Assembly (NCBI GenBank): GCA_041665545.1
Contig: JBAYIQ010000001.1
Location: 222,448 to 286,447, forward strand
Reading direction: 5' to 3'
DNA: 64,000 nt
Origin: Patescibacteria group bacterium
GTDB taxonomy: Bacteria; Patescibacteriota; Patescibacteriia; UBA1558; GWA2-36-10
Part shown: one piece after another, positions 1 to 64,000 of the stretch
Layout of the letters: every line of letters begins with the position of its first letter
How positions within the stretch are numbered: the stretch's first letter is position 1
Program-made: the position numbers and the translations under genes
The notes under the pieces: model-generated
Databases searched by the model: none
What the model was told of the DNA's origin: nothing
Seen by the model: only the letters and a program-made list of their open reading frames with translations

Positions 1-10190: not shown

Positions 10191-10772
10191 TTATTTTTTA
10201 AACACTAAATTTTTTTCTTCTTCTATTCCCATCTTTTTACAATAGTCTTGATAGACTCGACGATAAGCAATGGTAATCCTTTCTTTATCTTCTAATCCTA
10301 ATTTTTTTATCATCTGATCTATTTCTTCCTTCTGTCCTTCTATCTCCATATAGCAACCGAAGGGCAAGGTGTCTATAACTATGCTTAAGTTGGCCCACTC
10401 TTTACTCTCCCAAGTTTGCCTGTACTTTTCATCAATCAGCACCTCGGTCAAACCAAGGATGGCCAACATTTTGACTAATTCTTCGGCATCTTCCACCCAA
10501 ATTTCATGTTCTTCTCTTTGAAAAAATTTCATTTCTCTGTCATCTACACCTTTTTGTTCTACCGGCTTAACCTTGATTGTAAATCTAGTTTTATCACCCT
10601 CAATTCTTACTCTGGGATATATGCCTTTTTTGAATAATCCCTCATTGGGAGTGGTTACCAAATAAGTTTTGTGAAAAACGGAATCTTTGACTGACCAACC
10701 TAAGTATTGCAATTTTTCTTGCACTTCCTCTTTATTATCTAGGCAAATTTTTATTTCTATTTCTTTGTTCAT
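10191..10772 (-). CDS. CYTH-domain protein (triphosphate tunnel metalloenzyme, class IV adenylate cyclase-like)
   Basis: 193 aa. N-terminal EIEIK motif, a CYTH hallmark, plus a downstream REEHEI acidic motif. It is a paralog of the ORF at 13110-13685. Confidence 0.6.
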   Translation of the reverse strand: MNKEIEIKICLDNKEEVQEKLQYLGWSVKDSVFHKTYLVTTPNEGLFKKGIYPRVRIEGDKTRFTIKVKPVEQKGVDDREMKFFQREEHEIWVEDAEELVKMLAILGLTEVLIDEKYRQTWESKEWANLSIVIDTLPFGCYMEIEGQKEEIDQMIKKLGLEDKERITIAYRRVYQDYCKKMGIEEEKNLVFKK

Positions 10773-10783
10773 ATATCAAGAAA

Positions 10784-11419
10784 TTATTCTATAAATTTCG
10801 CAAATGATTTTTTATTAAATTTAAAATTGTATATTTTGTAAAATTGAAACGAAAACTTTTTTTCGCTAATTTCTGATTTAATATTCAAACTTTTTATTAA
10901 ACTAACAATTTTTTTCTTACCGTATTTTTTGATCAAAAACTCTACCCAATATTGACCGACCATATAAACATCCGAGTCACTTTTGTTAAAATAATCAAAG
11001 ACATTTAGTAATTTTTCTTGATCACTGTTTTTAATCAACAATTCTTTGCCCGAAAGATAGCTAGCCAATCCTTCATTTAACCAAAAAGGGTGATGACTTT
11101 TGCTTATTTGTGTATAGTAAATATGGCTATATTCATGTTTTAGTGTTTGCCAAAAATCTTTGGCGTTATGATTTGATTCTTTGGCAAAAATTTTTCTGTT
11201 TAAAATATAAATACTGTTATTTTTACTTACCCCGACAAACCACTTAGCTGTTTTTCTACCGACAATCAAATCCAAATCCTGACGACTGCCCACAAAGCAT
11301 AACAAAGGATCAACAATTTTGAAATCAAAAAAAGTATCAAATTCACGCTTAGTCGCACTTAAAAAGCTAACTAACTTTTTATCGACTTTTGCTGATTTTA
11401 GATTAATATATTGGTTCAT
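10784..11419 (-). CDS. Hypothetical protein with an HExxH motif (putative zinc metallopeptidase)
   Basis: 211 aa with HEYSH and a downstream WLNEGLASY. No other family signature recognised. Confidence 0.35.
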   Translation of the reverse strand: MNQYINLKSAKVDKKLVSFLSATKREFDTFFDFKIVDPLLCFVGSRQDLDLIVGRKTAKWFVGVSKNNSIYILNRKIFAKESNHNAKDFWQTLKHEYSHIYYTQISKSHHPFWLNEGLASYLSGKELLIKNSDQEKLLNVFDYFNKSDSDVYMVGQYWVEFLIKKYGKKKIVSLIKSLNIKSEISEKKFSFQFYKIYNFKFNKKSFAKFIE

Positions 11420-11473
11420 ATGTCAAAAAATTATAAATTTTGTTGGGGAGAAATATTGACTACTCCTCCCCAT

Positions 11474-13126
11474 TTAAACAACGTCCCAAGTGTCACGAAT
11501 CAACCGCTTAGCTTCTTTCTCAGCTTTCGCTAAGTAAGACGCTAAACTTGTCTGCCTGACAAGGCCACCTTCTGATATCAGATAGGTTTCAGTACTCTTG
11601 AATCTTTCCAAGAAATAGCGATCATGGGAAACCAAGATCACTGTCCCTTGGTAGTGCTGGACTACCTCCTCCAAGGCATCCAGTGCTTCCAAATCAAGGT
11701 GATTGGTGGGCTCATCAAGCAACAAAACATTTACCGACAGACTGGAAAAAATTGCCAATAGCAGTCTAGCCCTACCACCGGGCGACAGATCAGCAACTTT
11801 CTTATCAAGCTCCTCTGCCTGAAAACCATATCTGACTGCTAGAGCATAAGCATCTTGCCTTGCCAATTTGCCCCGCTTCATCAAACAGTCCTTCATGCTA
11901 TCAGTACGCGGCAAATTATCGTGCTCTTGCATCAGATTACCCATGACTAGAGAGGTGCCCAAGACAACAGAACCAGCAAGCGGAATCAATTGTCCGCTTA
12001 TGGTTTTGAGCAAAGTGGACTTACCTGAGCCATTCGGACCAATTATCGCCAATCGACTGCCATATGGCACAAACAAAGAAACTGGTCCAATGCTGAAGCC
12101 CTGGCTATAGCCAGCCACTACTTCATTGAGCGCGATATCTCGCGTTCCACCGGGCTTTTGGGGCTCAAGCTCGATGCGAAACATTTCTCGCTCCACTGGC
12201 TTGGCCACAGAATCCATGTGCTCAATCCGCTTCTCAATGGCTTTGGCGGTTTTGCCAGAACCAGCTGAACGATCTCGTTTGAAGCCTCGCAAGTACTTGT
12301 CATTGTCTTTGCCTCGATAACACGCGCCTTGCGTGGCCTCAACGCGCTTGGCTCTAGCTGACTCAGTCAACCTCCTTATTTCCTCCTGTTGCGCCATGAA
12401 GACTTCCAACTGATGCTCTCGTTCTTTGCCCGCTCTAGCCAGATACTCTGAGTACAGGCCATTGGTTATGGTCAACTGACGAGTATACCAGTCAATCTCC
12501 ATGATCTTGTGCACCACACGATCAAGAAAAAGACGGTCATGCGAGACAACTAAGCAAATGGCTTTGGACTTGGTAAGGAAATGCTCGAGCCAGATCAAAG
12601 CTGGTAAATCAAGATTGTTGGTTGGCTCATCCAACAAAAGCAAGTCAGCGTCAGCCAGCAGTACTCCGGCCATAAACACTTTACTTTTCTGCCCAGCAGA
12701 CAAGGTGTTTATCGGTCGATCACCAGCGAGCAGACGAAGACCAAGGCCAGCCAAGACTAGCTCCAGGCGGTGCTGGAAACCATAGCCATTTCTTCGCTCG
12801 TACTCAACTTGCGCATCCGAAGATGAGTCCAAACATTGCTCCAATGAAGCCATGCCCGAGACTCTGTGCAGATACTGCTCTACGGTCTCCTCAGAAACCA
12901 AGCTGGTGTCCTGAGGCAGATAAGCAAAAACTAGCCCCTTTCTTTTTTTGACAGTACCGCTGTCTGGCTCCACAACTCCGGCTAATATTTTTAGCAGAGT
13001 TGATTTGCCAGTGCCGTTGTTACCCACCAAGGCGACTTTTTGCCCCCTTTCCAAAGAAAAAGAAACATTGTCTAGAACCGTAATCGTGCCGAACACTTTG
13101 CTAACTTTTTCAACCTTGAGTTCCAT
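11474..13126 (-). CDS. ABC-F family ATPase with two ABC domains and no transmembrane domain
   Basis: 550 aa. Two Walker A sites (GNNGTGKST and GPNGSGKST) and two LSGGQ-like signatures (LSAGQKSK, LSPGGRARL). The gene is visibly more GC-rich (about 45-50%) than its neighbours. Confidence 0.85.
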   Translation of the reverse strand: MELKVEKVSKVFGTITVLDNVSFSLERGQKVALVGNNGTGKSTLLKILAGVVEPDSGTVKKRKGLVFAYLPQDTSLVSEETVEQYLHRVSGMASLEQCLDSSSDAQVEYERRNGYGFQHRLELVLAGLGLRLLAGDRPINTLSAGQKSKVFMAGVLLADADLLLLDEPTNNLDLPALIWLEHFLTKSKAICLVVSHDRLFLDRVVHKIMEIDWYTRQLTITNGLYSEYLARAGKEREHQLEVFMAQQEEIRRLTESARAKRVEATQGACYRGKDNDKYLRGFKRDRSAGSGKTAKAIEKRIEHMDSVAKPVEREMFRIELEPQKPGGTRDIALNEVVAGYSQGFSIGPVSLFVPYGSRLAIIGPNGSGKSTLLKTISGQLIPLAGSVVLGTSLVMGNLMQEHDNLPRTDSMKDCLMKRGKLARQDAYALAVRYGFQAEELDKKVADLSPGGRARLLLAIFSSLSVNVLLLDEPTNHLDLEALDALEEVVQHYQGTVILVSHDRYFLERFKSTETYLISEGGLVRQTSLASYLAKAEKEAKRLIRDTWDVV

Positions 13127-13685
13127 GATTAATTTTTTTTAACATCAACTCTGGCTTACCAATAAGTAACTCTTCGCCCATTTTTAAATTCAATGATTTC
13201 ATAAATTCCCAAATCTCTGTCTTTGCTTTTTTTACGTCCGTAGTATTTTCTGAATTTATTATTTCCACTTCTAAAAATAACCCTAAATTTTCCACTTCCT
13301 CCAACATTATTTCATAATTATCATACACAAAATAATTTTTATGGCTTTTTACTTCTACTAATTTTTTTAACCCCAAATTATTAATAATATTAACAGCTGT
13401 GTCAAAATCCGATATTTTTATTTCATGCTCCTCGGAGTAAAGCCAATCTCCAGAATCTTCAAATTGATTTATTTTATAAGTTAAATAATACTCATTATTT
13501 TTATTTCTCAAGCGAAAACATTCCCTTAAAATACCCTTGCTGACTGGCTGTAAATTTTTCCTTTGAGGATCAAAATAATAAATATCATAAGTATCTTTAA
13601 GACCCTTGAAGTTAAATTTTTCTAATTTAGTTAAAGCTGACTGCTGATCATCAAAAACTTCAACTAAAATTTCTATTTCTTTCAT
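13110..13685 (-). CDS. CYTH-domain protein, paralog of 10191-10772
   Basis: 191 aa starting MKEIEILVEV (ExExK-type motif) with SEEHEIKISD matching REEHEIWVED of the paralog. Its 3' end overlaps the ABC-F start by 17 nt. Confidence 0.5.
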   Translation of the reverse strand: MKEIEILVEVFDDQQSALTKLEKFNFKGLKDTYDIYYFDPQRKNLQPVSKGILRECFRLRNKNNEYYLTYKINQFEDSGDWLYSEEHEIKISDFDTAVNIINNLGLKKLVEVKSHKNYFVYDNYEIMLEEVENLGLFLEVEIINSENTTDVKKAKTEIWEFMKSLNLKMGEELLIGKPELMLKKINHGTQG

Positions 13686-13703
13686 TTGTCTGATTCATTA
13701 TTT

Positions 13704-14240
13704 CTATAATAATTTCAAGTAATCCAAAGCCAAATAACCAACCTCTATGTCCGTCATTTCCCCGCTTCTTAATAAATCCCTAAATTTATCCAAATCCATC
13801 AATACAACTTCAGCAAATTCTGTAAGCTCAAGATTTTGCTCAGCTACCCTTTCACAATCCTCAGCTACAATACAATACCTATGCATATTGGAGTAAGCAT
13901 CATCATAACTATCAGTTATCAACTTCATTTTTCCTTTATATCCAGTCTCTTCCAGTAATTCTCTTGTAGCACATTCAATTGGATCTTCGTCTTTATTTAA
14001 AAATCCACCTGGCAATTCAAAAAATATTTTTTTTGGCCCTGGTCTAAACTGTTTTGCTAATATTATTTCTTTATTCTTTGTAATTGGCAACACGCAAACA
14101 GCGGGCCCCTCTTTTTTTATATAAAAATCACTTTGTTCACCATTTGGTAATTTGAATATAATTTTTTCTATACCACGACCATATTTTTGAAAAACAGACT
14201 CTCTAGAGATTTCTTCCCAATTTTTTATTTCTTTTGCCAT
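13704..14240 (-). CDS. NUDIX hydrolase (ADP-ribose pyrophosphatase-like)
   Basis: 178 aa with Nudix box PGGFLNKDEDPIECATRELLEETGY. Confidence 0.75.
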   Translation of the reverse strand: MAKEIKNWEEISRESVFQKYGRGIEKIIFKLPNGEQSDFYIKKEGPAVCVLPITKNKEIILAKQFRPGPKKIFFELPGGFLNKDEDPIECATRELLEETGYKGKMKLITDSYDDAYSNMHRYCIVAEDCERVAEQNLELTEFAEVVLMDLDKFRDLLRSGEMTDIEVGYLALDYLKLL

Positions 14241-14366
14241 ATTATTTAATTTTTAATTGTAATTTTTTTAGTAAATATTTATGATAATTTTTTTTACTAG
14301 CCAACCACCCCTTAACATGCTCTATACTAACTACCATTCAGGGGGCTTATTTGGGTCATATAATGC

Positions 14367-15044
14367 TTACTTTGCTAAACAAATTGGTGTAGATAAATAT
14401 TCTAATATATTAATTTTACTATACTTCAGTGAAAATTGATCTATTGAACACACGGCGATTTCAGTTTTTCCATCTAACTCAAAATATTTCACGAACCATT
14501 TTTTAGATTTTTCTCTATAGCCAATCTTAATGTTATTTTTTATTCTAACAACATTAACCTCCTTTAGCGAAATATTTAGACCACATCCTATTGCCTTACA
14601 GTAACTTTCTTTAGCAGTCCATAATTTGCATAAAGACAATTTTGTATCAACCTTACTAAAATAGTCCCGATCCGATACAAAAATAGATTTAGTTTTTGTA
14701 TTTATTCTTTCTATCTCTTCTATATCTGCTCCAACAAGATCTTCGCCCAAAACAAGAACTCCGTATTTGTCATTATGTGAAAAATTAAAATAATACCCCT
14801 TCTGTTTTCTGAAGAATGGTTTTCCAAATTCATTGGTTATTATTTCATCATTGTCATATCTTAATCTATAATTTTTATACATAAATTCTCTGAGTAAAAA
14901 ATCGTCAATAATAGCTGTGCATTTTTCTTTATAAGTCCACTTTTGTAAAATACTCTTTTTTGAATAGTCTGAAGTATAATTCAAAAGATTTCTGTAAATA
15001 TCTGATGGGATGTTTACTTTTTCGTATAGATATAAATAAACCAT
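14367..15044 (-). CDS. 4'-phosphopantetheinyl transferase, Sfp type
   Basis: 225 aa with PPTase motifs FNFSHNDKYGVLVLG...GADIEEI and WTAKESYCKAIG. Confidence 0.7.
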   Translation of the reverse strand: MVYLYLYEKVNIPSDIYRNLLNYTSDYSKKSILQKWTYKEKCTAIIDDFLLREFMYKNYRLRYDNDEIITNEFGKPFFRKQKGYYFNFSHNDKYGVLVLGEDLVGADIEEIERINTKTKSIFVSDRDYFSKVDTKLSLCKLWTAKESYCKAIGCGLNISLKEVNVVRIKNNIKIGYREKSKKWFVKYFELDGKTEIAVCSIDQFSLKYSKINILEYLSTPICLAK

Positions 15045-15090
15045 AATTACGTGGGGCTATAATATTATTTTAAAAACCAACCAATCGTCT

Positions 15091-15711
15091 TTATGTATGT
15101 TTTGTATTATTTAAAAGAATGAACCTAACTAAATTATTAAATATTTCCATTCCTTCATTTTGAGGACTTATATTTTCTGGGTGAAATTGAAAGCCAAATT
15201 GTTGTTTTCCTTGAACTTGGATAATTTCACAACCATCAATAGAACTAGCCAGGCAAACAAGAGTTTCTGGAATTTCTTGAACCCCAAATCGATGTTTTTC
15301 TGAGACAGTATAATCATTTTTATTTTGAAAAATTGAATGTCTGGCTTTGGCTGTAATTTTTACCAAACCTTCTCGTTTCTGAGATAATTTAACTAATTTA
15401 GCACCATAAGCATAACATAAAACTTGAAACCCATAGCAAATACCAATCACCGGAATAGAGGTATTACGAATGAGTTCAATCTCATCGATGTTTTCCGAAG
15501 CATTTAAAGAATGACCATCTGATAAAATAATTAATTGACAATCATTAAGGTCACAATTTTTTATATCTTGAAACATAATGTTTCTAACTTTATATCCAGT
15601 TAACAAAGTAACGTATTCGCTTAGCGAATCTGCGCCGTTATCAATCAATGCTACATTTACCGAAGCGATATTCCTTTCTGTTGTATTATAATTTTCTATC
15701 ACTTGTCTCAT
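15091..15711 (-). CDS. Class I glutamine amidotransferase, stand-alone (PabA/TrpG-like fold)
   Basis: 206 aa. Catalytic triad context GICYGFQ (Cys) and FQFHPE (His, Glu). Confidence 0.65.
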   Translation of the reverse strand: MRQVIENYNTTERNIASVNVALIDNGADSLSEYVTLLTGYKVRNIMFQDIKNCDLNDCQLIILSDGHSLNASENIDEIELIRNTSIPVIGICYGFQVLCYAYGAKLVKLSQKREGLVKITAKARHSIFQNKNDYTVSEKHRFGVQEIPETLVCLASSIDGCEIIQVQGKQQFGFQFHPENISPQNEGMEIFNNLVRFILLNNTKHT

Positions 15712-15713
15712 AA

Positions 15714-16625
15714 TTATATTAAATTATTAAATAATATTGAAAATTTTTCTACGCATCCTGGATTAAATATTGAAAAATGATCTCCCTTAATAGGATGAAT
15801 CTTTATGGGATGTTCTGAATATAAATTCCACTCATACTTTCGTTTAACGGGGCTATCATTCGCCTCGAAAAAATGAATATCAGCATTGACCTTACGTGCA
15901 GGCATATAAAATGCCTGAGCATTTGCATCTGTCCTCATAACATTCAAATAGTAAATCAGATCGCGAAAACTAATATTATCAAAATATGGAATTGCCTTAG
16001 CCCTGTCTTCGGGAATATCCTGCTTAATAACCTCCATCAAAGCACTTTGATATTTAGACATACCAAACATTTCAACAAAAATCTTCCACATATGTTCTTT
16101 ATTGTAACATAATTCATTGTTTATATTAGTAGACTTGATTTGTGATAACCACTTATGAATTAATATTTTTTCTGTCCCCAAATCAAAGCGTGACTTTTTA
16201 TTTGGATTTTTATTCGGTTCAAGTAATGCATAATCATTAACCATGTTTATCATCTGTTTGTCATCAATAATTGGTGGCGCAGAATTAATTATCGACAAAA
16301 AATCAATTTTTTCACCAATTGATTCAAGTTGTAATGCAATTTCAAATGCCCTCACCCCTCCAAAACACCAACCTGCCAATAAATATGGCCCACAGGATTG
16401 AATTTTTTTAATTTGCTTCAAATAAGATCTTGCCATTGACGAAATAGATCTATTTTTAGGAGAAAAATCATTAAACCTATCGGCTCTTAACCCCCAACAA
16501 TTTATTTCCGATGAAAAAGATGAGCAAAACAAAACATAATGCTGAATTTCACCATTTCCTGCGTGAATTAAAAATAAATTTTTATTTGAATTCGTTCCCT
16601 TTTTGAGAAAAACGACATTATTCAT
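15714..16625 (-). CDS. Type II thioesterase-like alpha/beta hydrolase with a Cys in the nucleophile position (GWCFGG instead of GxSxG)
   Basis: 303 aa. The pattern LFLIHAGNGE ... GPYLLAGWCFGGVRAFEIALQLESIG matches the thioesterase-domain consensus GPYxLxGxSxGGxxAxExAxxLE, but with Cys replacing Ser. Confidence 0.65.
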   Translation of the reverse strand: MNNVVFLKKGTNSNKNLFLIHAGNGEIQHYVLFCSSFSSEINCWGLRADRFNDFSPKNRSISSMARSYLKQIKKIQSCGPYLLAGWCFGGVRAFEIALQLESIGEKIDFLSIINSAPPIIDDKQMINMVNDYALLEPNKNPNKKSRFDLGTEKILIHKWLSQIKSTNINNELCYNKEHMWKIFVEMFGMSKYQSALMEVIKQDIPEDRAKAIPYFDNISFRDLIYYLNVMRTDANAQAFYMPARKVNADIHFFEANDSPVKRKYEWNLYSEHPIKIHPIKGDHFSIFNPGCVEKFSILFNNLI

Positions 16626-16626
16626 T

Positions 16627-18456
16627 TTATTTTTGGTTTTTAATTATATACTCAGCTTGTTTTTCTATTGTAGGTAAGTTTATAATATCATTAATGGCGA
16701 CATCAATCTTGAATTTATTTTGTAATTCTAAAGCCAATGAAGTCAACAATAATGAATTTCCGCCCACCTTGCTAAATTCTGTCTTAGTACCACAAACATC
16801 AATATTTAACAATTTTTTCCAAATTTTTACTATATTACGCTCTACTGCATTCTTTGGTTTAACATTTTTTTCTTCTCCAAAATTAGGTTTAAAGGTATCC
16901 ACAATAAATTTTCGATCAATCTTTCCAGTGGCGGTTAATGGCACGCTGTCAAGTTGATAAAAATAAGTTGGAATCATATAAGACGGTAATGTTTTTAGCA
17001 AATATTCTTTTATTAAATCTGAACTTACAGATTTATTACCCTTAGTAGTATAGTAAGCAATAATTTGAGATTCTTTTTCTTCGTGTATAATCGGCATCAC
17101 AACACTCTTATCAATAAAATAAAAATTATCTATTACGGATTCAATTTCATTCAATTCTATTCTATACCCTTTAATTTTAATTTGAAAATCATTCCTTCCC
17201 AGAAATTCAATCGGCCCACCAACCATTTTCCTACCCAAATCTCCTGTCTTAAATACTCTGCCTCGCTTCGTCACTGGATCAGTTATAAATACCGCATTAG
17301 TCTTTTCTTGCTGATTTAAATAACCTAACGCAAGATAATCGCTCTTATAAACTAACTCGCCAATTTCACCATTTTTGACCTCCCGACCATTATTATCCAA
17401 AAGATACACTTTGGTATCTTCTACCGGATAACCAACGGGAACGGTAGCCTGATTTATTTTGGTGGTTTTATCAATAAAGTACTGCAGAGTAACTGTGGAT
17501 TCAGTTGGCCCCAATCCATTAATAAAAACGCAGTTATCATTGAAATGCAATTTATAAGCTTCAACATCATTTATTAAAACTGACTCTCCTCCCATTACCA
17601 CCAACCGGACACTATCCATTAAATTTTTTTCCTTTATATTGCTAATAAAATAACGATATAAGGTTGGAACTGAGTGAAAAATAGTTATTTTTTCTTTTCC
17701 AATCCAAGCGGTTAATTTTTCGACTGCACCTAATTCCTTCATGTCGTAAGGATACAATGTTGCCCCATTTAATAAGGCACCAAAGATATCCATAATAGAT
17801 GCATCAAAACCATATGTTGAGAATAAGGTAAGTTTATCAAAGGGACTAATTTCTAGATTATTAGTATACGTACGGATAAAATGTAAAACATTGCGGTGAT
17901 TTTGAATAACACCCTTTGGTTTTCCTGTTGATCCTGAAGTATATAATATATAAGCACATTGAGAAGGGTCTATCATTATCCCTAAATTTTTCGCTTCTTC
18001 CTCATTATCAAGTTCATCCACATTAATGATAAAAACCCGCTTATTTGGCAAATCAATCGTGAGACTTTTGGCTAAATTATAGTTAAGATTATTGGTCAAA
18101 ATAATATCCCCACCTGAATCAGAAACTATATACTCAAGTCGATCTAACGGATGAGCAGGATCAAGAGGAACATAAGCATTCCCTGATTTAAGAACAGCTA
18201 TAATTGCAATAATCATTTGAAAATCATGTTCGAATAATAAATATACTCGCTGAGAAATTCCTTCTTTATTGTACTTTAATATTTGATTGGCAACTATATT
18301 CGCTTTATTATTAAGCTCTTGATAAGAAAGGACACGAGTCTTAGTTACTATAGCATTCTTAATTGAAAAATCGGCAACCTGATTTTCAAATCGGGTTACT
18401 ATGGATTGATTTATTTCTTCTTTAGGAAATTGATTATTATTCTTATTTATTTTCAT
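16627..18456 (-). CDS. Stand-alone NRPS-like adenylation plus peptidyl-carrier (A-T) didomain protein
   Basis: 609 aa. Adenylation motifs A3 YTSGSTGKPKGV, A4 FDAS, A5 NGLGPTESTV, A7 FKTGDLG and A8 GRNDFQIKIKGYRIELNEIE, plus a C-terminal carrier motif FSKVGGNSLLLTSL (phosphopantetheine-binding Ser). Confidence 0.85.
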   Translation of the reverse strand: MKINKNNNQFPKEEINQSIVTRFENQVADFSIKNAIVTKTRVLSYQELNNKANIVANQILKYNKEGISQRVYLLFEHDFQMIIAIIAVLKSGNAYVPLDPAHPLDRLEYIVSDSGGDIILTNNLNYNLAKSLTIDLPNKRVFIINVDELDNEEEAKNLGIMIDPSQCAYILYTSGSTGKPKGVIQNHRNVLHFIRTYTNNLEISPFDKLTLFSTYGFDASIMDIFGALLNGATLYPYDMKELGAVEKLTAWIGKEKITIFHSVPTLYRYFISNIKEKNLMDSVRLVVMGGESVLINDVEAYKLHFNDNCVFINGLGPTESTVTLQYFIDKTTKINQATVPVGYPVEDTKVYLLDNNGREVKNGEIGELVYKSDYLALGYLNQQEKTNAVFITDPVTKRGRVFKTGDLGRKMVGGPIEFLGRNDFQIKIKGYRIELNEIESVIDNFYFIDKSVVMPIIHEEKESQIIAYYTTKGNKSVSSDLIKEYLLKTLPSYMIPTYFYQLDSVPLTATGKIDRKFIVDTFKPNFGEEKNVKPKNAVERNIVKIWKKLLNIDVCGTKTEFSKVGGNSLLLTSLALELQNKFKIDVAINDIINLPTIEKQAEYIIKNQK

Positions 18457-18740
18457 AGTTTACTCAGTTTCTAGAATCTAGCTTAATAGCACTGTTAACT
18501 AGTTGATTAAAAACTTGGTGGGTATTTTTAAAAACTCAGAACTTATCTGATTAACCCGCTGGTATTTTCATTAGCACCTCGTCCCCAGGGGCTTCTTAAA
18601 TAAGTAAAATAAACCCTGGCTCTTGTTGATATTAATAAACGGTTTGTTTTGAGCCATTGCTCTACCTTGAAGTTCCATGAGATTATCATACAGCCGTCTA
18701 TATGATTATAGCCGTCTATTTACACACTTTCATTATAGAC

Positions 18741-18768
18741 CAAACAAAAAAGCTGTCAAGAGACAGCT
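18741..18768 (-). terminator. Rho-independent terminator for the histidine kinase gene
   Basis: Stem agctgtc/gacagct (18751-18768) with a 4-nt loop. On the minus strand it is followed by tttttgtttg. Confidence 0.5.
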
Positions 18769-18794
18769 AAAAATCACTAAATTTTTTCTTTTAG

Positions 18795-21605
18795 CTAAGA
18801 CTGCATTTCTTCTTTATTCGGCTCACCGCCACTGACTGGTATCACAAACTGGAAAATACTCCCCTTTTCTTTGCCAGCACTCTCTACCCATATTTGACCA
18901 CCATGCTCTTTGATAATCTTCTGAGCGATGAATAAGCCCAAACCAGAACCACCAGTGTGAATCTGCGCCGCGCCACTAGCGCGCACAAATTTTCTAAATA
19001 AATTTTTGGCTTCCTCGGGGTCTATACCAATACCAGTATCTTGCACTTGGAAATGAAAATTTTCACCTTCAATAAAAGCGCTAACTTCAATCTGCCCTTT
19101 GGGCGTATATTTTATGGAATTATCAATCAAGTTCAAAATCACTTCGCGCAATTTATCAGAATCAGCGGCCACCAATGGCAAGGCCGGCTTTGATTTTTTG
19201 TAAATCAACTTCACGCCTTTTTTGTCTGACTCATTGTGTAGCTCGGCAATGACACTATCAATCATGTCGCTAATCTGCAAGGGCTTTTTTTCTATTTTTA
19301 ATCTTCCGGACTCAATGCGCGACACATTCAAAAATATATTGACCAAGCGAGCCAAGCGAGCGGCGCTTTCAAATAAATCTTTGATTACTTTGCCAACTTT
19401 TGGCGTTACCGGCCCAAAATCTCCATCAGAAATCATAGACAAGTAGCCCTTAAGCGCTGAAATTGGTGTGCGCAACTGGTGAGAAGCAATGGACAAAAAC
19501 TCTGATTTGGCTTGATCCAACTCGCGCAAGCGCATATTAGCAATTTGCAAATCTTGATTGGTTGTTTGTAAATTATTATATAAGCGCAAGTTTCTGGACA
19601 CAATGCCCACTTGGCTGGTCAGAGCCGTCATGGTGTCTAAATCCAGTGAAGTCACTTTTGATTTTTCTACAGCCAACAAAAAATGAATAATACCAATTAT
19701 TTTATCTTCCGAAAAAATTGGAAAGCCAACTATTGCTTTGACCCCCAAGGCCTCCTGCACTTTATCCATGACCAACTTATCAACTGGAGGTGAAAAGAAA
19801 TCCGACATTTTGTCAGAATCATTTCTTGTTCCGGATAATACTGTCTTGACGCCCAAAGAATAGCCCGCCTCTAATTTGGCTTCAAACTTTTTGGGATCCT
19901 GCCCCAAAATTTGCGTCACTAGTTTAGTCTGTTCACTCTCTGTGATTGCCCCAATACGTAAAACATTGGTTCGCTCATCCACAAAGCTCAAAACACCACC
20001 TACATAGCCAAACTCAGAATAAATACTGTTAGCAATCATTTGATTAATCTGCTTGAGGTCCATGGTGCGACCTACTTTATTGGTCACGGCCTGCATGGCT
20101 GTCAAAAACTTATTGCGTTGTTCTAGACCTACATTTGCTATTTTTAAACTTTTTGTCTTAGCATCAACCTTGACTTGCAAGTCACGCTTTTGTAACTGAA
20201 CTTCTTCGTAGAGTTTGGACTTCTCAATTGCTGTGGCAATTTGGGGAGTCAAAATTTTCAAAAAATTAATGTCGTCTTGACTGTAAAGATCGCCAGAGCT
20301 TTTTGCAGAAAAAAATAACATTGAAGTTAAACTCCCATCTTCTCCAGAAACGGGAACTATCATCTCTATTTTTAAATTTTCTGCCTCTTGAATAAAATTA
20401 CCTAAAATTTTATAATAAGGAACTTCTGAGCTTATATTACTATGGTCTCTTATTAATTCCTCAACGATAATAAGTTCCTTTTTATTTATGATAAATTGAA
20501 TAAAATTTATATTAAACTTTGGAGGGGCACTATCTAGTTGAGAGCTGGCTATTAATATCCATTCCCCATTTTTTAATATTAATGACGAAATTAATCTAAT
20601 TTTTAACTGATCAGACAACAAATTGACTAAAGCCAATGAAAATTTAGCCAAATCAATCTCTTTGGCAACTACCGAACTAGCTTTCTGAAGTAACTTCTGA
20701 TAATCTACCCTGTTCTTATAAAATATACGGTCGGTCAAACGAGCAAAAATACTCTTCAAGGGGTCAAGAGTCAAGACGATAACTAAAGAAGTTACAACAA
20801 AAATTATTGCATTGCCGGACTGGTTTTCTCTGCTCAAGTATGTTCCTGATAAAAAAACCACCATTGCAAAAAATGATGCAAACAAAGCTACCAAAATTCC
20901 GTATAAAACACTTCTAATCAAAACTAAACGAATGTCCATTAATCTGTACTTAACAATCGCATATGTGGTAAATCCTACCATGAAGATAGTTAAAACTTGC
21001 CCAGACCAATTAATTGTGAAAATGCCAAACCAAGGTAACAATAAATTAGATATAAAAGCTAAATTGCTGGATAGTAAATAACCAGAAAAAACATATTTTA
21101 CCTGCAATTTTTTTAACCCCTCAAGTTTTTTAATCTTACTATTAAGATTATAAAAAGCTTGAAAAAAGTGGTAGAAAAAATAAACTACATACAAAATATA
21201 CAACTTACCAAAATATATAATGTTTTCACCGTCAACAACTGTTTTAGCACTAAATATAATTCTATCCGTAAAAAGAATCATACCGTTTATAAGTATAAAA
21301 AAAACGGATACAAATATTATGTATTTCGGGTTAAGTTTCCCGCCCTCTGGAAAAACGATTGAAAAAAACAAAAAAGCTGGTGATGTAAACGTCGCAAACA
21401 CATACAATAGTTTGCATAAAAAAACTATATTAGCTTGATCAGAAAGTCTATACAATATCATCCCTGTACCCCAAAATATAATAGCTACAATAACAAATAA
21501 ATAACTTCTATTTACGGATGCATGTTTATTATTTTTATATATAAAATAACCTAATAATATATTAAGGATAAGTACAACTAAAATGATTATATTAATGTAA
21601 TCCAT
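18795..21605 (-). CDS. Sensor histidine kinase with N-terminal multi-TM (HisKA_7TM-like) domain, GAF-like region, HisKA and HATPase_c
   Basis: 936 aa. N-terminus is multi-pass. H-box EFLSIASHQLRTPISALKGY. C-terminal ATPase G-boxes (GIGIDPEE, GGSGLGLFIAQKI). Confidence 0.8.
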   Translation of the reverse strand: MDYINIIILVVLILNILLGYFIYKNNKHASVNRSYLFVIVAIIFWGTGMILYRLSDQANIVFLCKLLYVFATFTSPAFLFFSIVFPEGGKLNPKYIIFVSVFFILINGMILFTDRIIFSAKTVVDGENIIYFGKLYILYVVYFFYHFFQAFYNLNSKIKKLEGLKKLQVKYVFSGYLLSSNLAFISNLLLPWFGIFTINWSGQVLTIFMVGFTTYAIVKYRLMDIRLVLIRSVLYGILVALFASFFAMVVFLSGTYLSRENQSGNAIIFVVTSLVIVLTLDPLKSIFARLTDRIFYKNRVDYQKLLQKASSVVAKEIDLAKFSLALVNLLSDQLKIRLISSLILKNGEWILIASSQLDSAPPKFNINFIQFIINKKELIIVEELIRDHSNISSEVPYYKILGNFIQEAENLKIEMIVPVSGEDGSLTSMLFFSAKSSGDLYSQDDINFLKILTPQIATAIEKSKLYEEVQLQKRDLQVKVDAKTKSLKIANVGLEQRNKFLTAMQAVTNKVGRTMDLKQINQMIANSIYSEFGYVGGVLSFVDERTNVLRIGAITESEQTKLVTQILGQDPKKFEAKLEAGYSLGVKTVLSGTRNDSDKMSDFFSPPVDKLVMDKVQEALGVKAIVGFPIFSEDKIIGIIHFLLAVEKSKVTSLDLDTMTALTSQVGIVSRNLRLYNNLQTTNQDLQIANMRLRELDQAKSEFLSIASHQLRTPISALKGYLSMISDGDFGPVTPKVGKVIKDLFESAARLARLVNIFLNVSRIESGRLKIEKKPLQISDMIDSVIAELHNESDKKGVKLIYKKSKPALPLVAADSDKLREVILNLIDNSIKYTPKGQIEVSAFIEGENFHFQVQDTGIGIDPEEAKNLFRKFVRASGAAQIHTGGSGLGLFIAQKIIKEHGGQIWVESAGKEKGSIFQFVIPVSGGEPNKEEMQS

Positions 21606-21609
21606 TTGA

Positions 21610-22713
21610 CTAAGATAAAATATATTTTAAATAATCATCACTAATTGGTCTACCGAAAGATCTAAATCGTGCCGGTTCTATGCCAATGACATTCGCCATT
21701 TTTTTTATCCTAATAATTTGTTCCTTATTTGTATCGCCTATTGTGGTGCAATTACTATCTAATGCGGCAAGCGTTATTAATTCTCCCATACAGCTAAATA
21801 TATCCCCATCATCTGTTAACCCTAAATCAAAATTATATTTAATATTTTTATAATTACAAACACCACCCTCTATAACCAATGTCCGATGATTTTTAGAATT
21901 AATTTTTTTTGATGCATTTAGTGGTTGTGCATCATCTATAATAATTGTCCCCTCCTTCAACATGTTGCTAGATTGTATTATAGAGTAAGGTGCGTTTGTG
22001 GCTGTAATAATTATATCGGCTTTTTTTATAATATCTAATGAGCTACTATAACTTAAAATTTTTTCCGACGATAAATTAAATTTACTTTTTAATTTTTCCA
22101 TATCTTTGTCAACCAAAATAAACTTTTTAAAATGGTCAGTTAAGACTGCATAACATGAGGAGCCAATTGAACCCGCGGCCCCAACAATACCAATTGTTAA
22201 TTCTTTGCTAGTCAAATTTTTCATTCTTATTGCATTATTTGAAACCACCCATGCCGTGTAAGAATGTCCCGTTGTTAATCTACAATTAATTTTATCTTTA
22301 ATATCTAAACCATTTCTAGTAAATGACGCACTCAGTGCTCCTAAACCAATGATCTTGGCTCCTAATTTTTCAGCAAACTTTGCTGCTTTAAGAATTTTTT
22401 TTGTGGCCAACTCTCTATTTTTAGTCATGTCCGAAGCATCCATTGGTGACCCAATAAACAAGCCCCTCTTTTCAATATTACTATATTTAAGGCCGTATAT
22501 GTAACTCAGTCTTATTGGAAATAAATATTTACCTATAAAACTTAATATTTTGTATGGAACTCGATTATTAAGCAAGGAAAATTTCCTATTGAGATCGTGA
22601 TAATCCCTAGAATGCACAATGAAAACATAGTCTGCAGAAATATTTAACTTTTTAACCAATTTAATTGAGATATTCTTTGGCAAAAAATTTATAAAAAAAT
22701 CAATCAACAACAT
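21610..22713 (-). CDS. Putative NAD(P)-binding oxidoreductase; family not resolved
   Basis: 367 aa with Rossmann-type glycine motif IGIVGAAGSIGSS in the central region. Confidence 0.35.
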   Translation of the reverse strand: MLLIDFFINFLPKNISIKLVKKLNISADYVFIVHSRDYHDLNRKFSLLNNRVPYKILSFIGKYLFPIRLSYIYGLKYSNIEKRGLFIGSPMDASDMTKNRELATKKILKAAKFAEKLGAKIIGLGALSASFTRNGLDIKDKINCRLTTGHSYTAWVVSNNAIRMKNLTSKELTIGIVGAAGSIGSSCYAVLTDHFKKFILVDKDMEKLKSKFNLSSEKILSYSSSLDIIKKADIIITATNAPYSIIQSSNMLKEGTIIIDDAQPLNASKKINSKNHRTLVIEGGVCNYKNIKYNFDLGLTDDGDIFSCMGELITLAALDSNCTTIGDTNKEQIIRIKKMANVIGIEPARFRSFGRPISDDYLKYILS

Positions 22714-22740
22714 AATCTTATATTTAATAAAATGTATTCG

Positions 22741-23613
22741 TTAATAATATTTAGTAACCTTTGCAATATGTGGCATTTCGGATTTAAATTTATTCTTTTT
22801 GTGCATTTCTAATACAGCGTCAACGATAAATAAGTTTTTATTTTCATTATTTCTTAAAAAGCCAAAACTAGTAATATCTTGTATTTGCTTAGCACTATAG
22901 CCCTGATCTTTCGCCTCAATTATTATTTCTGCTTCTAAATAACTAAAACCCAATTCATCTTCGTCTGTTTGATTTTTCCAGAGACCAGCGGTTGGTGCCT
23001 TACTTATAATATTATCTGGCACATTCATAAATGAAGCAATTTCTCTAACGTGCCGCTTTGACAAATCGCCAATCGGACTTATGTCAACCTGTCCATCTCC
23101 CCTTTTAGTAAAATAGCCCAAAGCATAATCCTCGTCCTTATTACCTGTTCCCAATATTAAACTATCTAGAGCGGCAGCATATCTAGACAAAATAATTGCC
23201 CTAATTTCGCTTGCAACATTACCTTTATCATAATTATTCCTAACAATACCCTTCAATAAACCACAAAAAGATTCAATTATTGATGATATATCAATGACTT
23301 TATAATCAATGGCTAATGTTTTAGCAATATTAATGCCAATTTTAGTATCATTAATATTGTTAGTACTAGAAGGCATTATTAATCCACACAAAGACAATTC
23401 TTTTTTACCATTTTTATATTTATAATCATCAAATGCTGCTTTTGCTAAATAAGCCACTGTCGTAGAGTCAACTCCACCACTCAAACCAATAACCCCGCCC
23501 TTTTTATTAGCATTTTTTATTTCATCTACTATAAAATTCTGTATCTCCTGAGCAACAATTGCCGTTTTAATTTTGGGCAATTTAATTTTTTTTTCTATCT
23601 TTTCTAAATTCAT
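22741..23613 (-). CDS. nadE: NH3-dependent NAD+ synthetase
   Basis: 290 aa with PP-loop GLSGGVDSTT. Size fits single-domain NadE. Confidence 0.7.
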   Translation of the reverse strand: MNLEKIEKKIKLPKIKTAIVAQEIQNFIVDEIKNANKKGGVIGLSGGVDSTTVAYLAKAAFDDYKYKNGKKELSLCGLIMPSSTNNINDTKIGINIAKTLAIDYKVIDISSIIESFCGLLKGIVRNNYDKGNVASEIRAIILSRYAAALDSLILGTGNKDEDYALGYFTKRGDGQVDISPIGDLSKRHVREIASFMNVPDNIISKAPTAGLWKNQTDEDELGFSYLEAEIIIEAKDQGYSAKQIQDITSFGFLRNNENKNLFIVDAVLEMHKKNKFKSEMPHIAKVTKYY

Positions 23614-23640
23614 ACTATATACAAAAAATAACCAATTTAT

Positions 23641-25362
23641 TTATACAATATACTTATTTAAAATATTCTTTCTTCTCAACTTCAACGTAATAGTCAACAT
23701 TCCATTCTCCACACTAAATTCCTCAGCAATTAACTTAAAACTACTAATTTTTTCATTTTTTGACAGATCTTTTAACGATTCGTCAATGATCTGTGTATAA
23801 AGATTTTTCACAGCGCTCAGCTCCAATACTTCTGGTAATTTAAACTCTATATTTGCCTGTTCACACCACTTTTTTAATTCAGCCATATCTGGAACAATAA
23901 AAGCTGACAAAGCTTTTTGCTTGTCGCCATAAACCATGCTTTGGCTAATATATTTGCTGGCGTTTAAGTCATACTCTATTGGCTCAGGAAAAATATTTTT
24001 GCCAGTTGACAACACTATCACATCTTTGGCTCGACCAATGATGGTCAAAAATCCATCATTATCAAAAAAACCCAAATCTCCAGTGCGTAGCCAAGCATCG
24101 GCGTCAAAAGCTTCCTGGCTCAATATTTCATTGTCATAATAACCAGACATCACATTATCGCCTTTGAGCAATATTTCTTTTTCCGATGACAACTTAATTT
24201 GATTGCAAACCAAAGGCAAACCCACTGTGCCAAATTTATAATTATCCGGATGATTGACCGCCACTATTGGCGAGGCCTCGGTCAAGCCATAGCCCTCAAT
24301 CAGCTTCAAGCCCAAGCTATCAAAAAATTTGGCAATAGCTGGATTGAGCGAAGCTCCACCGGAGATAGCCAAGCGTAATTTACCACCCAAAATACTCCTT
24401 ATTTTCTTAAGTACCAAATAGTCTAAAATCTGATACTGCCATTTTTCTATAAAATTAAGCTGTCTTTTTTTCTTGGCATCAACCAAATTTAAGGTGCGAT
24501 AAAATAATTTTTTTTTAAAATTACTACCGCTCTTGATTTGATCAAAAACTTTGGCGTATATTTTTTCAAATATTCTAGGTACACAAGGCAAAACAGTGGG
24601 CTGAACCAACTTAATATCATCAATCATGGTCTTGGCGCTCACTGCGTAATAAATACTACAACCCGTAAAAAGCGGGCTATAATAGCCAGCCATTCTTTCA
24701 AAAGCATGTGACAAGGGCAAAAAGGAAAAAAATTTATCACTTTCGTAGATTGGTACATTGCGTCGGGCTGATTGAGCATCGCTGACTAAATTCTTCTGCG
24801 AAAGCATCACACCTTTGGGGTCACCCGTAGTCCCAGAGGTATAGATAATAGTATGCAAATCATCTTCCTGAGAAATAGCTTCAATATCAACTAATTTACT
24901 CTTATCAAAAACTGGCCAAGGCAATACTCTTTTATCCTCAATGTCTTGTGTCAGACCAACTACATATATTTCTTTGAGTGGTAAAGATAAGATGTTATTT
25001 TTATATTTGGCAAACAATTCTTGATTAATCAATAAATATTTAGCACCAGAATGATTAACTATGGTTTCCAAATATTTTTCTGGATAAGTATAGTGCACGG
25101 GCACTAAAACTAAACCCAAAGTAGCCACGGCCAGATCGGCCATGACCCACTCCGCACTATTGGGCAACATGACGGCTATTTTTTCACCCCTCACATAGCC
25201 CTTTTTTTGCCAATATTCGGCCAACTGACTGCGCAAATTGTTGAGCTCTTGATAACTAATTGTTTGATACTGACCTTGAACCAAAAAACCCAAAGCCGGA
25301 CGCAGACCAAAATCGCGAACTACTTCCAGAAAATTAGCAATGATTGTGCTGGACATAGGCAA
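23641..25362 (-). CDS. Long-chain fatty acid--CoA ligase (AMP-binding family)
   Basis: 573 aa with AMP-binding motif YTSGTTGDPKGV and C-terminal ligase core. Confidence 0.8.
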   Translation of the reverse strand: MPMSSTIIANFLEVVRDFGLRPALGFLVQGQYQTISYQELNNLRSQLAEYWQKKGYVRGEKIAVMLPNSAEWVMADLAVATLGLVLVPVHYTYPEKYLETIVNHSGAKYLLINQELFAKYKNNILSLPLKEIYVVGLTQDIEDKRVLPWPVFDKSKLVDIEAISQEDDLHTIIYTSGTTGDPKGVMLSQKNLVSDAQSARRNVPIYESDKFFSFLPLSHAFERMAGYYSPLFTGCSIYYAVSAKTMIDDIKLVQPTVLPCVPRIFEKIYAKVFDQIKSGSNFKKKLFYRTLNLVDAKKKRQLNFIEKWQYQILDYLVLKKIRSILGGKLRLAISGGASLNPAIAKFFDSLGLKLIEGYGLTEASPIVAVNHPDNYKFGTVGLPLVCNQIKLSSEKEILLKGDNVMSGYYDNEILSQEAFDADAWLRTGDLGFFDNDGFLTIIGRAKDVIVLSTGKNIFPEPIEYDLNASKYISQSMVYGDKQKALSAFIVPDMAELKKWCEQANIEFKLPEVLELSAVKNLYTQIIDESLKDLSKNEKISSFKLIAEEFSVENGMLTITLKLRRKNILNKYIV

Positions 25363-25466
25363 TTAAACAACTATATTTTAACACAAATAGCCCACTATAT
25401 ACAATAGTTAGAAAAAACAAAAAACCCCACATTACGGGGTTCTTTACTAATTGATTAAATAATCTA

Positions 25467-27137
25467 TCACTTACCCAAAGCTTGTACCTCTTGTTCTACC
25501 ACTTCATCATCTATTCTGGCAAACAATGGCTCAACTTTAGCAATCTTAATAGTTGGCAACAAAGCATACTGCCAGCCGGCTGTTTGGTTTCTCTCTTGAC
25601 CAAGCATTGTCAATATTTTATCAGTCGAATTTGGTATAAATGGATTAAGTAGGGTCGCTAGGTTATAAATTACTTGGCTAGCCACAAACAATGAGCGCTC
25701 TGCTGAAGCCCGATCAGTAGTTATCTGCTTCCAAGGTGAGGTCTCTTCTAAGTATCGATTGGCGCTTTCGGCTAGATTCAAAATAATTTTTATACTGTCT
25801 CTAAATTTTGCCTTAGCAATATTCTCTCCCACACTGCCAAAGGCCTGCTCAGTCAACTTCAATAAATCTTTGGCCGGCTTATCAAGCTTGATGTCTGATT
25901 CGTGTAAACCATCCGGACAATGCTTGTTGATAAAAGAAAAAACTCTATTAACCAAATTACCAAACTTGCCAATCAGTTCAGAGTTGACTTTGACCTGGTA
26001 CTCGGCCCAAGAAAAATCCGCGTCCGATGTCTCTGGACCGCTGATCACCAAATAATATCGAATGGTATCGGCCTCAAATTTGGACAAAAAGTCTGGCAAC
26101 CACACTGCCCAATGACGGCTCTTGGAAAATTGCTTGTTTTCTATGGTCAAAAATTCTGACGATATAATATAATCAGGTAAGTGCAAATCTCCATGGCCCA
26201 AAAGCATGGCTGGCCAAATCACGGCATGAAAAGGAATATTATCTTTACCATGGAAATAATAATGCTGAGCCGAATCATTCTGCCAAAAATCTTGCCATAA
26301 TTTAGCATCACCCCTGTTTTGGGCCCATTCACAACTGGCTGATAAATAGCCAATCACGGCCTCAAACCAAACATAAATCTTCTTGCCCTCGTAACCGGGC
26401 AAGGGTATGTCTATGCCCCAATTAGTATCGCGAGTAATTGCTCGATCATGCAAGCCCTCTTGCAAAAAATTTAAAGTAAAATTTTTGGCATTGGCTCGCC
26501 AACCCTGACTCTTGGCTACCCACTTTTCCAGTTGTTTTTGGAAAGCTGATAATTTTAAGAAAAAATGTTCAGATGGTTTCCAGACTGGTGTAGAACCGCA
26601 GGTTTTACAGCGTGGCTTAATCAACTGATTGGCATCAAGTAATGACCCGCAATTATCACACTGATCACCACGAGCGCCTTCAAAATGACACTTGGGACAC
26701 TCGCCCTCAACATAACGATCTGGTAAAAATCTTTGACATTTTTCACAAAAAGCCAGATCTTCAAATTTGGAATAAATATAACCTTTTTTTTGCAGATCCA
26801 AAAAAAATTCTTGCACTACTTGCTCGTGATTTTTGGTAGTGGTCTTGGTGTAGCAGTCAAAAGAAAAATTTAATTTGTTAAGAAAAATATCTTTGAATTC
26901 GGCGTGATATTTTTCAGCAATTGTCTCTGGCGCCACGTTTTGCTTATCAGCTTCCACGGCAATCGGCGTGCCATGGCAATCACTGCCCGAGACCATCAAG
27001 ACATCATGCCCAGCTAGACGGTGATAGCGCGCCACGATATCCCCGCCCAACAGTCCAGCTAGATGCCCCAAATGCAAAGAACCATTGGCATAGGGCCAAG
27101 CCAAACCAATAAAAATTTTATTTTTTTTCTTATTCAT
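25467..27137 (-). CDS. metG: Methionyl-tRNA synthetase
   Basis: 556 aa. HIGH-type motif PYANGSLHLGH, Zn-knuckle cysteines CPKCH...CDNCG and KMSKS-type KFSKS. Confidence 0.9.
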   Translation of the reverse strand: MNKKKNKIFIGLAWPYANGSLHLGHLAGLLGGDIVARYHRLAGHDVLMVSGSDCHGTPIAVEADKQNVAPETIAEKYHAEFKDIFLNKLNFSFDCYTKTTTKNHEQVVQEFFLDLQKKGYIYSKFEDLAFCEKCQRFLPDRYVEGECPKCHFEGARGDQCDNCGSLLDANQLIKPRCKTCGSTPVWKPSEHFFLKLSAFQKQLEKWVAKSQGWRANAKNFTLNFLQEGLHDRAITRDTNWGIDIPLPGYEGKKIYVWFEAVIGYLSASCEWAQNRGDAKLWQDFWQNDSAQHYYFHGKDNIPFHAVIWPAMLLGHGDLHLPDYIISSEFLTIENKQFSKSRHWAVWLPDFLSKFEADTIRYYLVISGPETSDADFSWAEYQVKVNSELIGKFGNLVNRVFSFINKHCPDGLHESDIKLDKPAKDLLKLTEQAFGSVGENIAKAKFRDSIKIILNLAESANRYLEETSPWKQITTDRASAERSLFVASQVIYNLATLLNPFIPNSTDKILTMLGQERNQTAGWQYALLPTIKIAKVEPLFARIDDEVVEQEVQALGK

Positions 27138-27175
27138 CTTACTTTTGATAAGTAGAAATTTTAACAGATATTATT

Positions 27176-27991
27176 TTAAGCGTCAAAACTATCGCTATTT
27201 TCCTTAATAAAACGAGTAATTTTTTCAAAAACTAAATCATTTCTAGTTTTGTGAATCAAGTGATGATTTTCCTTATCCAAGATATAAAGCTCTTTATTTT
27301 TATGTTTGATCTGTTCAAAAAACCATTGGGAACTATACACTTGAGAAACCCGATCATTTCGGGAGTGGATGATTAGGGCCGGAATACGCACCTGATGACC
27401 TTCTTTTTTGGTAAAATTATCAATAAATTTGTAGAAATTTTTTATACTGGCTATTGGCAAATACAAATGTCTACCTAATTCTTTGATCTGACGCACATCC
27501 TGCACATCTATCCATCTTTTTTTGTATTTGTTAGTAACTAGAGCGGCTAGGGGCAGAAAAAAACGAATTACTTTTTCTTTCCACAAAAAAACTGGCAAGC
27601 TGATGGTCACCACTCCTCTGAGCTGAGGGTAGTGCGCGGCCAGATGCACAGCAACATTACTGCCAAATGATTCGCCAATCACAAAAATATTTTTGTAACG
27701 GGATAAATTTTTGTGCAATACTTTTTCGGCTGACTGGTACCAATCCAAGGCCGTGCTTTTTTGCAGAGCTTTGAAATCCCGACCATGTCCAGCCAACAAA
27801 ACTGTTTCCGTATCTATACAATGACCGGATAAATATTCGGCTAAATCATGAAAAATATAGGGCGAGCTAGAAAAGCCATGAATCAAAATAGCCAAAGTGT
27901 TATTGGACTCAGCGTGGATGACAAAGGGTTGGGCTTTGGGTGAAACATCCGGTAAAAAAGTAAAGTGTTTACTGACAACAGATTTTTCCAT
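27176..27991 (-). CDS. Alpha/beta hydrolase (esterase/lipase family)
   Basis: 271 aa with GxSxG nucleophile elbow GESFG. Confidence 0.65.
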   Translation of the reverse strand: MEKSVVSKHFTFLPDVSPKAQPFVIHAESNNTLAILIHGFSSSPYIFHDLAEYLSGHCIDTETVLLAGHGRDFKALQKSTALDWYQSAEKVLHKNLSRYKNIFVIGESFGSNVAVHLAAHYPQLRGVVTISLPVFLWKEKVIRFFLPLAALVTNKYKKRWIDVQDVRQIKELGRHLYLPIASIKNFYKFIDNFTKKEGHQVRIPALIIHSRNDRVSQVYSSQWFFEQIKHKNKELYILDKENHHLIHKTRNDLVFEKITRFIKENSDSFDA

Positions 27992-27993
27992 AA

Positions 27994-28575
27994 TTATTTT
28001 TTGATTTTAAACTTAGTCGACAAATAGTTTTGCCACTCTTTATCATTATCCATCAAGCCCTGTATTTGTTGTCTCAATAAAGTGGCTTTGTCTATTTTGG
28101 TAGATGCGCTTTTCCAATCCAAATATTCATTGATCTTGCGTGACAAACGTAAAGTATATTTGATGTTGTATAGTTCGGCCAAATTTTCCTGCCCCAAAGA
28201 TTCTAGAAAGTTGGCTACTTTTTCCAAAGCATTCTGGTTCTGATAACGCTCCAGGCGCATTTTCTTGGCTACTGTTTTGTCCACCAATAAATGCTCCAAG
28301 GCCTGATCAATTTTGGCACCAGCTGGCAACAAACACAAAATATCTTTATTCTTGGACACGGCCCAAGCCAGCCAATAGCCACCCTGAGCATCTAGTCGCT
28401 GGCCATAAATCACCAAGGCATCTACTTTGTCCATTGGCAAGCTGGTGGCATCAGAGCTGGCTTTTTTGGTGGAGGTTTCACTGATGACAGTGGCTCCGAC
28501 GCGACGCAAATACTGCAAAATTTGCTGACTATTTTGATCCGTATCGCTGGTGTTGCTGTAAAAATAAATATGCAT
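27994..28575 (-). CDS. Hypothetical protein
   Basis: 193 aa ORF tightly packed between neighbours. No recognisable motif. Confidence 0.4.
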   Translation of the reverse strand: MHIYFYSNTSDTDQNSQQILQYLRRVGATVISETSTKKASSDATSLPMDKVDALVIYGQRLDAQGGYWLAWAVSKNKDILCLLPAGAKIDQALEHLLVDKTVAKKMRLERYQNQNALEKVANFLESLGQENLAELYNIKYTLRLSRKINEYLDWKSASTKIDKATLLRQQIQGLMDNDKEWQNYLSTKFKIKK

Positions 28576-28587
28576 AAATTTTCTATC

Positions 28588-29553
28588 TTATATTAGTTCG
28601 CCAATAAAATTCTGTTGGCCGATTTGCTCAAAAGAAGCAATCTTATCCTTGTTGGCCATGGCCCACATGGCCTTGGCCATGGCTGATTCAAAAGTGCAAG
28701 CTGTCATGATTATTGCTTCATCAGGACCGTGTACCTGAATAGGGTGATAAAGAAATACTGGAATTTTAGAATCTTTGATTTGTTTTATTTTGGCTGGCTC
28801 TAGTTTGTTTTGGTGATTGAGCTTGATAAACAAAGCATCATAATTATTCTGTTCAAAATTTGTTAGCCAAGTAAGGCCCGGTAAATCGTCAAAAACAAAA
28901 ATATTGGCTTTGATTTTATTGTAAATCTTTGGTTTTCCAGTGTGATAGCCAAGGCCAGATTTGACGCTAATACCAAAATCTACTCGACCCCAATAGTTAT
29001 CATCAATGCTAGCAAATAAATTTAAGCCCGTATCCTTGTCACAAGTGGCACGCACTCCCGGAATAAGCCGAGTGCCAAACATAATAGCTGGCGTAGGCAA
29101 ACTGTAATCCAACACTTGAAAAGCATTTATTAAATTGGAGCGCAAACCCAAATCGTTTTTTTGACCAACAATATTTTTGCTTAGCTCAGCTGTGCCACTA
29201 CGAATGGCTGAGGTCAAAACCACTGTCTTTTTTATATTCTGCAGTAAAAAACTTAAGGCGTTGGCCGTCATTAATAGCTGGTCTGAGCGCGAAACAACCA
29301 CAAAACCACTGCTAGAGTCCAAGCGTTCAGCAATCTGCTTGGCCATTTCTTGCCAATGTTCCGGTGTCAAAATACTGTCTTCTGGGGCAATAAAAATCGG
29401 CTCCACTTCGGCTAATAACCTAAGCTCGGGCATTTGCTTGAGCCAGATTTCAATATCATCAGGACTCTGGATAGTAAGCAACCTTTTGTTCTGATCAAGT
29501 AAAGCTGTGCCACCAGCCAACAACAAAGTAATTTTTTTTCTTACTTTAGTCAT
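28588..29553 (-). CDS. L-asparaginase/GatD-like family protein; probable start at the internal Met (MTKVRKK)
   Basis: Motif LLLAGGTAL resembles the asparaginase TGGT signature. The first 13 residues of the track ORF overlap the upstream gene. Confidence 0.45.
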   Translation of the reverse strand: MTKVRKKITLLLAGGTALLDQNKRLLTIQSPDDIEIWLKQMPELRLLAEVEPIFIAPEDSILTPEHWQEMAKQIAERLDSSSGFVVVSRSDQLLMTANALSFLLQNIKKTVVLTSAIRSGTAELSKNIVGQKNDLGLRSNLINAFQVLDYSLPTPAIMFGTRLIPGVRATCDKDTGLNLFASIDDNYWGRVDFGISVKSGLGYHTGKPKIYNKIKANIFVFDDLPGLTWLTNFEQNNYDALFIKLNHQNKLEPAKIKQIKDSKIPVFLYHPIQVHGPDEAIIMTACTFESAMAKAMWAMANKDKIASFEQIGQQNFIGELI

Positions 29554-30241
29554 TGATTTTTTCTTTAGGAGAAATAATAAAACCAAAAACAACTAGATTA
29601 ATAAATAGAGTAAATAATGGGCCCATGTGAATGGAAGTAAAATTATCTTTATACATGGAAAATAGATTAAAGTAACTACCAAAAGCAGTACCCATGATAA
29701 CTCCGAATAAAACCAAGCCGATTTGGGTTCTAAATATCCCGTCTGATTTTATATATTTATCGACTAGAAAATAGATTGCTGAAAAAATTACTAAAACCAT
29801 GAAAATAGTATATATTATATAACCAGCATTATTATAAGTTGCAAAATTTATTGATCCAATTCGGACGCTATCTACAAAATAATTGTAGCCAAATATAGTA
29901 TATATAATAATTAAAATACTAACAATATTTATTAACCATTTAAATAATTTATTTATTTGAATTTTTTTATAAGGAAAATAGAGAGAAAAGTAGAATAAAA
30001 AAACTATAACTAACCAGGCCATGGTGTATGGTAGACTAGAGAAAAATCTCAAAGCATCTTCGCTTAAGCTAATATTATAAAAAACTAAGCTAGCAGACCA
30101 GAGAAAAACAAAAAATGTCATCAAACTAAAATATAAATTTATTTTATTTTTTTGGCCACGAAAAAAAACAAACAAACTCATGCCTAAATTTGTCAAACCA
30201 GTAATTGATAAAATTAAATTTTGTGAGTCAGTTAAAATCAT
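29546..30241 (-). CDS. Stand-alone 7TM sensor-like membrane module, tandem paralog 1 of 3
   Basis: 231 aa multi-pass membrane protein sharing the N-terminal pattern (GL.NL.M.FFVF.RG..NKINLYF.L.TFF.F.W) and C-terminal ISPKEKI with the two neighbours and with the N-termini of 31671-33056 and the kinase at 18795-21605. Confidence 0.6.
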   Translation of the reverse strand: MILTDSQNLILSITGLTNLGMSLFVFFRGQKNKINLYFSLMTFFVFLWSASLVFYNISLSEDALRFFSSLPYTMAWLVIVFLFYFSLYFPYKKIQINKLFKWLINIVSILIIIYTIFGYNYFVDSVRIGSINFATYNNAGYIIYTIFMVLVIFSAIYFLVDKYIKSDGIFRTQIGLVLFGVIMGTAFGSYFNLFSMYKDNFTSIHMGPLFTLFINLVVFGFIISPKEKIND

Positions 30242-30245
30242 ATCT

Positions 30246-30944
30246 TTAATTACTTATTTTTTCTTTAGGGGAAATAACAAAAAACACAACTATGAAATTC
30301 ATTAAAACCGTAAAAATTGGGCCAAGCCAATCAAACCTATAATCATTAAAATATTCAATAAATAAATCAAAATAACTCCCAAATGCCAATCCAATAATAA
30401 TCGCAAACAACAACATTTTAATTTGCTGCTTTACCACGCCCTCTGCCAACTTATATTTTCTGAATAATTTACATAAAGCCCAAACTGCCACTATAACAAA
30501 ATAAACGGCATAAAGAAAAAATCCCGCCTCATTGTAATAAGAAATATACTCATAATTGCTATAGGCCCTAACCGTCTCCGTGATAAATCCCTTGGTATAA
30601 ATAAAAAATGATAAAATTATCGCCATCAATAAAATAAGAAAATGATAACTTTTTTTTAGTTTTTCAATTTGGTAGGGAAAGTGATGAACAAAATAAAATA
30701 AGGAAATAACAATTGCTAACGCGGAAACATAAGTGCTCCTAGCAAACAAACCAACCAAATTTATATCTGAAATCGAGCGTGAGATTAATAGTCCCAAACT
30801 CCAAGTAAAATTAAAAAAGGTCAGTAAACTAAAATATAAATTTATTTTATTTTTTATACCTCGTCTAAAAACAAAAAAAGTCATAAACAAATTAACCAGA
30901 GCAGCAATCAATAAAATAAAATTTTGAGTTGAAAAAATTATCAT
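30246..30944 (-). CDS. Stand-alone 7TM sensor-like membrane module, tandem paralog 2 of 3
   Basis: 232 aa. Same architecture and conserved termini as paralog 1. Confidence 0.6.
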   Translation of the reverse strand: MIIFSTQNFILLIAALVNLFMTFFVFRRGIKNKINLYFSLLTFFNFTWSLGLLISRSISDINLVGLFARSTYVSALAIVISLFYFVHHFPYQIEKLKKSYHFLILLMAIILSFFIYTKGFITETVRAYSNYEYISYYNEAGFFLYAVYFVIVAVWALCKLFRKYKLAEGVVKQQIKMLLFAIIIGLAFGSYFDLFIEYFNDYRFDWLGPIFTVLMNFIVVFFVISPKEKISN

Positions 30945-30948
30945 ATCT

Positions 30949-31644
30949 TTAATTACTTATTTTTTCTCTAGGGGAAATGATGAAATAAAATACTACCGCA
31001 TTCATAAACAAAGTGAACACCGGACCAAACCAAGCATAATGATAATTAGCAAAATAACAAAGTATCAAATCAAAGTAAGCGCCAAAAACCAAACCTATCA
31101 AAATAGCAATAAATAATATTAAAGTTTGTTTTTTGAAATAAATGTCTGGCATTTTAATTTTGCGATACAAGTTTAGTAGAGCTAACCCAGCCACAAAAAT
31201 AAAATAAACCCCATATAAAATATAAAACGGCTTGTTTACATACAGCGTGTATTCATTTCTGGCTAAATCTTTGGTAAAGCTCAATACAAACGCTCCTTTT
31301 GTATAAACGATTATTGATAAAATAAAGGCTGGGGCTAAAAGCACCAGATCATAAATTTTTTTATTTTTACTAGTTTGTAATGGAAAATATTTGGAAAAAA
31401 AGTAGAGCGACAAGGATATCCCCAAGGCAATGGGATAAGCCAAAAGTGCTCCGCCATAAAACCAAAAGTTAATATTTTCACCCATTCGAGCAATCAATAT
31501 TGTCATGGTCCACAGAAAATTAAAAAAAGTAAGCAGACCAAAATACAAGTTTATTTTATTATTAAAACCACGGCTAATAACCACAAAAAACATCATTAAA
31601 TTAACCAAGCCCGCAATCAATAACAATAAATTTTCTATACTCAT
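30949..31644 (-). CDS. Stand-alone 7TM sensor-like membrane module, tandem paralog 3 of 3
   Basis: 231 aa. Same architecture, ending ISPREKISN. Confidence 0.6.
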   Translation of the reverse strand: MSIENLLLLIAGLVNLMMFFVVISRGFNNKINLYFGLLTFFNFLWTMTILIARMGENINFWFYGGALLAYPIALGISLSLYFFSKYFPLQTSKNKKIYDLVLLAPAFILSIIVYTKGAFVLSFTKDLARNEYTLYVNKPFYILYGVYFIFVAGLALLNLYRKIKMPDIYFKKQTLILFIAILIGLVFGAYFDLILCYFANYHYAWFGPVFTLFMNAVVFYFIISPREKISN

Positions 31645-31670
31645 ATTTATTAATTAATATTGAAAAATAA

Positions 31671-33056
31671 TTATTTTTCTTCCTTATTAGCCATGGCCTG
31701 CTGATAAAGCAACAAACTGCCAATGGCAATATCCAAATATTTGTTCACTTCCTTCAAAAAATCCAGTTGCTGTTGGTAAATCAGCTTTTTATTGTTATCC
31801 AGCATGACTACTCCCAAAAGCTGATTATTATAGTATATTGGGAAAGATATGTCAATATGATGATTAACCAGCTCTTGGCTCAGCTGGGGATCAAGCCCCA
31901 AGTAGTGCACTTCTGGACTATGAAGTAAATCTTGATTTTTAGCCAAATATTTTAAAAGCAAATCCTGCTCCATGTGCAGTGTGCGCTCGCCCACTGGAAA
32001 TACTTGGTGGAAAAAATTAGCATCCCCACGCTTGGACAAATAAATAAATATTTCTTTGTAATCAATCACTTGGGCAATTTCTTTGGACAGTGATGACATC
32101 AATCTATTGAGATCACGACTAGAGCGCAAGATCACGGCAATATTATTTTGCGCTTGAATTATTCTCTCCAAAGGATGATAAATAAAAAACTTAGCCGCCA
32201 CACTGGCTAGACCAAATAAAATAGGTGCGGTCAAACCAAAAAATATCAAAAACAAAATACTATTTATGCTGCGAGAAAAATCCACCTGTACTGGCCCGCT
32301 GAGTACTAAATACAGCAAAGCATAAACCAAGCCAGTCAAAAGCAAGCGCACCAAGTTGACCAAGGTTTTGTAAAAACTTATTTTCAAATCCAAAAAGCGG
32401 TAGCGAAACAAAGCATACACCACAATAGCGGTAAATATCACGCTACTATTAACTCCCAGATAATAAAACTCCACCACTCCCAAAAGTGGTAAGAAAAAAA
32501 TAAAAATCAAAGCCGAGATAGCGGTCAAAGCCGTGGCCACAAAAATATAGTCAATTTGCTTTTTGACTATCTGATCATAGCGACTGCGCTGACGAATCAA
32601 CACTACCAGGCCCCAAGACATGAGGGTGAGAAAATAGGCCGCAAAATAAAAATAAATCGGCCCTGGTACATAAGCGACACTGTTTTGGCCGACGACAATA
32701 CTGCTGACATTATATTTGCTAAAAACAAAGGGCGACATGATATAAGCGGGCAAGAAAAAAAGATGCTGTTTGCTGCGAACTTTTTTCCAACCATCAACCA
32801 GTAAGTAGCTAAGCCAGACAAAGACCGGGGCAATATACAGTGTTGGCAATAAACCAGCGCGCACTCCCAGTAGCAAGGATTGACTGCGTAATAAAAATAA
32901 AATATTAAACAGTTCACTGCTCTGCCATAGCCACAACAAAAAAACCATGATGAAAATTGGCCAGCGCCTTTGCTTATTTTTGTTGAGGAGTATAAAAAAC
33001 AACAAGCCCAGATTGATCAGCCAAACTACTGCTAAAATTAAAGTATCTAGTGTCAT
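31671..33056 (-). CDS. 7TM sensor-like membrane domain fused to a C-terminal GAF-like cytoplasmic domain; no kinase domain
   Basis: 461 aa. Multi-TM N-terminus related to the three tandem paralogs, with a roughly 160 aa soluble C-terminus. Confidence 0.55.
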   Translation of the reverse strand: MTLDTLILAVVWLINLGLLFFILLNKNKQRRWPIFIMVFLLWLWQSSELFNILFLLRSQSLLLGVRAGLLPTLYIAPVFVWLSYLLVDGWKKVRSKQHLFFLPAYIMSPFVFSKYNVSSIVVGQNSVAYVPGPIYFYFAAYFLTLMSWGLVVLIRQRSRYDQIVKKQIDYIFVATALTAISALIFIFFLPLLGVVEFYYLGVNSSVIFTAIVVYALFRYRFLDLKISFYKTLVNLVRLLLTGLVYALLYLVLSGPVQVDFSRSINSILFLIFFGLTAPILFGLASVAAKFFIYHPLERIIQAQNNIAVILRSSRDLNRLMSSLSKEIAQVIDYKEIFIYLSKRGDANFFHQVFPVGERTLHMEQDLLLKYLAKNQDLLHSPEVHYLGLDPQLSQELVNHHIDISFPIYYNNQLLGVVMLDNNKKLIYQQQLDFLKEVNKYLDIAIGSLLLYQQAMANKEEK

Positions 33057-33091
33057 AACGCCGTCTTGTCATTTAAGCCGTCCGTGACATA

Positions 33092-33120
33092 AATATAGAG
33101 TTTTTGGGATTATTTGTCAA
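33092..33120 (-). promoter_or_regulatory. Sigma70-type promoter for 31671-33056
   Basis: Minus strand reads TTGACA, a 17-nt spacer, then TATATT, about 35 nt upstream of the ATG at 33056. Confidence 0.45.
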
Positions 33121-33145
33121 ATAGAAAAATCAACCCGACGAGTTG
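33118..33145 (-). terminator. Terminator-like hairpin downstream of the tRNA locus
   Basis: Minus strand has caactcgtcgggttg followed by atttttctattt. This hairpin is related to the hairpins at 33584-33598 and 60758-60772. Confidence 0.4.
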
Positions 33146-33192
33146 AAAATAGAAAGCCCAGGTATCCGACGATGACCTGGGCTCGATAGAAT

Positions 33193-33268
33193 TGGAGCGA
33201 GTAACTGGATTCGAACCAGCAACCTCTTCCATAGCATGGAAGTGTTCTACCAGCTGAACTATACCCGT
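33193..33268 (-). tRNA. tRNA gene with encoded CCA and anticodon GCU (Ser-type anticodon), but a class I structure with a 5-nt variable loop and tRNA-Gly-like acceptor features
   Basis: Minus strand reads ACGGGTA-TA-GTTC-AGCTGGTA-GAAC-A-CTTCC-ATGCTAT-GGAAG-AGGTT-GCTGG-TTCGAAT-CCAGT-TACTCGC-T-CCA. All invariant positions are present (U8, A14, G18G19, A21, U33, T54T55C56, A58, C61). The acceptor stem pairs 6 of 7, with A1 and C72 mismatched. Pairs C2-G71 and G3-C70 and discriminator U73 are present. Confidence 0.6.
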
Positions 33269-33445
33269 TCCAACTTAGCTTGAAACGCTGGCGGGAGGGA
33301 TTGATACCTCATGATGTGCCCTGGACTTGGACACTGCGGGGGTTTGGAGGGAGAAAGTGCAGTGGAAGTCCATAGGCGGCCGCCAGCGTATTCGGGAACA
33401 AATGATTGCTCACTACCCTAAAATACTAACACTGACAGTTTTTTT
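33269..33445 (-). ncRNA. Candidate structured leader or ncRNA immediately 5' of the tRNA, with its own promoter
   Basis: Minus strand carries TTGACA (RC of 33448-33453), a 16-nt spacer, then TAGTAT. Downstream of this promoter, a long-range 9-bp helix CGCUGGCGG/CCGCCAGCG (plus 33288-33296 with 33400-33408) encloses nested helices UGGACUU/AAGUCCA and CACUGC/GCAGUG and a 21-nt C/U-rich loop containing CCCUCC. Confidence 0.3.
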
Positions 33446-33570
33446 GTCAAGAAAATAGGTATGCCTCCAGTACCAAGAACTAGAGCTTGTTTATTATCTA
33501 GAGTCAACTAATACCACATCTCGCCCCGTAGCGACCCAGCTCCTCGCGAGGAGTTGGGTCGCTTATGGGG

Positions 33571-33598
33571 TCAAATACAAAAACAACCCGACGGGTTG
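33571..33598 (-). terminator. Rho-independent terminator for the aminotransferase gene
   Basis: Hairpin caacccg-t-cgggttg followed on the minus strand by tttttgtattt. Confidence 0.55.
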
Positions 33599-33621
33599 AT
33601 TATTAAAAATTATATTTAATA

Positions 33622-34659
33622 CTAATTATCAATATTTTTCAAAATTTCAAAAAATCTTTGATTGTGTTCGGGTAAGCCAATAGAAACTCGCATCATATTG
33701 TCCGCCAAAAATAAAGCAATAGTAAAATCTTCTTTAGCTATCAATTCTTTTAATTGGTCTATTATTTTTTCATTTACTTTTACCAAAACAAAATTGGTTT
33801 GGGAATCAAAAATTTTAAAATTGTTCAAAGTCCGCACCTGCCCTATCAGCCAATCTCTATCTTTGATAATTTTTTGAGCTGTTTCTTCATAATAACTAGC
33901 TGAATCCAAGGCCGCCAAAGCTACTTTTTCCAAAATAGTGCTAAAACCCAAATAGCGATGCTGGTAAGCTATTAGATCTTTGGCCTGTTCGCCCACCAGA
34001 GCATAACCAATGCGTAAGCCAGCCAAAGCATAATATTTAGAAAATGTTCTGACTATTAATAAATTAGGATATTTTTTCAAAATCTCAATATATTTAGCTG
34101 CTTTATAATTTTTATCATAACCATAATAGGCCTCATCTAATATCAACAAGGTGTCTTTGGTAATATTGGCTAGTACTTTTTCTAAATCCTGAAAAGCCAA
34201 AACATTGCCAGTGGGATTGTTGGGTGATGTCAGTATTAATATTTTGGGCTGATGTTTTTGGTATAGCTTCAGGCAATCATCAATATCAAAAGAAAAATCG
34301 GTGTTATTTTCAATCATTCTAAATTCCACAAATTTTATACCCAAAAAATCCGCGTATTTTTTGAAATAAGCAAAATGCCATTGATTGACCAAAATGGTAT
34401 CTTGCTTGGGATCAAGTTGTAAAAACAAATTTCTAAAAAAATCTTCCAAGCCGTAAAAAATAATAACCTGTTTTTCAGGCAGATTGAATTGCAAAGATAT
34501 TTTTTGAGCTAAAGGAGAATTATAATAGCCCTCTTGGTAATGAATAATGTTGGCCACTGGAAAATTTCTAATGACTGCCAAAACTTCAGGCGCTGGCCCG
34601 TATAAATTTTCGTTGCGATTGATTATCAGTTGCGACATGGTTTGATTAAAACTGGACAT
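33622..34659 (-). CDS. Class I/II aminotransferase (histidinol-phosphate aminotransferase-like)
   Basis: 345 aa with PLP-fold motifs SPNNPTG and TFSKYYALAGLRIGYA (Lys for PLP). Overlaps cysS by 14 nt. Confidence 0.65.
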   Translation of the reverse strand: MSSFNQTMSQLIINRNENLYGPAPEVLAVIRNFPVANIIHYQEGYYNSPLAQKISLQFNLPEKQVIIFYGLEDFFRNLFLQLDPKQDTILVNQWHFAYFKKYADFLGIKFVEFRMIENNTDFSFDIDDCLKLYQKHQPKILILTSPNNPTGNVLAFQDLEKVLANITKDTLLILDEAYYGYDKNYKAAKYIEILKKYPNLLIVRTFSKYYALAGLRIGYALVGEQAKDLIAYQHRYLGFSTILEKVALAALDSASYYEETAQKIIKDRDWLIGQVRTLNNFKIFDSQTNFVLVKVNEKIIDQLKELIAKEDFTIALFLADNMMRVSIGLPEHNQRFFEILKNIDN

Positions 34660-36028
34660 TTATAGCTTGTTGCCCAGCGTTTGTATCCTCTACTTCTACC
34701 CCCTGCTCTTTCAACTGCTCACGCAAATCATCAGCCAGTTTATAATTTTTACTTTGTCTAGCTATTTCTCGCTTTTTTAGCAAATCTTGAGCATTTTTTG
34801 GTATTTGTAAGGCCCTGCTTCGTAAATTTTTTAAATCCAAACCCAGCACTTCATCCATTTTGTAAACTGTGGCCAATTTCATGCTCCCATCTTCTTTGCT
34901 GGCCAAGAGCTGTTGTAAGACCGCCATGGCCTTGGAAGTATTTAAATCATCACTCAAAGCCAAATAAAAATCCGCTAAATATTTTTCATTTATTTTACCC
35001 GACTTATTTAAAGTCGCCAGACTTTTTACAATATTATGTAAACCGGTTTGCCCGGCGGTCAGTGATCCCCAAGAAAAATTCAAAGGCGTGCGATAATGAT
35101 TTTGCAAAAGTAAGTATCTATAAGCCAGTGGTGATATTTTTTTCTTTTCCAAATCAGTGACCGTGGTGATATTGCCCAAAGACTTGGACATTTTTTGATT
35201 ATCAAATTTCATAAAAGCATTGTGCAGCCAATAATTGGCCTGCAACTTGCCAGTGACGGCTTCTGATTGGGCCATTTCATTGGGGTGATGCACAGTCAGA
35301 TGATCCATGCCACCAGTGTGAATATCAAAAGTATCGCCCAAGGTCAGGCGGCTCATCACTGAACACTCCAAATGCCAACCCGGAAAACCCTTGCCCCAGG
35401 GTGAGTCCCATTCCATATCGCGTTGTGAATTTTTTGGTGAAAATTTCCAAACTGCAAAATCGCTCAAATGTTTTTTTTCGTCATTTTTTTCCACGCGCGC
35501 ACCTTCTTGCAAATCAACATTTTGTAAATTACCCAAAATTCCGTAATCTTTTATTTTGGAAGTATCAAAATATAAACCATCGGAAGTTTTATACAAAAAA
35601 CCTTTTTTATCTAAAATTTTTACAAACTCTATTTGCTCCTTGATAGTTTTGGTTGCTCGCAAAGTTTTTGTTGGCGCTATTATATTTAATTTTTTAGCAT
35701 CAGTCACAAAAACATTGGTATAATAATCGGCGATTTCCCAAGCGCTTTTACCTTCCCGCTTCTTGGCTTTTTCCATCTTATCCTCACCGCTATCAGCATC
35801 TGAGGTCAAATGCCCGACATCGGTGATGTTCATGACGTGCTTGACCTTATACTTTTGCGAATTCAAAAAACGCTTCAAAATATCCCAATATATATAGGGC
35901 ACAAAATTACCAATATGTGGGTAATCATAAACAGTCGGACCACAAGTATACAAACCGACCTGGCCCTTTTTTATGGCCTTAAACTCCTCTTTTTTGCGAG
36001 TTAAGCTGTTGTAAAAATTTATAGACAT
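34646..36028 (-). CDS. cysS: Cysteinyl-tRNA synthetase
   Basis: 460 aa with YTCGPTVYDYPHIGN (HIGH) and KMSKSLGN. Confidence 0.9.
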   Translation of the reverse strand: MSINFYNSLTRKKEEFKAIKKGQVGLYTCGPTVYDYPHIGNFVPYIYWDILKRFLNSQKYKVKHVMNITDVGHLTSDADSGEDKMEKAKKREGKSAWEIADYYTNVFVTDAKKLNIIAPTKTLRATKTIKEQIEFVKILDKKGFLYKTSDGLYFDTSKIKDYGILGNLQNVDLQEGARVEKNDEKKHLSDFAVWKFSPKNSQRDMEWDSPWGKGFPGWHLECSVMSRLTLGDTFDIHTGGMDHLTVHHPNEMAQSEAVTGKLQANYWLHNAFMKFDNQKMSKSLGNITTVTDLEKKKISPLAYRYLLLQNHYRTPLNFSWGSLTAGQTGLHNIVKSLATLNKSGKINEKYLADFYLALSDDLNTSKAMAVLQQLLASKEDGSMKLATVYKMDEVLGLDLKNLRSRALQIPKNAQDLLKKREIARQSKNYKLADDLREQLKEQGVEVEDTNAGQQAINVQF

Positions 36029-36103
36029 ATTAGCATAATAACATAATATATAATTATATCAAAAAATCGCCCCGAGCGTTAGTCGAAGGACGATTTTTTA
36101 AAA

Positions 36104-37105
36104 TTATTTAGCAATTTGTCCAATCATTTCTATTAAGCGACAAGAATACCCCCACTCATTGTCATACCAAGCAATAATTTTGACCATATTGCCGCCAACT
36201 ACTTTGGTCAAGGCCAAATCAACTATAGAACTGCGTGAATCTTTAATAAAATCTGAGGAAACTACTGGCTCATCAGTGACACCCAAAATATTTTTCATTC
36301 TTGGTGATTGACTAGCTTTGATCAAGGCTTTATTTATTTGCTCGACAGTCGCATTTTTTTTCAACACAAAAGTAAAATCAGCCAAAGAAACAACAGCAGT
36401 TGGTACGCGAATAGACAGACCATCAAACAAACCCTCCATCTCTGGTATTACTTGACCAGTGGCAATAGCCGCACCAGTAGTAGTTGGTACAATATTTTGA
36501 GCGGCTGTGCGTCCGCGACGCGGATCTTTGTGTGGACTGTCAACCAAATGCTGATCAGCTGTATAGGAGTGAATAGTGGTCATCATGGCTTTGTCCACAC
36601 CAAAAGTATCTACCATCACTTGCGCCACTGGGGCAATACAATTGGTAGTGCAAGAAGCATTGGAAATTACTTTTTCATTTTTATATTTTTTCTCATTGAC
36701 ACCCAATAAATAAGTCATAACATCGGCACCCTTGGCTGGAGCAGAAATAATTACTTTTTTGGCGCCAGCTTTGATATGCAAACTGGCTTGTTCACTTTTT
36801 ACAAAACGGCCAGTACATTCCAAAACTACATCTATTTTTAATTTCTTCCAAGGCAATTTATCTGGCTCAGGCACAGCTGTCACTAAAAATTTTTTGCCAT
36901 TAACTATAATATTATTATCCTTGGCTGATACTTTTTTATTATAGCGACCATACATAGTGTCGTATTTCAATAAATAGGCCAGAGCATCAGCCGGAGCCAA
37001 ATCATTGATGGCTACTACTTCATACTTGGAGCTATCCAACATTATTTTGAAGGCCGCCCGACCAATGCGACCAAAACCATTGATTGCTACTTTTATTTTT
37101 GCCAT
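36104..37105 (-). CDS. gap: Glyceraldehyde-3-phosphate dehydrogenase
   Basis: 333 aa. N-terminus INGFGRIGR and active-site ASCTTNCIAP. Confidence 0.9.
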   Translation of the reverse strand: MAKIKVAINGFGRIGRAAFKIMLDSSKYEVVAINDLAPADALAYLLKYDTMYGRYNKKVSAKDNNIIVNGKKFLVTAVPEPDKLPWKKLKIDVVLECTGRFVKSEQASLHIKAGAKKVIISAPAKGADVMTYLLGVNEKKYKNEKVISNASCTTNCIAPVAQVMVDTFGVDKAMMTTIHSYTADQHLVDSPHKDPRRGRTAAQNIVPTTTGAAIATGQVIPEMEGLFDGLSIRVPTAVVSLADFTFVLKKNATVEQINKALIKASQSPRMKNILGVTDEPVVSSDFIKDSRSSIVDLALTKVVGGNMVKIIAWYDNEWGYSCRLIEMIGQIAK

Positions 37106-37166
37106 ATTTTTTACCTTGTTAAATAATATTTAAGCGTCTATATTATACCAAATTTTAAAGCAAAAG

Positions 37167-37832
37167 TCATTGATAATTTTTCACAAAATATTTTCTCCAT
37201 ATTTCATAAATCGGCGCCCAATATAATGAAAAAGAAAAAATCCACAAAAATTCTTCCACCGGAATACCGGCCAGCAAAATGCCAGATAAATTATTAAATT
37301 GGTAGCTGGCTGACAACTCAGGGTATGTGTACCACAAGAAATAATAAAAAATTGAATAGATAAGCGTACTAACAATAGCGGCATAAATTATTTTTTTGGC
37401 TTCAGCACCCGCGTAAATCATCGCAATAAATGCACCAATTAGCATTGACAAGCAAACATAATACATTAAATTAAAATCAAAGGGTCTAAAAAAATAAGAT
37501 AAAAATAAAACCGGCGCCAGCAGGGTCAAAAAAGGATTTATTTTTTTACATTGAAACAAATTTTTTTGAAAAAATATTTGATAAGCCACGGCTGAAACAC
37601 CGCCCAGGAAAAAACAAAATAAAATGCTTTCTAGAAATAGCTCCTGACCCAAGGGTATTGTCTTAAATTGTGGAATCCAGTATTCGGGAATAAACAAGCA
37701 CTCTGATATCCCCAAAGGAGCTGCCAAAAAACTGGATACTAATATTTTTTTTCGCAAATCTTTTCTGAAAATAAAAAACATCAGCCAAATAAAAGCATAA
37801 ATGCCACTACCAATCAAATACACATAAACCAT
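37167..37832 (-). CDS. Hypothetical polytopic membrane protein
   Basis: 221 aa, highly hydrophobic, no motif recognised. Confidence 0.4.
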   Translation of the reverse strand: MVYVYLIGSGIYAFIWLMFFIFRKDLRKKILVSSFLAAPLGISECLFIPEYWIPQFKTIPLGQELFLESILFCFFLGGVSAVAYQIFFQKNLFQCKKINPFLTLLAPVLFLSYFFRPFDFNLMYYVCLSMLIGAFIAMIYAGAEAKKIIYAAIVSTLIYSIFYYFLWYTYPELSASYQFNNLSGILLAGIPVEEFLWIFSFSLYWAPIYEIWRKYFVKNYQ

Positions 37833-37851
37833 ATAATAAAAATAAACTGAC

Positions 37852-38697
37852 CTAATTCTTACATTTTAATTCTTCGTTATAAGGATACTCTACTATTTCA
37901 CCATTGATTTCCAAAGCAACACTCTGTTTGTCTAAACAGACTTTGATGACTTGGCCACTGCCTAGCTTGGTTTTTATAATATCACCAATTTTTGGTGCCT
38001 GACCTTCGGCAAATCTATAATTTTCCTCTTCAAATCTCAAGCAACATTTCAGACGGCCACAGACACCGGTCAGACGATCAACTCCCCGGTGCATCAAATC
38101 TTGATTCTTGATGCAATCAGGATTGACCTTGCCAATTCGCGAAAGCCAAGCTTTGCAACACAAGGGCAAACCACAAGATCCCACATCACCACCAATTCTG
38201 GCGGCATCTCTGACGCCAATCTGCTGTAAGCGAATTTTTTCGTGAAAAGTAGCGGCCAAATCTTTGACCAAATCACGAAAATCAACTCTGGTGTTGGAAA
38301 TAAAATAAATGGTCAAATGGCTATTATCTAGCGACTCCGAAACATCAATCAGCTTCATTTCTTTGAGTTTGTGCTTTTGGCACAGTTCTTGAGCGATCTT
38401 CAAATATTGAGCATAATTAGCTTTATTTTCCTGGCTTTTTTCCAAATCATTTTTTCTAGCTTGTCTAGTTAGGGTTTTAAGATCACCGACGCTCTTTGCT
38501 TGAGCCACTTTTATTTTTTCTACTTCTGTTTCATTGCAATCCAAAAGTTCTGTCACTATACCCAAATCCCGGCCCAAAGCCGAGTCGGTTATTACTTGAT
38601 CATTGACCTTGACCTCATATCGTTGGTCTTCGCTAAATTCTGGCAAGAAAAAATATTCTTTTTCTAGCTTATGAAATTGTATTTTAGCTAACCTCAT
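37852..38697 (-). CDS. PSP1 C-terminal domain protein (RicT/YaaT-like)
   Basis: 281 aa with Cys-rich PSP1 signature CGLPLCCKAWL...CGRLKCCLRFE. Confidence 0.65.
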   Translation of the reverse strand: MRLAKIQFHKLEKEYFFLPEFSEDQRYEVKVNDQVITDSALGRDLGIVTELLDCNETEVEKIKVAQAKSVGDLKTLTRQARKNDLEKSQENKANYAQYLKIAQELCQKHKLKEMKLIDVSESLDNSHLTIYFISNTRVDFRDLVKDLAATFHEKIRLQQIGVRDAARIGGDVGSCGLPLCCKAWLSRIGKVNPDCIKNQDLMHRGVDRLTGVCGRLKCCLRFEEENYRFAEGQAPKIGDIIKTKLGSGQVIKVCLDKQSVALEINGEIVEYPYNEELKCKN

Positions 38698-38744
38698 TGT
38701 TTATATTAATAAGCAAAGTATGACAAATATTAGTAATAAAAACA

Positions 38745-38785
38745 AGGGTAAAAAAGAGGCCGGCACGCTGTGTCGCGCGCCGGCC
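38745..38785 (-). terminator. Rho-independent terminator of the GC-rich islet gene 38810-39316
   Basis: GC-rich hairpin ggccggc...gccggcc (38758-38785) followed on the minus strand by tctttttt. Confidence 0.5.
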
Positions 38786-38809
38786 GAGTAGTATTCGTCA
38801 AACCTCAAG

Positions 38810-39316
38810 TTATAATGCTCCCCACATGGAAAGCGTGTTCCTCTTGGGTGCTATCGGCTCATGCCCATTGATCCAACGTTTGCTGATCAGGATCGACAAT
38901 GGCCTAGCATCACGCCCATAAGGACGGATTGCCCAGACCGCCGTGGAATCTGTCACCTCACAATCGAAATAGATATCTCCCGGAAGTGGCTTTCTGTTGT
39001 TGGCCACTGCCGTCGCCCTATCTTCTAGATAGAACGATTCTCCGATAAAGGGGTTGTCCAGAGAAATCTCCGCCAGATAATGGATCGAGGTACCCGTCAC
39101 CTTGCCCACATCATACACACTGCAGGGCGGCTGGTTAGCGTTGGCGGCAAACCAGTCATCGGCCATGGCCTTGAGCTGCCAAGCATTGCGTATGCTGTGA
39201 CCTTCCATAATATTCAGCATTATCTCCTTGTCCGAAGCCTTATCGTGTTCCACGCGCGCTGCTACCGCGAAAAGGACAACCCCCACTGTCACTAGAATAC
39301 TTATTGATCTGTTCAT
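38810..39316 (-). CDS. Secreted hypothetical protein encoded in a GC-rich islet
   Basis: 168 aa with signal peptide MNRSISILVTVGVVLFAVAA. The gene and its flanks are markedly GC-rich relative to the surrounding genome, and it has its own promoter-like sequence and terminator. Confidence 0.5.
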   Translation of the reverse strand: MNRSISILVTVGVVLFAVAARVEHDKASDKEIMLNIMEGHSIRNAWQLKAMADDWFAANANQPPCSVYDVGKVTGTSIHYLAEISLDNPFIGESFYLEDRATAVANNRKPLPGDIYFDCEVTDSTAVWAIRPYGRDARPLSILISKRWINGHEPIAPKRNTLSMWGAL

Positions 39317-39423
39317 GACACGACATCCCTTCTAGTCCCTGGGGACTGCTTGAATACATGCTAAGAAGAACTCTTAATAAACTATTATTATCATAAGGTA
39401 ATATTAAAGTCAATTTTAAACAA

Positions 39424-39453
39424 ACAAAAAAACCACCCCGATAAATAGGGTGG
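39424..39453 (-). terminator. Rho-independent terminator for tsf
   Basis: Hairpin ccaccc-cgataaata-gggtgg followed on the minus strand by a T-run. Confidence 0.5.
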
Positions 39454-39462
39454 CTTTTTCTT

Positions 39463-40239
39463 TTATAACGAGAAGTAAAAAAATTTATCAATTTCCGCTT
39501 TGTTGGCTTGCAAATACTGTTCAATGGTCTGCTTGTCATCTTTGACATATGGCTGCCCGAGCAAGCACACTTCCGAATAAAATTTAGCAATTTTACCGGG
39601 CATAATCTTTTCCCACATGGCCTCTGGTTTGCCTTCGTTTTTCAATTGCTCAGTATAGATTTCTTTTTCTTTGGCCACTATTTCGGCGGGTACATCTTCC
39701 GGACGCAAATATTTTGGCGACATAGCGGCTGTATGCATGGCCACTTCTTTGGCAATTTCCGCTGTTCCTGATTGGAGAGTGACAACAGCGGCTACTTTGC
39801 GATTGGAATGCAAATAGCTACCCATGATATCGGCTTCAATTAAATCAAAATTAGCCAACTGCAAATTTTCACCGATTTTGACAATAAAATCATTTTGGAT
39901 TTTATCAGTCGCCCAAACTTGAAAATCATCCTTACCTCTTTTCAACAATTCTTGGGCTAGCTCTTGGACGCTATTTATAAAATCTTTATTTAGGGCCACA
40001 AAATCTGTTTCACAACCCAAACCAACGACCGCTAATTTTTTACCCTCAACAGCAAAAACAATAGCGCCTTCTTTGATCTGGCGTTCCGCTTTTTTGGCGG
40101 CAATTTTCTGCCCAGCTTTACGTAATATTTCCACGGCTTTGGTTTCATCACCATTGGCCTCGTTCAAAGCTTTGTTGATATCAGACATACCAGCGCCTGT
40201 GGCAAGGCGTATTTTTTTTACTAATTCTAAATTAGGCAT
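39463..40239 (-). CDS. tsf: Elongation factor Ts
   Basis: 258 aa. N-terminal UBA-like LVKKIRLATGAGMSDINKALNEANGD plus EF-Ts dimerisation core. Adjacent to rpsB. Confidence 0.9.
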   Translation of the reverse strand: MPNLELVKKIRLATGAGMSDINKALNEANGDETKAVEILRKAGQKIAAKKAERQIKEGAIVFAVEGKKLAVVGLGCETDFVALNKDFINSVQELAQELLKRGKDDFQVWATDKIQNDFIVKIGENLQLANFDLIEADIMGSYLHSNRKVAAVVTLQSGTAEIAKEVAMHTAAMSPKYLRPEDVPAEIVAKEKEIYTEQLKNEGKPEAMWEKIMPGKIAKFYSEVCLLGQPYVKDDKQTIEQYLQANKAEIDKFFYFSL

Positions 40240-40305
40240 AGTTTTATTTTAGTTAAAAGTTAAAAGTATAAAGTTTGTTACTTTAAACTTTTGACTTGCT
40301 ACTTT

Positions 40306-40995
40306 TTACTTAGTTACTCTGGCCTCTTTGATGGTCTCAGCTAGCAAATTAGTAATTACTTCAATGGATTTTATGGCATCATCATTGGCTGGTATGGCAT
40401 AAGTCACCAACTCAGGATTGACATTGGTATCAGTCATGGCAATGATAGGAATATTCATTTTGCGAGCTTCACTGACCGCGGTTTTTTCTTTGCGAATATC
40501 TACCACAAAAATAGCTTGTGGCAAGCGCTTCATGCTTTTGATACCACCGACATTGTCGTTCAGCTTGTTGAGCTCTTTGCGAAAATTAACCTGTTCTTTT
40601 TTGGTATAAAGCTCCCAAGCTCCATCACTCTCGTCTTTTTCCATTTTTTCCAGCTTGCGAGTCAATTTCACAATATTTTCAAAATTGGTAAAAGTACCAC
40701 CCAACCAACGACCAATAATATATGGCGATTGGCAGGCATCAGCGGCCGCTTTTATAATATCACGAGCTTGCTTCTTTGAGCCGATAAATAAAATCTGGCC
40801 ATTGCTTTTGATAATTTTTTCTACAAACTCAAAAGCTACAGGCAGGGCCTCGACTGTTTTTTGCAGATCAATGATGTGTACGCCATTTCTATCGGTGTGG
40901 ATATAGCGACTAGCTTTGGGATGGCGCTTAGAAGTTCTATGCCCAAAGTGCACACCTTTCTTCAATAATTCCTCTAAAGTGGGAATTTTAATCAT
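40306..40995 (-). CDS. rpsB: 30S ribosomal protein S2
   Basis: Starts at the internal Met MIKIPTLEELLKKGVHFGHRTSKRHPK, with AAGGA 7 nt upstream. The longer track ORF has an unconserved N-terminal extension. Confidence 0.9.
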   Translation of the reverse strand: MIKIPTLEELLKKGVHFGHRTSKRHPKASRYIHTDRNGVHIIDLQKTVEALPVAFEFVEKIIKSNGQILFIGSKKQARDIIKAAADACQSPYIIGRWLGGTFTNFENIVKLTRKLEKMEKDESDGAWELYTKKEQVNFRKELNKLNDNVGGIKSMKRLPQAIFVVDIRKEKTAVSEARKMNIPIIAMTDTNVNPELVTYAIPANDDAIKSIEVITNLLAETIKEARVTK

Positions 40996-41289
40996 ATGTT
41001 TCTTTTCCTTTCTTGCCTCTTTAAAGTCAAAGACTAGAGACATTACCCGTATTTTGCGACCCAAGTGCCTCATAGATGAGGAAGGATGCTTGAGTTTTGT
41101 AGCAAAATACTTGTGATTAATAAATAAAATTAGGTAAATAAACCTAAGTGCCAATATATTAGCACAAAAGTTTATATTTGGCAAGGACAGTGGCCTGAGT
41201 AGCTAAACTTGACCTATTGATTGCTTTATGCTATTATTTCCGAGCATTTATTAGAAAAACTCCCACATTTTATTGGGGAAAAAATTTAT

Positions 41290-41661
41290 ATGAAAAAAGA
41301 CATACACCCAACTTATTACTCTGATGCCAAAATTATTTGCGCTTGTGGCAACATCATGACCACTGGATCTACCCTCAAGGAAATCCATGTAGAAATTTGT
41401 TCTGCTTGCCATCCTTTTTATACTGGCAAAGAAAAACTCATTGATACTGCTGGCCGTGTGGACAGATTCAAAAAAATGAGAGAATTGCAAAAAACTGTTG
41501 GTGCCACCCGCCGTGGTCGTACTATCAAGCGCCAAGCTTCCACTACTAAAAAGCTGGAAAAAGAACGCGCCAAGGCCAAAGCCGAGATGAACGCTCCAGA
41601 AGTCAAAGTCAAAAAAGTTGTGGCCAAAAAAACTATTACTAAAAAAGCTACAAAAAAATAG
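41290..41661 (+). CDS. rpmE: 50S ribosomal protein L31 with a Lys-rich C-terminal extension
   Basis: [10 protein letters not shown] with CxxC...CxxCHPFYTG zinc-ribbon motifs, starting at ATG 41290 inside the longer track ORF. Confidence 0.85.
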
Positions 41662-41773
41662 CTATATTTAGATAAACAAAAAACTCTTTTTTTAATAGGA
41701 GTTTTTTTGTTAGGTGAAAAAGGGTATAATTAAAAAGTAATCCCACCCTTAGAAAAGCATTAAAATGACATGC

Positions 41774-41884
41774 CGTCATCCCGCACTCCCGCCCGACACG
41801 CCTGACGGCAGTCATGGCGGGCGGGTGTTGCGGGATCTAACTAGAAATATATAAATACTAGATTCCCGCCTGCGCGGGAATGAC
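41774..41884 (-). repeat. MITE-like inverted-repeat element, copy 1 (reverse orientation, with a GC-rich insertion)
   Basis: Its reverse complement matches copies 2 and 3: gtcattcc(c/t)gcgcaggc(g/a)ggaatcta ... agatc(c/t)cgcaa ... tgcgggatgacg. Copy 1 carries an extra nested GC hairpin, cccgcccg...cgggcggg. Confidence 0.7.
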
Positions 41885-41911
41885 AGATAAATAAAAAGAT
41901 TGTAAAAAACT

Positions 41912-42967
41912 ATGGAATTAAACATTACAAAATTACAACAAGACCTAAAAGACCTGGAAACACAAATGCAGTTACCAGAAATTTTGACGGACAACAAAAA
42001 AATTACCGAACTTGGTAAAAAATACAGCGAAACCAAGTACACTTTTGATTTGCTTGAAAAAATCGAAAAAAATAAAAGCGATTTGGCTAGTTTACAGGCC
42101 TCAATGTCCCAAGAAAGCGATGAGGAAATGCTAGTCATGACTCACGAGGAAATTGACCAGCTAAAAACTCAATTAGACAAAGACCTGTTTGAGCTAGAAG
42201 AAATCGTTCATCCTCTTGATCCTCGCGACAAAAAAAGCGTTATTCTGGAAATCCGCGCTGGCACGGGCGGCGATGAATCAGCGCTTTTTGCCTCGGAGCT
42301 TTACCGCATGTACTCCCGCTTTGCGGAAAAAATGGGCTGGAAAGTAAAAATTCTATCCCAAAACCGCACGGGTTTGGGTGGCTTCAAAGAAATAATTGCC
42401 GAAATCGTTGGTGATAATGTCTACAAATATTTAAAATTTGAAAGTGGCGTGCATCGCGTGCAACGCGTACCAGAAACCGAAAAAGCTGGCCGAGTGCATA
42501 CTTCAGCGGCTACGGTGGCGGTCATGCCCGAAGCCGAAGAAGTTGATCTAGTGATTGAAGCCAAAGATATTCGTATTGATACTTTTTGCGCCTCTGGACA
42601 TGGCGGACAATCAGTCAATACTACCAAATCAGCCGTGCGCATAACGCATCTACCCACTGGTACAGTAGTTTCTTGCCAAGATGAAAAATCCCAAGGCCAA
42701 AACAAAGAAAAAGCCATGGCTATTTTGCGTTCGAGAATATTGGATAAAATGGAAGAAGATCAGCACCAAAAATTGGCTCAAGATAGAAAAAGTCAAGTTG
42801 GCTCAGGCGATCGTAGTGAAAAAATACGCACTTACAACTTTCCCCAAGACCGCTTGACTGACCACCGCATCAAACTGACCCTCCACAATTTGGCCATCAT
42901 CTTGGATGGCGAGCTACTGCCCATCATCATGCCTCTCCAGCAAGCCGCTAGAAGCCAAAAAAATTAA
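41912..42967 (+). CDS. prfA: Peptide chain release factor 1
   Basis: 351 aa with GGQ motif [11 protein letters not shown] and RF1-type PET/RVHTS region. Confidence 0.9.
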
Positions 42968-42993
42968 AATACAAATTTTATAGGAAGTAAATC

Positions 42994-43824
42994 ATGACTA
43001 TAAAAAATATCTGCCAAGACGCTCAAAAATCATATCCCCAGCTCCCCCTTGGGGATATTGAATTATTGCTGGCTGAAAGTCTACACCGCTCGCTAAATTA
43101 TCTTTACAAAAATCCCGAAAAAATATTGAGCCGCTCAAATCAGACTACTTTTTGGCGTTTGCTAGAACGCCGTAAAAAAAAATTTAGCATTGCCTATCTG
43201 ACTAGAGCCCGAGCTTTTTTTGGCTTGGATTTCTATGTTTCTAGCCATGTCTTAGTGCCCCGCCCCGAAAGTGAACTATTGGTGGAAGAAGGTCTAAAAT
43301 ATCTGAAAAATAAAAAAAACCCAAACATAATTGACGTGGGTACTGGCTCTGGCTGCCTGATCATCTCTCTAGCCAAAAATTATCAGTCATCATCCTTATT
43401 TTATGCTGTGGATAATTCTGGTCGGGCTCTCAAAGTAGCTAAAACTAACGCTAGAAAACATGACCTAAAAAGCCAAATCAACTTCCTAAAATCCAATTTA
43501 TTAAATAAAGTGGGAAAAAATAAATTTGATCTTATTTTAGCTAATTTACCATATCTGACTAAAAAACAATTACAAGAACCGAGTATAAAAAAAGAACCGC
43601 TCCGTGCTCTCTATGGTGGCTCTGATGGTCTGTCTTTTTATAAAACTCTACTCAAACAAATACCTAGCTATTTAAATAAAAAATATTTAGTATTATTAGA
43701 AATTGACCCTCAACAAGAACTCACTATCCAAAAAATATCTAAGCAATATTTACCAAAAGCCAAGTTAGAAATTATCAGAGACTTAAACAAGCAAGCTCGT
43801 GTATTAAAAATAGAAAATAATTAA
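42994..43824 (+). CDS. prmC: Release factor glutamine N5-methyltransferase
   Basis: 276 aa with SAM-binding VGTGSGC and NLPY (NPPY-like) motif. Directly downstream of prfA. Confidence 0.8.
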   Translation: MTIKNICQDAQKSYPQLPLGDIELLLAESLHRSLNYLYKNPEKILSRSNQTTFWRLLERRKKKFSIAYLTRARAFFGLDFYVSSHVLVPRPESELLVEEGLKYLKNKKNPNIIDVGTGSGCLIISLAKNYQSSSLFYAVDNSGRALKVAKTNARKHDLKSQINFLKSNLLNKVGKNKFDLILANLPYLTKKQLQEPSIKKEPLRALYGGSDGLSFYKTLLKQIPSYLNKKYLVLLEIDPQQELTIQKISKQYLPKAKLEIIRDLNKQARVLKIENN

Positions 43825-43908
43825 AACCCCCACGCGCCGAAGCGAATGGGGGCTTTGAAAAGGATCTAGTCAGACCGGTGAACCAGACAATGTCTCATCG
43901 GCACAACT

Positions 43909-44220
43909 CTAGATTCTTGTTGAGCCATCACCGACAAGACCGTCGCCTGACGAACCGTGCTCGACCTCGTCTACAATGGGCTGTTCGGCGGTAGCGACTT
44001 CGGGAGCCCTCAGTGGCATATCCAGAAATGGCTCGACACGCTGATGCAACTTGAAGGCATCCGGCTCGCTAGCTGCCAGAACGATAACCTTCCTGAATAG
44101 ATCTCTGGCAGTGCCCATATTACGCGCCAAGTTGCGTATGTTGAGCCCACCCTGCAGACCGCTGTCAAGAGAGCTACTGAAGAGACTAATCAGAAATGCA
44201 CGCTCATCTGAGTCTAGCAT
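43909..44220 (-). CDS. Hypothetical protein in a GC-rich islet
   Basis: 104 aa from ATG at 44220 (MLDSDERAFLISLF...) with GGAGGGAGG 6 nt upstream. Local GC is far above the genome background. Confidence 0.4.
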   Translation of the reverse strand: MLDSDERAFLISLFSSSLDSGLQGGLNIRNLARNMGTARDLFRKVIVLAASEPDAFKLHQRVEPFLDMPLRAPEVATAEQPIVDEVEHGSSGDGLVGDGSTRI

Positions 44221-44390
44221 CTTACACCTCCCTCCAAACACGGGTTAATGTACAATAGATTCAAGCCCATCTTACAATATCAATCAAATTTGTCAACAAA
44301 AAAAGCCAAAATACTGGGCTAGGCAAAATAAAAACCCAGTGCTAATATAATACAATTGGGAAAAATCGGGTACGAAAGGAGGTGCACCCG

Positions 44391-44597
44391 ATGCCTAGCA
44401 TGACCAAGTATGTTGTCTTCACTGGCCACAACCCCGCCGTTCCTTTTCCGCACTTCGAGCTCCGGATCGAGAGTCTCTCTGTCGACGATGTCGTGGAGTG
44501 CAGACACGACCAGCAGGTGTTCCACTTCCGTGTCACCGAGATCGACAGCTGGTTGATGACTGCCAAAGCCGTTCTGCACGCCAAGGGCGCAACCTGA
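44391..44597 (+). CDS. Small hypothetical protein in a GC-rich islet
   Basis: 68 aa (MPSMTKYVVFTGHNPAVPF...) with AAGGAGG 9 nt upstream of ATG 44391. Divergent from 43909-44220. Confidence 0.4.
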   Translation: MPSMTKYVVFTGHNPAVPFPHFELRIESLSVDDVVECRHDQQVFHFRVTEIDSWLMTAKAVLHAKGAT

Positions 44598-44617
44598 AAC
44601 GGAGCCCGAACCGAAAA

Positions 44618-44672
44618 CCGCCCTGTACCAGTCGCCACTTGTGTGGCTCCGGTACAGGGCGGGTATTTTTTT
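44618..44672 (+). terminator. Rho-independent terminator, possibly bidirectional
   Basis: Stem ccgccctgtacc/ggtacagggcgg with an inner stem gccac/gtggc, followed by tattttttt. A-runs lie on the other side. Confidence 0.55.
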
Positions 44673-45723
44673 ACTTAATTTCTAACTTATTTTCATCATC
44701 AATAATCTGCACCCAAGTATGTCCGGGCAATAAATTCAATTCCTCAGTGCCCTGCTCATTAAAAAATCTAGTGCGATTGTTGATGTATTTCCACTGACCA
44801 CTTTGCTGACCCAAGGCATTGAAAATCCAAACTTTACCACTTTTTTGGGTATCCATTGAACGGCGCTCAATGTCTATCAATTTAGCAGACACTACTTGAA
44901 CTACGACATTGGTAGCTTGGGCTTGGTCGCCAGTATCAAAATCAAACTTAGCGTCATTCTGCCAGCGCTGATATTGCTGTAAGACATTATTGAAGCGCCA
45001 ATTGACTTTGTAATAATCATCGGAATATTTTATCAGCAACTCTGGTTTTTGACTGTCATTGACTTCTGGGGCATCAACAAAATGCCACAAAATATTCACA
45101 CTGGAAATAGCGTTTTGGGACTTTACTTCTTTGATTTCACCGACCCGCAACCAATTGGTAGCCGACGTAAAAACATTGGACGGACTTTTTAGTTTCTGGT
45201 CACGCCAAAAATATATTTCACCAGCGCCAATCTGGTCAATATTGGTAAAATTATAATCTTTGATGCTGGCTATAGCTTGGGGACTGCCACCAACGTGCAT
45301 ATACACTCCCCCGTACTCCTCGGCCCAATCCATAAAATATGGCCGAGCTGAGCGCACTGGCCCAACTTTTTCTACTGATTCATTTTTATCAAAAATAGCC
45401 AGTAATCGAGTGATATTACTTTCGGCTAAGGCCTCATAAATAATGCCCGCCTTGGCTAGTCCGGCTTGGGGTCGGATATTATACGAATTATCTATCATAA
45501 TAGCCACTGGAAAATACGACCAATTTTCGTTATTGACCTTTTCACCAGTCAAAGGATGGCGCCAAATATTGGTTGTTGAGCTGGCATTTTCCAAACTAGT
45601 TTGATCGGCAACCGAGTGTCTACGCGAACCAAAAAATAAACTCCAAAAACCAACGATAATCAAAATAACTGCCAAACCAATGACAGTTATTGCCAAATAA
45701 ATTTTTCTTTGGCGATTGAGCAT
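44671..45723 (-). CDS. Membrane-anchored hypothetical protein (possibly DUF3048/YerB-like)
   Basis: 350 aa with N-terminal TM LAITVIGLAVILIIVGFWSLFF and a large extracytoplasmic domain. Confidence 0.45.
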   Translation of the reverse strand: MLNRQRKIYLAITVIGLAVILIIVGFWSLFFGSRRHSVADQTSLENASSTTNIWRHPLTGEKVNNENWSYFPVAIMIDNSYNIRPQAGLAKAGIIYEALAESNITRLLAIFDKNESVEKVGPVRSARPYFMDWAEEYGGVYMHVGGSPQAIASIKDYNFTNIDQIGAGEIYFWRDQKLKSPSNVFTSATNWLRVGEIKEVKSQNAISSVNILWHFVDAPEVNDSQKPELLIKYSDDYYKVNWRFNNVLQQYQRWQNDAKFDFDTGDQAQATNVVVQVVSAKLIDIERRSMDTQKSGKVWIFNALGQQSGQWKYINNRTRFFNEQGTEELNLLPGHTWVQIIDDENKLEIK

Positions 45724-45871
45724 GGGTTATTTTTTGCCACCCACAGGGTGGCCGCCCTGTGGGCGGTAAAACTGGCGATAGCATTTCAATCGCTTCTCCA
45801 CCAGCTGTCTGATAATTTTTTTATAGTAATCTATTTCGACTGCCGTATTCTTGATGGACAGCAAGCCCCAG

Positions 45872-46531
45872 CTATTTTTTGTCTGCCGCTGGAGCATCGG
45901 TCGCGGATTTTTCACCTTCAACAGCTGGCACTTCTGCTCCGGCCACAGGTGCAGCCGCTTCAGTCACAACTTCTTTACGAGGTACCACTACATCAATAAC
46001 CTTATCTTGAATACTATCTAATATCTTAACATTTTTAGCCACTGATAAATGATCAACTGTAATGTCACTACCAATATTTACTAACTCACTCAAATTTACT
46101 TCTATAAAAGCTGGCAAGTCCTGAGGCAAGCAACGAACTTTGACAGACTGTTTTTTTATTTCCAACTTACCACCTTGCTCACGAACTGCTTTGGAGGTAC
46201 CACTGAATTTCAAAGGCACGATAGTGGTCACTTCTTGTTTTTGGTCAACAGCCAAAAAATCAACATGAATCAATTTGTCGCTGACTGGATCTTTCTGAAA
46301 TTCACGCAAAATCACGGGGATATTTTTTCCCGACAAATCTAAATTAATCACTTGGCTAGTACCGGCCGTATTAATTATTTTTACGATGGTGTTGTAATCA
46401 GCGCTAATCAATAATGATTCAGCTTTCAAACCATAAATTGCGCCAGGAACCTGGCTATTTTTTCTAATAAAAGATAAGAGACTGGCTTTGCCTTTTTCTC
46501 TGGCGCTTACTGTTAACTTGAGTTCTGACAT
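45872..46531 (-). CDS. rplY: 50S ribosomal protein L25 / general stress protein Ctc form
   Basis: 219 aa. N-terminus LKLTVSAREKGKASLLSFIRKNSQVPGAIYG matches the L25 fold, with an acidic C-terminal tail. Confidence 0.75.
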   Translation of the reverse strand: MSELKLTVSAREKGKASLLSFIRKNSQVPGAIYGLKAESLLISADYNTIVKIINTAGTSQVINLDLSGKNIPVILREFQKDPVSDKLIHVDFLAVDQKQEVTTIVPLKFSGTSKAVREQGGKLEIKKQSVKVRCLPQDLPAFIEVNLSELVNIGSDITVDHLSVAKNVKILDSIQDKVIDVVVPRKEVVTEAAAPVAGAEVPAVEGEKSATDAPAADKK

Positions 46532-46614
46532 AAATTTTTGTCTTACGAATAAATATAATGGTACTATTTAATCATAATGCCTATAAAAAGTCAACCCCAA
46601 TGAATAGTCCGACA

Positions 46615-47709
46615 CTATCTATTCCTGATATAGACACTTTGGGCCATACCCAAAGCGATCATCACTGACCACAAGGAACTGCCACCACCAGAAACCAGTG
46701 GCAAGGGAATGCCAGTAACTGGTGAAATGCCCATATTCATACCAATATTAATAAAAGCTTGTACCAAAAGCATGCCCACAATACCTAAGACCAAATAACA
46801 GCCATAGTCATCCTGAGCCAAACGAATAATCACAAATAAACGATAAATGATAAAAGCCAAGAGCCCCAAAGTCAACAAAACTCCTAGGAAACCAAGGTCT
46901 TCGGCAATTACCGCAAAAATAAAATCAGTGCCTGGTTCTGGCAAAAAGCGCAAATTGCTTTGTGAACCCAGGGCCAATCCTCTGCCCCACAACTGACCAG
47001 AACCAACGGCGGTCATTGATTGCAAAACATTGTAACCTCGCCCTTGCGGATCTAAGCCGGGATTCAAAAAAACCATTATTCTAGATTTTTGGTAAGGCGC
47101 CAAAACAAAAAACCAAGCGCAAGTGACTATCACAATACCAACGGCCAGTAACCAAAAAAAATATTTTTTTCTCAAACCCGTAAACAACAGCATGACTAAC
47201 CAAATACCAATAATTACTAGTGATGAACCCAAATCTGGTTGTTGCATTACCAGACCAACATAAAACAAAGTAATCAAGCCGGAGTAGACTATATGCTTAA
47301 ACATATAAAACTCCCTGGCATTATCCGAAAAATATCTGGCCAACAAAACCAAAGAAGCCACTTTGGCAAATTCTACTGGCTGTAGGCTCAAAGGTCCAAT
47401 CACTATCCAACCAGTGGTGCCGTTTATTTCTTTACCCAAAAAAATCACGACTACTAGCACCAAAGCAAACAAAACATAAATCAACTTACTAAAAGTTGAC
47501 CATACTTTGTAATTAATATTGGCCACCAAAAAAAATAAGACCAAGCCCAAAAGTATAAAAATAATCTGCTTTTTGAAAATCAAAAAATCTGAACCCTCGA
47601 TATTAAGATTCAAGCTATACAATATACTGGCGCTCAAAAACAACAAAAAAAGCATAGCAAAAAAAAGCAGCCAGTCTAAGCGGCGCAAAGTAGACAAAAA
47701 ATCCCTCAT
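46615..47709 (-). CDS. SEDS-family peptidoglycan glycosyltransferase (FtsW/RodA)
   Basis: 364 aa polytopic protein with a conserved SEDS C-terminal region (VTGIPLPLVSGGGSS). Confidence 0.8.
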   Translation of the reverse strand: MRDFLSTLRRLDWLLFFAMLFLLFLSASILYSLNLNIEGSDFLIFKKQIIFILLGLVLFFLVANINYKVWSTFSKLIYVLFALVLVVVIFLGKEINGTTGWIVIGPLSLQPVEFAKVASLVLLARYFSDNAREFYMFKHIVYSGLITLFYVGLVMQQPDLGSSLVIIGIWLVMLLFTGLRKKYFFWLLAVGIVIVTCAWFFVLAPYQKSRIMVFLNPGLDPQGRGYNVLQSMTAVGSGQLWGRGLALGSQSNLRFLPEPGTDFIFAVIAEDLGFLGVLLTLGLLAFIIYRLFVIIRLAQDDYGCYLVLGIVGMLLVQAFINIGMNMGISPVTGIPLPLVSGGGSSLWSVMIALGMAQSVYIRNR

Positions 47710-48581
47710 AGTCTTAATCTATTTTGATTGTCGGGAGTCAATTCTGATGACTTATAATTATTTTTATCCAACCAGTTCAACACTGGCCAAACTTCTGCTC
47801 TAGTAGCCCGTGGCAAATTATAAGCCCAAGTAGCTTCAATGGGCCTAGTTTCTAAAGACTCAAAATCACGCTCATTGACTTCAGCCACACCAATGATGTT
47901 GTCATTTTCAAACAAAGCCACTTGCCAACCCACTTCCCAAAAGTTAAACAATGACTTATTTTTGGCTTGCCATGACACCTGCGCTGGCAATTTGACATTC
48001 TGACCATTGACTACCACTGAGCTTTCTCCTTGATATTTCAAATCATTGATCTCCCAAGAAATTTGTGGCGTATCAGTTTGCAGGCGTTGCCAACGAACCT
48101 TGTCAATCTCCACATTGACGCTACCAACAGAAACATCCACCTTATAACCGAGTTGCAAAAGCAGATGCTGATCCGAAGCATTCAAAAAAGAGGTTCTAAA
48201 TGGCAATTCTTGGCCATTGACTATAAAACGATATTCCAAAGAAGACACCAACCAATCTTCATTGGGATTTTTGATGGTGGCCACCAAATTATAAATGCCA
48301 TTACCCAAAGTTAGTGCCTTGGCCTGTCCTAATTCAATGTCTATAGGCGCTTCTTCTTGGTGATAGGCCGACCAAGCGCCATTTTTTTTGACTGTTTCCG
48401 AAATCTCCAGCCAACTAGGGGCTTGGACATAGCGCACCACATTGATTACCAGTATGGCATAGATAATAAAAATTATTAAAAAAGAAAAAATCCAAGCCAA
48501 ACGAATAAACATGGCTTTGTGTTGCAAGACATACATGCCGCGCTTAAGGTCTTTCTCTGATAGCGGTTCAAAATAATCCAT
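47706..48581 (-). CDS. Hypothetical membrane-anchored protein
   Basis: 291 aa with one N-terminal TM. Its stop overlaps the ftsW/rodA start by 4 nt. Confidence 0.45.
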   Translation of the reverse strand: MDYFEPLSEKDLKRGMYVLQHKAMFIRLAWIFSFLIIFIIYAILVINVVRYVQAPSWLEISETVKKNGAWSAYHQEEAPIDIELGQAKALTLGNGIYNLVATIKNPNEDWLVSSLEYRFIVNGQELPFRTSFLNASDQHLLLQLGYKVDVSVGSVNVEIDKVRWQRLQTDTPQISWEINDLKYQGESSVVVNGQNVKLPAQVSWQAKNKSLFNFWEVGWQVALFENDNIIGVAEVNERDFESLETRPIEATWAYNLPRATRAEVWPVLNWLDKNNYKSSELTPDNQNRLRL

Positions 48582-48697
48582 AAATTAGCATCACTAATAT
48601 GGTTATTATACTAAAAAATTGCTTCCAAGACAACTATTTGGCGATAGTGGAAAAATTATGTTATAATGAACTCACTAATTGATTAAATTATACTTTC

Positions 48698-49000
48698 ATG
48701 TTTGACACTTCAAAAGACGTACTAAATTTAGTGCTAAGTATCTCCATTTTTTTGGTGGCGGCTGCTTTGGCTTATCTTTTGTTCCAAATGTCCAAAACAT
48801 TTCGAGCCATGAATCACGTGGTCGAAGGCGTGGAAAAAATTGTCAAAGCCATTGAAGAAAGCATTGAAAGATTCAAAGACAAAACCAGCAATATTGCTAC
48901 TTATCTCACTGTGGTATTAAAGACTGGCCAGCAGATATTGGAAATGGTTCAAAACAAAAGAGCCGCTCGTCGTAGCAAAAAAAGCGCCGGGCCGGAATAA
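48698..49000 (+). CDS. Small membrane-anchored hypothetical protein
   Basis: 100 aa with an N-terminal TM, a coiled-coil-like remainder and a basic C-terminus. Followed by a hairpin cccgataat/attatcggg plus T-run at 49022-49065. Confidence 0.45.
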   Translation: MFDTSKDVLNLVLSISIFLVAAALAYLLFQMSKTFRAMNHVVEGVEKIVKAIEESIERFKDKTSNIATYLTVVLKTGQQILEMVQNKRAARRSKKSAGPE

Positions 49001-49083
49001 AACAAAAACCAAAACAAACACCCCGATAATATTTTGTTGCCTTACAAATTATCGGGTTTTATTGTTCGCGCCAAAAAACAAAA

Positions 49084-52000
49084 ATGTTTATTCACCTACA
49101 TACTCATTCACACTATAGTCTGCTTGACGGCTTGGGCACCATAGATGGATTGATCGCGGAAGCGAAAAACCAAGGTGCTACGGCTTTGGCTTTGACTGAC
49201 CATGGATCCATGTATGGGGTAATTGAGTTTTACCAAAAATGCCGCAAAGCTGGTCTCAAGCCAATAATTGGCGTCGAGTCTTATGTCACTCCCGGCCAAT
49301 TGACTGATCGCAGTTCCAAAGAAAAACCCTACCATCTCATACTCCTAGCCGAAAACAACGAAGGTTATCGCAATTTATTAAAATTAACCAGCATTGCCCA
49401 TTTGGAAGGTTTTTATTATAAACCACGACTGGATTGGGAAACGCTCAAAAAATATTCAGCTGGACTAATTGCTTCTACCGCCTGCCTCAATGGACCGCTA
49501 GCCCGACATATTTTGGCGCGTCAAAATGACACCGCTGAAAAAAATTTAAAAATTTTACTGGATATTTTTGGGCCAGACAGATTATTTATCGAATTGCAAA
49601 GCCGTCGCAATACTGATCAAAATATCGCTAACCAAGGAATGGTGGCCCTAGCCAGAAAATACAATGTACCGCTTATTGCCACCAACGACATCCATTATGT
49701 AAAAAGCACTGATGATCAAGCCCAGGATGTTTTGCTTTGTATTCAAACCAAACAAAAACAATCCGATCAAAACCGCATGTCTTATTTGGGTGAAGACTTT
49801 TCCATGTTTTCTGAAAATATGATGCGGGATTTTTTTATTGACACTCCTGAGGTCATAGACAACTGCCTCAAAATTGCCGAGCGCTGTAATGTAGAAATAG
49901 AATTAGGAAAAATACAATTACCAACCTACGATTTACCGGCTGGGGTGACCCCCGAAAAAGAATTAGAAAACTTATCTCGCTTAGGCGTTGAAAAAAGATT
50001 TGGAAAAAAACTGGAAGAATTGCCAAAAAATATTAGCGAACGACTGCAGTATGAACTATCAGTCATTGAGCGCACTGGCTATGCTGCTTATTTTCTAATT
50101 GTTCAAGATTTTGTCAACTGGGCCAAGAACAACAAAATAATCGTCGGCCCGGGCCGCGGCTCAGCCGCTGGCAGTTTGGTATCGTATCTGATTGGCATCA
50201 CCAACATTGACCCCATCAAATACGACTTGCTTTTTGAAAGATTTTTAAACCCTGAGCGTGTTTCCATGCCTGATATTGATATGGATTTTGCCGACACTGG
50301 ACGCGATGCTGTCATCCAATATGTGGAAAACAAATACGGCAAAGACCATGTGGCCCAAATAATCACTTTTGGTACTATGGCGGCCCGGGCCGCTATCCGT
50401 GATGTCGGCCGAGTTTTGAGCTACAGCTACAGCTATTGCGACCAAGTAGCCAAAATGATCCCCATGTTTATGTCTTTGAAAGAAGCTCTAAACACTGTGG
50501 AAGAAATCAAACGCCTCTACAATGAAGACCCCGAAGCTCAAAGATTGCTGGATATGGCCAAAAAATTGGAAGGCCTAGCTCGTCACACCTCCACTCATGC
50601 TTGCGGTGTCTTGATTACCAAAGAGCCACTAGTCAACCATGTGCCCATCCAATACGCCAGCTCTGATGACAAAACTATTATTTCTCAATATTCTTTGCAC
50701 CCCATTGAGGATCTTGGCTTGTTGAAAATGGACTTTTTGGGCTTAAAAAACTTGACCATCATTGAGCAGGCCATTGATATTATTGAAGCCACTGAAAAAA
50801 TAAAAATAGATTTGGACAACATACCCTTGGATGACAAAAAAAGTTTTGCGCTTTTACAACGCGGGGAAACAACTGGTGTTTTCCAACTAGAATCTGGGGG
50901 CATGAAGCGCTATTTGAAACAACTAGTGCCCACTGAACTAGAAGACATCATTGCCATGGTCTCGCTTTATCGCCCTGGTCCCATGGAATTTATTCCTGAC
51001 TTTATTGAAGGCAAACATGGTCGCAAAAAAATAACCTATTTACATCCTCGCTTGGAACCGATTTTGAAAAATACTTACGGCATTGCTATCTACCAAGAGC
51101 AAATCATGCGCATTGCCAGCGATTTGGCTGGCTTTAGCTATGGTCAAGCCGATGTTTTGCGCAAAGCAGTTGGTAAAAAAATCAAAGAACTTTTAGTGGA
51201 GCAAGAGGTGGCCATGATCGCTGGCATGTCCAAAAACGGCCTTGACAAAAAAACCGCGGAAAAAATCTGGGAATTTATTTTACCTTTTGCTCGCTATGGC
51301 TTCAATCGATCACACGCCGCTTGCTATGCCATGATCGCCTATCAGACCGCCTACCTCAAGGCCAATCACCCTGAGGCTTTTATGGCCGCTCTACTTACTT
51401 CTGACCAAAACAATATTGATCGCATCACCATCGAAATAAATGAGTGCCGTAAAATGGGTATTGAAGTACTGCCACCAGATATCAATGAAAGTTTCAGCGA
51501 CTTTACAGTGGTCATGAGCAAAGACCCGCAAATAAAAAATAAAATGCGCTTTGGCTTGAAAGCCGTAAAAAATGTTGGCAAACATATTGCCAAGGAAATA
51601 ATCCACGAAAGAAAAGAGCGTGGCCCTTACAAATCAGTAGAAGATTTTCTACTGCGCATCAAAGATAAAGATTTAAACAAAAAATCATTGGAAAGTTTGA
51701 TCAAGGCCGGTGCCTTTGATTCCTTTATTACTCGTGGGCAAGCTTTGGGCAACTTGGATAAGCTATTGGAGTTTCACAAAAGAGTGCAAAATGACCACTC
51801 CAGTGGTCAAAACAATCTTTTTGCTGATTTACCACTGGCCGCTCCTATTTTTTCTTTGAAATTAAACCAATTTCCAGACGCTGAAGACAACATCAAACTA
51901 ACTTGGGAAAAAGAACTGCTCGGCCTCTATATCAGCAACCACCCCTTCAAAGAATACTTGGATATTTTACCCCAACATGTTGTCCGACTATCTCAGCTCA

Positions 52001-52521
52001 AAAATCGCGATGGTCAAGAAGTGACTGTGGCTGGCATTGTCACGGCTATACAGAAAAAAATAACCCACAAGGGACAAAATATGCTTTTTGTCAGTTTGGA
52101 AGACTCTTTTGGCTCCTGCGAAGTGTTGATTTTCCCCAAAACTTTGGAAAAAACTTTTGCTTTATGGAAAGACGAGGTCAAAGTCGTAATCCACGGGCGC
52201 GTCACTGAAAAAGATGGCCAGCCCAAAATTTTGGCTGAAAGCGCTGAATTGATCAATGACCAAACTATTAAACAATGGCAATCTGGCAAGCTAATCAACC
52301 ACCGCCTGTGGATAAAATTACCAGCTGAATTCCAAAAAGAGGGCTTAAGTATCATAAAAAAAATATTAGAAACCAAACCCGGCAATACGCCAGTCTACTT
52401 GGAAATAAATAATGGCAAATCACGAAAATTAAAAACCAACCTAAAAGTTTCACCAGATGAAAAGCTAAAAAAAGAAATCTGCGATCTACTAGGACCAAAT
52501 GGTTGGGAATTAAGTAGCTAA
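49084..52521 (+). CDS. dnaE: DNA polymerase III alpha subunit
   Basis: 1145 aa. PHP domain MFIHLHTHSHYSLLDG, polymerase core (FLGLKNLT), C-terminal OB fold. Confidence 0.95.
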   Translation: MFIHLHTHSHYSLLDGLGTIDGLIAEAKNQGATALALTDHGSMYGVIEFYQKCRKAGLKPIIGVESYVTPGQLTDRSSKEKPYHLILLAENNEGYRNLLKLTSIAHLEGFYYKPRLDWETLKKYSAGLIASTACLNGPLARHILARQNDTAEKNLKILLDIFGPDRLFIELQSRRNTDQNIANQGMVALARKYNVPLIATNDIHYVKSTDDQAQDVLLCIQTKQKQSDQNRMSYLGEDFSMFSENMMRDFFIDTPEVIDNCLKIAERCNVEIELGKIQLPTYDLPAGVTPEKELENLSRLGVEKRFGKKLEELPKNISERLQYELSVIERTGYAAYFLIVQDFVNWAKNNKIIVGPGRGSAAGSLVSYLIGITNIDPIKYDLLFERFLNPERVSMPDIDMDFADTGRDAVIQYVENKYGKDHVAQIITFGTMAARAAIRDVGRVLSYSYSYCDQVAKMIPMFMSLKEALNTVEEIKRLYNEDPEAQRLLDMAKKLEGLARHTSTHACGVLITKEPLVNHVPIQYASSDDKTIISQYSLHPIEDLGLLKMDFLGLKNLTIIEQAIDIIEATEKIKIDLDNIPLDDKKSFALLQRGETTGVFQLESGGMKRYLKQLVPTELEDIIAMVSLYRPGPMEFIPDFIEGKHGRKKITYLHPRLEPILKNTYGIAIYQEQIMRIASDLAGFSYGQADVLRKAVGKKIKELLVEQEVAMIAGMSKNGLDKKTAEKIWEFILPFARYGFNRSHAACYAMIAYQTAYLKANHPEAFMAALLTSDQNNIDRITIEINECRKMGIEVLPPDINESFSDFTVVMSKDPQIKNKMRFGLKAVKNVGKHIAKEIIHERKERGPYKSVEDFLLRIKDKDLNKKSLESLIKAGAFDSFITRGQALGNLDKLLEFHKRVQNDHSSGQNNLFADLPLAAPIFSLKLNQFPDAEDNIKLTWEKELLGLYISNHPFKEYLDILPQHVVRLSQLKNRDGQEVTVAGIVTAIQKKITHKGQNMLFVSLEDSFGSCEVLIFPKTLEKTFALWKDEVKVVIHGRVTEKDGQPKILAESAELINDQTIKQWQSGKLINHRLWIKLPAEFQKEGLSIIKKILETKPGNTPVYLEINNGKSRKLKTNLKVSPDEKLKKEICDLLGPNGWELSS

Positions 52522-52549
52522 AAATAGCCGAAAACTATTTTTTTATTAC

Positions 52550-52622
52550 GTCATTCCTGCGCAGGCAGGAATCTAATTTTTTGTACATGTTAGCTAGATC
52601 TCGCAATAAATGCGGGATGACG
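52550..52622 (+). repeat. MITE-like inverted-repeat element, copy 2
   Basis: gtcattcctgcgcaggcaggaatcta...agatctcgcaataaatgcgggatgacg, with terminal inverted repeats GTCATTCC/GGGATGAC and two internal hairpins. Confidence 0.7.
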
Positions 52623-52679
52623 ATAAAAGAATAATTTGGTATAATATAAGCAGCTTAAATCTTATTTAACAGGGTAATT

Positions 52680-53810
52680 ATGACCAGCAAAATAAAAACA
52701 AAAAATAGTATTTACGTAAAAATAATTAGCTTCTTTTTGGTGTTGACCATTGGAGCTATTTTTTTAATCCTGCACTTTGCTCTGTCCAAAGCCACTATCA
52801 AAATTTTTAGCCGAGCCGAAGACCAAAATAAACAAATCGTTATTACCTTACAAGCCGAAAATGCTGAAGGCGTTTCTAATGAATCTTTGATTGGAAAAAT
52901 AATGAGCGTTGATTTGGAGCTGGAAGCCAGCGCTCCCAGTACCAGCGAAAATATCCCCTCTGAAAAAGCCGGCGGTCAAGTGATTATTTACAATAAATAC
53001 AGCAAAGACCAAACATTAGTAAAAACTACGCGCCTACTGACTTTGCTTGGCAAAATTTACCGCATTTCTGAAAATGTAAATGTGCCAAAAGGCGGTCAAG
53101 TCAAGGTTTGGGCTGAAGCTGATCAAATTGGCGCTGATTATGTCAGTGACGCTATTGAAAAGATGACTATCCCCGGCCTCTGGCCTCAGCTTCAGGATGT
53201 GATATACGCCTCGGCTCCCAATGGCTTCAAACAAGAAAGCCGACCCGGCTACAAAGTAACTAAGGAAAATATCGATACTGCCCAAAATAATTTGCTGGCT
53301 GAGGCCAAAAAACAAGGCGTAGAAAAAATAAACAGTTTATTGACTGACGATTTAAAGATTGATGCCGATCGCCTATTTATCAAACAAGAAATTATCAGCT
53401 CAAATGCTGTCAATGACAATAGCCCTGAAGCAACTATCCAAGAAAAATTAACCATATACGGATTGGTTTTTTCGGTGGCTGATTTGTACAAATTAGCTGA
53501 AAAAAAATTCAGTTCTCAGCTGGCTAGTGACCAAAGTGTCATGGAATTTTTGCCTGATCAATACACTTACAAAATATCAGAAATTGATGTGGCCAAAAAT
53601 CAAGCCATAATAGAAGTAAGTTTAGATGCTAAAATAAAATCCAGCAGTCACCCTTGGCTGATTGATAAATCAAGATTAGTGGGCTTAAACGCTGAGCAAA
53701 TCAAGGAATATTTGAAGGGTGAGTTCAATATTGAAGAGGCCGAAGTAAAATTTTATCCTTTTTGGGTAAAAACCGCGCCCAAGCTTAAGGATCATATTAT
53801 TATTGAATAG
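52680..53810 (+). CDS. Hypothetical membrane-anchored protein
   Basis: 376 aa with N-terminal TM IISFFLVLTIGAIFLILHFAL. No motif recognised. Confidence 0.5.
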   Translation: MTSKIKTKNSIYVKIISFFLVLTIGAIFLILHFALSKATIKIFSRAEDQNKQIVITLQAENAEGVSNESLIGKIMSVDLELEASAPSTSENIPSEKAGGQVIIYNKYSKDQTLVKTTRLLTLLGKIYRISENVNVPKGGQVKVWAEADQIGADYVSDAIEKMTIPGLWPQLQDVIYASAPNGFKQESRPGYKVTKENIDTAQNNLLAEAKKQGVEKINSLLTDDLKIDADRLFIKQEIISSNAVNDNSPEATIQEKLTIYGLVFSVADLYKLAEKKFSSQLASDQSVMEFLPDQYTYKISEIDVAKNQAIIEVSLDAKIKSSSHPWLIDKSRLVGLNAEQIKEYLKGEFNIEEAEVKFYPFWVKTAPKLKDHIIIE

Positions 53811-54021
53811 ATTATTTAAAAATCGCTGACCGTAGCATCATCCTGAACTTGGTTCAGGATCTCCTAATAACTAAAGTAAATTGGAGATGCCGAAATAAAT
53901 TCGGCATGACGGATAAGATCAGTGATTTTTTATTTTTCCCAAAAAGAAAAGGGCTCGGAACTCTCACCGCGGATGGTGAAAAAATTCCGAGCCCCAAGAG
54001 CCCTAGGCCCGAAGGCCCAGC

Positions 54022-54783
54022 TTACTCCCGAAAGGCCGGCACCGCCCACTCGTCGCACTGACTGCCAAGGTGAAAGGTGCGCAGCCAGAACTGACGCATA
54101 TCAGCATCCCAGCCGAAACACGGCACGAACTGCCAGTCTAGAAAGATGGGGGCGCAGGCCTCGTAACCAGGCAAGAAGACATAGGGAATATCCTTGCCGT
54201 TCATGGCCGACACCCACTTCGGACTGTAGTAAGCCATCCAGAGAATGGCCGCGGCCGGAGACTGGACAGAGTCGCGCACGTCCACGGACTTGCGGTTCTG
54301 GTTGGCACCCAGATCCACGATGCGCCACTTGAGACCTCGGCTGTGCTGACCCGAAAGCAGACGCAAGTGCTCGGAATCGGACAGAAGCCCACCCAAGCGA
54401 CTACTATTCGGCTGCTTGCTGGCGGCCAGCTGCCAGGCCGTATCGAAAGTCCGTTGAACGGTGTCCAAACAGACCTCCAGTATGACGACCGTCAGACGCG
54501 TGGTGTTGGCAGGCACAGGAGCCTGACCGAGCTTGATGAAATCCTCGTCGGTGAAGCCCCAGCAGTGCTGGACGTTAAGCACCTTGACCATGGAAAGCTG
54601 CTGAGCCGGGGTGGCGAACATGCCGTGGATGAGGTCGCACTCGAAGCCGCGACCCTCGACGATGCACTGCAGTTGATCGATGGTTGTGTTGAAGAGAATC
54701 GTGCCCTGATTGGCACGCCGCTTCACCTCGTCCAGTCTCCTGTCTAGTACTCTGTACTGCTCGTCGGACAATACGCTCGTCAT
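54022..54783 (-). CDS. Hypothetical protein in a GC-rich islet
   Basis: 253 aa from ATG 54783 (MTSVLSDEQYRVLDRRLDEVKRR...) with AAGGAGGG 6 nt upstream. Local GC is far above background. Terminator hairpin ggctcggaa/ttccgagcc at 53953-53994. Confidence 0.5.
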   Translation of the reverse strand: MTSVLSDEQYRVLDRRLDEVKRRANQGTILFNTTIDQLQCIVEGRGFECDLIHGMFATPAQQLSMVKVLNVQHCWGFTDEDFIKLGQAPVPANTTRLTVVILEVCLDTVQRTFDTAWQLAASKQPNSSRLGGLLSDSEHLRLLSGQHSRGLKWRIVDLGANQNRKSVDVRDSVQSPAAAILWMAYYSPKWVSAMNGKDIPYVFLPGYEACAPIFLDWQFVPCFGWDADMRQFWLRTFHLGSQCDEWAVPAFRE

Positions 54784-54903
54784 GACAAGCCCTCCTTTTG
54801 ATATTTTGCTGTTTTTTAGTATTTGGCTTATCCAAAACACCAAAAAACAACGGTTGTGAAAGAACAATATAATATATAACTTTTTAATAATTTTGTCAAT
54901 ATC

Positions 54904-54932
54904 TTACAAAATAAAATAATATGCTGTATAAT
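54904..54932 (+). promoter_or_regulatory. Sigma70-type promoter for the thrS leader
   Basis: TTACAA, 17-nt spacer, TATAAT. Confidence 0.5.
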
Positions 54933-54938
54933 TATTTT

Positions 54939-55108
54939 TGCTTTAGACGATTGGAATAGCTACCAACTATCCCCCCTACTAGGGTGCCTGCAAGGCCTAA
55001 GTCTAAACCTAATTGAGTGTCCTCTTTTTTGGGGAAACTTGGGTGGAACCACCCCTCGACTCGCTACGCTCGCTCGGGGTCCCAAGACAATCTGTCTTGG
55101 GTTATTTT
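54939..55108 (+). promoter_or_regulatory. T-box riboswitch-like leader with Thr (ACC) specifier upstream of thrS
   Basis: T-box-like sequence AACUUGGGUGGAACCACCCC at 55036-55055 (compare consensus AAUUAGGGUGGNACCGCG). A 7-nt UGGAACC bulge is flanked by helices CUUGGG/CCCAAG and ACCCC/GGGGU, matching antiterminator architecture. The competing terminator cccaagaca-atc-tgtcttggg plus ttatttt lies at 55081-55108. A candidate specifier gcuACCaac is at 54959-54967. Confidence 0.5.
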
Positions 55109-55119
55109 AATTCTTTAAT

Positions 55120-55191
55120 GTCATTCCTGCGAAGGCAGGAATCTAGAATATAAAATTATAAACTAGATCCCGCAACAAGTGCGGGATGACG
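55120..55191 (+). repeat. MITE-like inverted-repeat element, copy 3
   Basis: gtcattcctgcgaaggcaggaatcta...agatcccgcaacaagtgcgggatgacg. Inserted between the T-box terminator and the thrS start. Confidence 0.7.
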
Positions 55192-55228
55192 GCAAATAAA
55201 AAACTTAAATAAATTATAGCAAAAAAAT

Positions 55229-56977
55229 ATGAAAAACTTAGAAGAAATTCGACACTCGCTGTCGCACATCATGGCTATGGCTGTTCTCAAAAAGTTTCCT
55301 GATGCCAAGCTTGGTATTGGACCAACCATTGACAATGGCTTTTATTATGATTTTTTGCTGAGCGAAAAATTATCTGACACTGATTTACCAGAAATAGAAA
55401 AAACCATGCAAGAGCTGATCAAGCAAAACATTGAATTCAAAAAAACTATTGTTACTCGCGAAGAAGCTTTACAGAAAGTAAAAACTCTAAAACAAAATTT
55501 CAAAGAAGAGTTGATAAATGATTTACCAAAAGAAGAAGACATTATTTTTTATCAATCCGGTAATTTTGAAGATCTGTGCGCTGGACCACATATCAAAAAT
55601 TCCAAAGAAATTCCCCTTGATGGCTTCAAGCTCACACACTTGGCTGGCGCTTATTGGCGCGGTGATGAAAAAAATCCCATGATGACCAGAATTTATGGTT
55701 TGGCTTTTACTAATAGAAAAGATCTGGCCGTGCATTTAAATATGCTGGAACAAGCCAAGCTTCGCGATCACAGGAAACTAGGAAAAGAACTTGACTTATT
55801 TGTCTTTTCTGAAATTGTTGGACGTGGCTTACCCCTATTCACTCCCAAGGGCACTGCCATCTGGCAAGAAATGGAAAGATTGGTAATTGAAGAAGAAAAT
55901 AAACGTGGATACTCACGCACCCACACTCCGGATTTGGCTAAAGTTGATCTCTATAAATTATCCGGTCATTGGGATCACTATCAAGACTCTATGTATCCGG
56001 CAATTGATGTTGATGGTGAAGAATATGTTTTGCGACCCATGACTTGCCCGCATCAATTCATGATCTACAAAGCCAAGCCGCGCAGTTACCGTGAATTGCC
56101 CTTGCGATACGCGGAAATTGCCAAACTTTATCGCAAAGAACAATCTGGCGAACTGGCCGGCTTAATGCGCGTCATGTCTTTTTCCTTGGCTGACGCACAT
56201 ATCATCTGTCGACCAGACCAACTAGAGATAGAATTTGAAGCAGTAGTTGAGCTTGTTCAGAGTATTATGAAAACTCTGGGTATTAACAATTATTCTTATC
56301 GTTTTTCTAAATGGGATCCGCAAAATAAAGAAAAATATATTGATAATCCAACGGCTTGGCACGATTCACAAAGCTCCATGAAAAAAATATTGGATAAAAT
56401 GAAGCTTAAATATACAGAAGGTGATGGCGAAGCAGCTTTTTATGGCCCAAAGCTTGATGTTCAAATGCGTAATGTCAACGGCAAAGAAGACACCGCCTTT
56501 ACTGTACAAATTGACTTTGCTTTGCCGGAAAAATTTGACATGACTTATATTGATGTAGACGGCCAAGAGAAAAGACCAATGGTAATTCATCGCTCCTCTA
56601 TCGGCTGTATGGAACGCACCATGGCCTTCTTGATAGAACAATATGCTGGCAATTTCCCGGTCTGGCTATCACCAGTACAAATAAAAATACTAACCGTCGC
56701 CTCTACCCATACTGACTTTGCCAAAAAACTGCAAACCGAATTTTTAGCCGAAGGCATCCGTGTCGAGCTTGACGACTTGGACGAAACAGTCGGCAACAAA
56801 ATCCGCAAAGCGTCTCATGAAAAAGTCCCTTACACATTGGTGATTGGTGACAAAGAAATGGGATCAGACAATTTAGCGGTCCGTGTGCGCGGACAAAAAG
56901 ATTTGCTCAACATCGACAAACAAAAATTCATCGACAAAATAAAAACCCAAATTAAGAATCGTGACCTAAGCTTATAA
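55229..56977 (+). CDS. thrS: Threonyl-tRNA synthetase
   Basis: 582 aa class II aaRS with Zn-binding catalytic core (CRPM...HQFMIYKAK) and C-terminal anticodon-binding domain. Confidence 0.9.
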   Translation: MKNLEEIRHSLSHIMAMAVLKKFPDAKLGIGPTIDNGFYYDFLLSEKLSDTDLPEIEKTMQELIKQNIEFKKTIVTREEALQKVKTLKQNFKEELINDLPKEEDIIFYQSGNFEDLCAGPHIKNSKEIPLDGFKLTHLAGAYWRGDEKNPMMTRIYGLAFTNRKDLAVHLNMLEQAKLRDHRKLGKELDLFVFSEIVGRGLPLFTPKGTAIWQEMERLVIEEENKRGYSRTHTPDLAKVDLYKLSGHWDHYQDSMYPAIDVDGEEYVLRPMTCPHQFMIYKAKPRSYRELPLRYAEIAKLYRKEQSGELAGLMRVMSFSLADAHIICRPDQLEIEFEAVVELVQSIMKTLGINNYSYRFSKWDPQNKEKYIDNPTAWHDSQSSMKKILDKMKLKYTEGDGEAAFYGPKLDVQMRNVNGKEDTAFTVQIDFALPEKFDMTYIDVDGQEKRPMVIHRSSIGCMERTMAFLIEQYAGNFPVWLSPVQIKILTVASTHTDFAKKLQTEFLAEGIRVELDDLDETVGNKIRKASHEKVPYTLVIGDKEMGSDNLAVRVRGQKDLLNIDKQKFIDKIKTQIKNRDLSL

Positions 56978-56986
56978 AGAAAAAAT

Positions 56987-64000: not shown

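Follow-up and report, generated by a model that had tools for sequence, protein, structure and literature searches.

Among the described systems that resemble the locus reported here, AB3403 of A. baumannii (C-A-T-TE; PDB 4ZXH/4ZXI) is the best solved sequence match to its thioesterase (TE) profile, at 84 bits. This single-module synthetase, the product of which is uncharacterised, shares the Cys nucleophile and an identical GWCFGG elbow. The Cys-TEs of ObiF and SulM, which are also NRPS terminal TEs, carry out beta-lactone or beta-lactam release, and their thioester acyl-enzyme is resolved by a nucleophile other than water. Single-module logic is also followed by uncharacterised Firmicute C-A-T-TE(Cys/Asn) synthetases (L011-L018 and metagenomic loci), which are accompanied by a HisKA_7TM kinase and an HD-GYP regulator. 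A minimal A-T-TE arrangement, in which the TE makes the product, is found in 'NRPS-like' fungal and bacterial quinone and furanone synthetases and in indigoidine synthetase. The keto-acid-using enzymes of this group have no Asp235 equivalent, indigoidine synthetase has an Ox domain and a Gln code, and to our knowledge none is paired with a glutamine amidotransferase (GATase). With regard to amide formation, two-subunit GMP synthase consists of a GuaAA glutaminase and a GuaAB ATP-pyrophosphatase, and in class I amidotransferases of this kind ammonia derived from glutamine amidates an ATP-activated carboxyl-type group. For the terminal amidation domain (TAD; AAR-like) of carmabin/vatiamide-type NRPS, a preprint proposes carrier-to-Cys transthioesterification followed by ammonia attack on the Cys-thioester to give a terminal amide; this chemistry is a proposal and is not reconstituted, and the preprint names a GATase glutaminase as one candidate for the ammonia donor but reports finding none.

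In the present study, the window (the whole stretch of 64,000 nucleotides analysed) lies on a 295.6-kb contig in the MAG of a 'Patescibacteria group bacterium'. The ORF check of positions 14367-18456 found four intact genes on the minus strand, co-directional and nearly abutting as the original prediction had described, with gaps of 1 nt (A-T/TE), 2 nt (TE/GATase) and 46 nt (GATase/PPTase). In cassette order, they are:

16627..18456, minus strand: A-T didomain, NRPS adenylation plus carrier, 609 aa; Pfam AMP-binding, AMP-binding_C, PP-binding
15714..16625, minus strand: stand-alone type-I-like thioesterase (TE), 303 aa; Pfam Thioesterase
15091..15711, minus strand: class I GATase, GMP-synthase-subunit-A-like, 206 aa; Pfam GATase
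14367..15044, minus strand: Sfp-type 4'-phosphopantetheinyl transferase (PPTase), 225 aa; Pfam ACPS

The A-T protein matched AMP-binding at 2.2e-67 and PP-binding at 2.9e-10, with AMP-binding_C also present, and it scored 357.8 bits against the amino acid adenylation domain of NCBIfam (TIGR01733; cutoff 317.4). Its best PDB matches were LgrA, TycA and GrsA and not acyl-CoA ligases; the latter assignment was rejected, and the domain is NRPS-type and amino-acid-activating. The predicted core motifs A2-A10 and the carrier motif GGNSL, which contains Ser568 (codon 16753-16755), are present and kept in relatives. The PPTase (ACPS 2.1e-12; 57 bits to an AusB-like family, below its cutoff) has GADIE and WTAKESYCK motifs, and very probably primes Ser568. 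Extraction of the specificity code, as had been suggested, gave DAMHVGGVTK, which matches at 7 of 10 positions what we take to be a Glu code. Against the published codes for Val/Hpg (DAMHLGCTFK), Arg/Har (DVESIGGVTK) and modified Orn (DGEACGGVTK), the agreement was 6/10. In the form DAMHV[G/M]GVTK the code is near-invariant and was found in every cassette lineage, at 42-77% A-T identity. Since the equivalents of Asp235 and Lys517 are present (Asp218 and Lys512) and the code is conserved in all relatives, we infer with good confidence that a single alpha-amino acid is adenylated by the A domain and then attached to the carrier as a thioester.

The TE (Pfam Thioesterase 7.8e-21) has the predicted GWCFGG elbow with Cys87 as nucleophile (codon 16365-16367), and the triad is completed by His283 (15777-15779) and Asn114 (16284-16286). 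It also has a HAGNGE oxyanion loop and a large helical lid at about residues 120-240. The protein falls within a large clade of terminal TEs of NRPS, where the presence of Cys co-varies with that of Asn at triad position I and of an HAG oxyanion loop; judged from its sequence, it is most probably a split-off terminal NRPS TE and not an editing type II TE, and the aminoacyl group very probably passes to Cys87. The proposed link of Cys-type TEs to beta-lactone chemistry, mentioned in the original prediction, holds for ObiF and SulM. The present enzyme does not have the features that define the ObiF/SulM type, which was rejected. In ObiF and SulM the triad Asp is relocated to position II, with Gly at position I in ObiF1 and a Q-C-N motif in SulM, whereas the window TE has Asn at position I, no conserved Asp at position II and a W-C-F motif; ObiF1 was absent from the 35 TE-profile sequence matches and the 50 Foldseek matches listed. 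The AB3403 type was likewise rejected, as AB3403 has an HPxGG-type loop, Asp at position I and a fused starter C domain, whereas the CPR TE has Asn114 and HAGNGE and is a separate protein with a GATase partner and no C domain. The Firmicute synthetases share the TE clade of the window enzyme (HAGNGE, GWCxGG, Asn at position I), with 28-37% full-length identity, but they are fused, carry a starter C domain and variable codes, have no GATase, and are without the CPR-type lid residues DR...AIP and R[ST]DAN.QA. Residues R92, D207-R208, R231, D233, N235 and Q237 are invariant in CPR-type TEs and not in these N-acylating relatives, and would suit a small charged aminoacyl substrate.

The thioester acyl-enzyme favours amine acceptors, and DltA is among the A-domain relatives. 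These points would agree with a Dlt-like process, in which the Cys-TE acts as a transacylase and aminoacylates an amine or hydroxyl group on a lipid, peptidoglycan, glycopolymer or other macromolecular acceptor; surface interactions are vital to CPR cells, and phosphonate genes adjoin the cassette in one lineage (L003). We consider such a process rather unlikely. The DltA equivalog scores are far under their cutoffs (292.8 bits against 476, and 280.8 against 559.85), the conserved neighbours of the cassette include no MBOAT/DltB, DltD, membrane protein or transferase, no membrane anchor was predicted for the TE, and the GATase would be left without a role. Of the two outcomes first suggested, aminoacylation of a lipid or cell-wall component and an amidated product, both are possible and the latter is favoured.

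The GATase (Pfam GATase 1.6e-26) is an intact class I enzyme, as predicted, with the triad Cys92/His177/Glu179 (Cys92 codon 15436-15438) invariant in 14/14 sequences. Its closest solved relatives are the stand-alone GMP synthase subunit A (GuaAA) glutaminases (82 bits), with TrpG, PabA and CarA next, and no PuuD or gamma-glutamyl hydrolase was found below 1e-8 among solved structures; against the GMP synthase subunit A equivalog it scored 78 bits (cutoff 198). A partial Peptidase_C26 match (38 bits) was also obtained. This match, together with the N-terminal C domain (N-acylation) that Firmicute TE relatives have where the CPR genomes have the GATase gene, would fit a gamma-glutamyl transferase replacing the missing C domain, such that the alpha-amine of the amino acid on the carrier intercepts gamma-glutamyl-Cys92 and a gamma-Glu-X dipeptide is released by the TE. 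That role is highly improbable, as the nearest solved relatives are ammonia donors and not C26 hydrolases, and the gene order sets the GATase beside the TE and not the A-T. We know of no class I GATase that transfers a group to an amine bound to a carrier.

The A-T/TE/GATase order recurs in eight CPR-type lineages (the window, L002, L003, L005/L043, L031-34/L042, L040, L044 and L045) at 41-77% TE identity and in differing neighbourhoods. Wherever the stand-alone TE is intact and the sequence beyond it could be read, the next gene is the GATase (8/8 lineages); for the loci with gene calls, the spacers run from -16 to +7 nt. A decayed copy (L004) has the gene order unchanged. The PPTase lies before the A-T or after the GATase, and the flanking genes vary by lineage; in the window, an AAR/TAD-superfamily gene lies 3 kb upstream and is not conserved with the cassette. 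All cassette-linked GATases form one clade. The constant, overlapping or abutting position of the GATase suggests more than a metabolic link to the TE. The coupling is not obligate, because relatives without a GATase exist and GATase copies survive alone: in the Cys/Asn TE clade the Firmicute members carry a C domain but lack a GATase, and the closest fused A-T-TE relatives (L070 and P0137) have a code and TE signature residues identical to the CPR type. L070 has no GATase within 7 kb, which implies that the TE can work without one, and lone GATases nested inside the cassette clade in three lineages (L029, L035, L037) probably have an activity of their own. The 150 best TE-family representatives included no TE-GATase fusion.

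The lone GATases, the GATase-free L070 with its retained code and TE signature, the partly Glu-like code (by the Glu code assumed above) and the known use of Cys-TEs as cyclisation catalysts would be explained if the GATase were a plain glutaminase, coupled metabolically and not physically. It would make glutamate, a possible A-domain substrate, or general ammonia, and the TE alone would set the product, e.g. a dipeptide or diketopiperazine by self-condensation, a lactam, lactone or imide by side-chain cyclisation, or an oligomer. We regard this explanation as doubtful in view of the 8/8 adjacency, and, in the absence of a synthase partner, glutaminases of the GuaA subunit A and TrpG types usually show little activity.

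In our best reading, to which we give a probability of about 0.3, ammonia supplied by the GATase resolves the aminoacyl-S-Cys thioester, and the product is an amino-acid amide. The cassette would then be a self-contained single-module NRPS-like pathway turning one specific alpha-amino acid into a small product. The GATase, probably a translationally coupled GuaA-subunit-A-type glutaminase, would hydrolyse glutamine and pass ammonia to the TE for attack on the thioester, giving an alpha-amide that would be isoglutamine-like if the substrate is Glu. The Cys thioester and the weakened His-Asn pair should favour aminolysis over hydrolysis. The usual amidotransferase logic would thus be moved to a thioester acyl-enzyme, with an alpha/beta-hydrolase TE in place of the ATP-pyrophosphatase of GMP synthase. 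The proposed amide release is supported by the domain identities and catalytic residues, the GATase position despite differing flanks, the shared code, the invariant GATase triad with its ammonia-donating relatives, the single GATase clade and the TE residues suited to a small charged substrate. The TAD preprint gives a precedent for the chemistry, as a proposal and in an unrelated fold (Rossmann/AAR-like with NAD). Against it stand the lack of fusions in the set above, the GATase-free L070 and Firmicute enzymes, the lone GATases, and the absence of an evident biological use for a free amino-acid amide. The TE-GATase pairing may be a new way of converting a thioester to an amide, here in a tiny-genome bacterium with an intact, self-sufficient four-gene amino-acid-loading module.

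The cassette is accessory and not part of primary metabolism, because the TE family comprises only 16 clusters in 5.8 billion proteins and the distribution is rare, patchy and marked by frequent decay. The cassette had been called more AT-rich than average, which is weakly true but not distinctive: gene GC is 0.273-0.315, or 0.9-1.6 SD under the mean (0.363 +/- 0.056), and unrelated neighbour genes are equally low. As the GC is no outlier, the compositional argument for horizontal acquisition fails.

The 7TM-GAF histidine kinase reported directly upstream is real, and the following features separate it from the cassette:

18751..18768, minus strand: terminator-like hairpin, 7 bp stem, then TTTTTGTTTG, just past the kinase stop
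18732..18759, minus strand: promoter-like site of the cassette, TTGACA, 16 nt, TATAAT, 12/12 consensus by pattern match only
18457..18731, minus strand: cassette leader, ~270 nt, with two TAGACGGCT direct repeats (18710-18718, 18692-18700)

The predicted control of expression by the kinase was not supported, as the terminator-like hairpin and the cassette's own promoter-like site intervene and the link is not kept across CPR; the kinase and the cassette became neighbours by a rearrangement specific to this lineage. An autoinducer-like circuit, in which the kinase senses the cassette product or controls the cassette, gains some support from this adjacency and from thirteen Firmicute loci of the same TE clade in which a HisKA_7TM kinase follows the TE, itself followed by a REC-HD-GYP regulator where the downstream gene was read or sized. 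Such a circuit is nevertheless very unlikely in the window. The other CPR-type cassettes have no 7TM protein nearby, ddl follows the kinase in L004 with the cassette remnant 8 kb off, no response regulator was found among ORFs of at least 120 aa scanned between 7.8 and 48.6 kb, and the five HisKA_7TM paralogues that the window carries in 14 kb make a chance adjacency likelier.

The leader gave no Rfam match near threshold and no significant fold (z = -1.24), and its TAGACGGCT repeat was not enriched across the window. The hairpin overlaps the -35 box of the promoter-like site, and the promoter/leader stretch is in part 91% identical to L004:3442-3510, which in this syntenic relative sits ahead of a ksgA-like gene.

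In the present study, the four genes that had been described as a compact NRPS-like cassette were confirmed as real, intact open reading frames on the minus strand, with the domains originally stated. In gene order, they are as follows.

18456..16627, minus strand: A-T, an adenylation plus carrier didomain, 609 aa, intact
16625..15714, minus strand: TE, a thioesterase, 303 aa, intact
15711..15091, minus strand: GATase, a class I glutamine amidotransferase, 206 aa, intact
15044..14367, minus strand: PPTase, a 4'-phosphopantetheinyl transferase, 225 aa, intact

The intergenic spacers are 1, 2 and 46 nt in gene order, and the Pfam domains were all well over cutoff (AMP-binding, AMP-binding_C and PP-binding for A-T, Thioesterase for TE, GATase for the glutamine amidotransferase gene and ACPS for the PPTase gene). 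The cassette is a minimal NRPS-like module, in which a split thioesterase with a Cys-His-Asn triad is accompanied by a dedicated glutaminase. Its contig measures 295.6 kb and belongs to a Patescibacteria MAG, and the remaining scanned window is mainly housekeeping (aaRS genes, S2, EF-Ts, RF, GAPDH, FtsW/RodA). The wider interpretation in the original prediction was supported in part. Its proposal that AT-richness indicates horizontal acquisition did not hold, since the GC content of the cassette genes is 0.9-1.6 SD under the mean gene GC and unrelated neighbours are equally low; compositional evidence of a recent transfer was therefore rejected. The gene that does stand out by composition here encodes an ABC-F ATPase (11474-13126, minus strand) and has a GC content of 0.483, which is +2.2 SD against the mean gene GC of 0.363; its flanking genes have a GC content of 0.27-0.28, and it is conserved in L004, a syntenic relative of the window.

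The adenylation domain is of the NRPS type, as predicted, and not an acyl-CoA ligase. It scored 357.8 bits against the amino-acid adenylation domain model TIGR01733 (curated cutoff 317.4), all acyl-CoA ligase models scored far under their own cutoffs, and its best PDB relatives were LgrA, TycA and GrsA. The core motifs A2-A10 are present and conserved across eight lineages. The carrier domain scored 40.7 bits against PF00550 (cutoff 20.8), with Ser568 in GGNSL as the predicted phosphopantetheinylation site, and GG[ND]SL is kept in all relatives. For extraction of the ten-residue specificity code, the anchor of the GrsA numbering was checked against PDB 1AMU. The code of the window domain is DAMHVGGVTK, and it includes the equivalents of Asp235 and Lys517, the contacts of the alpha-amino and carboxylate groups, so the predicted substrate is an alpha-amino acid. 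Either DAMHVGGVTK or DAMHVMGVTK was found in all lineages with cassettes of the window kind, in which the thioesterase stands alone (CPR-type), and in two fused A-T-TE relatives; such near-identity of the code at 42-77% A-T identity argues for a single conserved substrate. The code matches what we take to be a glutamate code at seven of ten positions. The exact cassette codes were not found in the searchable literature. Six of ten positions agree with each of the published codes for Val/Hpg, Arg/homoarginine and N-delta-modified Orn. The proposed code extraction was thus achieved, while the substrate prediction expected from it was not, because the partly matching codes in the literature disagree on the substrate. 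Aminoacyl transfer of the Dlt kind was also considered for the cassette and appears unlikely, as the DltA equivalog models both fell short (292.8 against 476 and 280.8 against 559.85 bits) and DltB (MBOAT) or DltD partners were present at no cassette locus examined.

The PPTase scored 47.5 bits against PF01648 (ACPS; cutoff 25), carries the Sfp-type motifs GADIE and WTAKESYCK, and at 225 aa is within the size of the two-lobed enzymes (~220-240 aa). The model of the N-terminal lobe, PF22624, gave 22.4, under its cutoff of 27, and the AusB-like score of 57 bits was under the equivalog cutoff. At the level of sequence, a complete predicted chain of priming, loading and transfer is present, which leads from the PPTase through the adenylation and carrier domains to Cys87 of the thioesterase.

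The thioesterase scored 75.8 bits against PF00975, and its AF2 model (pLDDT 89.8) has an ordinary type I thioesterase fold with a large helical lid, matched in Foldseek by FASN-TE, AB3403, Pks13-TE and NocB at a TM of about 0.6. When 1.84 billion representatives were searched with a profile, 582 relatives were recovered at E <= 1e-30, which are mostly C-terminal domains of synthetases of 900-6,000 aa; of the 150 nearest representatives, 130 exceed 360 aa in length and have the thioesterase at the C-terminus. Fused A-T-TE relatives with the cassette code also exist (P0137 and L070). We infer from these relatives that the cassette enzyme is a split-off terminal thioesterase; an editing, type II thioesterase was ruled out, since it groups with terminal domains and with the fused proteins. 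The latter (L070:5186-8756 and P0137, of 912 and 907 aa) have the code and the thioesterase signature of the CPR cassettes, and in L070 the A-T-TE gene is followed by an overlapping gene with a metallo-beta-lactamase fold. Neither a GATase nor a PPTase gene was found within 7 kb of the L070 A-T-TE gene.

The nucleophile elbow reads GWCFGG, and its Cys87 is invariant in 13 homologues. The triad was assigned from alignments as Cys87, His283 and Asn114, in place of the canonical Ser-His-Asp; Asn114 aligns with the Asp of AB3403 and NocB at position I, one of the two alternative sites (I and II) of the third triad residue. Among the 150 nearest representatives (P0137-P0281), 87 have Ser with Asp at position I and an HDG[TS]GE loop, 53 have Cys with Asn at position I and an HAG[SN]GE loop, 7 combine Cys with Asp, and none combines Ser with Asn. 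The clade accordingly has two coherent active-site states in the aligned sequences, with strong covariation of nucleophile, position I and loop. In 8 of the 53 Cys/Asn enzymes, Asn replaces the catalytic His in the alignment.

The known Cys-thioesterases are of two kinds. In ObiF and SulM, which produce a beta-lactone or beta-lactam, the Asp has moved to position II (PMC6668435, PMC11298585); by the criteria of the same papers, position I is Gly in ObiF1 and the SulM motif is Q-C-N. The cassette enzyme shares the Cys nucleophile with them, but its position I is an invariant Asn, its position-II segment (250-260) is unconserved and its elbow is W-C-F. AB3403, with a position-I Asp in the literature, shares the elbow but is part of a fused C-A-T-TE, whereas the cassette enzyme is stand-alone, with Asn at position I and an HAGNGE instead of an HPxGG loop. 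Judged by these aligned residues, the Cys/Asn/HAG clade fits neither kind, and no description of it was found in the literature searched. This variant is coherent, widespread and apparently undescribed, and could be used for predicting the release chemistry of many orphan clusters. A further set of residues (R92, D207-R208, R231, D233, N235 and Q237) is invariant in CPR-type thioesterases and kept in the fused relatives without a GATase, but not in the Firmicute C-A-T-TEs. Because they are kept where the GATase is missing, these residues probably track a shared small substrate and not docking of the GATase.

A word-based search of 5.8 billion proteins placed the thioesterase family in only 16 clusters, and the close GATase family is likewise small, its 15 clusters occurring on the same contigs. 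Eight lineages of the CPR type share the gene order A-T, TE, GATase (the window, L002, L003, L005/L043, L031-34/L042, L040, L044 and L045), with the reservation that the L044 contig begins at the TE, so that only TE and GATase are visible, and that the L045 A-T is cut by the contig end. Thioesterase identity to the window across these lineages is 41-77%, and the TE-GATase spacers are -16 to +7 nt where genes were called. Each intact stand-alone thioesterase gene with readable downstream sequence is followed by a GATase gene; the flanking genes vary by lineage, and the PPTase gene is placed before A-T or after the GATase. In L003 only, genes for PEP mutase, a TPP-dependent decarboxylase and an aldehyde dehydrogenase (phosphonate biosynthesis; L003:3202-6606) are directly upstream of PPTase/A-T/TE/GATase.

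Several lineages have cassettes in decay. The A-T gene of L005/L043 has a CAA-to-TAA nonsense codon, and that of L031-L034 and L042 is split by a frameshift in a CCCCTTTT run into ORFs of 104 and 478 aa, on 24 contigs from several samples, with TE, GATase and PPTase intact despite the frameshift. These genes could be pseudogenes, or the CCCCTTTT run could be a slippery site. In L004, A-T is gone together with the first 111 thioesterase codons, the Cys codon among them, and in L029/30 the GATase alone is retained. With such losses (L005/L043, L031-34/L042, L004, L029/30), the cassette is not a universally conserved part of primary metabolism, in agreement with the original prediction. Although they lack most biosynthesis, some Patescibacteria maintain, and often lose, a dedicated thiotemplate module that includes a PPTase and has a code under strict conservation; this suggests that a particular small molecule is important in their lifestyle.

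The GATase scored 93.6 bits against PF00117 (cutoff 22.8), and its Cys92/His177/Glu179 triad is invariant in 14 sequences, one lone copy included; from these residues, it is an active-looking glutaminase. Its nearest solved relatives are the stand-alone archaeal glutaminases of GMP synthase (subunit A, 82 bits), followed by TrpG, PabA and CarA, and against the subunit A equivalog NF001975 it reached 78 bits (cutoff 198). NCBI's "gamma-glutamyl-GABA hydrolase family" is a name given automatically. PF07722 (Peptidase C26) gave 38.1 bits (cutoff 20.5), covering only residues 82-179 and profile positions 102-219, and no PuuD/GGH (C26) structure passed E 1e-8. Gamma-glutamyl transfer by the GATase in place of a C domain is very improbable, as the nearest solved relatives are of the ammonia-donor type. 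In a wider search, lone GATases of ~190 aa and 30-42% identity were common in Patescibacteria without NRPS neighbours. A neighbour-joining tree, the detail of which is not robust with ~190 residues, united the cassette-linked GATases in one clade, with the lone copies of L029, L035 and L037 nested inside. No TE-GATase or A-T-GATase fusion was present among the 150 best thioesterase-family representatives, and no pairing of a class I glutaminase gene with a thioesterase gene was found in the searchable literature.

We propose, at a probability of about 0.3, that the GATase would supply ammonia to an aminoacyl-S-Cys intermediate on the thioesterase, and that the product released would be an amino-acid amide. 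The model is supported by the strict synteny of TE and GATase, by the fact that the GATase is of the ammonia-donor type, by the general logic of amidotransferases and by the greater proneness of thioesters to aminolysis; it is weakened by the fused L070 protein with no GATase, the lone GATase survivors, the lack of a fusion protein and a code that does not fix the substrate. More generally, and as tentatively, the thioesterase and the GuaAA-type glutaminase may form a two-protein amidating release machine, in which ammonia from glutamine would be channelled to the acyl-S-Cys and the carrier thioester converted into a primary amide, the Cys/Asn/HAG thioesterases (53 of the 150 nearest) being tuned for aminolysis over hydrolysis. 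An uncoupled glutaminase, with the thioesterase alone driving cyclisation or dimerisation, is a somewhat more doubtful explanation, and part of the probability was assigned to none of the models considered. The amidation model has the same ammonia and Cys-thioester chemistry as was proposed independently in the work on the unrelated terminal amidation domain (TAD), in which a GATase partner was sought and none was found. The likeness is limited to this proposed chemistry: the release enzyme of the cassette is an alpha/beta-hydrolase thioesterase, whereas TAD, which ends an NRPS module, has an AAR-like fold that binds NAD and carries a catalytic Cys. The class I glutaminase that is genetically tied to the thioesterase is the kind of ammonia donor that the terminal-amidation work sought without success. 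If the model is true, the thioesterase would be a previously undescribed type of partner for class I amidotransferases and would answer how thiotemplated pathways form terminal amides. With its four genes (~4.1 kb), a single substrate and a single release step, the cassette lends itself to direct testing.

A HisKA_7TM-GAF kinase gene directly upstream of the cassette was confirmed, and the original prediction had taken it to suggest signal-controlled expression. This was not borne out. Past the kinase stop, a terminator-like hairpin overlaps a perfect TTGACA-16-TATAAT promoter-like site, so that the cassette has a promoter-like site of its own. Part of this stretch has 91% identity with the L004 sequence that separates ddl from a ksgA-like gene, which indicates a rearrangement at the cassette promoter of the window. 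In L004, ddl comes after the kinase gene and what is left of the cassette is 8 kb off; no 7TM protein was found near other CPR-type cassettes. Together with the extra paralogues in the window, these observations indicate that the kinase-cassette adjacency is lineage-specific, and it is plausibly due to chance. A functional link as a conserved CPR feature was ruled out on the same grounds. A kinase-linked signal as the role of the product is likewise most unlikely, given the absence of 7TM proteins at other CPR-type cassettes, the promoter-like site and the different order in L004. For the 270-nt leader, a riboswitch or T-box was rejected, with no Rfam match near threshold and a fold that lacks significant stability (z = -1.24). 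Other cassettes are not preceded by a conserved copy of this leader, part of which matches an unrelated promoter region in L004, and the window shows no enrichment of its TAGACGGCT repeat.

In L004, ~7.7 kb (L004:2300-10000) separates the orthologous kinase gene from the remnant of the cassette and contains ddl, ksgA-like, carbamoyltransferase, PIG-L, GT2, queC and Vut_1 genes; this stretch is absent at the corresponding place in the window (18457-18795). In the window, four tandem HisKA_7TM (PF16927) genes (29546-33056, minus strand) encode three stand-alone 7TM modules of ~231 aa with 35-48% mutual identity and one protein of 461 aa; with the 7TM-GAF kinase (18795-21605), there are five HisKA_7TM paralogues in 14 kb. 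This region has low GC and a strongly positive AT skew, and such an array of 7TM modules without a kinase is unusual. It is adjoined by an asparaginase-family gene (28588-29592, minus strand) with the N-terminal domain only in Pfam, another ammonia-releasing enzyme nearby.

In Firmicutes, the same thioesterase clade is found in single-module C-A-T-TE proteins directly followed by a HisKA_7TM(-PAS) kinase in thirteen loci from Clostridia/Bacillota MAGs and metagenomes (L011-L018, L047, L050, L051, L054 and L057). After the kinase, L016 has a REC-DUF3369-HD-GYP regulator by Pfam, and L011-L015, L017 and L018 have an ORF of matching size (490-531 aa). This association is robust, but it is a different system from the CPR cassette; it may be a module that joins an NRPS product to c-di-GMP signalling. 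No description of the arrangement was found.

A protein of the AAR/TAD superfamily is encoded with its neighbours at 21610-25362 on the minus strand (PDB 6JZU, 46.7 bits; 9E4X/9E4S, 27 bits), and by eye its IFSCMGE matches the catalytic-Cys motif of AAR. Its gene is directly after nadE, for an NH3-type NAD synthetase, and an AMP-binding gene resembling long-chain acyl-CoA ligases. NAD synthetase genes adjoin some TAD clusters according to the TAD preprint. These three genes were ruled out as parts of the cassette, as they were found beside no other cassette locus. Polymorphic-toxin-like equipment was also observed in this CPR genome: within the region 1-9736 (minus strand), a 2,730-aa RHS/YD-repeat toxin-like gene (SpvB, TcdB_toxin_midN, Laminin_G_3, TEN_YD-shell) runs off the window start, and it adjoins a gene (8546-9736, minus strand) for a 396-aa TEN_YD-shell and CHAP protein.

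Follow-up and report, generated by a model that had tools for sequence, protein, structure and literature searches.

A glycine-type tRNA gene with a GCU anticodon beside a conserved small RNA in a Patescibacteria lineage

Natural tRNAs with a conflict between body and anticodon are rare; they reveal how translation tolerates or exploits ambiguity. A gene of this kind lies in a Patescibacteria genome, where a GCU anticodon sits in a class-I tRNA with glycine-type features. Does this RNA insert an amino acid at AGY codons, is it a dead gene, or does it act in some other way? A preliminary description of the locus had left three readings side by side, namely glycine recoding at AGY, inactivation by an anticodon mutation and a regulatory tRNA-like RNA. 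We analyzed the gene within a stretch of 64 kb, here called the window, which belongs to a contig of 295 kb (Ga0376277_0000288) from JGI metagenome 3300037810 that is also deposited in NCBI (proteins MFA62528xx). The GC content is 37.7%, and by DnaE similarity the nearest named relatives are Parcubacteria and Komeilibacteria. The reading that we prefer, at a probability of about 0.4, is that of a tRNA-Gly-derived, identity-disabled tRNA-like RNA that would be co-transcribed with a conserved sRNA, belong to a fast-evolving family of tRNA-framed sRNAs and act outside normal decoding. The regulatory tRNA-like RNA thus stays the most plausible of the three earlier readings, with an exact role that we infer.

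Anatomy and identity elements of the GCU tRNA

ARAGORN, which the preliminary description had named as a check, calls one tRNA in the 64-kb window, a 76-nt class-I gene at 33193..33268 with the anticodon gct; it lies on the minus strand, which had not been given before. The RNA reads ACGGGUAUAGUUCAGCUGGUAGAACACUUCCAUGCUAUGGAAGAGGUUGCUGGUUCGAAUCCAGUUACUCGCUCCA. Infernal aligns it over its full length with the Rfam tRNA family RF00005 at 58.8 bits (E = 3.8e-10; gathering score 29), and this score and the ARAGORN drawing agree with the canonical cloverleaf and complete set of invariant nucleotides that had been described. The acceptor stem consists of A1·C72, C2-G71, G3-C70, G4·U69, G5-C68, U6-A67 and A7-U66. 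The mismatch at 1-72, also noted earlier, is confirmed in the ARAGORN drawing and by cmscan, which flags this pair alone as non-canonical; neither a Watson-Crick nor a G·U pair is formed there. At the 3' end, the discriminator U73 is followed by a genome-encoded CCA. The D arm is GUUC/GAAC with G18 and G19, and the anticodon loop has seven nucleotides, A32-U33-G34-C35-U36-A37-U38 (AUGCUAU). The anticodon G34-C35-U36 lies at 33233..33235 (minus strand), would read AGC and AGU, is flanked in the loop by A32 and U38, and is the same in the related loci L061 and L062. The variable loop, AGGUU, is 5 nt long, and the T arm (GCUGG-UUCGAAU-CCAGU) is canonical. All canonical elongator marks are there (U8, A14, G18, G19, U33, G53, the T-loop UUCRANY and C61), and pseudogene marks such as broken stems or missing invariant bases are absent from the window copy and present only in the copy of L061.

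The GCU anticodon on a 5-nt variable loop, as originally reported, is borne out by the sequence, ARAGORN and the Rfam alignment. Bacterial SerRS requires the long variable arm of tRNA-Ser. The GCU tRNA lacks such an arm, has U73 and not G73 as discriminator and carries C2-G71. Related Patescibacteria possess a standard tRNA-Ser(CGA) of 92 nt with a long arm and G73 (ending ...CCACCG-CCA), against which the absence of a SerRS-type arm from the window gene is plain, and since the relatives carry this tRNA the SerRS of the group presumably uses the usual long-arm rule. Without the arm, SerRS should not charge the GCU tRNA. A genuine tRNA-Ser(GCU), charged by SerRS in spite of its short loop, would fit the abundant AGY serine codons through its anticodon, and ARAGORN indeed labels the gene Ser, from the anticodon alone. 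The body features just listed speak against it, and the close relative L002 has no such gene, which would be impossible for an essential decoder. We consider this explanation very improbable.

The acceptor end, (A)CGGGUA/UAC(U/C)CGC-U73-CCA, equals that of bona fide tRNA-Gly, GCGGGUA/UACCCGCUCCA, save at position 1. Likewise, a phage tRNA-Gly(UCC) in L059 (GCGGGUA/UACCCGC-U-CCA) matches the acceptor stem of the L061 copy except at position 1. G1-C72 and C36 are among the strongest GlyRS determinants in established identity sets. The gene had been credited with the identity set used by GlyRS; U73, C2-G71 and G3-C70 are indeed present, as is C35, but G1-C72 is replaced by A1·C72 and C36 by U36. 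Other determinants are lost as well, A36 for Cys, G35 for Thr and A20 for Arg, under established identity rules that may not be those of CPR aminoacyl-tRNA synthetases. Judged by the established sets, no synthetase is an obvious match. BLAST against annotated tRNAs in phage, plasmid and E. coli collections is isotype-ambiguous, with Ile, Arg, Asp, Asn and Gly tRNAs tying at ~77%, and an assignment by this route was dropped. The tRNA-Gly(GCC)-like body proposed earlier fits the class-I architecture, the Gly-type acceptor end and the Gly-bodied character of the nearest class-I GCU tRNAs; the BLAST result is ambiguous on this point.

Position by position, the GCU tRNA shares with bacterial tRNA-Gly(GCC) the class-I body, the acceptor xCGGGNA/UNCCCGC, C2-G71, G3-C70, U73, C35, G49·U65 and C50-G64, and it is ~72-76% identical to Gly-bodied tRNAs. 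It differs in A1·C72 for G1-C72, U36 for C36, A32/U38, and U51-A63 for the tight-binding G51-C63. Using the T-stem increments of PMC3239215, we predict an EF-Tu affinity of ~-10.2 kcal/mol from G49·U65, C50-G64 and U51-A63, a value that does not count the 1·72 mismatch. The class mean for tRNA-Gly(GCC) is -11.0 kcal/mol (PMC3239215, Table 2 and Table 4), and binding of the GCU tRNA is predicted to be ~0.8 kcal/mol weaker.

Class-I tRNAs with a GCU anticodon occur sporadically elsewhere. We found 52 such loci (L005-L056), scattered across phyla, among 185,579 species genomes; those most similar to the window gene are Gly-bodied, with 58/76 identities at best, and none of the 52 is an orthologue. 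Clean tRNA-Gly(GCC) bodies with a GCU anticodon are seen in Chlorobium (L020), in Thermus (L036) and in L005 and L046, Asn-like forms in Pseudomonas and Lysobacter (L015, L024, L026), and recurrent odd tRNA pairs in Bradyrhizobium and Rhodobacteraceae. Scans of a metagenome collection, which lacks the window's own contig too, gave no homologues. Scans of viral sequences gave no copy of the tRNA, of the sRNA or of the class-II tRNA-like gene described below, and the loosest pattern matched only ordinary phage Asn and Ile tRNAs. A literature search retrieved no paper naming both Patescibacteria and "tRNA-like".

Inheritance of the gene and the meaning of AGY codons

Three genomes of the window's clade could be compared. 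In L061 the same sRNA is followed by a tRNA-like copy, and L062 is the identical sequence from an independent assembly. The first 47 nt of the tRNA, comprising A1, the D arm, the GCU anticodon arm and most of the variable loop, are identical between window and L061 (47/47). The acceptor 3' strand of L061 shows a single difference, C69, which gives G4-C69 where the window has G4·U69, and the copy keeps A1·C72, U73, CCA and the trailer. Its T arm (17 nt) is swapped for another 17-nt hairpin, AUCCC-GUGUUGC-GGGAU, with the non-canonical loop GUGUUGC and C53-G61; this copy scores 36.2 bits with Rfam and receives no ARAGORN call. Site-specific integration was considered as a source of the swapped 3' third and rejected, as the window contains no displaced 3' tRNA fragment and the examined loci contain no donor for the L061 hairpin.

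The preliminary description had allowed for a sequencing error on a GCC anticodon. The orthologous loci of L061 and L062 carry GCU, not GCC. GCC and GCU differ by one base, which would suit an error in sequencing or assembly of a tRNA-Gly(GCC). Such an error is refuted by independent assemblies of other samples that show this anticodon arm and A1 as well, and the contig is deposited in both JGI and NCBI. We give an artefact practically no weight.

In L002, with 91% identity in the aminotransferase and the synteny of the window, the tRNA is missing. CysRS DNA identities of 87.3% (window-L002), 87.5% (window-L061) and 91.9% (L002-L061) make L002 and L061 sisters with the window as their outgroup. 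From this branching, the pair of sRNA and tRNA(GCU) is ancestral to the clade, with a later deletion of the tRNA in L002 and a replaced T arm in L061. On the same comparison the tRNA gene is dispensable, having been deleted in the L002 sister lineage. Between window and L061, identity is 76.6% at third codon positions of cysS and 90.7% in the sRNA core. The chance of a 47/47 match is ~4e-6 at the neutral rate and ~1% at the rate of the sRNA. Set against these rates, the match indicates that the GCU anticodon and A1·C72 have been under purifying selection for most of the clade's history. Inactivation by an anticodon mutation, the second of the earlier readings, is contradicted by the retention of GCU and A1 in the diverged L061 and in independent assemblies.

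Decay can be put differently: a redundant tRNA-Gly paralogue may have lost identity and function and be intact in the window by chance, with relatives deleting or scrambling it. The deletion in L002, the destroyed T arm in L061 and the mutation of both key GlyRS determinants are in line with such a relic, and so are the sporadic single-genome class-I GCU tRNAs resembling Gly, Thr or Asn point mutants (the 52 loci). However, the 47/47 identity with L061 persisted through a divergence in which third codon positions changed by 23% and the adjacent sRNA by 9%, which shows constraint during most of this history. Furthermore, A1·C72 and GCU are both kept without drift, the cloverleaf and all invariant bases of the window copy are intact, and CPR genomes are compact. 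A relic is rather unlikely in our view, though a serious contender.

AGY codons are abundant in this genome, with 446 of 1,104 serine codons or 26.5 per 1,000. Eight AGY codons of DnaE fall in strongly conserved columns, and at five of them 95-100% of the aligned residues are Ser (111 homologues at <=73% identity). The sole AGY codon at a conserved column of the aminotransferase aligns with Ser or Asn, never with Gly. Codon 446 of DnaE, an AGC at 50419-50421 (plus strand), falls in a column that is 81% Gly; the AGC is common only to relatives of 96-98% identity, the column also tolerates Asn and Asp, and we judged this single clade-shared GGC-to-AGC change uninformative. Among nine orthologue sets, no lineage-specific change from Gly to Ser(AGY) at otherwise all-Gly columns was found in the window genome and one was found in L075, and no excess of AGY at conserved Gly sites was detected. 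On these alignments, AGY codons clearly encode Ser in this genome and there is no genome-wide recoding; it is ruled out by AGY at Ser columns of the aminotransferase and DnaE. The earlier suggestion of Gly at AGY is refuted in its genome-wide form, and we saw no signature of Gly at these codons.

The GCU tRNA could still be an active missense tRNA, a natural mistranslator comparable to tRNA-ProX, if a synthetase other than SerRS charged it for low, possibly regulated insertion at AGC and AGU. Candidates would be GlyRS via U73, C2-G71, G3-C70 and C35, CysRS via U73, G34 and C35, or ArgRS via C35 and U36. The gene has what such a tRNA would need, namely a perfect cloverleaf, U33 and A37, a canonical T loop and an encoded CCA, long-term purifying selection takes in the anticodon, and a strong predicted promoter drives the gene. 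Dual-identity bacterial tRNAs have a precedent (PMC11415595), and the strand of the tRNA carries a CysRS gene 1.4 kb upstream of it. Yet the main anticodon determinant of each candidate synthetase is wrong under established identity rules (C36 for Gly, A36 for Cys, A20 for Arg), and the broken G1-C72 should weaken EF-Tu binding too. The AGY codons are abundant (at the frequency given above), stand at invariant Ser sites and are not in excess at conserved Gly sites, and the tRNA gene is lost or damaged in sister genomes. Nor is there a dedicated synthetase paralogue; the adjacent CysRS is an equivalog that is found in all relatives, including those without the tRNA. Altogether, we deem a missense tRNA unlikely.

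The neighborhood of the gene is a minus-strand run of, in order, S2, EF-Ts, PSP1, GAPDH, CysRS, a HisC-like aminotransferase and the intergenic RNA region with the tRNA, followed by four tandem HisKA_7TM-only membrane proteins, an asparaginase-like protein, a 193-aa orphan, an α/β-hydrolase and MetRS. With 428.6 bits, the CysRS clears the cut-off of 340 for the cysS equivalog model, and it occupies the same place in relatives with and without the tRNA; no second synthetase copy and no dedicated paralogue were seen in the window. In L061, HisRS follows the slot instead. The block at 27176-33056 (minus strand) holds the four HisKA_7TM-only proteins (one with a GAF domain), the asparaginase/GatD-like protein, the 193-aa orphan and the α/β-hydrolase; it is conserved, with a conserved 5' UTR, CGGACGGCUUAAAU..AAGACGGCG. 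Its 7TM, asparaginase-like, 193-aa and hydrolase genes gave no PADLOC match and no tRNA-related homology. A functional tie of the tRNA to its neighbors was rejected, as CysRS and the aminotransferase are conserved housekeeping-type genes, the 7TM block lacks tRNA-related homology and HisRS follows the slot in L061.

The upstream sRNA and the predicted precursor

Directly upstream of the tRNA, at 33285..33416 (minus strand), lies a conserved structured sRNA (fold z = -4.1; 91-92% identity in L002 and L061). Its fold has a 10-bp closing helix (33380-33389 with 33285-33294) around a hairpin whose 21-nt loop is CU-rich and a second small hairpin. The ~130-nt sequence had no Rfam match at E <= 10, and a 32-codon ORF inside it is not conserved, being interrupted by a stop in L002. 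The CU-rich 21-nt loop, CUUUCUCCCUCCAAACCCCC, is anti-Shine-Dalgarno-like. A promoter scan identified a sigma-70-type promoter at 33423..33450 (minus strand; TTGACA, a 16-nt spacer and TG-TAGTAT), the predicted driver of the sRNA and probably of the tRNA. All six related loci have a homologous promoter, the version in L067, L070 and L075 being closer to that of L002 than to that of the window.

The preliminary description had regarded this element as a structured leader of the tRNA with its own promoter. Structure and promoter-like site are real, but in L002, where promoter and sRNA core are 92% conserved, the sRNA runs into its own terminator and the tRNA is absent. By this comparison, the "leader" is a conserved sRNA gene that is independent of the tRNA and has a promoter of its own. 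In the window a spacer of 16 nt separates sRNA and tRNA, and the order of sRNA then tRNA recurs in L061. Since promoter and terminator scans gave no promoter-like or terminator-like site between the two in the window, their co-transcription is the natural inference. T-box-like specifier pairing was rejected, the AGC in the spacer not being conserved in L061.

In minimum-free-energy folds of both window and L061, the 5' leader AGUUGGA (-7 to -1; 33269..33275, minus strand) pairs with UCCAAUU (33190..33196, minus strand), that is, with U73-CCA and the first three trailer bases, AUU. This helix lengthens the acceptor helix of the precursor by 7 bp around A1·C72. The trailer CCAAUUC(U/C)AUCGAG is kept in L061, and the full 294-nt window transcript folds with z = -6.6. 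Downstream of the tRNA, sequence, terminator scan and fold reveal two terminator-like hairpins at 33130..33182 (minus strand), GCCCAGG...CCUGGGC with a U-rich tract at 33156-33182 and a second with a U tract at 33130-33146. A further hairpin element of ~107 nt, a long stem with a GCGA cap, is located in the window upstream of the sRNA promoter (~33462-33572) and downstream of the RNA genes in L002 (~5232-5377) and L061 (~7470-7560); each time it adjoins a TTGAC(-35)-like site, and its mobility is MITE-like.

For the tRNA-like RNA that we prefer, these features suggest the following course. The ancestor would have been of the tRNA-Gly(GCC) type, and three features would have removed its descendant from Gly and Ser decoding: A1 breaks G1-C72, U36 turns GCC into GCU, and a long arm is lacking. 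With no promoter of its own, the tRNA would form the 3' part of a ~290-nt transcript from the sRNA promoter, in which the 5' leader is predicted to pair with discriminator, CCA and trailer. RNase P and 3' nucleases would then split the sRNA from a tRNA-shaped RNA that is expected to be poorly charged and, through the 1·72 mismatch, a poor EF-Tu ligand. Outside bulk translation, this RNA might serve as a 3'-end or stability module of the sRNA. Alternatively, it might be a tRNA mimic or decoy whose strictly conserved D and anticodon arms bind a tRNA-recognizing factor. A pure role in 3'-end processing fails to explain the conservation, because conservation falls on the D and anticodon arms and not on the acceptor/T-arm minihelix for RNase P. 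What counts against a non-decoding role is that the window copy has all tertiary nucleotides, the T loop and CCA, which are the needs of a working tRNA and go beyond a mere processing signal. In this scheme the gene would belong to a dispensable, fast-evolving cassette of tRNA-framed sRNA genes in this Patescibacteria lineage.

The same slot in relatives and comparable systems

Three more distant loci, L067, L070 and L075, share at least 90% identity with the window in GAPDH and 76-78% in cysS DNA. Their slot upstream of the 7TM block has the promoter TTGACAAA-CTATTG-GTGCTA-TAT, homologous to that of L002 and more loosely to that of the window. After CCA they have a common trailer, (A)GUUCUUUC plus a hairpin, whose window counterpart is CCA-AUUCUAUCGAG plus a hairpin. 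L067 carries a tRNA-like gene (55 bits) with a 10-nt anticodon loop, A73 and CCA. It shares with L075 a second, class-II-shaped tRNA-like gene with the acceptor AACCCCG/CGGGGUU, a long variable arm, a canonical T arm and C73, which is followed by CCA in L067 and by ACA in L075. Stems and T arm of this gene are identical in the two loci, whereas the 13-14-nt "anticodon" loop and the loop of the variable arm differ. The L070 slot holds a CCA-ended mini-hairpin and an irregular tRNA-like gene. The "anticodon" loops of these genes (L067 10460-10539 and ~10672-10782; L075 ~10277-10385; L070 10529-10582 and 10612-10712) measure 10-14 nt, and from their predicted structures they could not decode normally. 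Only the window tRNA has a 7-nt anticodon loop among the members of the slot. We tentatively propose, as an idea that may well prove wrong, that the slot between cysS and the 7TM block houses an undescribed class of Patescibacteria tRNA-framed sRNAs, with a shared promoter and trailer, conserved class I and II scaffolds and variable, specificity-bearing "anticodon" loops of 7-14 nt. The GCU tRNA would be its least-derived member, an identity-neutralized tRNA-Gly frame acting as regulator or decoy and not as adaptor.

How does the GCU tRNA relate to known systems? The dual-identity tRNA-ProX of Streptomyces and Kitasatospora, which is paired with ProRSx, is conserved across species (PMC11415595). 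Both are natural bacterial tRNAs in which the body is that of one amino acid and the anticodon that of another, and both are kept across species. Unlike tRNA-ProX, the GCU tRNA has no adjoining dedicated synthetase paralogue, has U33 and G34 where ProX has A33 and A34, has suffered damage to its body's own acceptor determinant too, and is dispensable in sister genomes. We assign the gene to none of the classes tRNA-Ser, tRNA-Gly and ProX-type pair, because it lacks defining features of each.

Two tRNA-shaped RNAs kept out of ribosomal translation resemble the role that we propose. The tRNA-Other of Bacillus cereus is a pseudo-tRNA downstream of a T-box and lysK that flanks an island (PMC3399842). 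The non-proteinogenic tRNA-Gly of Staphylococcus keeps a Gly anticodon, serves Fem transferases and has a weakened EF-Tu interface (PMC3239215). The latter is the closer parallel in being Gly-derived with a weakened EF-Tu interface. The window locus has neither the T-box, lysK and island context of the former nor the Fem context of the latter. Eukaryotes offer a third comparison, the MALAT1-mascRNA arrangement, in which a tRNA-like cloverleaf lies 3' of a non-coding RNA and an RNase P cut makes the 3' end of the upstream RNA. The GCU tRNA likewise is a cloverleaf that follows a non-coding RNA directly on its 3' side, no promoter separates the two, and RNase P would release the upstream RNA. 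It is unlike mascRNA in its fully canonical cloverleaf and encoded CCA, and in a conserved part made up of D and anticodon arms and not of an RNase P minihelix.

The GCU tRNA combines conservation across species-level divergence with the loss of glycine-donor determinants and a probable transcriptional fusion to a conserved sRNA. Should genes of this kind encode functional tRNA-scaffold RNAs, the poorly known RNA biology of the CPR would gain a new kind of sRNA. If the GCU tRNA is charged, it would found a second natural family of bacterial mistranslating tRNAs, one without a dedicated synthetase. As a lead, the wider cassette of tRNA-framed RNAs has more novelty than the GCU tRNA alone.

In the still more distant L003, L004 and L064, the region downstream of the aminotransferase is taken up by another cassette, which in L003 and L064 includes a canonical tRNA-Ser(CGA). 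Between aminotransferase and tRNA-Ser(CGA) of these two lies a conserved structured element, AGGAGGAGUGCC...CAUUUACGGGGCA (L003 7030-7113; L064 1170-1243). Elsewhere in the window, NRPS-like genes at ~13700-25400 (minus strand) encode two AMP-binding enzymes, of which one has a carrier domain, together with a PPTase, a thioesterase and a GATase. The first ~7.8 kb contain a giant toxin gene of the RHS/TcdB/SpvB type. Both are unexpected for a small-genome Patescibacteria MAG.

Follow-up and report, generated by a model that had tools for sequence, protein, structure and literature searches.

Upstream of a tRNA gene in a member of the Patescibacteria lies a GC-rich, structured segment preceded by a promoter, raising the question of whether this segment is a leader or regulatory element that belongs to the tRNA, the remnant of an attachment site of an integrated element, or a small RNA gene in its own right. 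The original prediction had placed these options side by side.

A predicted promoter and a structured RNA core precede the tRNA

Within the window, i.e., the whole stretch of 64,000 nucleotides that was analysed, the segment occupies an intergenic region downstream of an aminotransferase gene (Table 1). The genes that follow it (29546-33056) form a tandem array of four paralogues coding for membrane proteins whose N-terminal domains are of the HisKA_7TM type; one protein, of 461 aa, shows a weak GAF match below threshold, and the other three measure ~231 aa. The leader forms a GC-rich patch (~53% GC versus ~37% for the genome). The promoter predicted earlier on the minus strand, i.e., TTGACA, a 16-nt spacer and TAGTAT, is present, matches the consensus at 10 of 12 positions and is extended by a TG ahead of the -10 hexamer. 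Transcription would start near 33416, 7 nt past the -10, which gives about 148 nt of transcribed leader. The element was first described as a GC-rich, structured leader of ~190 nt; GC-rich and structured it is, but that span (33460-33269) includes the promoter, and the transcribed part comes to ~148 nt.

The predicted fold of the core is a three-way junction. Its closing helix is present and encloses nested helices as originally described, but is 10 bp long rather than 9 bp, and the nested helices themselves (UGGACUU/AAGUCCA and CACUGC/GCAGUG around a 21-nt loop) were recovered in both the minimum-free-energy and the centroid folds. The element had also been thought to run straight into the tRNA; instead, a 16-nt linker intervenes. 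The 157-nt leader folds at -53.5 kcal/mol, versus -39.1 +/- 3.9 for shuffled sequences (z = -3.7, with 0 of 200 shuffles as good), the leader folded together with the tRNA and terminators gives z = -6.2, and the z-scores across folds run from -3.7 to -6.7. The apical loop is predicted to be unpaired with a probability of at least 0.99 in each of five versions of the locus.

Table 1. Features of the locus in the window and in sister strains. Positions without a strain handle are those of the window.
Feature	Position	Strand	Description
Intergenic region	between aminotransferase gene 34659-33622 and first HisKA_7TM gene 33056-31671	minus	Holds promoter, RNA core and tRNA
Aminotransferase terminator + TATTTGAC	33608-33570	minus	Upstream copy of ~38-bp direct repeat
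GC-rich palindromic hairpin (33563-33530) + following block	33569-33455	minus	Upstream of small RNA promoter
Putative sigma-70-type promoter, extended -10	33450-33423	minus	TTGACA 33450-33445, 16-nt spacer, TG-n-TAGTAT, TAGTAT 33428-33423
P0, small 5' hairpin	33411-33396	minus	GAGCAA-UCAU-UUGUUC; centroid fold, RNAalifold
Core, ~105-nt three-way junction	33285-33389	minus	Folds and inverted repeat
P1 closing helix	33389-33380 with 33294-33285	minus	ACGCUGGCGG/CCGCCAGCGU; 10 bp, 100% complementary
P1 as DNA	33389-33380 and 33294-33285	minus	Perfect 10-bp inverted repeat ACGCTGGCGG/CCGCCAGCGT; repeat search
P2 arm	33377-33318	minus	Folds
Apical loop, 21 nt	33358-33338	minus	ACUUUCUCCCUCCAAACCCCC; C-rich; folds
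P3 hairpin	33310-33295	minus	GAGG/CCUC (also GGAGG/CCUCC); abuts P1, makes three-way junction
Linker, 16 nt	33284-33269	minus	UUUCAAGCUAAGUUGGA; between closing helix and tRNA
tRNA	33268-33193	minus	Rfam tRNA, 58.8 bits; ARAGORN
Intrinsic terminator of small RNA-tRNA unit	33183-33146	minus	AGCCCAGGU...ACCUGGGCU then UUCUAUUUU; sequence and fold
Second terminator (stem 33146-33130) + TATTTGAC	33155-33116	minus	Downstream copy of ~38-bp direct repeat
Promoter of next gene	33120-33092	minus	-35 is the TTGACA of the downstream direct-repeat copy
Window version			Aminotransferase terminator, then promoter - core - tRNA - terminator
L129/L130/L131 version			Aminotransferase terminator, then promoter - core - tRNA - terminator
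L123 version			Promoter - core - intrinsic terminator (10-bp stem and T tract); without tRNA
L004 version			Promoter - ~95-nt GC-rich hairpin - core - terminator; without tRNA
L124/L125 version			Promoter - hairpin - core - tRNA-like - terminator
~95-nt GC-rich hairpin	L004 5133-5226; L124 4112-4204		Inside small RNA transcript
L004 terminator	directly after core		GGGGCCCG...CGGGUCCC then UUUUCUAUUU

Sister strains keep the promoter and core with or without the tRNA

By synteny, four distinct sister versions were located, each following an aminotransferase gene whose product is 89-91% identical to that of the window (the aminotransferases of the compared strains are 89-97% identical among themselves). 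All five versions have the promoter and the ~105-nt core, three have the tRNA and two a ~95-nt 5' hairpin, such that all four combinations of the two optional modules are observed. In an alignment of the window with L004, L123, L124 and L129, neither promoter hexamer shows any difference, nor does the TG, and the spacer varies. The gene that follows the locus varies as well, encoding a HisKA_7TM protein in the window, HisRS in L124 and, judging from its N-terminal sequence, TrpRS in L004.

Because the tRNA-less versions keep the promoter, core and terminator, the core is an independent small RNA gene, with the tRNA as an accessory 3' module. The view of the element as a leader fused to the tRNA, or as a tRNA-linked regulatory element, fails at L123 and L004, where the promoter and core run into an intrinsic terminator and the tRNA is missing. 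The alternative offered in the original prediction, a novel small RNA, agrees with the retention of the promoter and core in five versions and with their lack of any matching Rfam family. A covariance model built from the core (R1) scores 140-159 bits on all five versions and, across the window and ~0.9 Mb of other sequence, detects no second copy of the core.

Beyond these strains, the 78% and 60% aminotransferase relatives (L005 and L127) carry a class II tRNA-Ser(CGA) at the site, and the core is absent; more distant aminotransferase homologues come from Magasanikbacteria, Giovannonibacteria and similar groups. The tRNA-Ser(CGA) of these two relatives (L005 5050-5310, L127 1165-1420) is set between long complementary arms, GGAGGAGUGCC...CCCCGUA and UACGGGG...CUCCUCC-G-CCA, which resemble a processing stalk or a nested tRNA-like shell. 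Further along in L005 (5329-5680), a small ORF that by eye looks like the GIY-YIG type precedes a T-arm-like sequence, which carries an insertion and ends in ...CCGCCA and may represent a tRNA that is disrupted or bears an intron; tRNAs of Patescibacteria with group I introns have been described (PMC13011429).

The core is under sequence constraint

Identity between the core of the window and those of the other versions is 86-90%, versus 67-75% at the 4-fold degenerate sites of the adjacent gene. The exception is L004 versus L123, the closest pair compared, for which there is no excess core conservation (0.914 versus 0.888 at 4-fold sites). A 27-nt block, UCCCUCCAAACCCCCGCAGUGUCCAAG, which takes in the loop and the 3' strand of the P2 arm, does not vary in the alignment of all five versions, and neither does the loop segment UCCCUCCAAACCCCC (33352-33338, minus strand); on the 5' side of the apical loop, L004 carries a 4-nt deletion.

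The helices, as opposed to the sequence, gained nothing from covariation. The five sequences are compatible with a common structure (97% of cells pair, versus ~40% in controls with the partners slid), and none of the 38 pairs changes on both sides, among sequences too closely related to be informative. One-sided changes within helices split into 5 wobble-compatible and ~5 disruptive, as expected from unselected transitions, and within P0, one G.U pair becomes A-U and one pair that closes the loop is broken. Since no pair covaries, the secondary structure is a thermodynamic prediction only.

The tRNA is an accessory module

The tRNA has a GCU anticodon and a 5-nt variable loop, AGGUU, which places it in class I, and measures 76 nt including an encoded CCA. 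ARAGORN labels it 'Ser' on the GCU anticodon alone. Bacterial tRNA-Ser is class II, with a long variable arm, and the class II tRNA-Ser(CGA) of L005 and L127 is 92 nt long, unlike the 76-nt tRNA of the window. We rejected the latter as a canonical bacterial tRNA-Ser: the serine anticodon is present, and the long variable arm is absent. Similarity leaves the isotype ambiguous, at 72-78% identity to tRNA-Arg, -Gly, -Ile, -Asn and -Asp. The acceptor end is atypical, with an A1.C72 mismatch and U73, and its C2:G71, G3:C70 and U73 are presumably Gly-like. These atypical features are retained in L129 and L124.

No promoter separates the core from the tRNA, and so the two would be co-transcribed. Within the shared transcript, UUGGA of the linker can pair with UCCAA at the 3' end of the tRNA, which would lengthen the acceptor helix to 12 bp, with a single mismatch, and this pairing is preserved in L124 and L129. 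Such pairing of the leader with the tRNA 3' CCA could hinder normal RNase P cleavage.

In L124, the 5' 47 nt of the tRNA are identical to those of the window and the whole T arm is replaced (L124 4396-4412 versus window 33220-33204), from GCUGG-UUCGAAU-CCAGU in the window to AUCCC-GUGUUGC-GGGAU. The 5-bp stem and 7-nt loop are kept, the T-loop consensus is lost, and all five stem pairs are altered on both sides, with the flanking tRNA sequence identical or nearly so. From this pattern, the replacement looks like a cassette-like swap, not gradual drift. The resulting tRNA-like module scores 36.2 bits with Rfam, versus 58.8 for the tRNA of the window, and ARAGORN does not call it.

AGY serine codons are common in one tRNA-bearing strain. 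Given that these codons are freely used and that near-identical strains lack the tRNA, the tRNA is accessory and is unlikely to be an efficient non-serine decoder. It is probably in the main a co-transcribed passenger or a module for 3'-end formation or stability.

Small RNAs released from tRNA precursors are known, e.g., 3'ETS-leuZ of E. coli. As in that case, the window, L129 and L124 have the RNA and a tRNA on one transcript, from which tRNA-processing enzymes would free the RNA; unlike 3'ETS-leuZ, the small RNA precedes the tRNA, brings the promoter with it, forms the part that is conserved and occurs in sister strains without any tRNA. Another parallel is found in vertebrates, where RNase P acts at the tRNA-like element of MALAT1-mascRNA and so defines the 3' end of the non-coding RNA. 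Here too, a non-coding RNA directly precedes a tRNA or tRNA-like cloverleaf, the module of L124 keeps the fold without a canonical T loop, and terminator-ended and tRNA-ended versions alternate, as if they were interchangeable 3'-end makers. The present case differs in being bacterial, with its processing a prediction, and in that the tRNA of the window otherwise looks competent (58.8 bits, encoded CCA).

The core matches no known RNA family

The cmscan search against Rfam 15 covered the entire window and four relatives at gathering thresholds; for the window and L004 regions, it was extended to E <= 10 with permissive filters. In the window, no Rfam family matches the core at E <= 10, and the tRNA is the sole family to pass thresholds; at the 3' end of the L004 core, BjrC68 scores 14 bits (E 0.43), versus a family threshold of 39. 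Rejected for want of an Rfam match as detectable relatives were tmRNA, RNase P, SRP, 6S, 5S, T-box, riboswitches, small ribozymes and RsaE, and by-eye comparison separately rejected 5S, SRP, RNase P, tmRNA, 6S, tRNA-Sec and ZTP motifs. ARAGORN finds no tmRNA. The exclusion of RNase P RNA and tmRNA in the original prediction is borne out by the Rfam result, and that of tmRNA by ARAGORN as well.

Two likenesses nevertheless merit a closer comparison. As in 5S rRNA, a three-way junction is closed by a helix of ~10 bp, and the 5' start of the core, CUGGCGGCC, we take to resemble that of E. coli 5S rRNA. Unlike 5S rRNA, however, the core measures ~105 nt rather than ~120 nt, its second arm is a 4-6-bp hairpin, loop C and loop E motifs are missing, and there is neither a match to Rfam 5S_rRNA at E <= 10 nor a blastn match to E. 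coli genomes. As in tmRNA and the bacterial Y-RNA-like YrlA, a structured RNA is combined with a tRNA-shaped module; but ARAGORN finds no tmRNA, Rfam yields no tmRNA or Y-RNA-like match, the tRNA is a complete, separable 3' unit, no tag reading frame is seen, and the neighbouring genes include none of the Ro family.

Searches for homologues elsewhere were negative as well. A metagenome scan with CCCTCCAAACCCCC-N25-55-CCCTCCC returned 117 loci, all of them chance matches, and a search of genome contigs by the aminotransferase led to L004 and L005 only. Scans of viral contigs, and blastn against phages, plasmids and E. coli genomes, yielded no homologues of the core, and none turned up outside the clade in any of these searches. 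The locus is a novel, lineage-restricted small RNA whose general kind, bacterial small RNAs, is already known.

A candidate mode of action through the C-rich loop

Our preferred reading, held with moderate confidence, is that the core represents a small non-coding RNA gene in its own right, belonging to a narrow lineage of Patescibacteria, rather than a tRNA leader, and that it acts through its invariant C-rich loop; the transcription, processing and function of the RNA we infer. The conserved extended -10 sigma-70 promoter would drive a transcript of roughly 250-270 nt in the window, comprising, in order, the small 5' hairpin P0, the three-way-junction core, the 16-nt linker, the accessory tRNA and the intrinsic terminator. 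The P2 arm would be long and capped by the unpaired C-rich loop, with P3 stacked against P1. In the versions with a tRNA (window, L129, L124), a small RNA of ~150 nt would be released when RNase P cuts at the tRNA 5' end, and in L123 and L004 the 3' end would be made by the intrinsic terminator directly after P1. The exposed loop segment UCCCUCCAAACCCCC would then serve as the working surface, pairing in trans with G-rich RNA targets, much as C-rich-loop small RNAs of Firmicutes do. That the loop acts by such pairing is possible, and we propose it tentatively, by analogy.

In the Firmicutes small RNAs RsaE and RoxS, C-rich loop motifs base-pair with G-rich Shine-Dalgarno sites. The RNA described here likewise has a stand-alone gene with its own predicted promoter and intrinsic terminator, a length of ~100-150 nt and an unpaired C-rich loop as the presumed interaction surface. 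It differs in that its core has no sequence or structure homology to them (no Rfam match) and forms a three-way junction, and in that host genes here are largely without G-rich Shine-Dalgarno sites and no conserved target was found.

The loop does contain CCUCC, identical to the anti-Shine-Dalgarno core, as the original prediction stressed; the weight of this identity is weakened, however, as GGAGG occurs within 25 nt upstream of only 1 of the 45 putative starts in the window, rarer than in the intragenic background. Starts without a Shine-Dalgarno motif include those at 37105, 36028, 34659 and 33056. Moreover, start regions of the window bind the loop no better than they bind shuffled loops, and worse than does the intragenic background. 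Since starts are rarely Shine-Dalgarno-led and there is no binding excess over shuffled loops, general targeting of Shine-Dalgarno sites is unlikely.

One perfect 12-nt complement to the loop, GUUUGGAGGGAG (minus strand, 44228-44239), coincides with the strong ribosome-binding site of a 103-aa ORF (43909-44220). The expected count for the matching 12-mer is 0.01, or ~0.1 over all 12-mers in the loop. This ORF has no homologue in the protein collection beyond its own strain and is absent from the relatives. We rejected it as a conserved target, there being no homologues in sister strains, and because it is confined to its own strain, it cannot explain the conservation of the RNA in the others. 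The surrounding region (43900-44650) is a GC-rich island (50-56% GC versus ~37%) between the DUF3048 and PrmC genes, and holds two divergent small orphan ORFs, 43909-44220 (minus) and 44382-44597 (plus), both with strong Shine-Dalgarno sites, which sets them apart from nearly every other gene of the window. The 103-aa ORF looks horizontally acquired. On a far-reaching version of the pairing idea, the invariant anti-Shine-Dalgarno-like loop would block the ribosome-binding sites of Shine-Dalgarno-led, probably horizontally acquired genes, with the decoding-impaired tRNA-like module as an interchangeable 3'-end maker. We regard this as a long shot, with the 12-nt match in the GC-rich island as its only lead; if true, it would amount to translation-level silencing of foreign genes in a lineage without Shine-Dalgarno-led genes of its own.

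Alternatively, the pyrimidine-rich loop and the GGAGG/CCUCC hairpin might bind or sequester a protein, with no mRNA pairing involved; partners could include RNA-binding proteins with a KH or S1 domain, or a factor associated with the ribosome and specific for the CCUCC that resembles the 16S 3' end. Such a protein-binding or decoy RNA would account for a loop that is single-stranded and invariant, for a strong promoter and a stable GC-rich fold in an AT-rich genome, as is typical of stable RNAs, and for the small number of Shine-Dalgarno-bearing mRNAs available for pairing. However, the locus has no linked candidate protein, the genes next to it differ (HisKA_7TM, HisRS, TrpRS), and there is no likeness to the protein-sponge RNAs in Rfam. 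We consider this explanation rather unlikely.

Rearrangement of the locus and the remaining alternatives

The locus is rearranged, since the GC-rich hairpin block changes sides: by blastn, it lies 5' of the promoter in the window and 3' of the small RNA gene in L123, L124 and L129. Hairpins homologous to the post-tRNA terminator of the window occur in L124 and L129, and every terminator shares the CUUUCUAUUU tail. The sequence points to recombination between the repeated terminator/-35 elements as a probable route. The palindrome of the window spans ~47 nt (33522-33568), and no other copies of the long GC-rich hairpins of this lineage were seen in the sequence examined.

This plasticity, in which modules are gained and lost and the hairpin block switches sides, could be taken to mean that the unit is a young, effectively neutral product of recombination, i.e., a GC-rich insert or the remnant of a mobile or integrated element that by chance came to lie downstream of a promoter, at a hot spot of rearrangement. 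Such an origin would fit the flanking of the unit in the window by ~38-bp terminator/TATTTGAC repeats, its limitation to one narrow clade and the lack of covariation. We nonetheless deem it improbable: the core and promoter hexamers survive all rearrangements and diverge less than 4-fold sites, and no other copies exist in the 64 kb or in the flanks of the relatives. Nor is there an integrase, transposase or recombinase among the neighbouring genes, and the ~38-bp direct repeats consist of duplicated terminator/-35 units and do not correspond to tRNA 3' ends, which tells equally against the remnant attachment site once suggested for this locus.

Three further explanations fare worse. An ordinary pre-tRNA 5' leader, removed by RNase P, degraded and without function, would suit the window, where the segment lies upstream of the tRNA under a promoter common to both. 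It is very improbable in view of L123 and L004, where the promoter and core occur without a tRNA, each with its own terminator, and of a core more conserved than neutral sites next to a tRNA that is the variable part (absent in two versions, its T arm replaced in one). A leader acting in cis, of the riboswitch or T-box kind, with termination and antitermination as its means of controlling the next gene, would agree with the terminator that follows the core in every version and with the aminoacyl-tRNA synthetase genes next in line in two relatives (HisRS in L124, TrpRS in L004); it is hardly tenable, however, with downstream genes that differ by strain and have their own promoter after the terminator, no evident antiterminator alternative, and no T-box or riboswitch match at E <= 10. 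That the core instead encodes a small protein, in an ATG...TAA frame of 33 codons (33373-33272), is scarcely credible, and we rejected it: the core is not coding because the 4-nt deletion shifts the frame in L004 and a stop follows after 20 codons in L123, L124 and L129, and the start codon, moreover, sits inside a helix.

Implications

The best-supported description of the locus is a structured small RNA of ~130-250 nt that is lineage-restricted, driven by a promoter and equipped with optional modules. As the evidence stands, its importance is modest, the RNA being confined to one lineage and no conserved target having been found. Regulatory and structural RNAs of the Patescibacteria (CPR) are, however, almost unexplored, and a GC-rich RNA gene that is constrained, has a promoter and can exchange its 5' and 3' modules offers a concrete candidate to look for in metatranscriptomes. 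If the tRNA does act as a processing or stability module, the locus would provide a bacterial parallel to the tRNA-like 3'-end formation of eukaryotic non-coding RNAs.

Follow-up and report, generated by a model that had tools for sequence, protein, structure and literature searches.

We propose that a 678-bp GC-rich segment (islet A) in the ~37% GC chromosome of an uncultured member of the Patescibacteria is, on balance, probably a recently acquired, self-contained single-gene expression cassette. The segment lies on the minus strand of the window, as we call the whole 64-kb stretch of DNA analysed, and contains one small ORF; within it, a promoter-like site, a Shine-Dalgarno (SD)-like leader, the 168-codon ORF and a strong GC-rich terminator follow one another in that order (Table 1). 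The first-pass annotation of the window had taken this stretch for a horizontally acquired cassette, and the empty sites in relatives, the foreign composition and codon usage, and an SD motif that is alien to the host all support this claim. The insertion is recent and lineage-specific, and its architecture is already known in kind. Taken alone, islet A is a routine case of a streamlined symbiont-type genome having recently gained a gene; it is of value as a clean, well-bounded example, with a known empty site, known junctions and intact neighbours.

Table 1. Features of the inserted segment, its neighbours and a further GC-rich islet (window coordinates)
Feature	Position	Strand	Basis or remark
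Inserted segment	38749..39426	-	BLASTN and pairwise alignment against L001 and L002
Sigma-70-type promoter-like site, TTGACT-18-AATAAT, 10/12	39413..39384	-	Sequence match
Predicted 5' leader with small hairpin AGTCCC/GGGACT and SD-like GAAGGGA	39317..39376	-	
Orphan-protein ORF, 168 codons, ATG start	38810..39316	-	ORF call, composition, coding tests
Codons 1-20, MNRSISILVTVGVVLFAVAA (putative N-terminal signal or anchor)	39257..39316	-	Hydropathy scan and inspection; presupposes the first ATG
Intrinsic terminator of the cassette	38785..38750	-	GGCCGGCGCGCG-ACACAG-CGTGCCGGCC and T-run
Native tsf terminator	39426..39460	-	Conserved in relatives
EF-Ts gene tsf	39463..40239		PF00889, 2.5e-59
Native spacer and promoter region of the PSP1/RicT-like gene	38698..38748	-	Alignment to L001 and L002
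PSP1/RicT-type gene	37852..38697		PF04468, 6e-24
DGR-target islet	54022-54867	-	Related loci L015 5001-7798, L013, L017

Genomic setting and the empty site in relatives

The wider surroundings of the segment are of a housekeeping kind, comprising cysS, gap, PSP1/ricT, tsf, rpsB, rpmE, prfA and prmC, and the Pfam matches on either side (PF04468 and PF00889) bear out its earlier placement between a ricT-like gene and tsf. The extent first assigned to it, 38745-39420, agrees almost exactly with the mapped extent of 38749-39426. The insert begins where the T-run of the tsf terminator stops and closes with a T-run that belongs to its own terminator; the spacer and promoter region of the PSP1 gene is kept intact downstream. 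The product of the ORF is held in public records as MFA6252891.1 (locus tag WC687_01305).

With the PSP1 protein as query, a scan limited to one genome per species yielded six loci (L001-L006). The closest relatives found, L001 and L002, share ~90% nucleotide identity with the window, and have ~92-94 nt between the end of tsf and the start of PSP1 with no intervening ORF; the layout of this empty site consists of the tsf terminator, a spacer of ~60 nt and the PSP1 gene. The relatives read ...GGGGTGGTTTTTT-GG(G/T)GT-CCCTTGT..., and the window reads ...GGGGTGGTTTTTTT-[678 bp]-CCCTTGT..., so that the insert stands where the empty site has 5 nt, either GGGGT or GGTGT. The site is likewise empty in the more distant L003 and L006. 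Since the tsf-ricT interval lacks the insert in all four of these relatives, the segment is an insertion, and on the alignments a single insertion in the lineage of the window is much more parsimonious than several precise deletions. A gene of native composition at the same site in relatives had been named at the outset as one finding that would speak against transfer, and no relative has the gene at all.

In the two remaining loci, L004 and L005, the site upstream of PSP1 (in L005, the tsf-PSP1 spacer) is occupied by a DKNYY-family gene, which encodes 406/407 aa with an N-terminal membrane segment (3658-4881 in L005). The gene in L004 has copies of the tsf terminator on either side (2930-2965 and 4214-4259), and tsf is not upstream of it. 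The occurrence of another gene at the same site indicates that the spacer is a permissive hot spot. The occupant of the site in L005 shows no similarity to the islet A protein.

The junctions of the segment recur in public assemblies. Six kb including both junctions are 100% identical in JGI Ga0376277_0000288 (295,640 bp) and in ENA k141_1577091 (250,212 bp), Logan SRR6484324_1056 is identical over its 3.7 kb, both junctions included, and two NCBI MAG records also carry the segment; there is in addition a second contig version of 295,633 bp. The presence of the same junctions across pipelines (JGI, NCBI, ENA and Logan) makes an assembler-specific chimera very unlikely; the identical assemblies may, however, go back to related samples or to common read sets, and their independence is not fully established.

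Composition, coding character and translation signals

The ORF departs from the rest of the window in composition, with a GC of 0.515 and a GC3 of 0.59 against medians of 0.38 and 0.35 for the 51 long ORFs of the window, and against a GC of 0.39-0.40 in the neighbouring genes. In 300-nt windows, GC peaks at 0.51 across the ORF and is ~0.37-0.40 in the flanks. The synonymous codon-usage score of the ORF is -0.244, compared with 0.153 +/- 0.038 for native genes (z = -10.3), which places it second among the genes of the window for codon-usage atypicality; the GC windows and the codon usage are both in agreement with the foreign composition reported at first sight. The GC-rich part begins ~30 nt ahead of the start codon, and the promoter-bearing first ~60 nt of the insert has a GC content of 17%.

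The codon-position pattern of the ORF is typical of coding DNA, with GC1/GC2/GC3 of 0.53/0.43/0.59; at position 1, purines make up 66% and G 35% of the bases. When the GC-rich core was shuffled 5000 times, 40 of the shuffled sequences (0.8%) attained 173 codons without a stop. The remaining five frames of the segment contain 6-17 stops each, and the segment is therefore not a recognisable gene in another frame.

The SD motif of islet A is an independent sign of foreign origin. The native genes are essentially without SD motifs, the median anti-SD duplex being -0.4 kcal/mol for 41 scored starts, of which 39 are native; no native duplex is stronger than -6.9 kcal/mol. Among the GC-rich islets, the duplex amounts to -6.2 kcal/mol for the ORF of islet A, -12.3 kcal/mol for the gene starting at 54783 and -15.8 kcal/mol for the gene starting at 44220. 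The motifs concerned are AAAGGAGGG ahead of 54783 and GGAGGGAGG ahead of 44220, and a further one, AAGGAGGTG, precedes the plus-strand ORF 44382-44597. The same contrast is repeated in L013. The type of translation signal, i.e. the presence or absence of SD, is thus a useful composition-independent marker of foreign genes in such genomes.

Promoter-like site and terminator

The promoter-like site upstream of the ORF can be read either as listed in Table 1 or, on the same bases, with a 17-nt spacer and TAATAA(T). The near-consensus promoter of the first-pass annotation (TTGACT, 17-nt spacer) is accordingly present as a string of bases, but the quality of the match is common: sites at least as good number 40 on the two strands of the window, ~1 per 3 kb of AT-rich DNA, so that the promoter match by itself is weak evidence. 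The terminator is of another order. It has an 11-bp stem (10 G-C pairs) and a 6-nt loop followed by TCTTTTTT, and its folding energy of -27.1 kcal/mol (z = -5.5) was matched by 0 of 200 shuffles; hairpin and T-run together match the GC-clamp terminator that had been noted downstream of the gene.

The encoded protein

Public records of the identical DNA give five different starts for the ORF, resulting in proteins of 168, 160, 158, 136 and 132 aa, and two MAGs in NCBI annotation disagree in the same way (168 vs 132 aa). We favour Met1 as the start. An in-frame stop lies six codons upstream of the first ATG, and the SD-like GAAGGGA ahead of this ATG is located at 39332..39326; the AAGGAG before Met33 forms a stronger duplex (-8.3 kcal/mol), but at a spacing of just 3 nt.

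Type I signal peptides consist of a positively charged n-region, a hydrophobic h-region of 10-16 residues and small residues at -3 and -1, and have no lipobox. Read from the first ATG, the protein has Arg3, followed by its sole hydrophobic segment (residues 4-20), which ends in A17-V18-A19-A20, with R21 next; on inspection, an L-x-x-C lipobox is absent from this N-terminal segment. The segment resembles a Sec signal peptide or an anchor at the N-terminus, and the product is probably a small exported protein, with a predicted mature part of ~16.6 kDa, a pI of 5.8 and 2 Cys. The uncertainty of the start codon extends to the signal peptide, as a start at Met33 or Met37 would take it away. Of the earlier description of a secreted protein with a clean signal peptide, the charged residue, the hydrophobic stretch and the A-V-A-A motif hold if translation begins at Met1, one of five starts called.

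No relative of the 168-aa protein was found among ~15 billion proteins. A word-indexed search of 5.8 billion clusters returned the protein itself only, and phmmer, run exhaustively against 1.84 billion representatives, recovered one other protein besides the query, P0002 (E = 5e-5). We rejected P0002 as a homologue: just 34 aa match (35-38% identity), and the hit adds up four identical repeats. P0002 also obtains spurious E-values at the level of the whole protein against many unrelated Pfam families, only one of which has a significant stretch. A 32-aa match in metagenome locus L007 was also rejected, as it lies outside any ORF of at least 60 aa; the metagenome contigs gave no other match, and none was obtained in IMG/VR or, at the protein and DNA level (tblastn, blastn), in phages and plasmids. 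In Rfam there was none at the gathering threshold and noise only below it. In line with the initial remark that the protein has no recognisable domain, Pfam, NCBIfam, PDB, PHROGs and PADLOC were all without a match, the sole entry being a PHROG at E = 0.19. AlphaFold2 without an alignment gave pLDDT values of 37 and 34.5 (full-length and mature runs) and no confident fold. As the protein is without a homologue in the databases searched, no donor can be named.

Other GC-rich islets in the window

At least four GC-rich islets occur in the 64-kb window, one of which is assigned to a DGR-target family with promoter and leader conserved across genomes. DGR target genes carry a 3' variable repeat that matches a template repeat with adenine-specific differences, and are accompanied by a reverse transcriptase (RT) and Avd. 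The GC-richest islet, 54022-54783 (253 aa, GC 0.59, GC3 0.76), has eleven homologues. In L015, bAvd and a reverse transcriptase come after the homologue, which over its 3' 130 nt matches a template repeat further downstream at 87%; the alignment of the family contains a hypervariable C-terminal block (~40 aa) flanked by invariant motifs. The promoter and SD leader of the 253-aa gene (..GGAGCTTGTC-ATGAC) recur in conserved form in both L013 and L015, and in three other genomes the GC of the homologues exceeds that of the flanking DNA. On these observations, the islet belongs to a DGR-target family whose GC-richness is intrinsic. Searches of the 64-kb window for a reverse transcriptase and Avd (tblastn with the L015 proteins) and for a template repeat (repeat search) found none. 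Since the DGR-target family is GC-rich in every genome examined, high GC alone is no proof of transfer in this genome.

Another GC-rich islet, 43825-44660, contains two small divergent orphan ORFs at 43909-44220 (minus strand, 103 aa) and 44382-44597 (plus strand, ~68-71 aa), neither of which has a match in Pfam, PHROG or PADLOC. The 103-aa unit is missing from L001, and L002 apparently has two tandem copies with the same GGAGGGAGGTGTAAGATG leader. A GC-richer stretch is also found at 4501-5000.

Proposed mechanism and alternative explanations

We propose the following series of events for islet A. Integration would most likely have been illegitimate or microhomology-mediated at a T-run, between a terminator and the next promoter; we infer this from the TTTTTT at both junctions and from the lack of a recombinase footprint. 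Once in place, host RNA polymerase would start at the AT-rich TTGACT/AATAAT site and the ribosome would initiate at the first ATG, aided by the weak SD motif. The 168-aa product would be exported via Sec by means of its N-terminal hydrophobic segment, which may be either cleaved after AVA/VAA or kept as an anchor. The cassette terminator would halt transcription ahead of the PSP1 gene, and, because the insert has its own GC-rich terminator at this point, neither neighbour would be disturbed. As to the role of the product, we would guess at an accessory protein specific to the strain, acting at the cell surface or outside the cell.

The arrangement of promoter-like, SD-like and terminator elements, which bracket the ORF in the correct order and orientation, makes it rather unlikely that the insert is inert foreign DNA from a GC-richer organism, taken up for example by natural transformation and illegitimately integrated, whose ORF is fortuitous or dead and yields no functional protein. 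Such an origin would be consistent with the failure to find a homologue among ~15 billion proteins, the lack of a confident AlphaFold2 fold, the disagreement of gene callers over the start and the unexceptional promoter match; long ORFs are also easier to obtain in GC-rich DNA, the length being reached in the 0.8% of shuffles given above. However, the ORF spans nearly all of the GC-rich core and has the codon-position periodicity of coding DNA, no other frame is open or matches anything, and an in-frame N-terminal segment resembling a signal is improbable by chance. It is decidedly improbable that the gene is instead ancestral, with an intrinsically high GC as in the family at 54022-54783, and was lost from the relatives. 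That family, being GC-rich against its flanks in three other genomes, does illustrate that such genes can persist, but the islet A gene would have had to be lost by precise deletion at least two to three times independently, with the same empty site as the outcome in L001/L002 and in L003/L006, no orthologue was found in the databases searched, other Patescibacteria included, and the SD-type leader is foreign to the style of the host.

The presence of a DGR-target family gene in the same window, similar to islet A in layout (AT-rich TTGACA promoter, SD, GC-rich CDS and GC-rich downstream hairpins), raises the question of whether islet A is itself a remote DGR target, i.e. a hypervariable surface protein with homologues hidden by rapid change. 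We hold this to be highly improbable, as the 64-kb window contains no repeat of any part of the insert, the insert does not resemble the variable region of the 253-aa gene, neither reverse transcriptase nor Avd is found in the window, hhalign against the DGR-target family gives a probability of 0.1%, and all public copies are identical and thus bear no sign of ongoing diversification. An assembly chimera, in which reads of a GC-richer organism were joined into a Patescibacteria contig, would produce a sharp change of composition and a gene unique to this contig family, both of which are seen; such an artefact is nonetheless scarcely credible when the same junctions occur in JGI, in ENA (k141, in MEGAHIT style) and in Logan, when contig versions of 295,640 and 295,633 bp carry them, and when the insert sits between intact native elements with no flanking sequence lost.

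Comparison with known kinds of inserted DNA

IS elements and MITEs are characterised by terminal inverted repeats, target-site duplication and multiple copies. No terminal inverted or direct repeats of the insert were found, no target-site duplication apart from the T-run common to both junctions, no second copy of any part of the insert within the 64-kb window and no recombinase gene next to it. An IS element or MITE was rejected on these grounds: the insert is without terminal inverted repeats, is present in a single copy in the window, and its junctions share only the T-run.

Integron cassettes are promoterless, possess an attC with a GTTRRRY core and stand in an array beside an integrase. 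Islet A resembles them as a compact single-gene intergenic unit followed by a GC-rich imperfect palindrome. Unlike them, it has its own promoter-like site and no adjacent integrase or array, and a T-run comes after its palindrome, which is the arrangement of an ordinary terminator. No attC-type GTTRRRY core is present at either boundary, the only GTTRRRY lying inside the ORF at 38877; with the internal promoter-like site and with tsf and PSP1 as neighbours, this led us to reject an integron cassette.

DGR targets, as represented by 54022-54783, are likewise GC-rich and SD-bearing, with an AT-rich promoter and GC-rich downstream hairpins. In contrast to them, islet A is without a VR/TR pair, without RT and Avd in the window, without similarity in sequence or profile, and without variation among copies.

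In layout, islet A matches phage morons such as gene 15 of HK97, in which added DNA of deviating GC lies between conserved neighbours and has its own promoter and terminator (PMC3594210). Islet A shares with morons the position of extra DNA between genes that are adjacent in relatives (four empty sites) and a composition that differs from that of the neighbours (GC 0.515 vs 0.39-0.40). Its terminator is strong, its promoter match is of common quality, and both are sequence matches. A moron-like layout with its own promoter and terminator would make independent transcription possible and leave the flanking operons undisturbed. Unlike a phage moron, islet A resides in chromosomal housekeeping DNA and not in a phage or prophage, and it has no PHROG, IMG/VR or phage match. 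By analogy, islet A may thus be said to work like a moron, without being one in the strict sense.

A study of horizontal transfer in Patescibacteria inferred transfers from donor-recipient gene pairs, mostly within Patescibacteria (PMC12455944). Islet A is likewise strain-specific, of atypical composition and located in a streamlined CPR genome, as are the transferred genes and islets of that study, but differs from them in having no donor or homologue in the databases searched. As an acquired cassette, it indicates that Patescibacteria are able to acquire and retain fully equipped single-gene units within core housekeeping clusters. If its product is exported and strain-specific, it would be a candidate for variation in cell surface and host interaction among close CPR strains. 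A broader suggestion, which we regard as quite improbable, is that islet A is one of a class of self-contained, GC-rich, SD-bearing cassettes that circulate among SD-less, AT-rich Patescibacteria and integrate beside terminator T-runs without a recombinase footprint; if true, such a class would possibly be tied to DGRs or to the uptake of DNA from host cells.

Further observations in the window

Between PSP1 and gap, ORF 37167-37832 encodes a membrane protein of 221 aa in which a lycopene-cyclase domain is recognised (PF18916, 5e-8). Its region (37153-37858) has a native-like GC of 0.33, yet is lineage-specific too: it is absent from L001, L002, L003 and L006, and L005 has an unrelated 85-aa ORF where the window carries this gene. 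A family of palindrome-rich intergenic repeats of 45-73 nt links several places in the window (52550-52622/55120-55191, 37111-37154/52633-52677 and 41826-41885/55119-55177); these short repeats adjoin the DGR-target islet and the 221-aa gene, both of them variable, and none occurs at islet A. An ABC-F-type ATPase of 550 aa (11474-13126, minus strand) is a further outlier in composition, with a GC of 0.48 and a codon-usage z of -4.9, its AT-rich neighbours having a GC of ~0.27. At the edge of the window, a stop-free frame of at least 2,532 codons (3-7598, minus strand) continues beyond the window start, and contains near this edge a motif (..PLKYTDDNGE..) that we take to be RHS-core-like.

Follow-up and report, generated by a model that had tools for sequence, protein, structure and literature searches.

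The repeated intergenic elements in the 64,000-nucleotide stretch of DNA analysed here (hereafter the window), which lies on a contig of 295,640 bp from a Patescibacteria (Parcubacteria-like) MAG with a genome of about 1 Mb, are most probably head-to-head dimers of CGTC-tagged REPs that have spread in the manner proposed below; we put the probability of this reading at roughly 80%. The CGTC-tagged REP superfamily was defined by Di Nocera, De Gregorio and Rocco (BMC Genomics 2013; PMC3733652). In the general description given in that survey, a repeat consists of an unpaired terminal CGTC tag (with TGTC or CCTC as variants), a stem of 8-9 bp in which the residues at positions one and two are complementary A-T residues, a loop of 4 nt in family 1 and of 5 nt in families 2-4, and a short unpaired tail, mostly CCA. 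According to the same description, the repeats mostly occur head-to-head, separated by spacers of 20-100 bp that are variable in sequence, less so in length, and often complementary at their ends, and they are without a dedicated transposase (PMC3733652). The window elements match the described tag, stem, loop and head-to-head dimers with complementary-ended spacers, while the exact tail differs, most of the window tails being CTAG instead of CCA. They also resemble the surveyed repeats in being extragenic, often just 3' of coding regions, with no adjoining transposase.

Other features set the window elements apart from the surveyed repeats. The host range given in 2013 comprises Proteobacteria, Chlorobi, Bacteroidetes, Spirochaetes and Thermotogae (PMC3733652), and the present host, a Patescibacteria (CPR) MAG, lies outside those phyla. 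Dimers that combine a family-1 with a family-2 unit occur here, whereas the cross-family hybrids reported in the survey's account concern GTAG repeats, and one window unit carries a 38-nt insertion in its loop. A literature search found no published description of REPs in Patescibacteria; therefore, what is new is the Patescibacteria host, the family-1/family-2 hybrid dimers and the evidence for recent gain.

Three copies of the element had been noted in a preliminary description of the window, and their coordinates were recovered by a 26-nt degenerate pattern of the left hairpin, which matched at 41859-41884 (-), 52550-52575 (+) and 55120-55145 (+). These were the only three matches in the window, and none was found in 100 dinucleotide-preserving shuffles. 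The two internal hairpins recorded for these copies, ATTCCYGC/GCRGGAAT and ATCCCGCA/TGCGGGAT, are present as well. A scan of the window with the general signature TCAT-stem-loop-stem-ATC revealed a fourth element (c4), missed earlier, which has the same three-part architecture as the other copies (c1-c3) with different stems (CCTGAAC, GCCGAA). In total, the window contains eight hairpin units forming four dimers, with about 1.4 weak matches expected by chance (Table 1). All four elements are extragenic, at a density of 4 dimers per 64 kb.

Table 1. Positions of the CGTC-type dimers, their units and the loop insertion of c1 in the window
Feature	Position	Strand	Context or details
c1, head-to-head REP dimer	41774-41885	-	between rpmE and prfA (Pfam)
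c1, CGTC-1 unit	41861-41885		tag TGTC
c1, CGTC-2-type unit	41774-41837		tag CGTC
c1, GC-rich 38-nt palindrome CCCGCCCGCCATGACTGCCGTCAGGCGTGTCGGGCGGG	41788-41825	-	loop of the c1 CGTC-2 unit, between AACA and AGTG
c2, head-to-head REP dimer	52549-52622	+	between dnaE and the gene for a 376-aa hypothetical protein (hyp376)
c2, left CGTC-1 unit	52549-52573		
c2, right CGTC-2 unit	52597-52622		single T.G wobble in stem
c4, head-to-head dimer of two other CGTC-type units	53836-53912	+	
c4, left unit			CATC tag, ATCCTGAAC-TTG-GTTCAGGAT
c4, right unit			ATGCCGAA-ATAAA-TTCGGCAT, then GACG
c3, head-to-head REP dimer	55119-55192	+	thrS leader
c3, left CGTC-1 unit	55119-55143		tag TGTC
c3, right CGTC-2 unit	55166-55192		

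Copies c1-c3 share one layout, in which GTCAT is followed by the hairpin ATTCCYGC-GNAG-GCRGGAAT, by CTAG or CTAA, by about 16 nt of AT-rich sequence, by (C)TAG, and finally by the hairpin ATCCCGCA-loop-TGCGGGAT and GAC(G). The underlying unit of about 26 nt comprises an unpaired (C/T)GTC tag, an 8-bp stem, a loop of 4 or 5 nt and a short tail. The tag is CGTC in five of the eight units, TGTC in two and CATC in the remaining one, the deviating left unit of c4. All eight stems, 8-9 bp in length, open with AT (ATTCCYGC, ATCCCGCA, ATCCTGAA(C) and ATGCCGAA), so that the first and second stem pairs are A-T and T-A; the right stem of c2, ATCTCGCA, is the T.G wobble variant of ATCCCGCA. The left unit of c1 carries ATTCCCGCGCAGGCGGGAAT exactly, and those of c2 and c3 have ATTCCT...AGGAAT. 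The loops are GCAG or GAAG in left units and ACAAG or ATAAA in right units; the loop of the c4 left unit is CTTGG or, with a 9-bp stem, TTG. The tails of the window units are CTAG, CTAA and CTCC. By these sequences, the left units of c1-c3 are CGTC-1, and their right units, like the two c4 units, are CGTC-2-like. All four dimers are heterodimers, and three of the four combine a family-1 with a family-2 unit.

Each of the four elements is arranged head-to-head, with the tags facing outward. The spacers are AT-rich, 22-24 nt long and complementary at their ends (TAG...CTA or TCC...GGA). Between copies, the units are 88-96% identical, compared with 43-67% for the spacers. The GC content of the units is 50-72%, and that of the surrounding intergenic DNA is 11-26%. 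On either strand the elements fold more stably than shuffled controls, with z-scores of -3.3 to -6.4 as RNA and of -3.9 to -6.5 as DNA. The elements are repeated, non-coding hairpin DNA.

The genes around the elements were identified with Pfam in the case of c1, where the order is rpmE, c1, prfA and prmC and the element is oriented opposite to the flanking genes. At c3, a T-box leader is followed by a terminator (55081-55101), the element and thrS; the terminator lies 18 nt upstream of c3 and the ATG of thrS 36 nt downstream. The T-box scores 33 bits with Rfam (54845-55087), which is below threshold, and contains the canonical AACTTGGGTGGAACC box. The preliminary description placed all three of its copies in gene leaders, and this is correct for prfA (c1) and thrS (c3); c2 does lie beside the hypothetical gene, but its position is not clearly that of a leader, as the element follows the dnaE terminator and is itself followed by a promoter-like site. 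The promoter-like score comes from ATGACG at the right end of c2, taken as the -35 box, with the following 17 nt and TGgTATAAT; we regard it as incidental. Likewise, the ATGACA -35 box found at the empty dnaE-hyp376 site of locus L243, which resembles ATGACG, was considered and dismissed as a coincidence, other sites being without such a match. The neighbours of c4 are the convergent hyp376 gene and a GC-rich gene of 253 aa, and the element is bracketed by an inverted repeat of 11-12 nt (AAAAATCGCTGA at 53818-53829 and TCAGTGATTTTT at 53919-53930), followed by a T run.

Units of the same kind are widespread outside the window. The 23-mer of the left unit, GTCATTCCNGCGNAGGCNGGAAT, searched with its three N positions free, is present on more than 120 IMG/VR contigs that range from 39 to 72% GC. 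The free stem pair is a Watson-Crick pair in 162 of 166 distinct IMG/VR copies, with four pair types represented, and in 167 of 173 copies GTC is preceded by a pyrimidine (C in 100, T in 67). CCAG and CCAT dominate among the tails of these copies, CTAG being found in 23 of 166. Over all fetched loci, 39 different perfect stems occur among 373 units. In genome loci, 26 pairs are head-to-head, 2 tail-to-tail and 3 head-to-tail among the matches listed. Verbatim copies of the right unit, GATCCCGCAA...TGCGGGATGACG, occur, again among the matches listed, in Gastranaerophilales (many copies) and in MAGs of Rickettsiales, other Alphaproteobacteria, Bacteroidetes and Fibrobacter, usually head-to-head with a second, different unit; this genome scan gave a taxonomically biased sample, and some of its high-GC matches are chance occurrences inside genes. 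The conserved traits are the tag, the A-T stem base, the class of loop and the hairpin itself. The hairpin superfamily is common to many phyla, and its members, the stems of which covary strongly, are maintained as hairpins through compensatory change.

With the whole-element pattern, a metagenome scan matched just two contigs, both from a single other sample; the source contig was not among the matches. The exact window subtype was thus seen outside the window only in metagenome Ga0172379 (contigs L124 and L125). Contig L124 holds a spacer-less dimer, CTAGCTAG, and also has dimers built from the c4 stem pair.

The GC-rich insertion nested in one copy, as first described, is an exact palindrome of 38 nt, which occurs only once in the window; apart from it, the right hairpins of c1 and c3 are identical. 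On L124, one element has a 19-nt insert at the matching position of the loop, which starts with the related CCTGTCCGCC, and another dimer, of the c4 type, has a GC-rich loop insert of 50 nt. Since the L124 dimers also carry loop inserts, GC-rich insertion is a recurring property of the loops in this element family. An RNAalifold analysis of the constant-length loop inserts of Gastranaerophilales found no inner consensus structure. The 38-nt insert was also considered as a circularly permuted CGTC unit, as it contains ATGAC..GTCA; this reading was rejected, the insert folding simply as one imperfect hairpin.

The preliminary description proposed a comparison of orthologous intergenic regions, and this comparison found the elements to be absent from the corresponding sites of close relatives. 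The sister genomes (L244, L246, L247/L249 and L248/L250) encode an RF1 that is 95-97% identical to that of the window, and their DNA is 84-91% identical in aligned blocks. No CGTC-1 or CGTC-2 unit was found in them over about 45 kb of synteny. The flanks of each site align with the window nearly base for base as far as the variable segment, the contents of which differ. L244 has nothing at the rpmE-prfA spot, and L246-L248 have a different, GC-rich palindrome of 85 bp there. In the sisters, an ORF of 85 aa encoding a GIY-YIG protein occupies the dnaE-hyp376 spot, a GTCATTGCGAG...CTCGCAATGACG dimer the spot after hyp376, and a ACCCCCTCT...AGAGGGGGT palindrome the spot after the T-box terminator. 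In more distant relatives, with a ThrRS 75-76% identical, the dnaE-hyp376 site and the thrS leader have short, empty spacers. A clean insertion is not seen at any of the four sites; the whole segment between the conserved flanks differs from that of the sisters. Given the absence of units from the matching spots of the sisters, the window copies are recent, lineage-specific gains at intergenic positions of fast turnover, and not conserved leader RNAs.

Assembly breaks point to additional copies. Contigs L002 and L003, which come from two other samples and encode an identical ThrRS, belong to independent assemblies of the same strain and start exactly at TAGATCCCGC of the c3 right unit. A de Bruijn assembler breaks where a unit recurs in a genome, and these starts therefore probably mean that the genome has other identical copies besides. 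The suggestion of a small mobile or recombinogenic repeat made in the preliminary description is thus upheld by these breaks, by the absence of the elements from sister sites and by the difference in identity between units and spacers.

Two further observations concern the same region. The segment from c4 to the T-box is a foreign gene of 59% GC, in place of which a sister has a pilin-like gene. The thrS gene of a sister has a foreign catalytic core.

The Neisseria dRS3/NIME system consists of a 20-bp inverted repeat, ATTCCC-N8-GGGAAT, which flanks repeat units of 50-150 bp in arrays. In the nomenclature of the survey by Di Nocera and colleagues, the dRS3 unit is called CGTC-1, and family 1 takes in both Neisseria dRS3 and Rickettsia RPE-6 (PMC3733652). 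Bertels and Rainey identified the 21-mer ATTCCCGCGCAGGCGGGAATC as the Neisseria REPIN master sequence, tied it to a Group 2 RAYT and counted 241 occurrences in N. meningitidis 2594 (bioRxiv 10.1101/2021.07.10.451892). This exact 21-mer lies within the left unit of c1, and in both systems inverted pairs make larger hairpins. However, c2 and c3 have a compensated T-A variant at one stem pair, and the window has isolated dimers instead of large NIME arrays. The window elements also differ from the REPIN-RAYT system as described by Bertels and Rainey, in which REPIN copies share a spacer; the inverted pairs of the window do not, as the low identity of their spacers indicates. A cognate single-copy RAYT (Y1/HUH, PF01797) would be expected in such a system, and none is present among the 40 window ORFs.

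The Rickettsia RPE-6/RPE-4 and Wolbachia repeats are classed as CGTC-1 and CGTC-4 in the part of the survey that deals with them (PMC3733652). They resemble the present elements in having hosts with reduced genomes, and the right unit of the window occurs verbatim in several Rickettsiales MAGs among the matches listed; however, RPEs are often found in-frame within genes, whereas all four window copies are intergenic. A further likeness is to the Francisella sRNA FtrB (Rfam RF02748), the consensus of which has guCauuCcCGCGuAGGCGgGaauC followed by a second hairpin and aligns over c2 and c3. The scores, 26.4 and 25.7 bits, compare with a gathering score of 66, and the spacer and second hairpin of FtrB are different; the window elements are not members of FtrB. 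The FtrB consensus nevertheless contains a CGTC-1 unit, and such dimers are therefore transcribed in Francisella. At Rfam gathering thresholds only a tRNA was found in the window, and permissive thresholds added weak matches to T-box, FtrB and WsnRNA46.

The copies were originally labelled as MITE-like. A classical MITE, that is, a deletion derivative of a DDE-type IS whose terminal inverted repeats serve cut-and-paste movement with target-site duplications, would be in keeping with multicopy, intergenic elements of 72-111 bp, with their inverted ends (GTCAT...ATGAC) and with the nested insertion in one copy. Yet the label cannot be retained, as the elements have neither terminal inverted repeats of 15-30 bp nor a target-site duplication nor, in the window, a related IS. 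What had been taken for terminal inverted repeats is only GTCAT/ATGAC and the outward-facing arms of two hairpins that differ from each other (7/8 matching); in other words, five perfect inverted bases are followed by two different, self-complementary hairpins. The target-site duplications anticipated for such an element were not seen either, there being no direct repeats at the flanks of any of the four copies, and a search of the element sites found no shared target motif. The window is without an IS or a transposase. In addition, the module is the hairpin unit and not the 72-bp whole, since the spacer-less dimer and single units occur elsewhere. We consider a classical MITE extremely improbable. 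The elements could instead be functional structured RNAs, whether cis-acting leader elements or sRNAs, that control prfA, thrS and their neighbours through a three-hairpin fold. They fold stably, with z reaching -6.4, c1 and c3 lie within 5' UTRs, and the T.G wobble of c2 is on the transcribed strand. Moreover, c2 and c3 weakly match FtrB, the consensus of which contains a CGTC-1 unit and a second hairpin, and there is a weak match to Wolbachia WsnRNA46; such dimers have therefore been detected as transcripts in other bacteria. Against this, the same leaders are without the elements both in the sisters, at about 90% DNA identity, and in distant relatives, c1 is inverted relative to transcription, c2 has a terminator on one side and a promoter-like site on the other, and the genes flanking c4 are convergent. 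Folding is equal on both strands, G.U is not in excess over A.C on the tag strand, and no element reaches the Rfam gathering score. The idea that leader placement serves expression control, raised in the preliminary description, is thus not supported as a conserved function. A conserved regulatory role is unlikely, and structured RNA as the explanation of the elements is, in our view, very improbable.

Recombination offers an account without transposition, in which the units mark intergenic hot spots of high variability, and homologous or site-specific recombination after DNA uptake exchanges what these spots contain, as proposed for the NIME/dRS3 regions of Neisseria. All four intergenic spots do hold other contents in the sisters (the 85-bp palindrome, the GIY-YIG ORF, the dimer and the other palindrome), and the foreign gene between c4 and the T-box, the pilin-like gene of the sister and the foreign catalytic core of sister thrS are of the kind that such swapping would produce. 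Left unexplained are the near-identical units at four unrelated sites of one genome and the similarity of units across phyla, for which a copying mechanism would still be required, and cassette swapping by itself is accordingly an unlikely explanation. It complements the reading of the elements as spreading CGTC REPs and does not exclude it. Indeed, since comparison with the sisters shows no clean insertion at any site, cassette exchange is a serious complement, and cassette replacement by recombination may be the real route.

With the elements read as CGTC REP dimers, we propose that the units spread as single-stranded DNA hairpins, on which a trans-acting HUH/Y1 (RAYT-like) enzyme would operate or, alternatively, some other enzyme whose gene lies elsewhere in the genome. 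An additional or alternative route may be that intergenic cassettes are exchanged by recombination. Handling by an HUH/Y1 enzyme is suggested by analogy with GTAG REPs and their RAYTs and by the connection to a RAYT that has been claimed for the unit in Neisseria. No transposase or integrase was identified with Pfam among the 40 window ORFs, and neither the window nor the 240 fetched loci, which total about 2 Mb, gave a tblastn match to E. coli RayT. The 253-aa ORF between c4 and c3 was examined as the missing enzyme and discarded; it is a homologue of a DGR variable protein, and its homologues elsewhere are not associated with CGTC units. To our knowledge, no dedicated transposase has been reported for CGTC REPs since 2013. 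The stem mismatches (G.T in 11 cases, A.C in 8) show no strand bias toward a single-strand-specific mechanism, and the unrelated spacers of the different copies are a poor fit to a dimer copied in one piece. On a further, improbable reading, in which the units are still being copied, the constant spacer length of 22-24 nt and the recurrent GC-rich inserts at one position of the loop would reflect a novel mechanism of insertion, one by which a pair of units, each on the strand opposite to the other, is placed at a constant spacing instead of a dimer being copied. Once inserted, the hairpins would be passively co-transcribed as stable stem-loops, in the 5' UTRs of prfA and thrS and 3' of dnaE and hyp376, and they may incidentally stabilize, terminate or process transcripts.

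The identification of these elements as CGTC REPs has several consequences. It removes a false lead, as the elements are neither a MITE nor a leader riboswitch. It would also explain contig breaks in these assemblies, and CGTC hairpins may also account for spurious small ORFs in such MAGs. Beyond this genome, the CGTC REP superfamily is extended to the Candidate Phyla Radiation, and also to Gastranaerophilales, Fibrobacter and many phage contigs. A tiny, recently invaded genome that can be set beside near-identical REP-free genomes is a favourable place to search for the mobilizer of CGTC REPs; there is some chance, albeit a small one, that comparison of this genome with its sisters could reveal the machinery that spreads them. 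If units are still being copied, the mobilizing enzyme would be encoded among the few genes that differ between the sisters, or would be supplied by a phage or a host. The same comparison would be useful for understanding why terminator-adjacent intergenic spots keep gaining different palindromes.

In sister genomes, the spacer between dnaE and the gene for a 376-aa hypothetical protein (hyp376) carries a free-standing GIY-YIG ORF of 85 aa with its own promoter-like box (TGCTATAAT); in the window, the CGTC-tagged REP dimer c2 is found there instead. The hot spots, intergenic sites whose content differs between sisters, are occupied in these genomes by other GC-rich palindromic elements, and the GTCATTGCGAG unit of one of them was found together with CGTC-1 units (REP hairpins with a 4-nt loop) in many phage and MAG loci.

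Features located in the window and in comparison loci
Feature	Location	Strand or context
85-aa GIY-YIG ORF	L246 12792-13049; L247 15107-15364; L249 7497-7754	
GC-rich palindrome CGAGCGACCCCGAGCAACGTCGAGGGGGAGTCGAG...	L246 ~2330-2415	5' of prfA
Dimer GTCATTGCGAG...CTCGCAATGACG	L249 8915-9010	3' of hyp376
Palindrome ACCCCCTCT..CTCCCCCTTAAATTAGGGGGAG..AGAGGGGGT	L249 9929-9985	3' of T-box terminator
CGTC-2 unit, Gastranaerophilales (example)	L193 97-151	
HisKA_7TM-domain paralogues and 461-aa gene	window 29546-33056 and 18795-21605	(-)
Phosphopantetheinyl transferase/amidotransferase/thioesterase/AMP-binding cluster	window 14367-18456	(-)
AAAAACAACCCGACGGGTTG, 3 copies	window 33112-33145, 33565-33598, 60739-60772	repeat family D6
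253-aa ORF, c4 (REP dimer after hyp376) to thrS T-box	window 54022-54783	(-)
253-aa ORF homologue	L253 5001-5774	
DGR	L253, VR 5633-5762, TR 6211-6340	adjoins bAvd and reverse transcriptase
thrS, closest sister	L249 10001-11746	compared with window thrS 55229-56977

In IMG/VR loci (e.g. L020, L084, L088, L111, L112, L117, L121 and L123), CGTC-1 units (GTCATTCCCGCGMAGGCGGGAATCCAG) occur singly, 10-40 nt 5' of start codons, and all five CGTC-1 copies of the phage contig L020 are on the same strand. The CGTC-2 unit, which has a 5-nt loop, carries in Gastranaerophilales (loci L126-L240) a loop insert of constant length (33-34 nt) and highly variable sequence, with the pattern GATCCCGCAAGG....C(C/T)G(C/T)TGCGGGATGACG. 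The inspected copies have the unit with its insert directly 3' of a hairpin and T run; no inner consensus structure was found in the inserts by RNAalifold.

Elsewhere in the window, the HisKA_7TM N-terminal membrane domain makes up most of three tandem paralogues (231-232 aa) and of a 461-aa gene; the repeat period is 700 bp, and a complete 7TM-GAF-HisKA-HATPase kinase lies nearby. This reduced CPR genome also has a cluster encoding a phosphopantetheinyl transferase, a class-I glutamine amidotransferase, a thioesterase and a stand-alone AMP-binding/PP-binding protein, the last of which is NRPS-like (A-T). The three D6 copies share a terminator-like hairpin: on the minus strand they read CAACCCGTCGGGTTG and then a T run.

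The 253-aa ORF upstream of the thrS T-box, replaced by a pilin-like gene in a sister genome, has a GC content of 59% versus 38% for the genome. It had no matches in Pfam or NCBIfam and only 12 homologues in a database of 5.8 billion proteins. A canonical diversity-generating retroelement (DGR) targets one of these homologues, and all 17 differences between VR and TR fall at TR adenines. Since the window contains neither a TR copy nor a reverse transcriptase, the 253-aa ORF is a DGR target of the orphan or remote kind.

In the closest sister, thrS is a mosaic. At residues 1-200 and 480-581 its product shares 85-100% identity with the window protein, whereas the catalytic core (residues ~200-480) shows only 28-60% identity, to the window and to a more distant relative alike. 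Such similar ends around a divergent core indicate that this sister gained a foreign catalytic core through recombination.

Follow-up and report, generated by a model that had tools for sequence, protein, structure and literature searches.

A GC-rich islet upstream of thrS in a Patescibacteria group bacterium, probably a stand-alone DGR target gene

What a single short, GC-rich gene is doing in front of the thrS leader of an otherwise AT-rich patescibacterial genome, and what it encodes, is the question raised by this locus. In the window (the whole stretch of DNA analysed, 64 kb, GC 0.377), a block of about 850 nt at 53950-54797 has a GC content of 0.59 and a GC3 of 0.76, and its edges are sharp, since GC in 50-nt windows steps abruptly from 0.32 to 0.56–0.72 at 53950 and down to 0.28 at 54800. 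The original prediction held that i) the gene in this block is far richer in GC than its surroundings, ii) its protein is unrecognisable, and iii) the islet, together with compositionally similar ones in the window, reflects repeated acquisition from a common GC-rich donor or a family of mobile cassettes. The first of these is borne out, with a GC content of 0.589 and a GC3 of 0.756 for the gene versus 0.35–0.43 and 0.26–0.45, respectively, for the adjoining genes. Third positions in the part of the gene outside the variable repeat (VR, see below) are A 0.05, T 0.19, G 0.35 and C 0.41, those of the host 0.28, 0.33, 0.17 and 0.22. Nor is the signature of the islet indistinguishable from that of the host, its dinucleotide distance to host genes being 192–255 versus 58–109 among the host genes themselves. 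The evidence set out below indicates that the islet is very probably an inserted single-gene cassette encoding the variable protein of a Patescibacteria-type diversity-generating retroelement (DGR), i.e. of a system that rewrites the binding tip of a protein through error-prone reverse transcription, and that it bears the scar of this process in its VR, with no template repeat (TR), Avd or reverse transcriptase (RT) nearby.

A compositional break this sharp would also be seen if foreign GC-rich DNA had been misjoined into an AT-rich genome, and the original prediction had itself allowed for contamination or a chimera. The break is the sole observation in favour of such an artefact. Against it, two Logan assemblies from other sequencing runs (SRR6484324 and SRR18595301) match the window at 100% identity across 53883-55147 and 53883-55190, covering the islet and both AT-rich junctions, with their ends falling exactly in REP-like repeats. 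Since these two independent read-level assemblies span the islet and its junctions without a mismatch, the islet is not a chimera. The islet protein is also encoded on a 250-kb ENA contig and on a 296-kb JGI contig (Ga0376277_0000288 of 3300037810, 295,640 bp), which come from separate assemblies, and two MAG records at NCBI contain it as well (MFA6252904.1 and MFA6500476.1); it is 100% identical to the hypothetical protein WCV69_01380 (Patescibacteria group bacterium). In addition, the putative islet promoter is AT-rich and of the host type, and has its -35 region in common with the thrS promoter. An assembly artefact or contamination is effectively refuted.

The elements of the islet are collected in Table 1. 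The gene begins, as had been predicted, with an ATG preceded by a strong ribosome-binding site, and the putative promoter upstream of it sits in AT-rich DNA, its -35 box overlapping that of the divergent thrS promoter (TTGTCA). The terminator of the original prediction is real, although the stem, given as 9 bp, has 10 bp in its outer part (53951-53994), which encloses a second hairpin, and a T-tract comes after it. Of the GC hairpins placed at 53840-53906, on the other hand, there are not three but two, at 53830-53858 and 53884-53910. Both have the form GTCAT-stem-loop-stem-ATCTA and belong to a host-wide family of intergenic REP-like repeats (further copies at 41859, 52550, 52595, 55120 and 55164), and they lie outside the islet. 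The placement of the islet upstream of a thrS leader is reasonable: a T-box match (Rfam RF00230) at 54845-55087 scored 33.4 bits (E 2.6e-5), below the gathering score of 93, and since the T-box core GGGTGGAACCACC and a terminator at 55081-55101 are visible, the leader is probably a divergent T-box.

Table 1. Features of the GC-rich islet (window coordinates)
Feature	Coordinates	Strand	Remarks
Putative promoter, sigma-70-like, TTGACA-17-TATATT	54871-54899	-	11/12 consensus matches
Ribosome-binding site AAGGAGGG, 6-nt spacer to ATG	54790-54797	-	Read from the sequence
Gene of the 253-aa probable DGR variable (target) protein; ATG 54781-54783	54022-54783	-	Homology, model, context
Variable repeat (VR), ~129 nt, codons 211-253	54025-54153	-	Placed by homology to VR/TR pairs of relatives
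Hairpin CTGGGCC-TTCG-GGCCTAG, 7-bp stem, 4-nt loop	54003-54020	-	Starts 5 nt past the VR end
Nested stem-loop, outer stem GGGCTCGGAA/TTCCGAGCCC (10 bp), inner hairpin	53951-53995	-	Family-conserved; putative terminator and/or retrohoming element
T-tract after the nested stem-loop	53941-53950	-	On the sense strand

The 253-aa protein had no sequence match in Pfam, NCBIfam or PDB. A word-indexed search returned 12 homologues with 43–76% identity, and a full profile search extended these to at least 867 representatives of 50%-identity clusters, 530 of them at E<=1e-10, which share a core corresponding to about residues 50–253 of the window protein. None of 99 sampled family members contained a Pfam domain, and 96 of the 99 lacked a hydrophobic 19-mer or an N-terminal hydrophobic segment. 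The window protein likewise has no signal peptide or transmembrane (TM) segment; we infer that it is cytoplasmic or non-classically exported. An AlphaFold2 model built from the 99 sequences, used in place of a run with 12 sequences that gave a pLDDT of 69, reached a pLDDT of 93.6; in it, a disordered linker connects an N-terminal helical hairpin (residues 7–42) to an alpha/beta domain, at the C-terminal end of which lies a C-type-lectin fold. The variable C-terminus is thus predicted to sit on a C-type-lectin fold, as in DGR targets, where this fold or an Ig fold carries the VR. A Foldseek search with the model found nothing, and no sequence similarity to the DGR targets TvpA and Mtd was detectable.

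The function of the family is revealed by its genomic context in relatives. In seven independent loci with flanks of 6–8 kb (L005, L013, L014, L017, L018, L019 and L023), a TR, an Avd gene on the minus strand and an RT gene on the plus strand come directly after the homologue. The VR/TR pairs of these loci are 123–138 nt long and their substitutions fall exclusively at TR adenines, that of L023 having a 6-nt gap as well. Mismatches between VR and TR that are confined to TR adenines define the target proteins of DGRs. In L005, for example, the 3' end of a homologue with 50% identity recurs behind the gene as a 130-nt repeat, beyond which lie a bAvd gene in the reverse orientation and an RT of the RVT_1 type; the two repeats differ at 17 positions, each of them an adenine in the downstream copy (8 A>T, 8 A>G and 1 A>C), which translates to the Asn-rich template ISGNKAWTNMPNLNWNADNRKVKLNANNSDNRNEKWAVPVLRE. 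An eighth locus, L054, is arranged alike, but its VR/TR pair is degraded. The protein, unrecognisable in the original prediction, is thus placed by its relatives and their genomic context among the DGR variable proteins, in a patescibacterial family.

The VR of the window copy shows the corresponding pattern. At the sites of AAC codons in the L005 TR, the window gene has TTT, TTC, TGT, GGC, GAT, CGC, TTT, CAC, AGT and TGC, all ten of which can be reached from AAY through A-to-N changes. When the gene was compared with its closest counterpart, L001 (76% amino acid identity), the 216 codons outside the VR differed 25, 15 and 60 times at positions 1, 2 and 3 (12%, 7% and 28%), whereas the 38 VR codons differed 17, 16 and 7 times (45%, 42% and 18%). 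The former is the normal pattern of purifying selection and the latter its inverse, which indicates that the VR was rewritten by adenine mutagenesis after the two lineages split; variation concentrated at positions 1 and 2 of AAY-type codons, with position 3 and scaffold codons conserved, is that of a DGR target. The 3' end of the VR is GC-rich and conserved (TGGGCGGTGCC...TTTCGGGAG), is shared with the DGR-linked members and forms an IMH-like part. Were the protein instead a conventional lectin or an FGE-like enzyme not diversified by a retroelement, its C-terminal variability being due to ordinary relaxed selection, most change should have occurred at position 3, contrary to the proportions just given, and the adenine-specific VR/TR pairs of seven relatives would have no place; we regard this reading as very improbable. 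The VR therefore appears to carry the scar of past, and possibly also present, retrohoming.

Two structured elements lie downstream of the VR. The 18-nt tetraloop hairpin directly past the stop codon was missed in the original prediction. Its stem changes in a compensatory manner among relatives (CTAGGTC/GGCCTAG in L001, AGGTC/GACCT in L003). The hairpin that serves in DGR target recognition has a GC-rich stem of 7–10 bp and a 4-nt loop, GRNA in phage DGRs, and is located 4–34 bp from the VR (PMC3240598). The window hairpin, with a 7-bp stem and a 4-nt loop 5 nt from the VR, fits this geometry, although its loop is TTCG and not GRNA; by analogy it is a candidate target-recognition hairpin. The nested stem-loop that follows is composed of three tiers with 18 bp and could be aligned across 14 loci, DGR-linked as well as orphan. 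In this alignment 92.9% of the cells are paired and 16 of the 18 pairs show compensatory changes, values reached by none of 500 shuffles, and slid controls collapse. As a T-tract ends most copies, the element is at least a terminator; since two DGR-linked copies have no T-tract, there is room for a role in retrohoming.

Targets of the Patescibacteria/CPR DGRs ("clade 2") have been described from the same host phylum (Roux et al. 2021, PMC8144416; Wu et al. 2018, PMC5758913). Those of the CPR DGR clade typically have no TM segments or known domains (PMC8144416), and the window protein, which is encoded in a patescibacterial host, is similarly small and C-terminally variable, and has no signal peptide, no TM segment and no domain known to Pfam or NCBIfam. 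The cassettes of its relatives, with the order target-TR-Avd-RT and adenine-only VR/TR mismatches, are also like those of CPR DGRs, and the novel C-type-lectin variant predicted for CPR DGR targets was modelled for the window protein. In CPR DGRs the target is usually single and adjacent, and remote targets have been reported only in lineage 4 (PMC5758913); the window copy departs from this, as it is accompanied by neither TR, Avd nor RT over about 71 kb. TvpA of Treponema denticola (PDB 2Y3C) and Mtd of Bordetella phage BPP-1 are DGR targets of the CLec/FGE fold whose N-terminal regions differ from that of the window protein; the former is a lipoprotein and the latter a phage tail-fibre tip, whereas the window protein has no export signal. 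The Treponema DGR has seven remote targets (PMC5758913), which resemble the window gene in lying far from the RT while keeping the VR 3' end and the downstream hairpin; for known remote targets, however, a matching TR has been identified in the same genome, and none has been described for the window's CPR lineage. The IMH and hairpin/cruciform of BPP-1 (Guo et al. 2011, PMC3240598) have their counterpart in the GC-rich VR 3' end and in a stem that varies while pairing is kept, but the loops of the family are TTCG/TTTG instead of GRNA, and the hairpin is succeeded by another covarying stem-loop, which is larger and has a T-tract. The C-terminal domain of Bdellovibrio Bd2740 (PDB 8OKS) has a sequence identity of 5%; Bd2740 and the CTLD tips of invasin and intimin are extracellular fibre or adhesin proteins that are not diversified by DGRs.

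Is the window copy still served by a DGR? No TR was detected in the 64-kb window by blastn (word size 7), no RT or Avd by tblastn with those of L005, and none of the three in a further 6.7 kb toward the contig end (L056; to the equivalent of +70.7 kb). In all, the search covered about 71 kb, the contig being at least 296 kb long, and in this sequence the copy lacks the VR/TR pair that defines a DGR target. The gene is therefore either an orphan or a remote target, its distance from any TR, Avd or RT being more than about 54 kb to one side and about 17 kb to the other. It is not alone in this: no RT or TR was found in the available flank in 12 of 20 distinct loci with flanks of 6–8 kb, or in about 19 of 27 (~70%) when short contigs are included. 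Two paralogues of the family, L043 and L044, lie 30 kb apart on one 156-kb contig with no RT within 6 kb, and nearly all differences between their VRs fall at codon positions 1 and 2, a pattern that hints at trans-diversification.

That a DGR elsewhere in the same genome, on the other 222 kb of the contig or on another contig, diversifies the window VR in trans is a possibility to which we give rather less than even weight. It agrees with the fact that the window copy still has the 3' end of its VR together with both downstream elements, tetraloop hairpin and covarying stem-loop, with the rewriting of the VR since the split from the 76%-identical copy, and with the L043/L044 differences, which are as expected for shared trans-diversification; moreover, other DGRs are documented to act in trans and to have remote targets (PMC5758913). 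Several observations point the other way. CPR DGRs as a rule have the single adjacent target mentioned above, with remote ones confined to lineage 4 (PMC5758913), and neither TR nor RT was found within about 71 kb. Exact-sequence look-ups returned one identical VR in every assembly of the organism (the samples possibly representing one population), with no sign of ongoing diversification, and the large proportion of RT-less loci could equally mean frequent loss. An uncoupled orphan is somewhat likelier than an active remote target, and we lean slightly toward the view that the window copy is now an uncoupled, "frozen" binding protein rather than one served in trans.

How the gene came to lie in front of thrS was approached by comparing the locus among close relatives, as the original prediction had recommended. 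The order dnaE/376-aa gene/X/thrS/IMPDH/radical SAM is conserved in three of them, the 376-aa protein being 78–92% identical, and site X varies. It is empty in L035 and L036, where a 257-nt intergenic region leads straight to the thrS promoter and T-box, contains a GC-rich (0.56) gene of 139 aa in L034, and holds a DUF559 gene (GC 0.26) plus a GC-rich (0.55) gene of 153 aa in L032. The presence or absence of the gene at a conserved site among close relatives supports its being a lineage-specific acquisition, and since the site is empty or differently filled, it is a hotspot for GC-rich single-gene cassettes. The 139-aa and 153-aa products have type-IV-pilin-like N-termini by eye, with Pfam silent. 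These pilin-like genes are unrelated to the window gene and share its third-position composition, that of the L032 gene being A.05, T.19, G.37 and C.38 against.05,.19,.35 and.41. The islet was found to contain neither an integrase nor a transposase gene, and its flanks showed no direct or inverted repeats specific to it. An origin from a phage was considered and rejected, as no family member was found on IMG/VR viral contigs.

The high GC content is not confined to the window copy. In all of the ~30 loci examined, the family gene is richer in GC than its flanks, by 0.01 to 0.29, at host GC contents of 0.34–0.65. In intact cassettes the target has a GC3 of 0.65–0.92, and its own Avd and RT genes 0.34–0.60, in hosts with a GC content of 0.47–0.55. 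L003 and L005 carry the gene at one syntenic position (SHMT/target/radical SAM) at host GC contents of 0.37 and 0.50, and these copies appear to be vertically inherited. Since high GC is a family-wide trait, it does not by itself point to a single common donor. It was also considered whether the shortage of adenine at third positions (A 0.05 versus T 0.19) reflects a DGR-specific avoidance of sense-strand adenines; this was rejected because third positions are composed alike in the unrelated GC-rich gene of L032, and because a low A3 relative to T3 is usual in GC-rich genes.

These data bear on the proposal that several cassettes, the islet among them, came from one GC-rich donor whose composition it mirrors, or that it belongs to a single family of mobile cassettes. 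The hotspot and the other GC-rich (0.55–0.56) single genes of the relatives, with their nearly identical third positions, are in its favour, as is the resemblance of the islet to one other in the window, that at 43909-44597 (dinucleotide delta* 78). However, the gene is richer in GC than its host in every locus, including the seemingly vertical L003/L005 copies; in intact cassettes a GC-rich target stands beside Avd and RT genes that are poorer in GC than the host; and no integrase, transposase or flanking direct repeats were found, nor any copy on viral contigs. The other islets of the window differ more (delta* 145–164, the sequences being short and the comparison noisy), and their contents are heterogeneous: besides this gene they comprise an ABC-F ATPase (GC.48), a 168-aa membrane-anchored ORF and two small divergent ORFs. 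In dinucleotide signature, the similarity of the islets in the original prediction thus holds for one of them and not for the rest; acquisition of the gene agrees with the insertion polymorphism, and a common donor or single cassette family we consider unlikely. It is more doubtful still that the GC3 excess is no donor signature but is maintained locally in "interaction" genes of Patescibacteria, with orphan copies served in trans in addition, which would extend remote targeting to CPR DGRs. Candidates for keeping GC high in these AT-rich, reduced genomes would be a recombination-linked drive, such as GC-biased gene conversion at loci with frequent retrohoming or transformation-mediated replacement, or a dedicated pool of exchangeable GC-rich cassettes.

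Under the interpretation that we prefer, that of an inserted cassette with a DGR variable protein, the islet would be self-contained, with promoter, strong ribosome-binding site, ORF, 3' hairpins and terminator, and would have been inserted in the hotspot between the conserved 376-aa gene and the thrS promoter/T-box leader. In the intact layout of the family, the target gene is followed by a spacer of ~350–480 nt, the TR, Avd on the opposite strand and the RT. RNA of the TR would be reverse-transcribed with random misincorporation opposite adenines, and the cDNA would take the place of the VR, which makes up the final ~130 nt of the target gene, rewriting ~10–17 AAY-derived codons on the ligand-binding face of the C-type-lectin fold. 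The window copy bears the scar in its VR, and both the conserved 3' end of the VR and the hairpins downstream of it are retained.

The type of gene is already known in Patescibacteria, and the window gene adds a member, not a system. A hypothetical protein without recognisable relatives is now placed in a large, unannotated DGR-target family that has no Pfam model, and this family gains a confident predicted model with a C-type-lectin fold, a defined variable region, and a covarying 3' stem-loop kept beside the VR across its members. DGR surveys that require an RT beside the VR miss stand-alone copies such as this one, which raise the question of whether they are remote targets of CPR DGRs or "frozen" variants. 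The islet also illustrates that a compositional anomaly can mirror a trait of a gene family as well as horizontal transfer.

Genes of the family (Patescibacteria DGR target proteins homologous to the islet C gene product) are followed on their 3' side by a conserved three-tier stem-loop of 18 bp, with the rough consensus CTTGGGGCTCGG...CCTTGGTCTTCGGACCTTGG...CCGAGCCCC. Across 14 aligned loci, covariation was found in 16 of the 18 pairs, and the structure is preceded by repeated CTYGG pentamers.

Two family paralogues (L043 and L044) share a contig in one genome, 30 kb apart and with 82% nucleotide identity, and no reverse transcriptase gene was found within 6 kb of either. Their variable repeats differ almost exclusively at codon positions 1 and 2, as if a single remote template repeat were the source of both. 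Upstream of the DGR-linked target, loci L014, L015 and L018 carry a tandem second copy of the target 3' part (~200–220 nt, 60–84% identity), which points to tandem duplication of the target in some of the cassettes. The syntenic orphan locus L003 lacks the GIY-YIG nuclease gene and the 207-aa ORF that are present in the DGR-bearing relative L005.

The remaining GC-rich spots in the window are a heterogeneous set, comprising an ABC-F ATPase gene (GC 0.48), a 168-aa ORF (GC 0.52) and a divergent pair of 103- and 65-aa ORFs (GC 0.50–0.56), the dinucleotide signature of which is near that of islet C. Neither the 168-aa ORF nor the pair had a Pfam match. Three paralogous genes in tandem are strongly AT-rich (GC 0.25–0.31), with a repeat period of ~700 nt and 62–71% nucleotide identity.

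Between genes of the window, short REP-like hairpins with conserved flanks (GTCAT-stem 6-8-loop-stem-ATCTA) occur mainly as convergent pairs spaced by ~20 nt; contig breaks in the short-read assemblies L008 and L009 fall exactly at such hairpins.

Coordinates of features in the window and in related loci (L)
Feature	Location	Strand
Family paralogue, contig Ga0265297_10000320	L043:6001-6684	
Family paralogue, contig Ga0265297_10000320	L044:6001-6648	
Tandem target 3'-part copy	L014:7423-7642	
Same	L015:7569-7767	
Same	L018:7637-7853	
GIY-YIG nuclease gene and 207-aa ORF, between SHMT and target gene	L005:3754-4071 and 4186-4809	
GC-rich single gene, 376-aa-gene/thrS site	L032:6352-6813	-
Same	L034:6314-6733	-
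Empty 376-aa-gene/thrS site	L035:6132-6387	
ABC-F ATPase	11474-13126	-
Three tandem paralogues, ~231 aa each	29546-31644	-
168-aa ORF, N-terminal TM segment	38810-39316	-
Divergent pair, small ORF	43909-44220	-
Divergent pair, small ORF	44400-44597	+
REP-like hairpin	41859-41884	-
Same	52550-52575	+
Same	52595-52621	-
Same	53830-53858	+
Same	53884-53910	-
Same	55120-55145	+
Same	55164-55190	-
Three-tier stem-loop, window copy	53951-53995	
Divergent T-box-like leader, upstream of thrS	54845-55087	+
Leader terminator	55081-55101	

The thrS leader scores 33 bits in Rfam, below the gathering score of 93. It contains the T-box core GGGTGGAACCACC and is conserved in the close relatives L034 and L035. 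At the intergenic site between the 376-aa gene and thrS, L032 and L034 have other single genes (GC 0.55–0.56, GC3 0.68–0.75), the products of which, by eye, appear to be type-IV-pilin-like (N-terminus ...LIELMIIVVIIGILAAIAIP...), and the site is empty in L035. This site is a hotspot where GC-rich cassettes insert.
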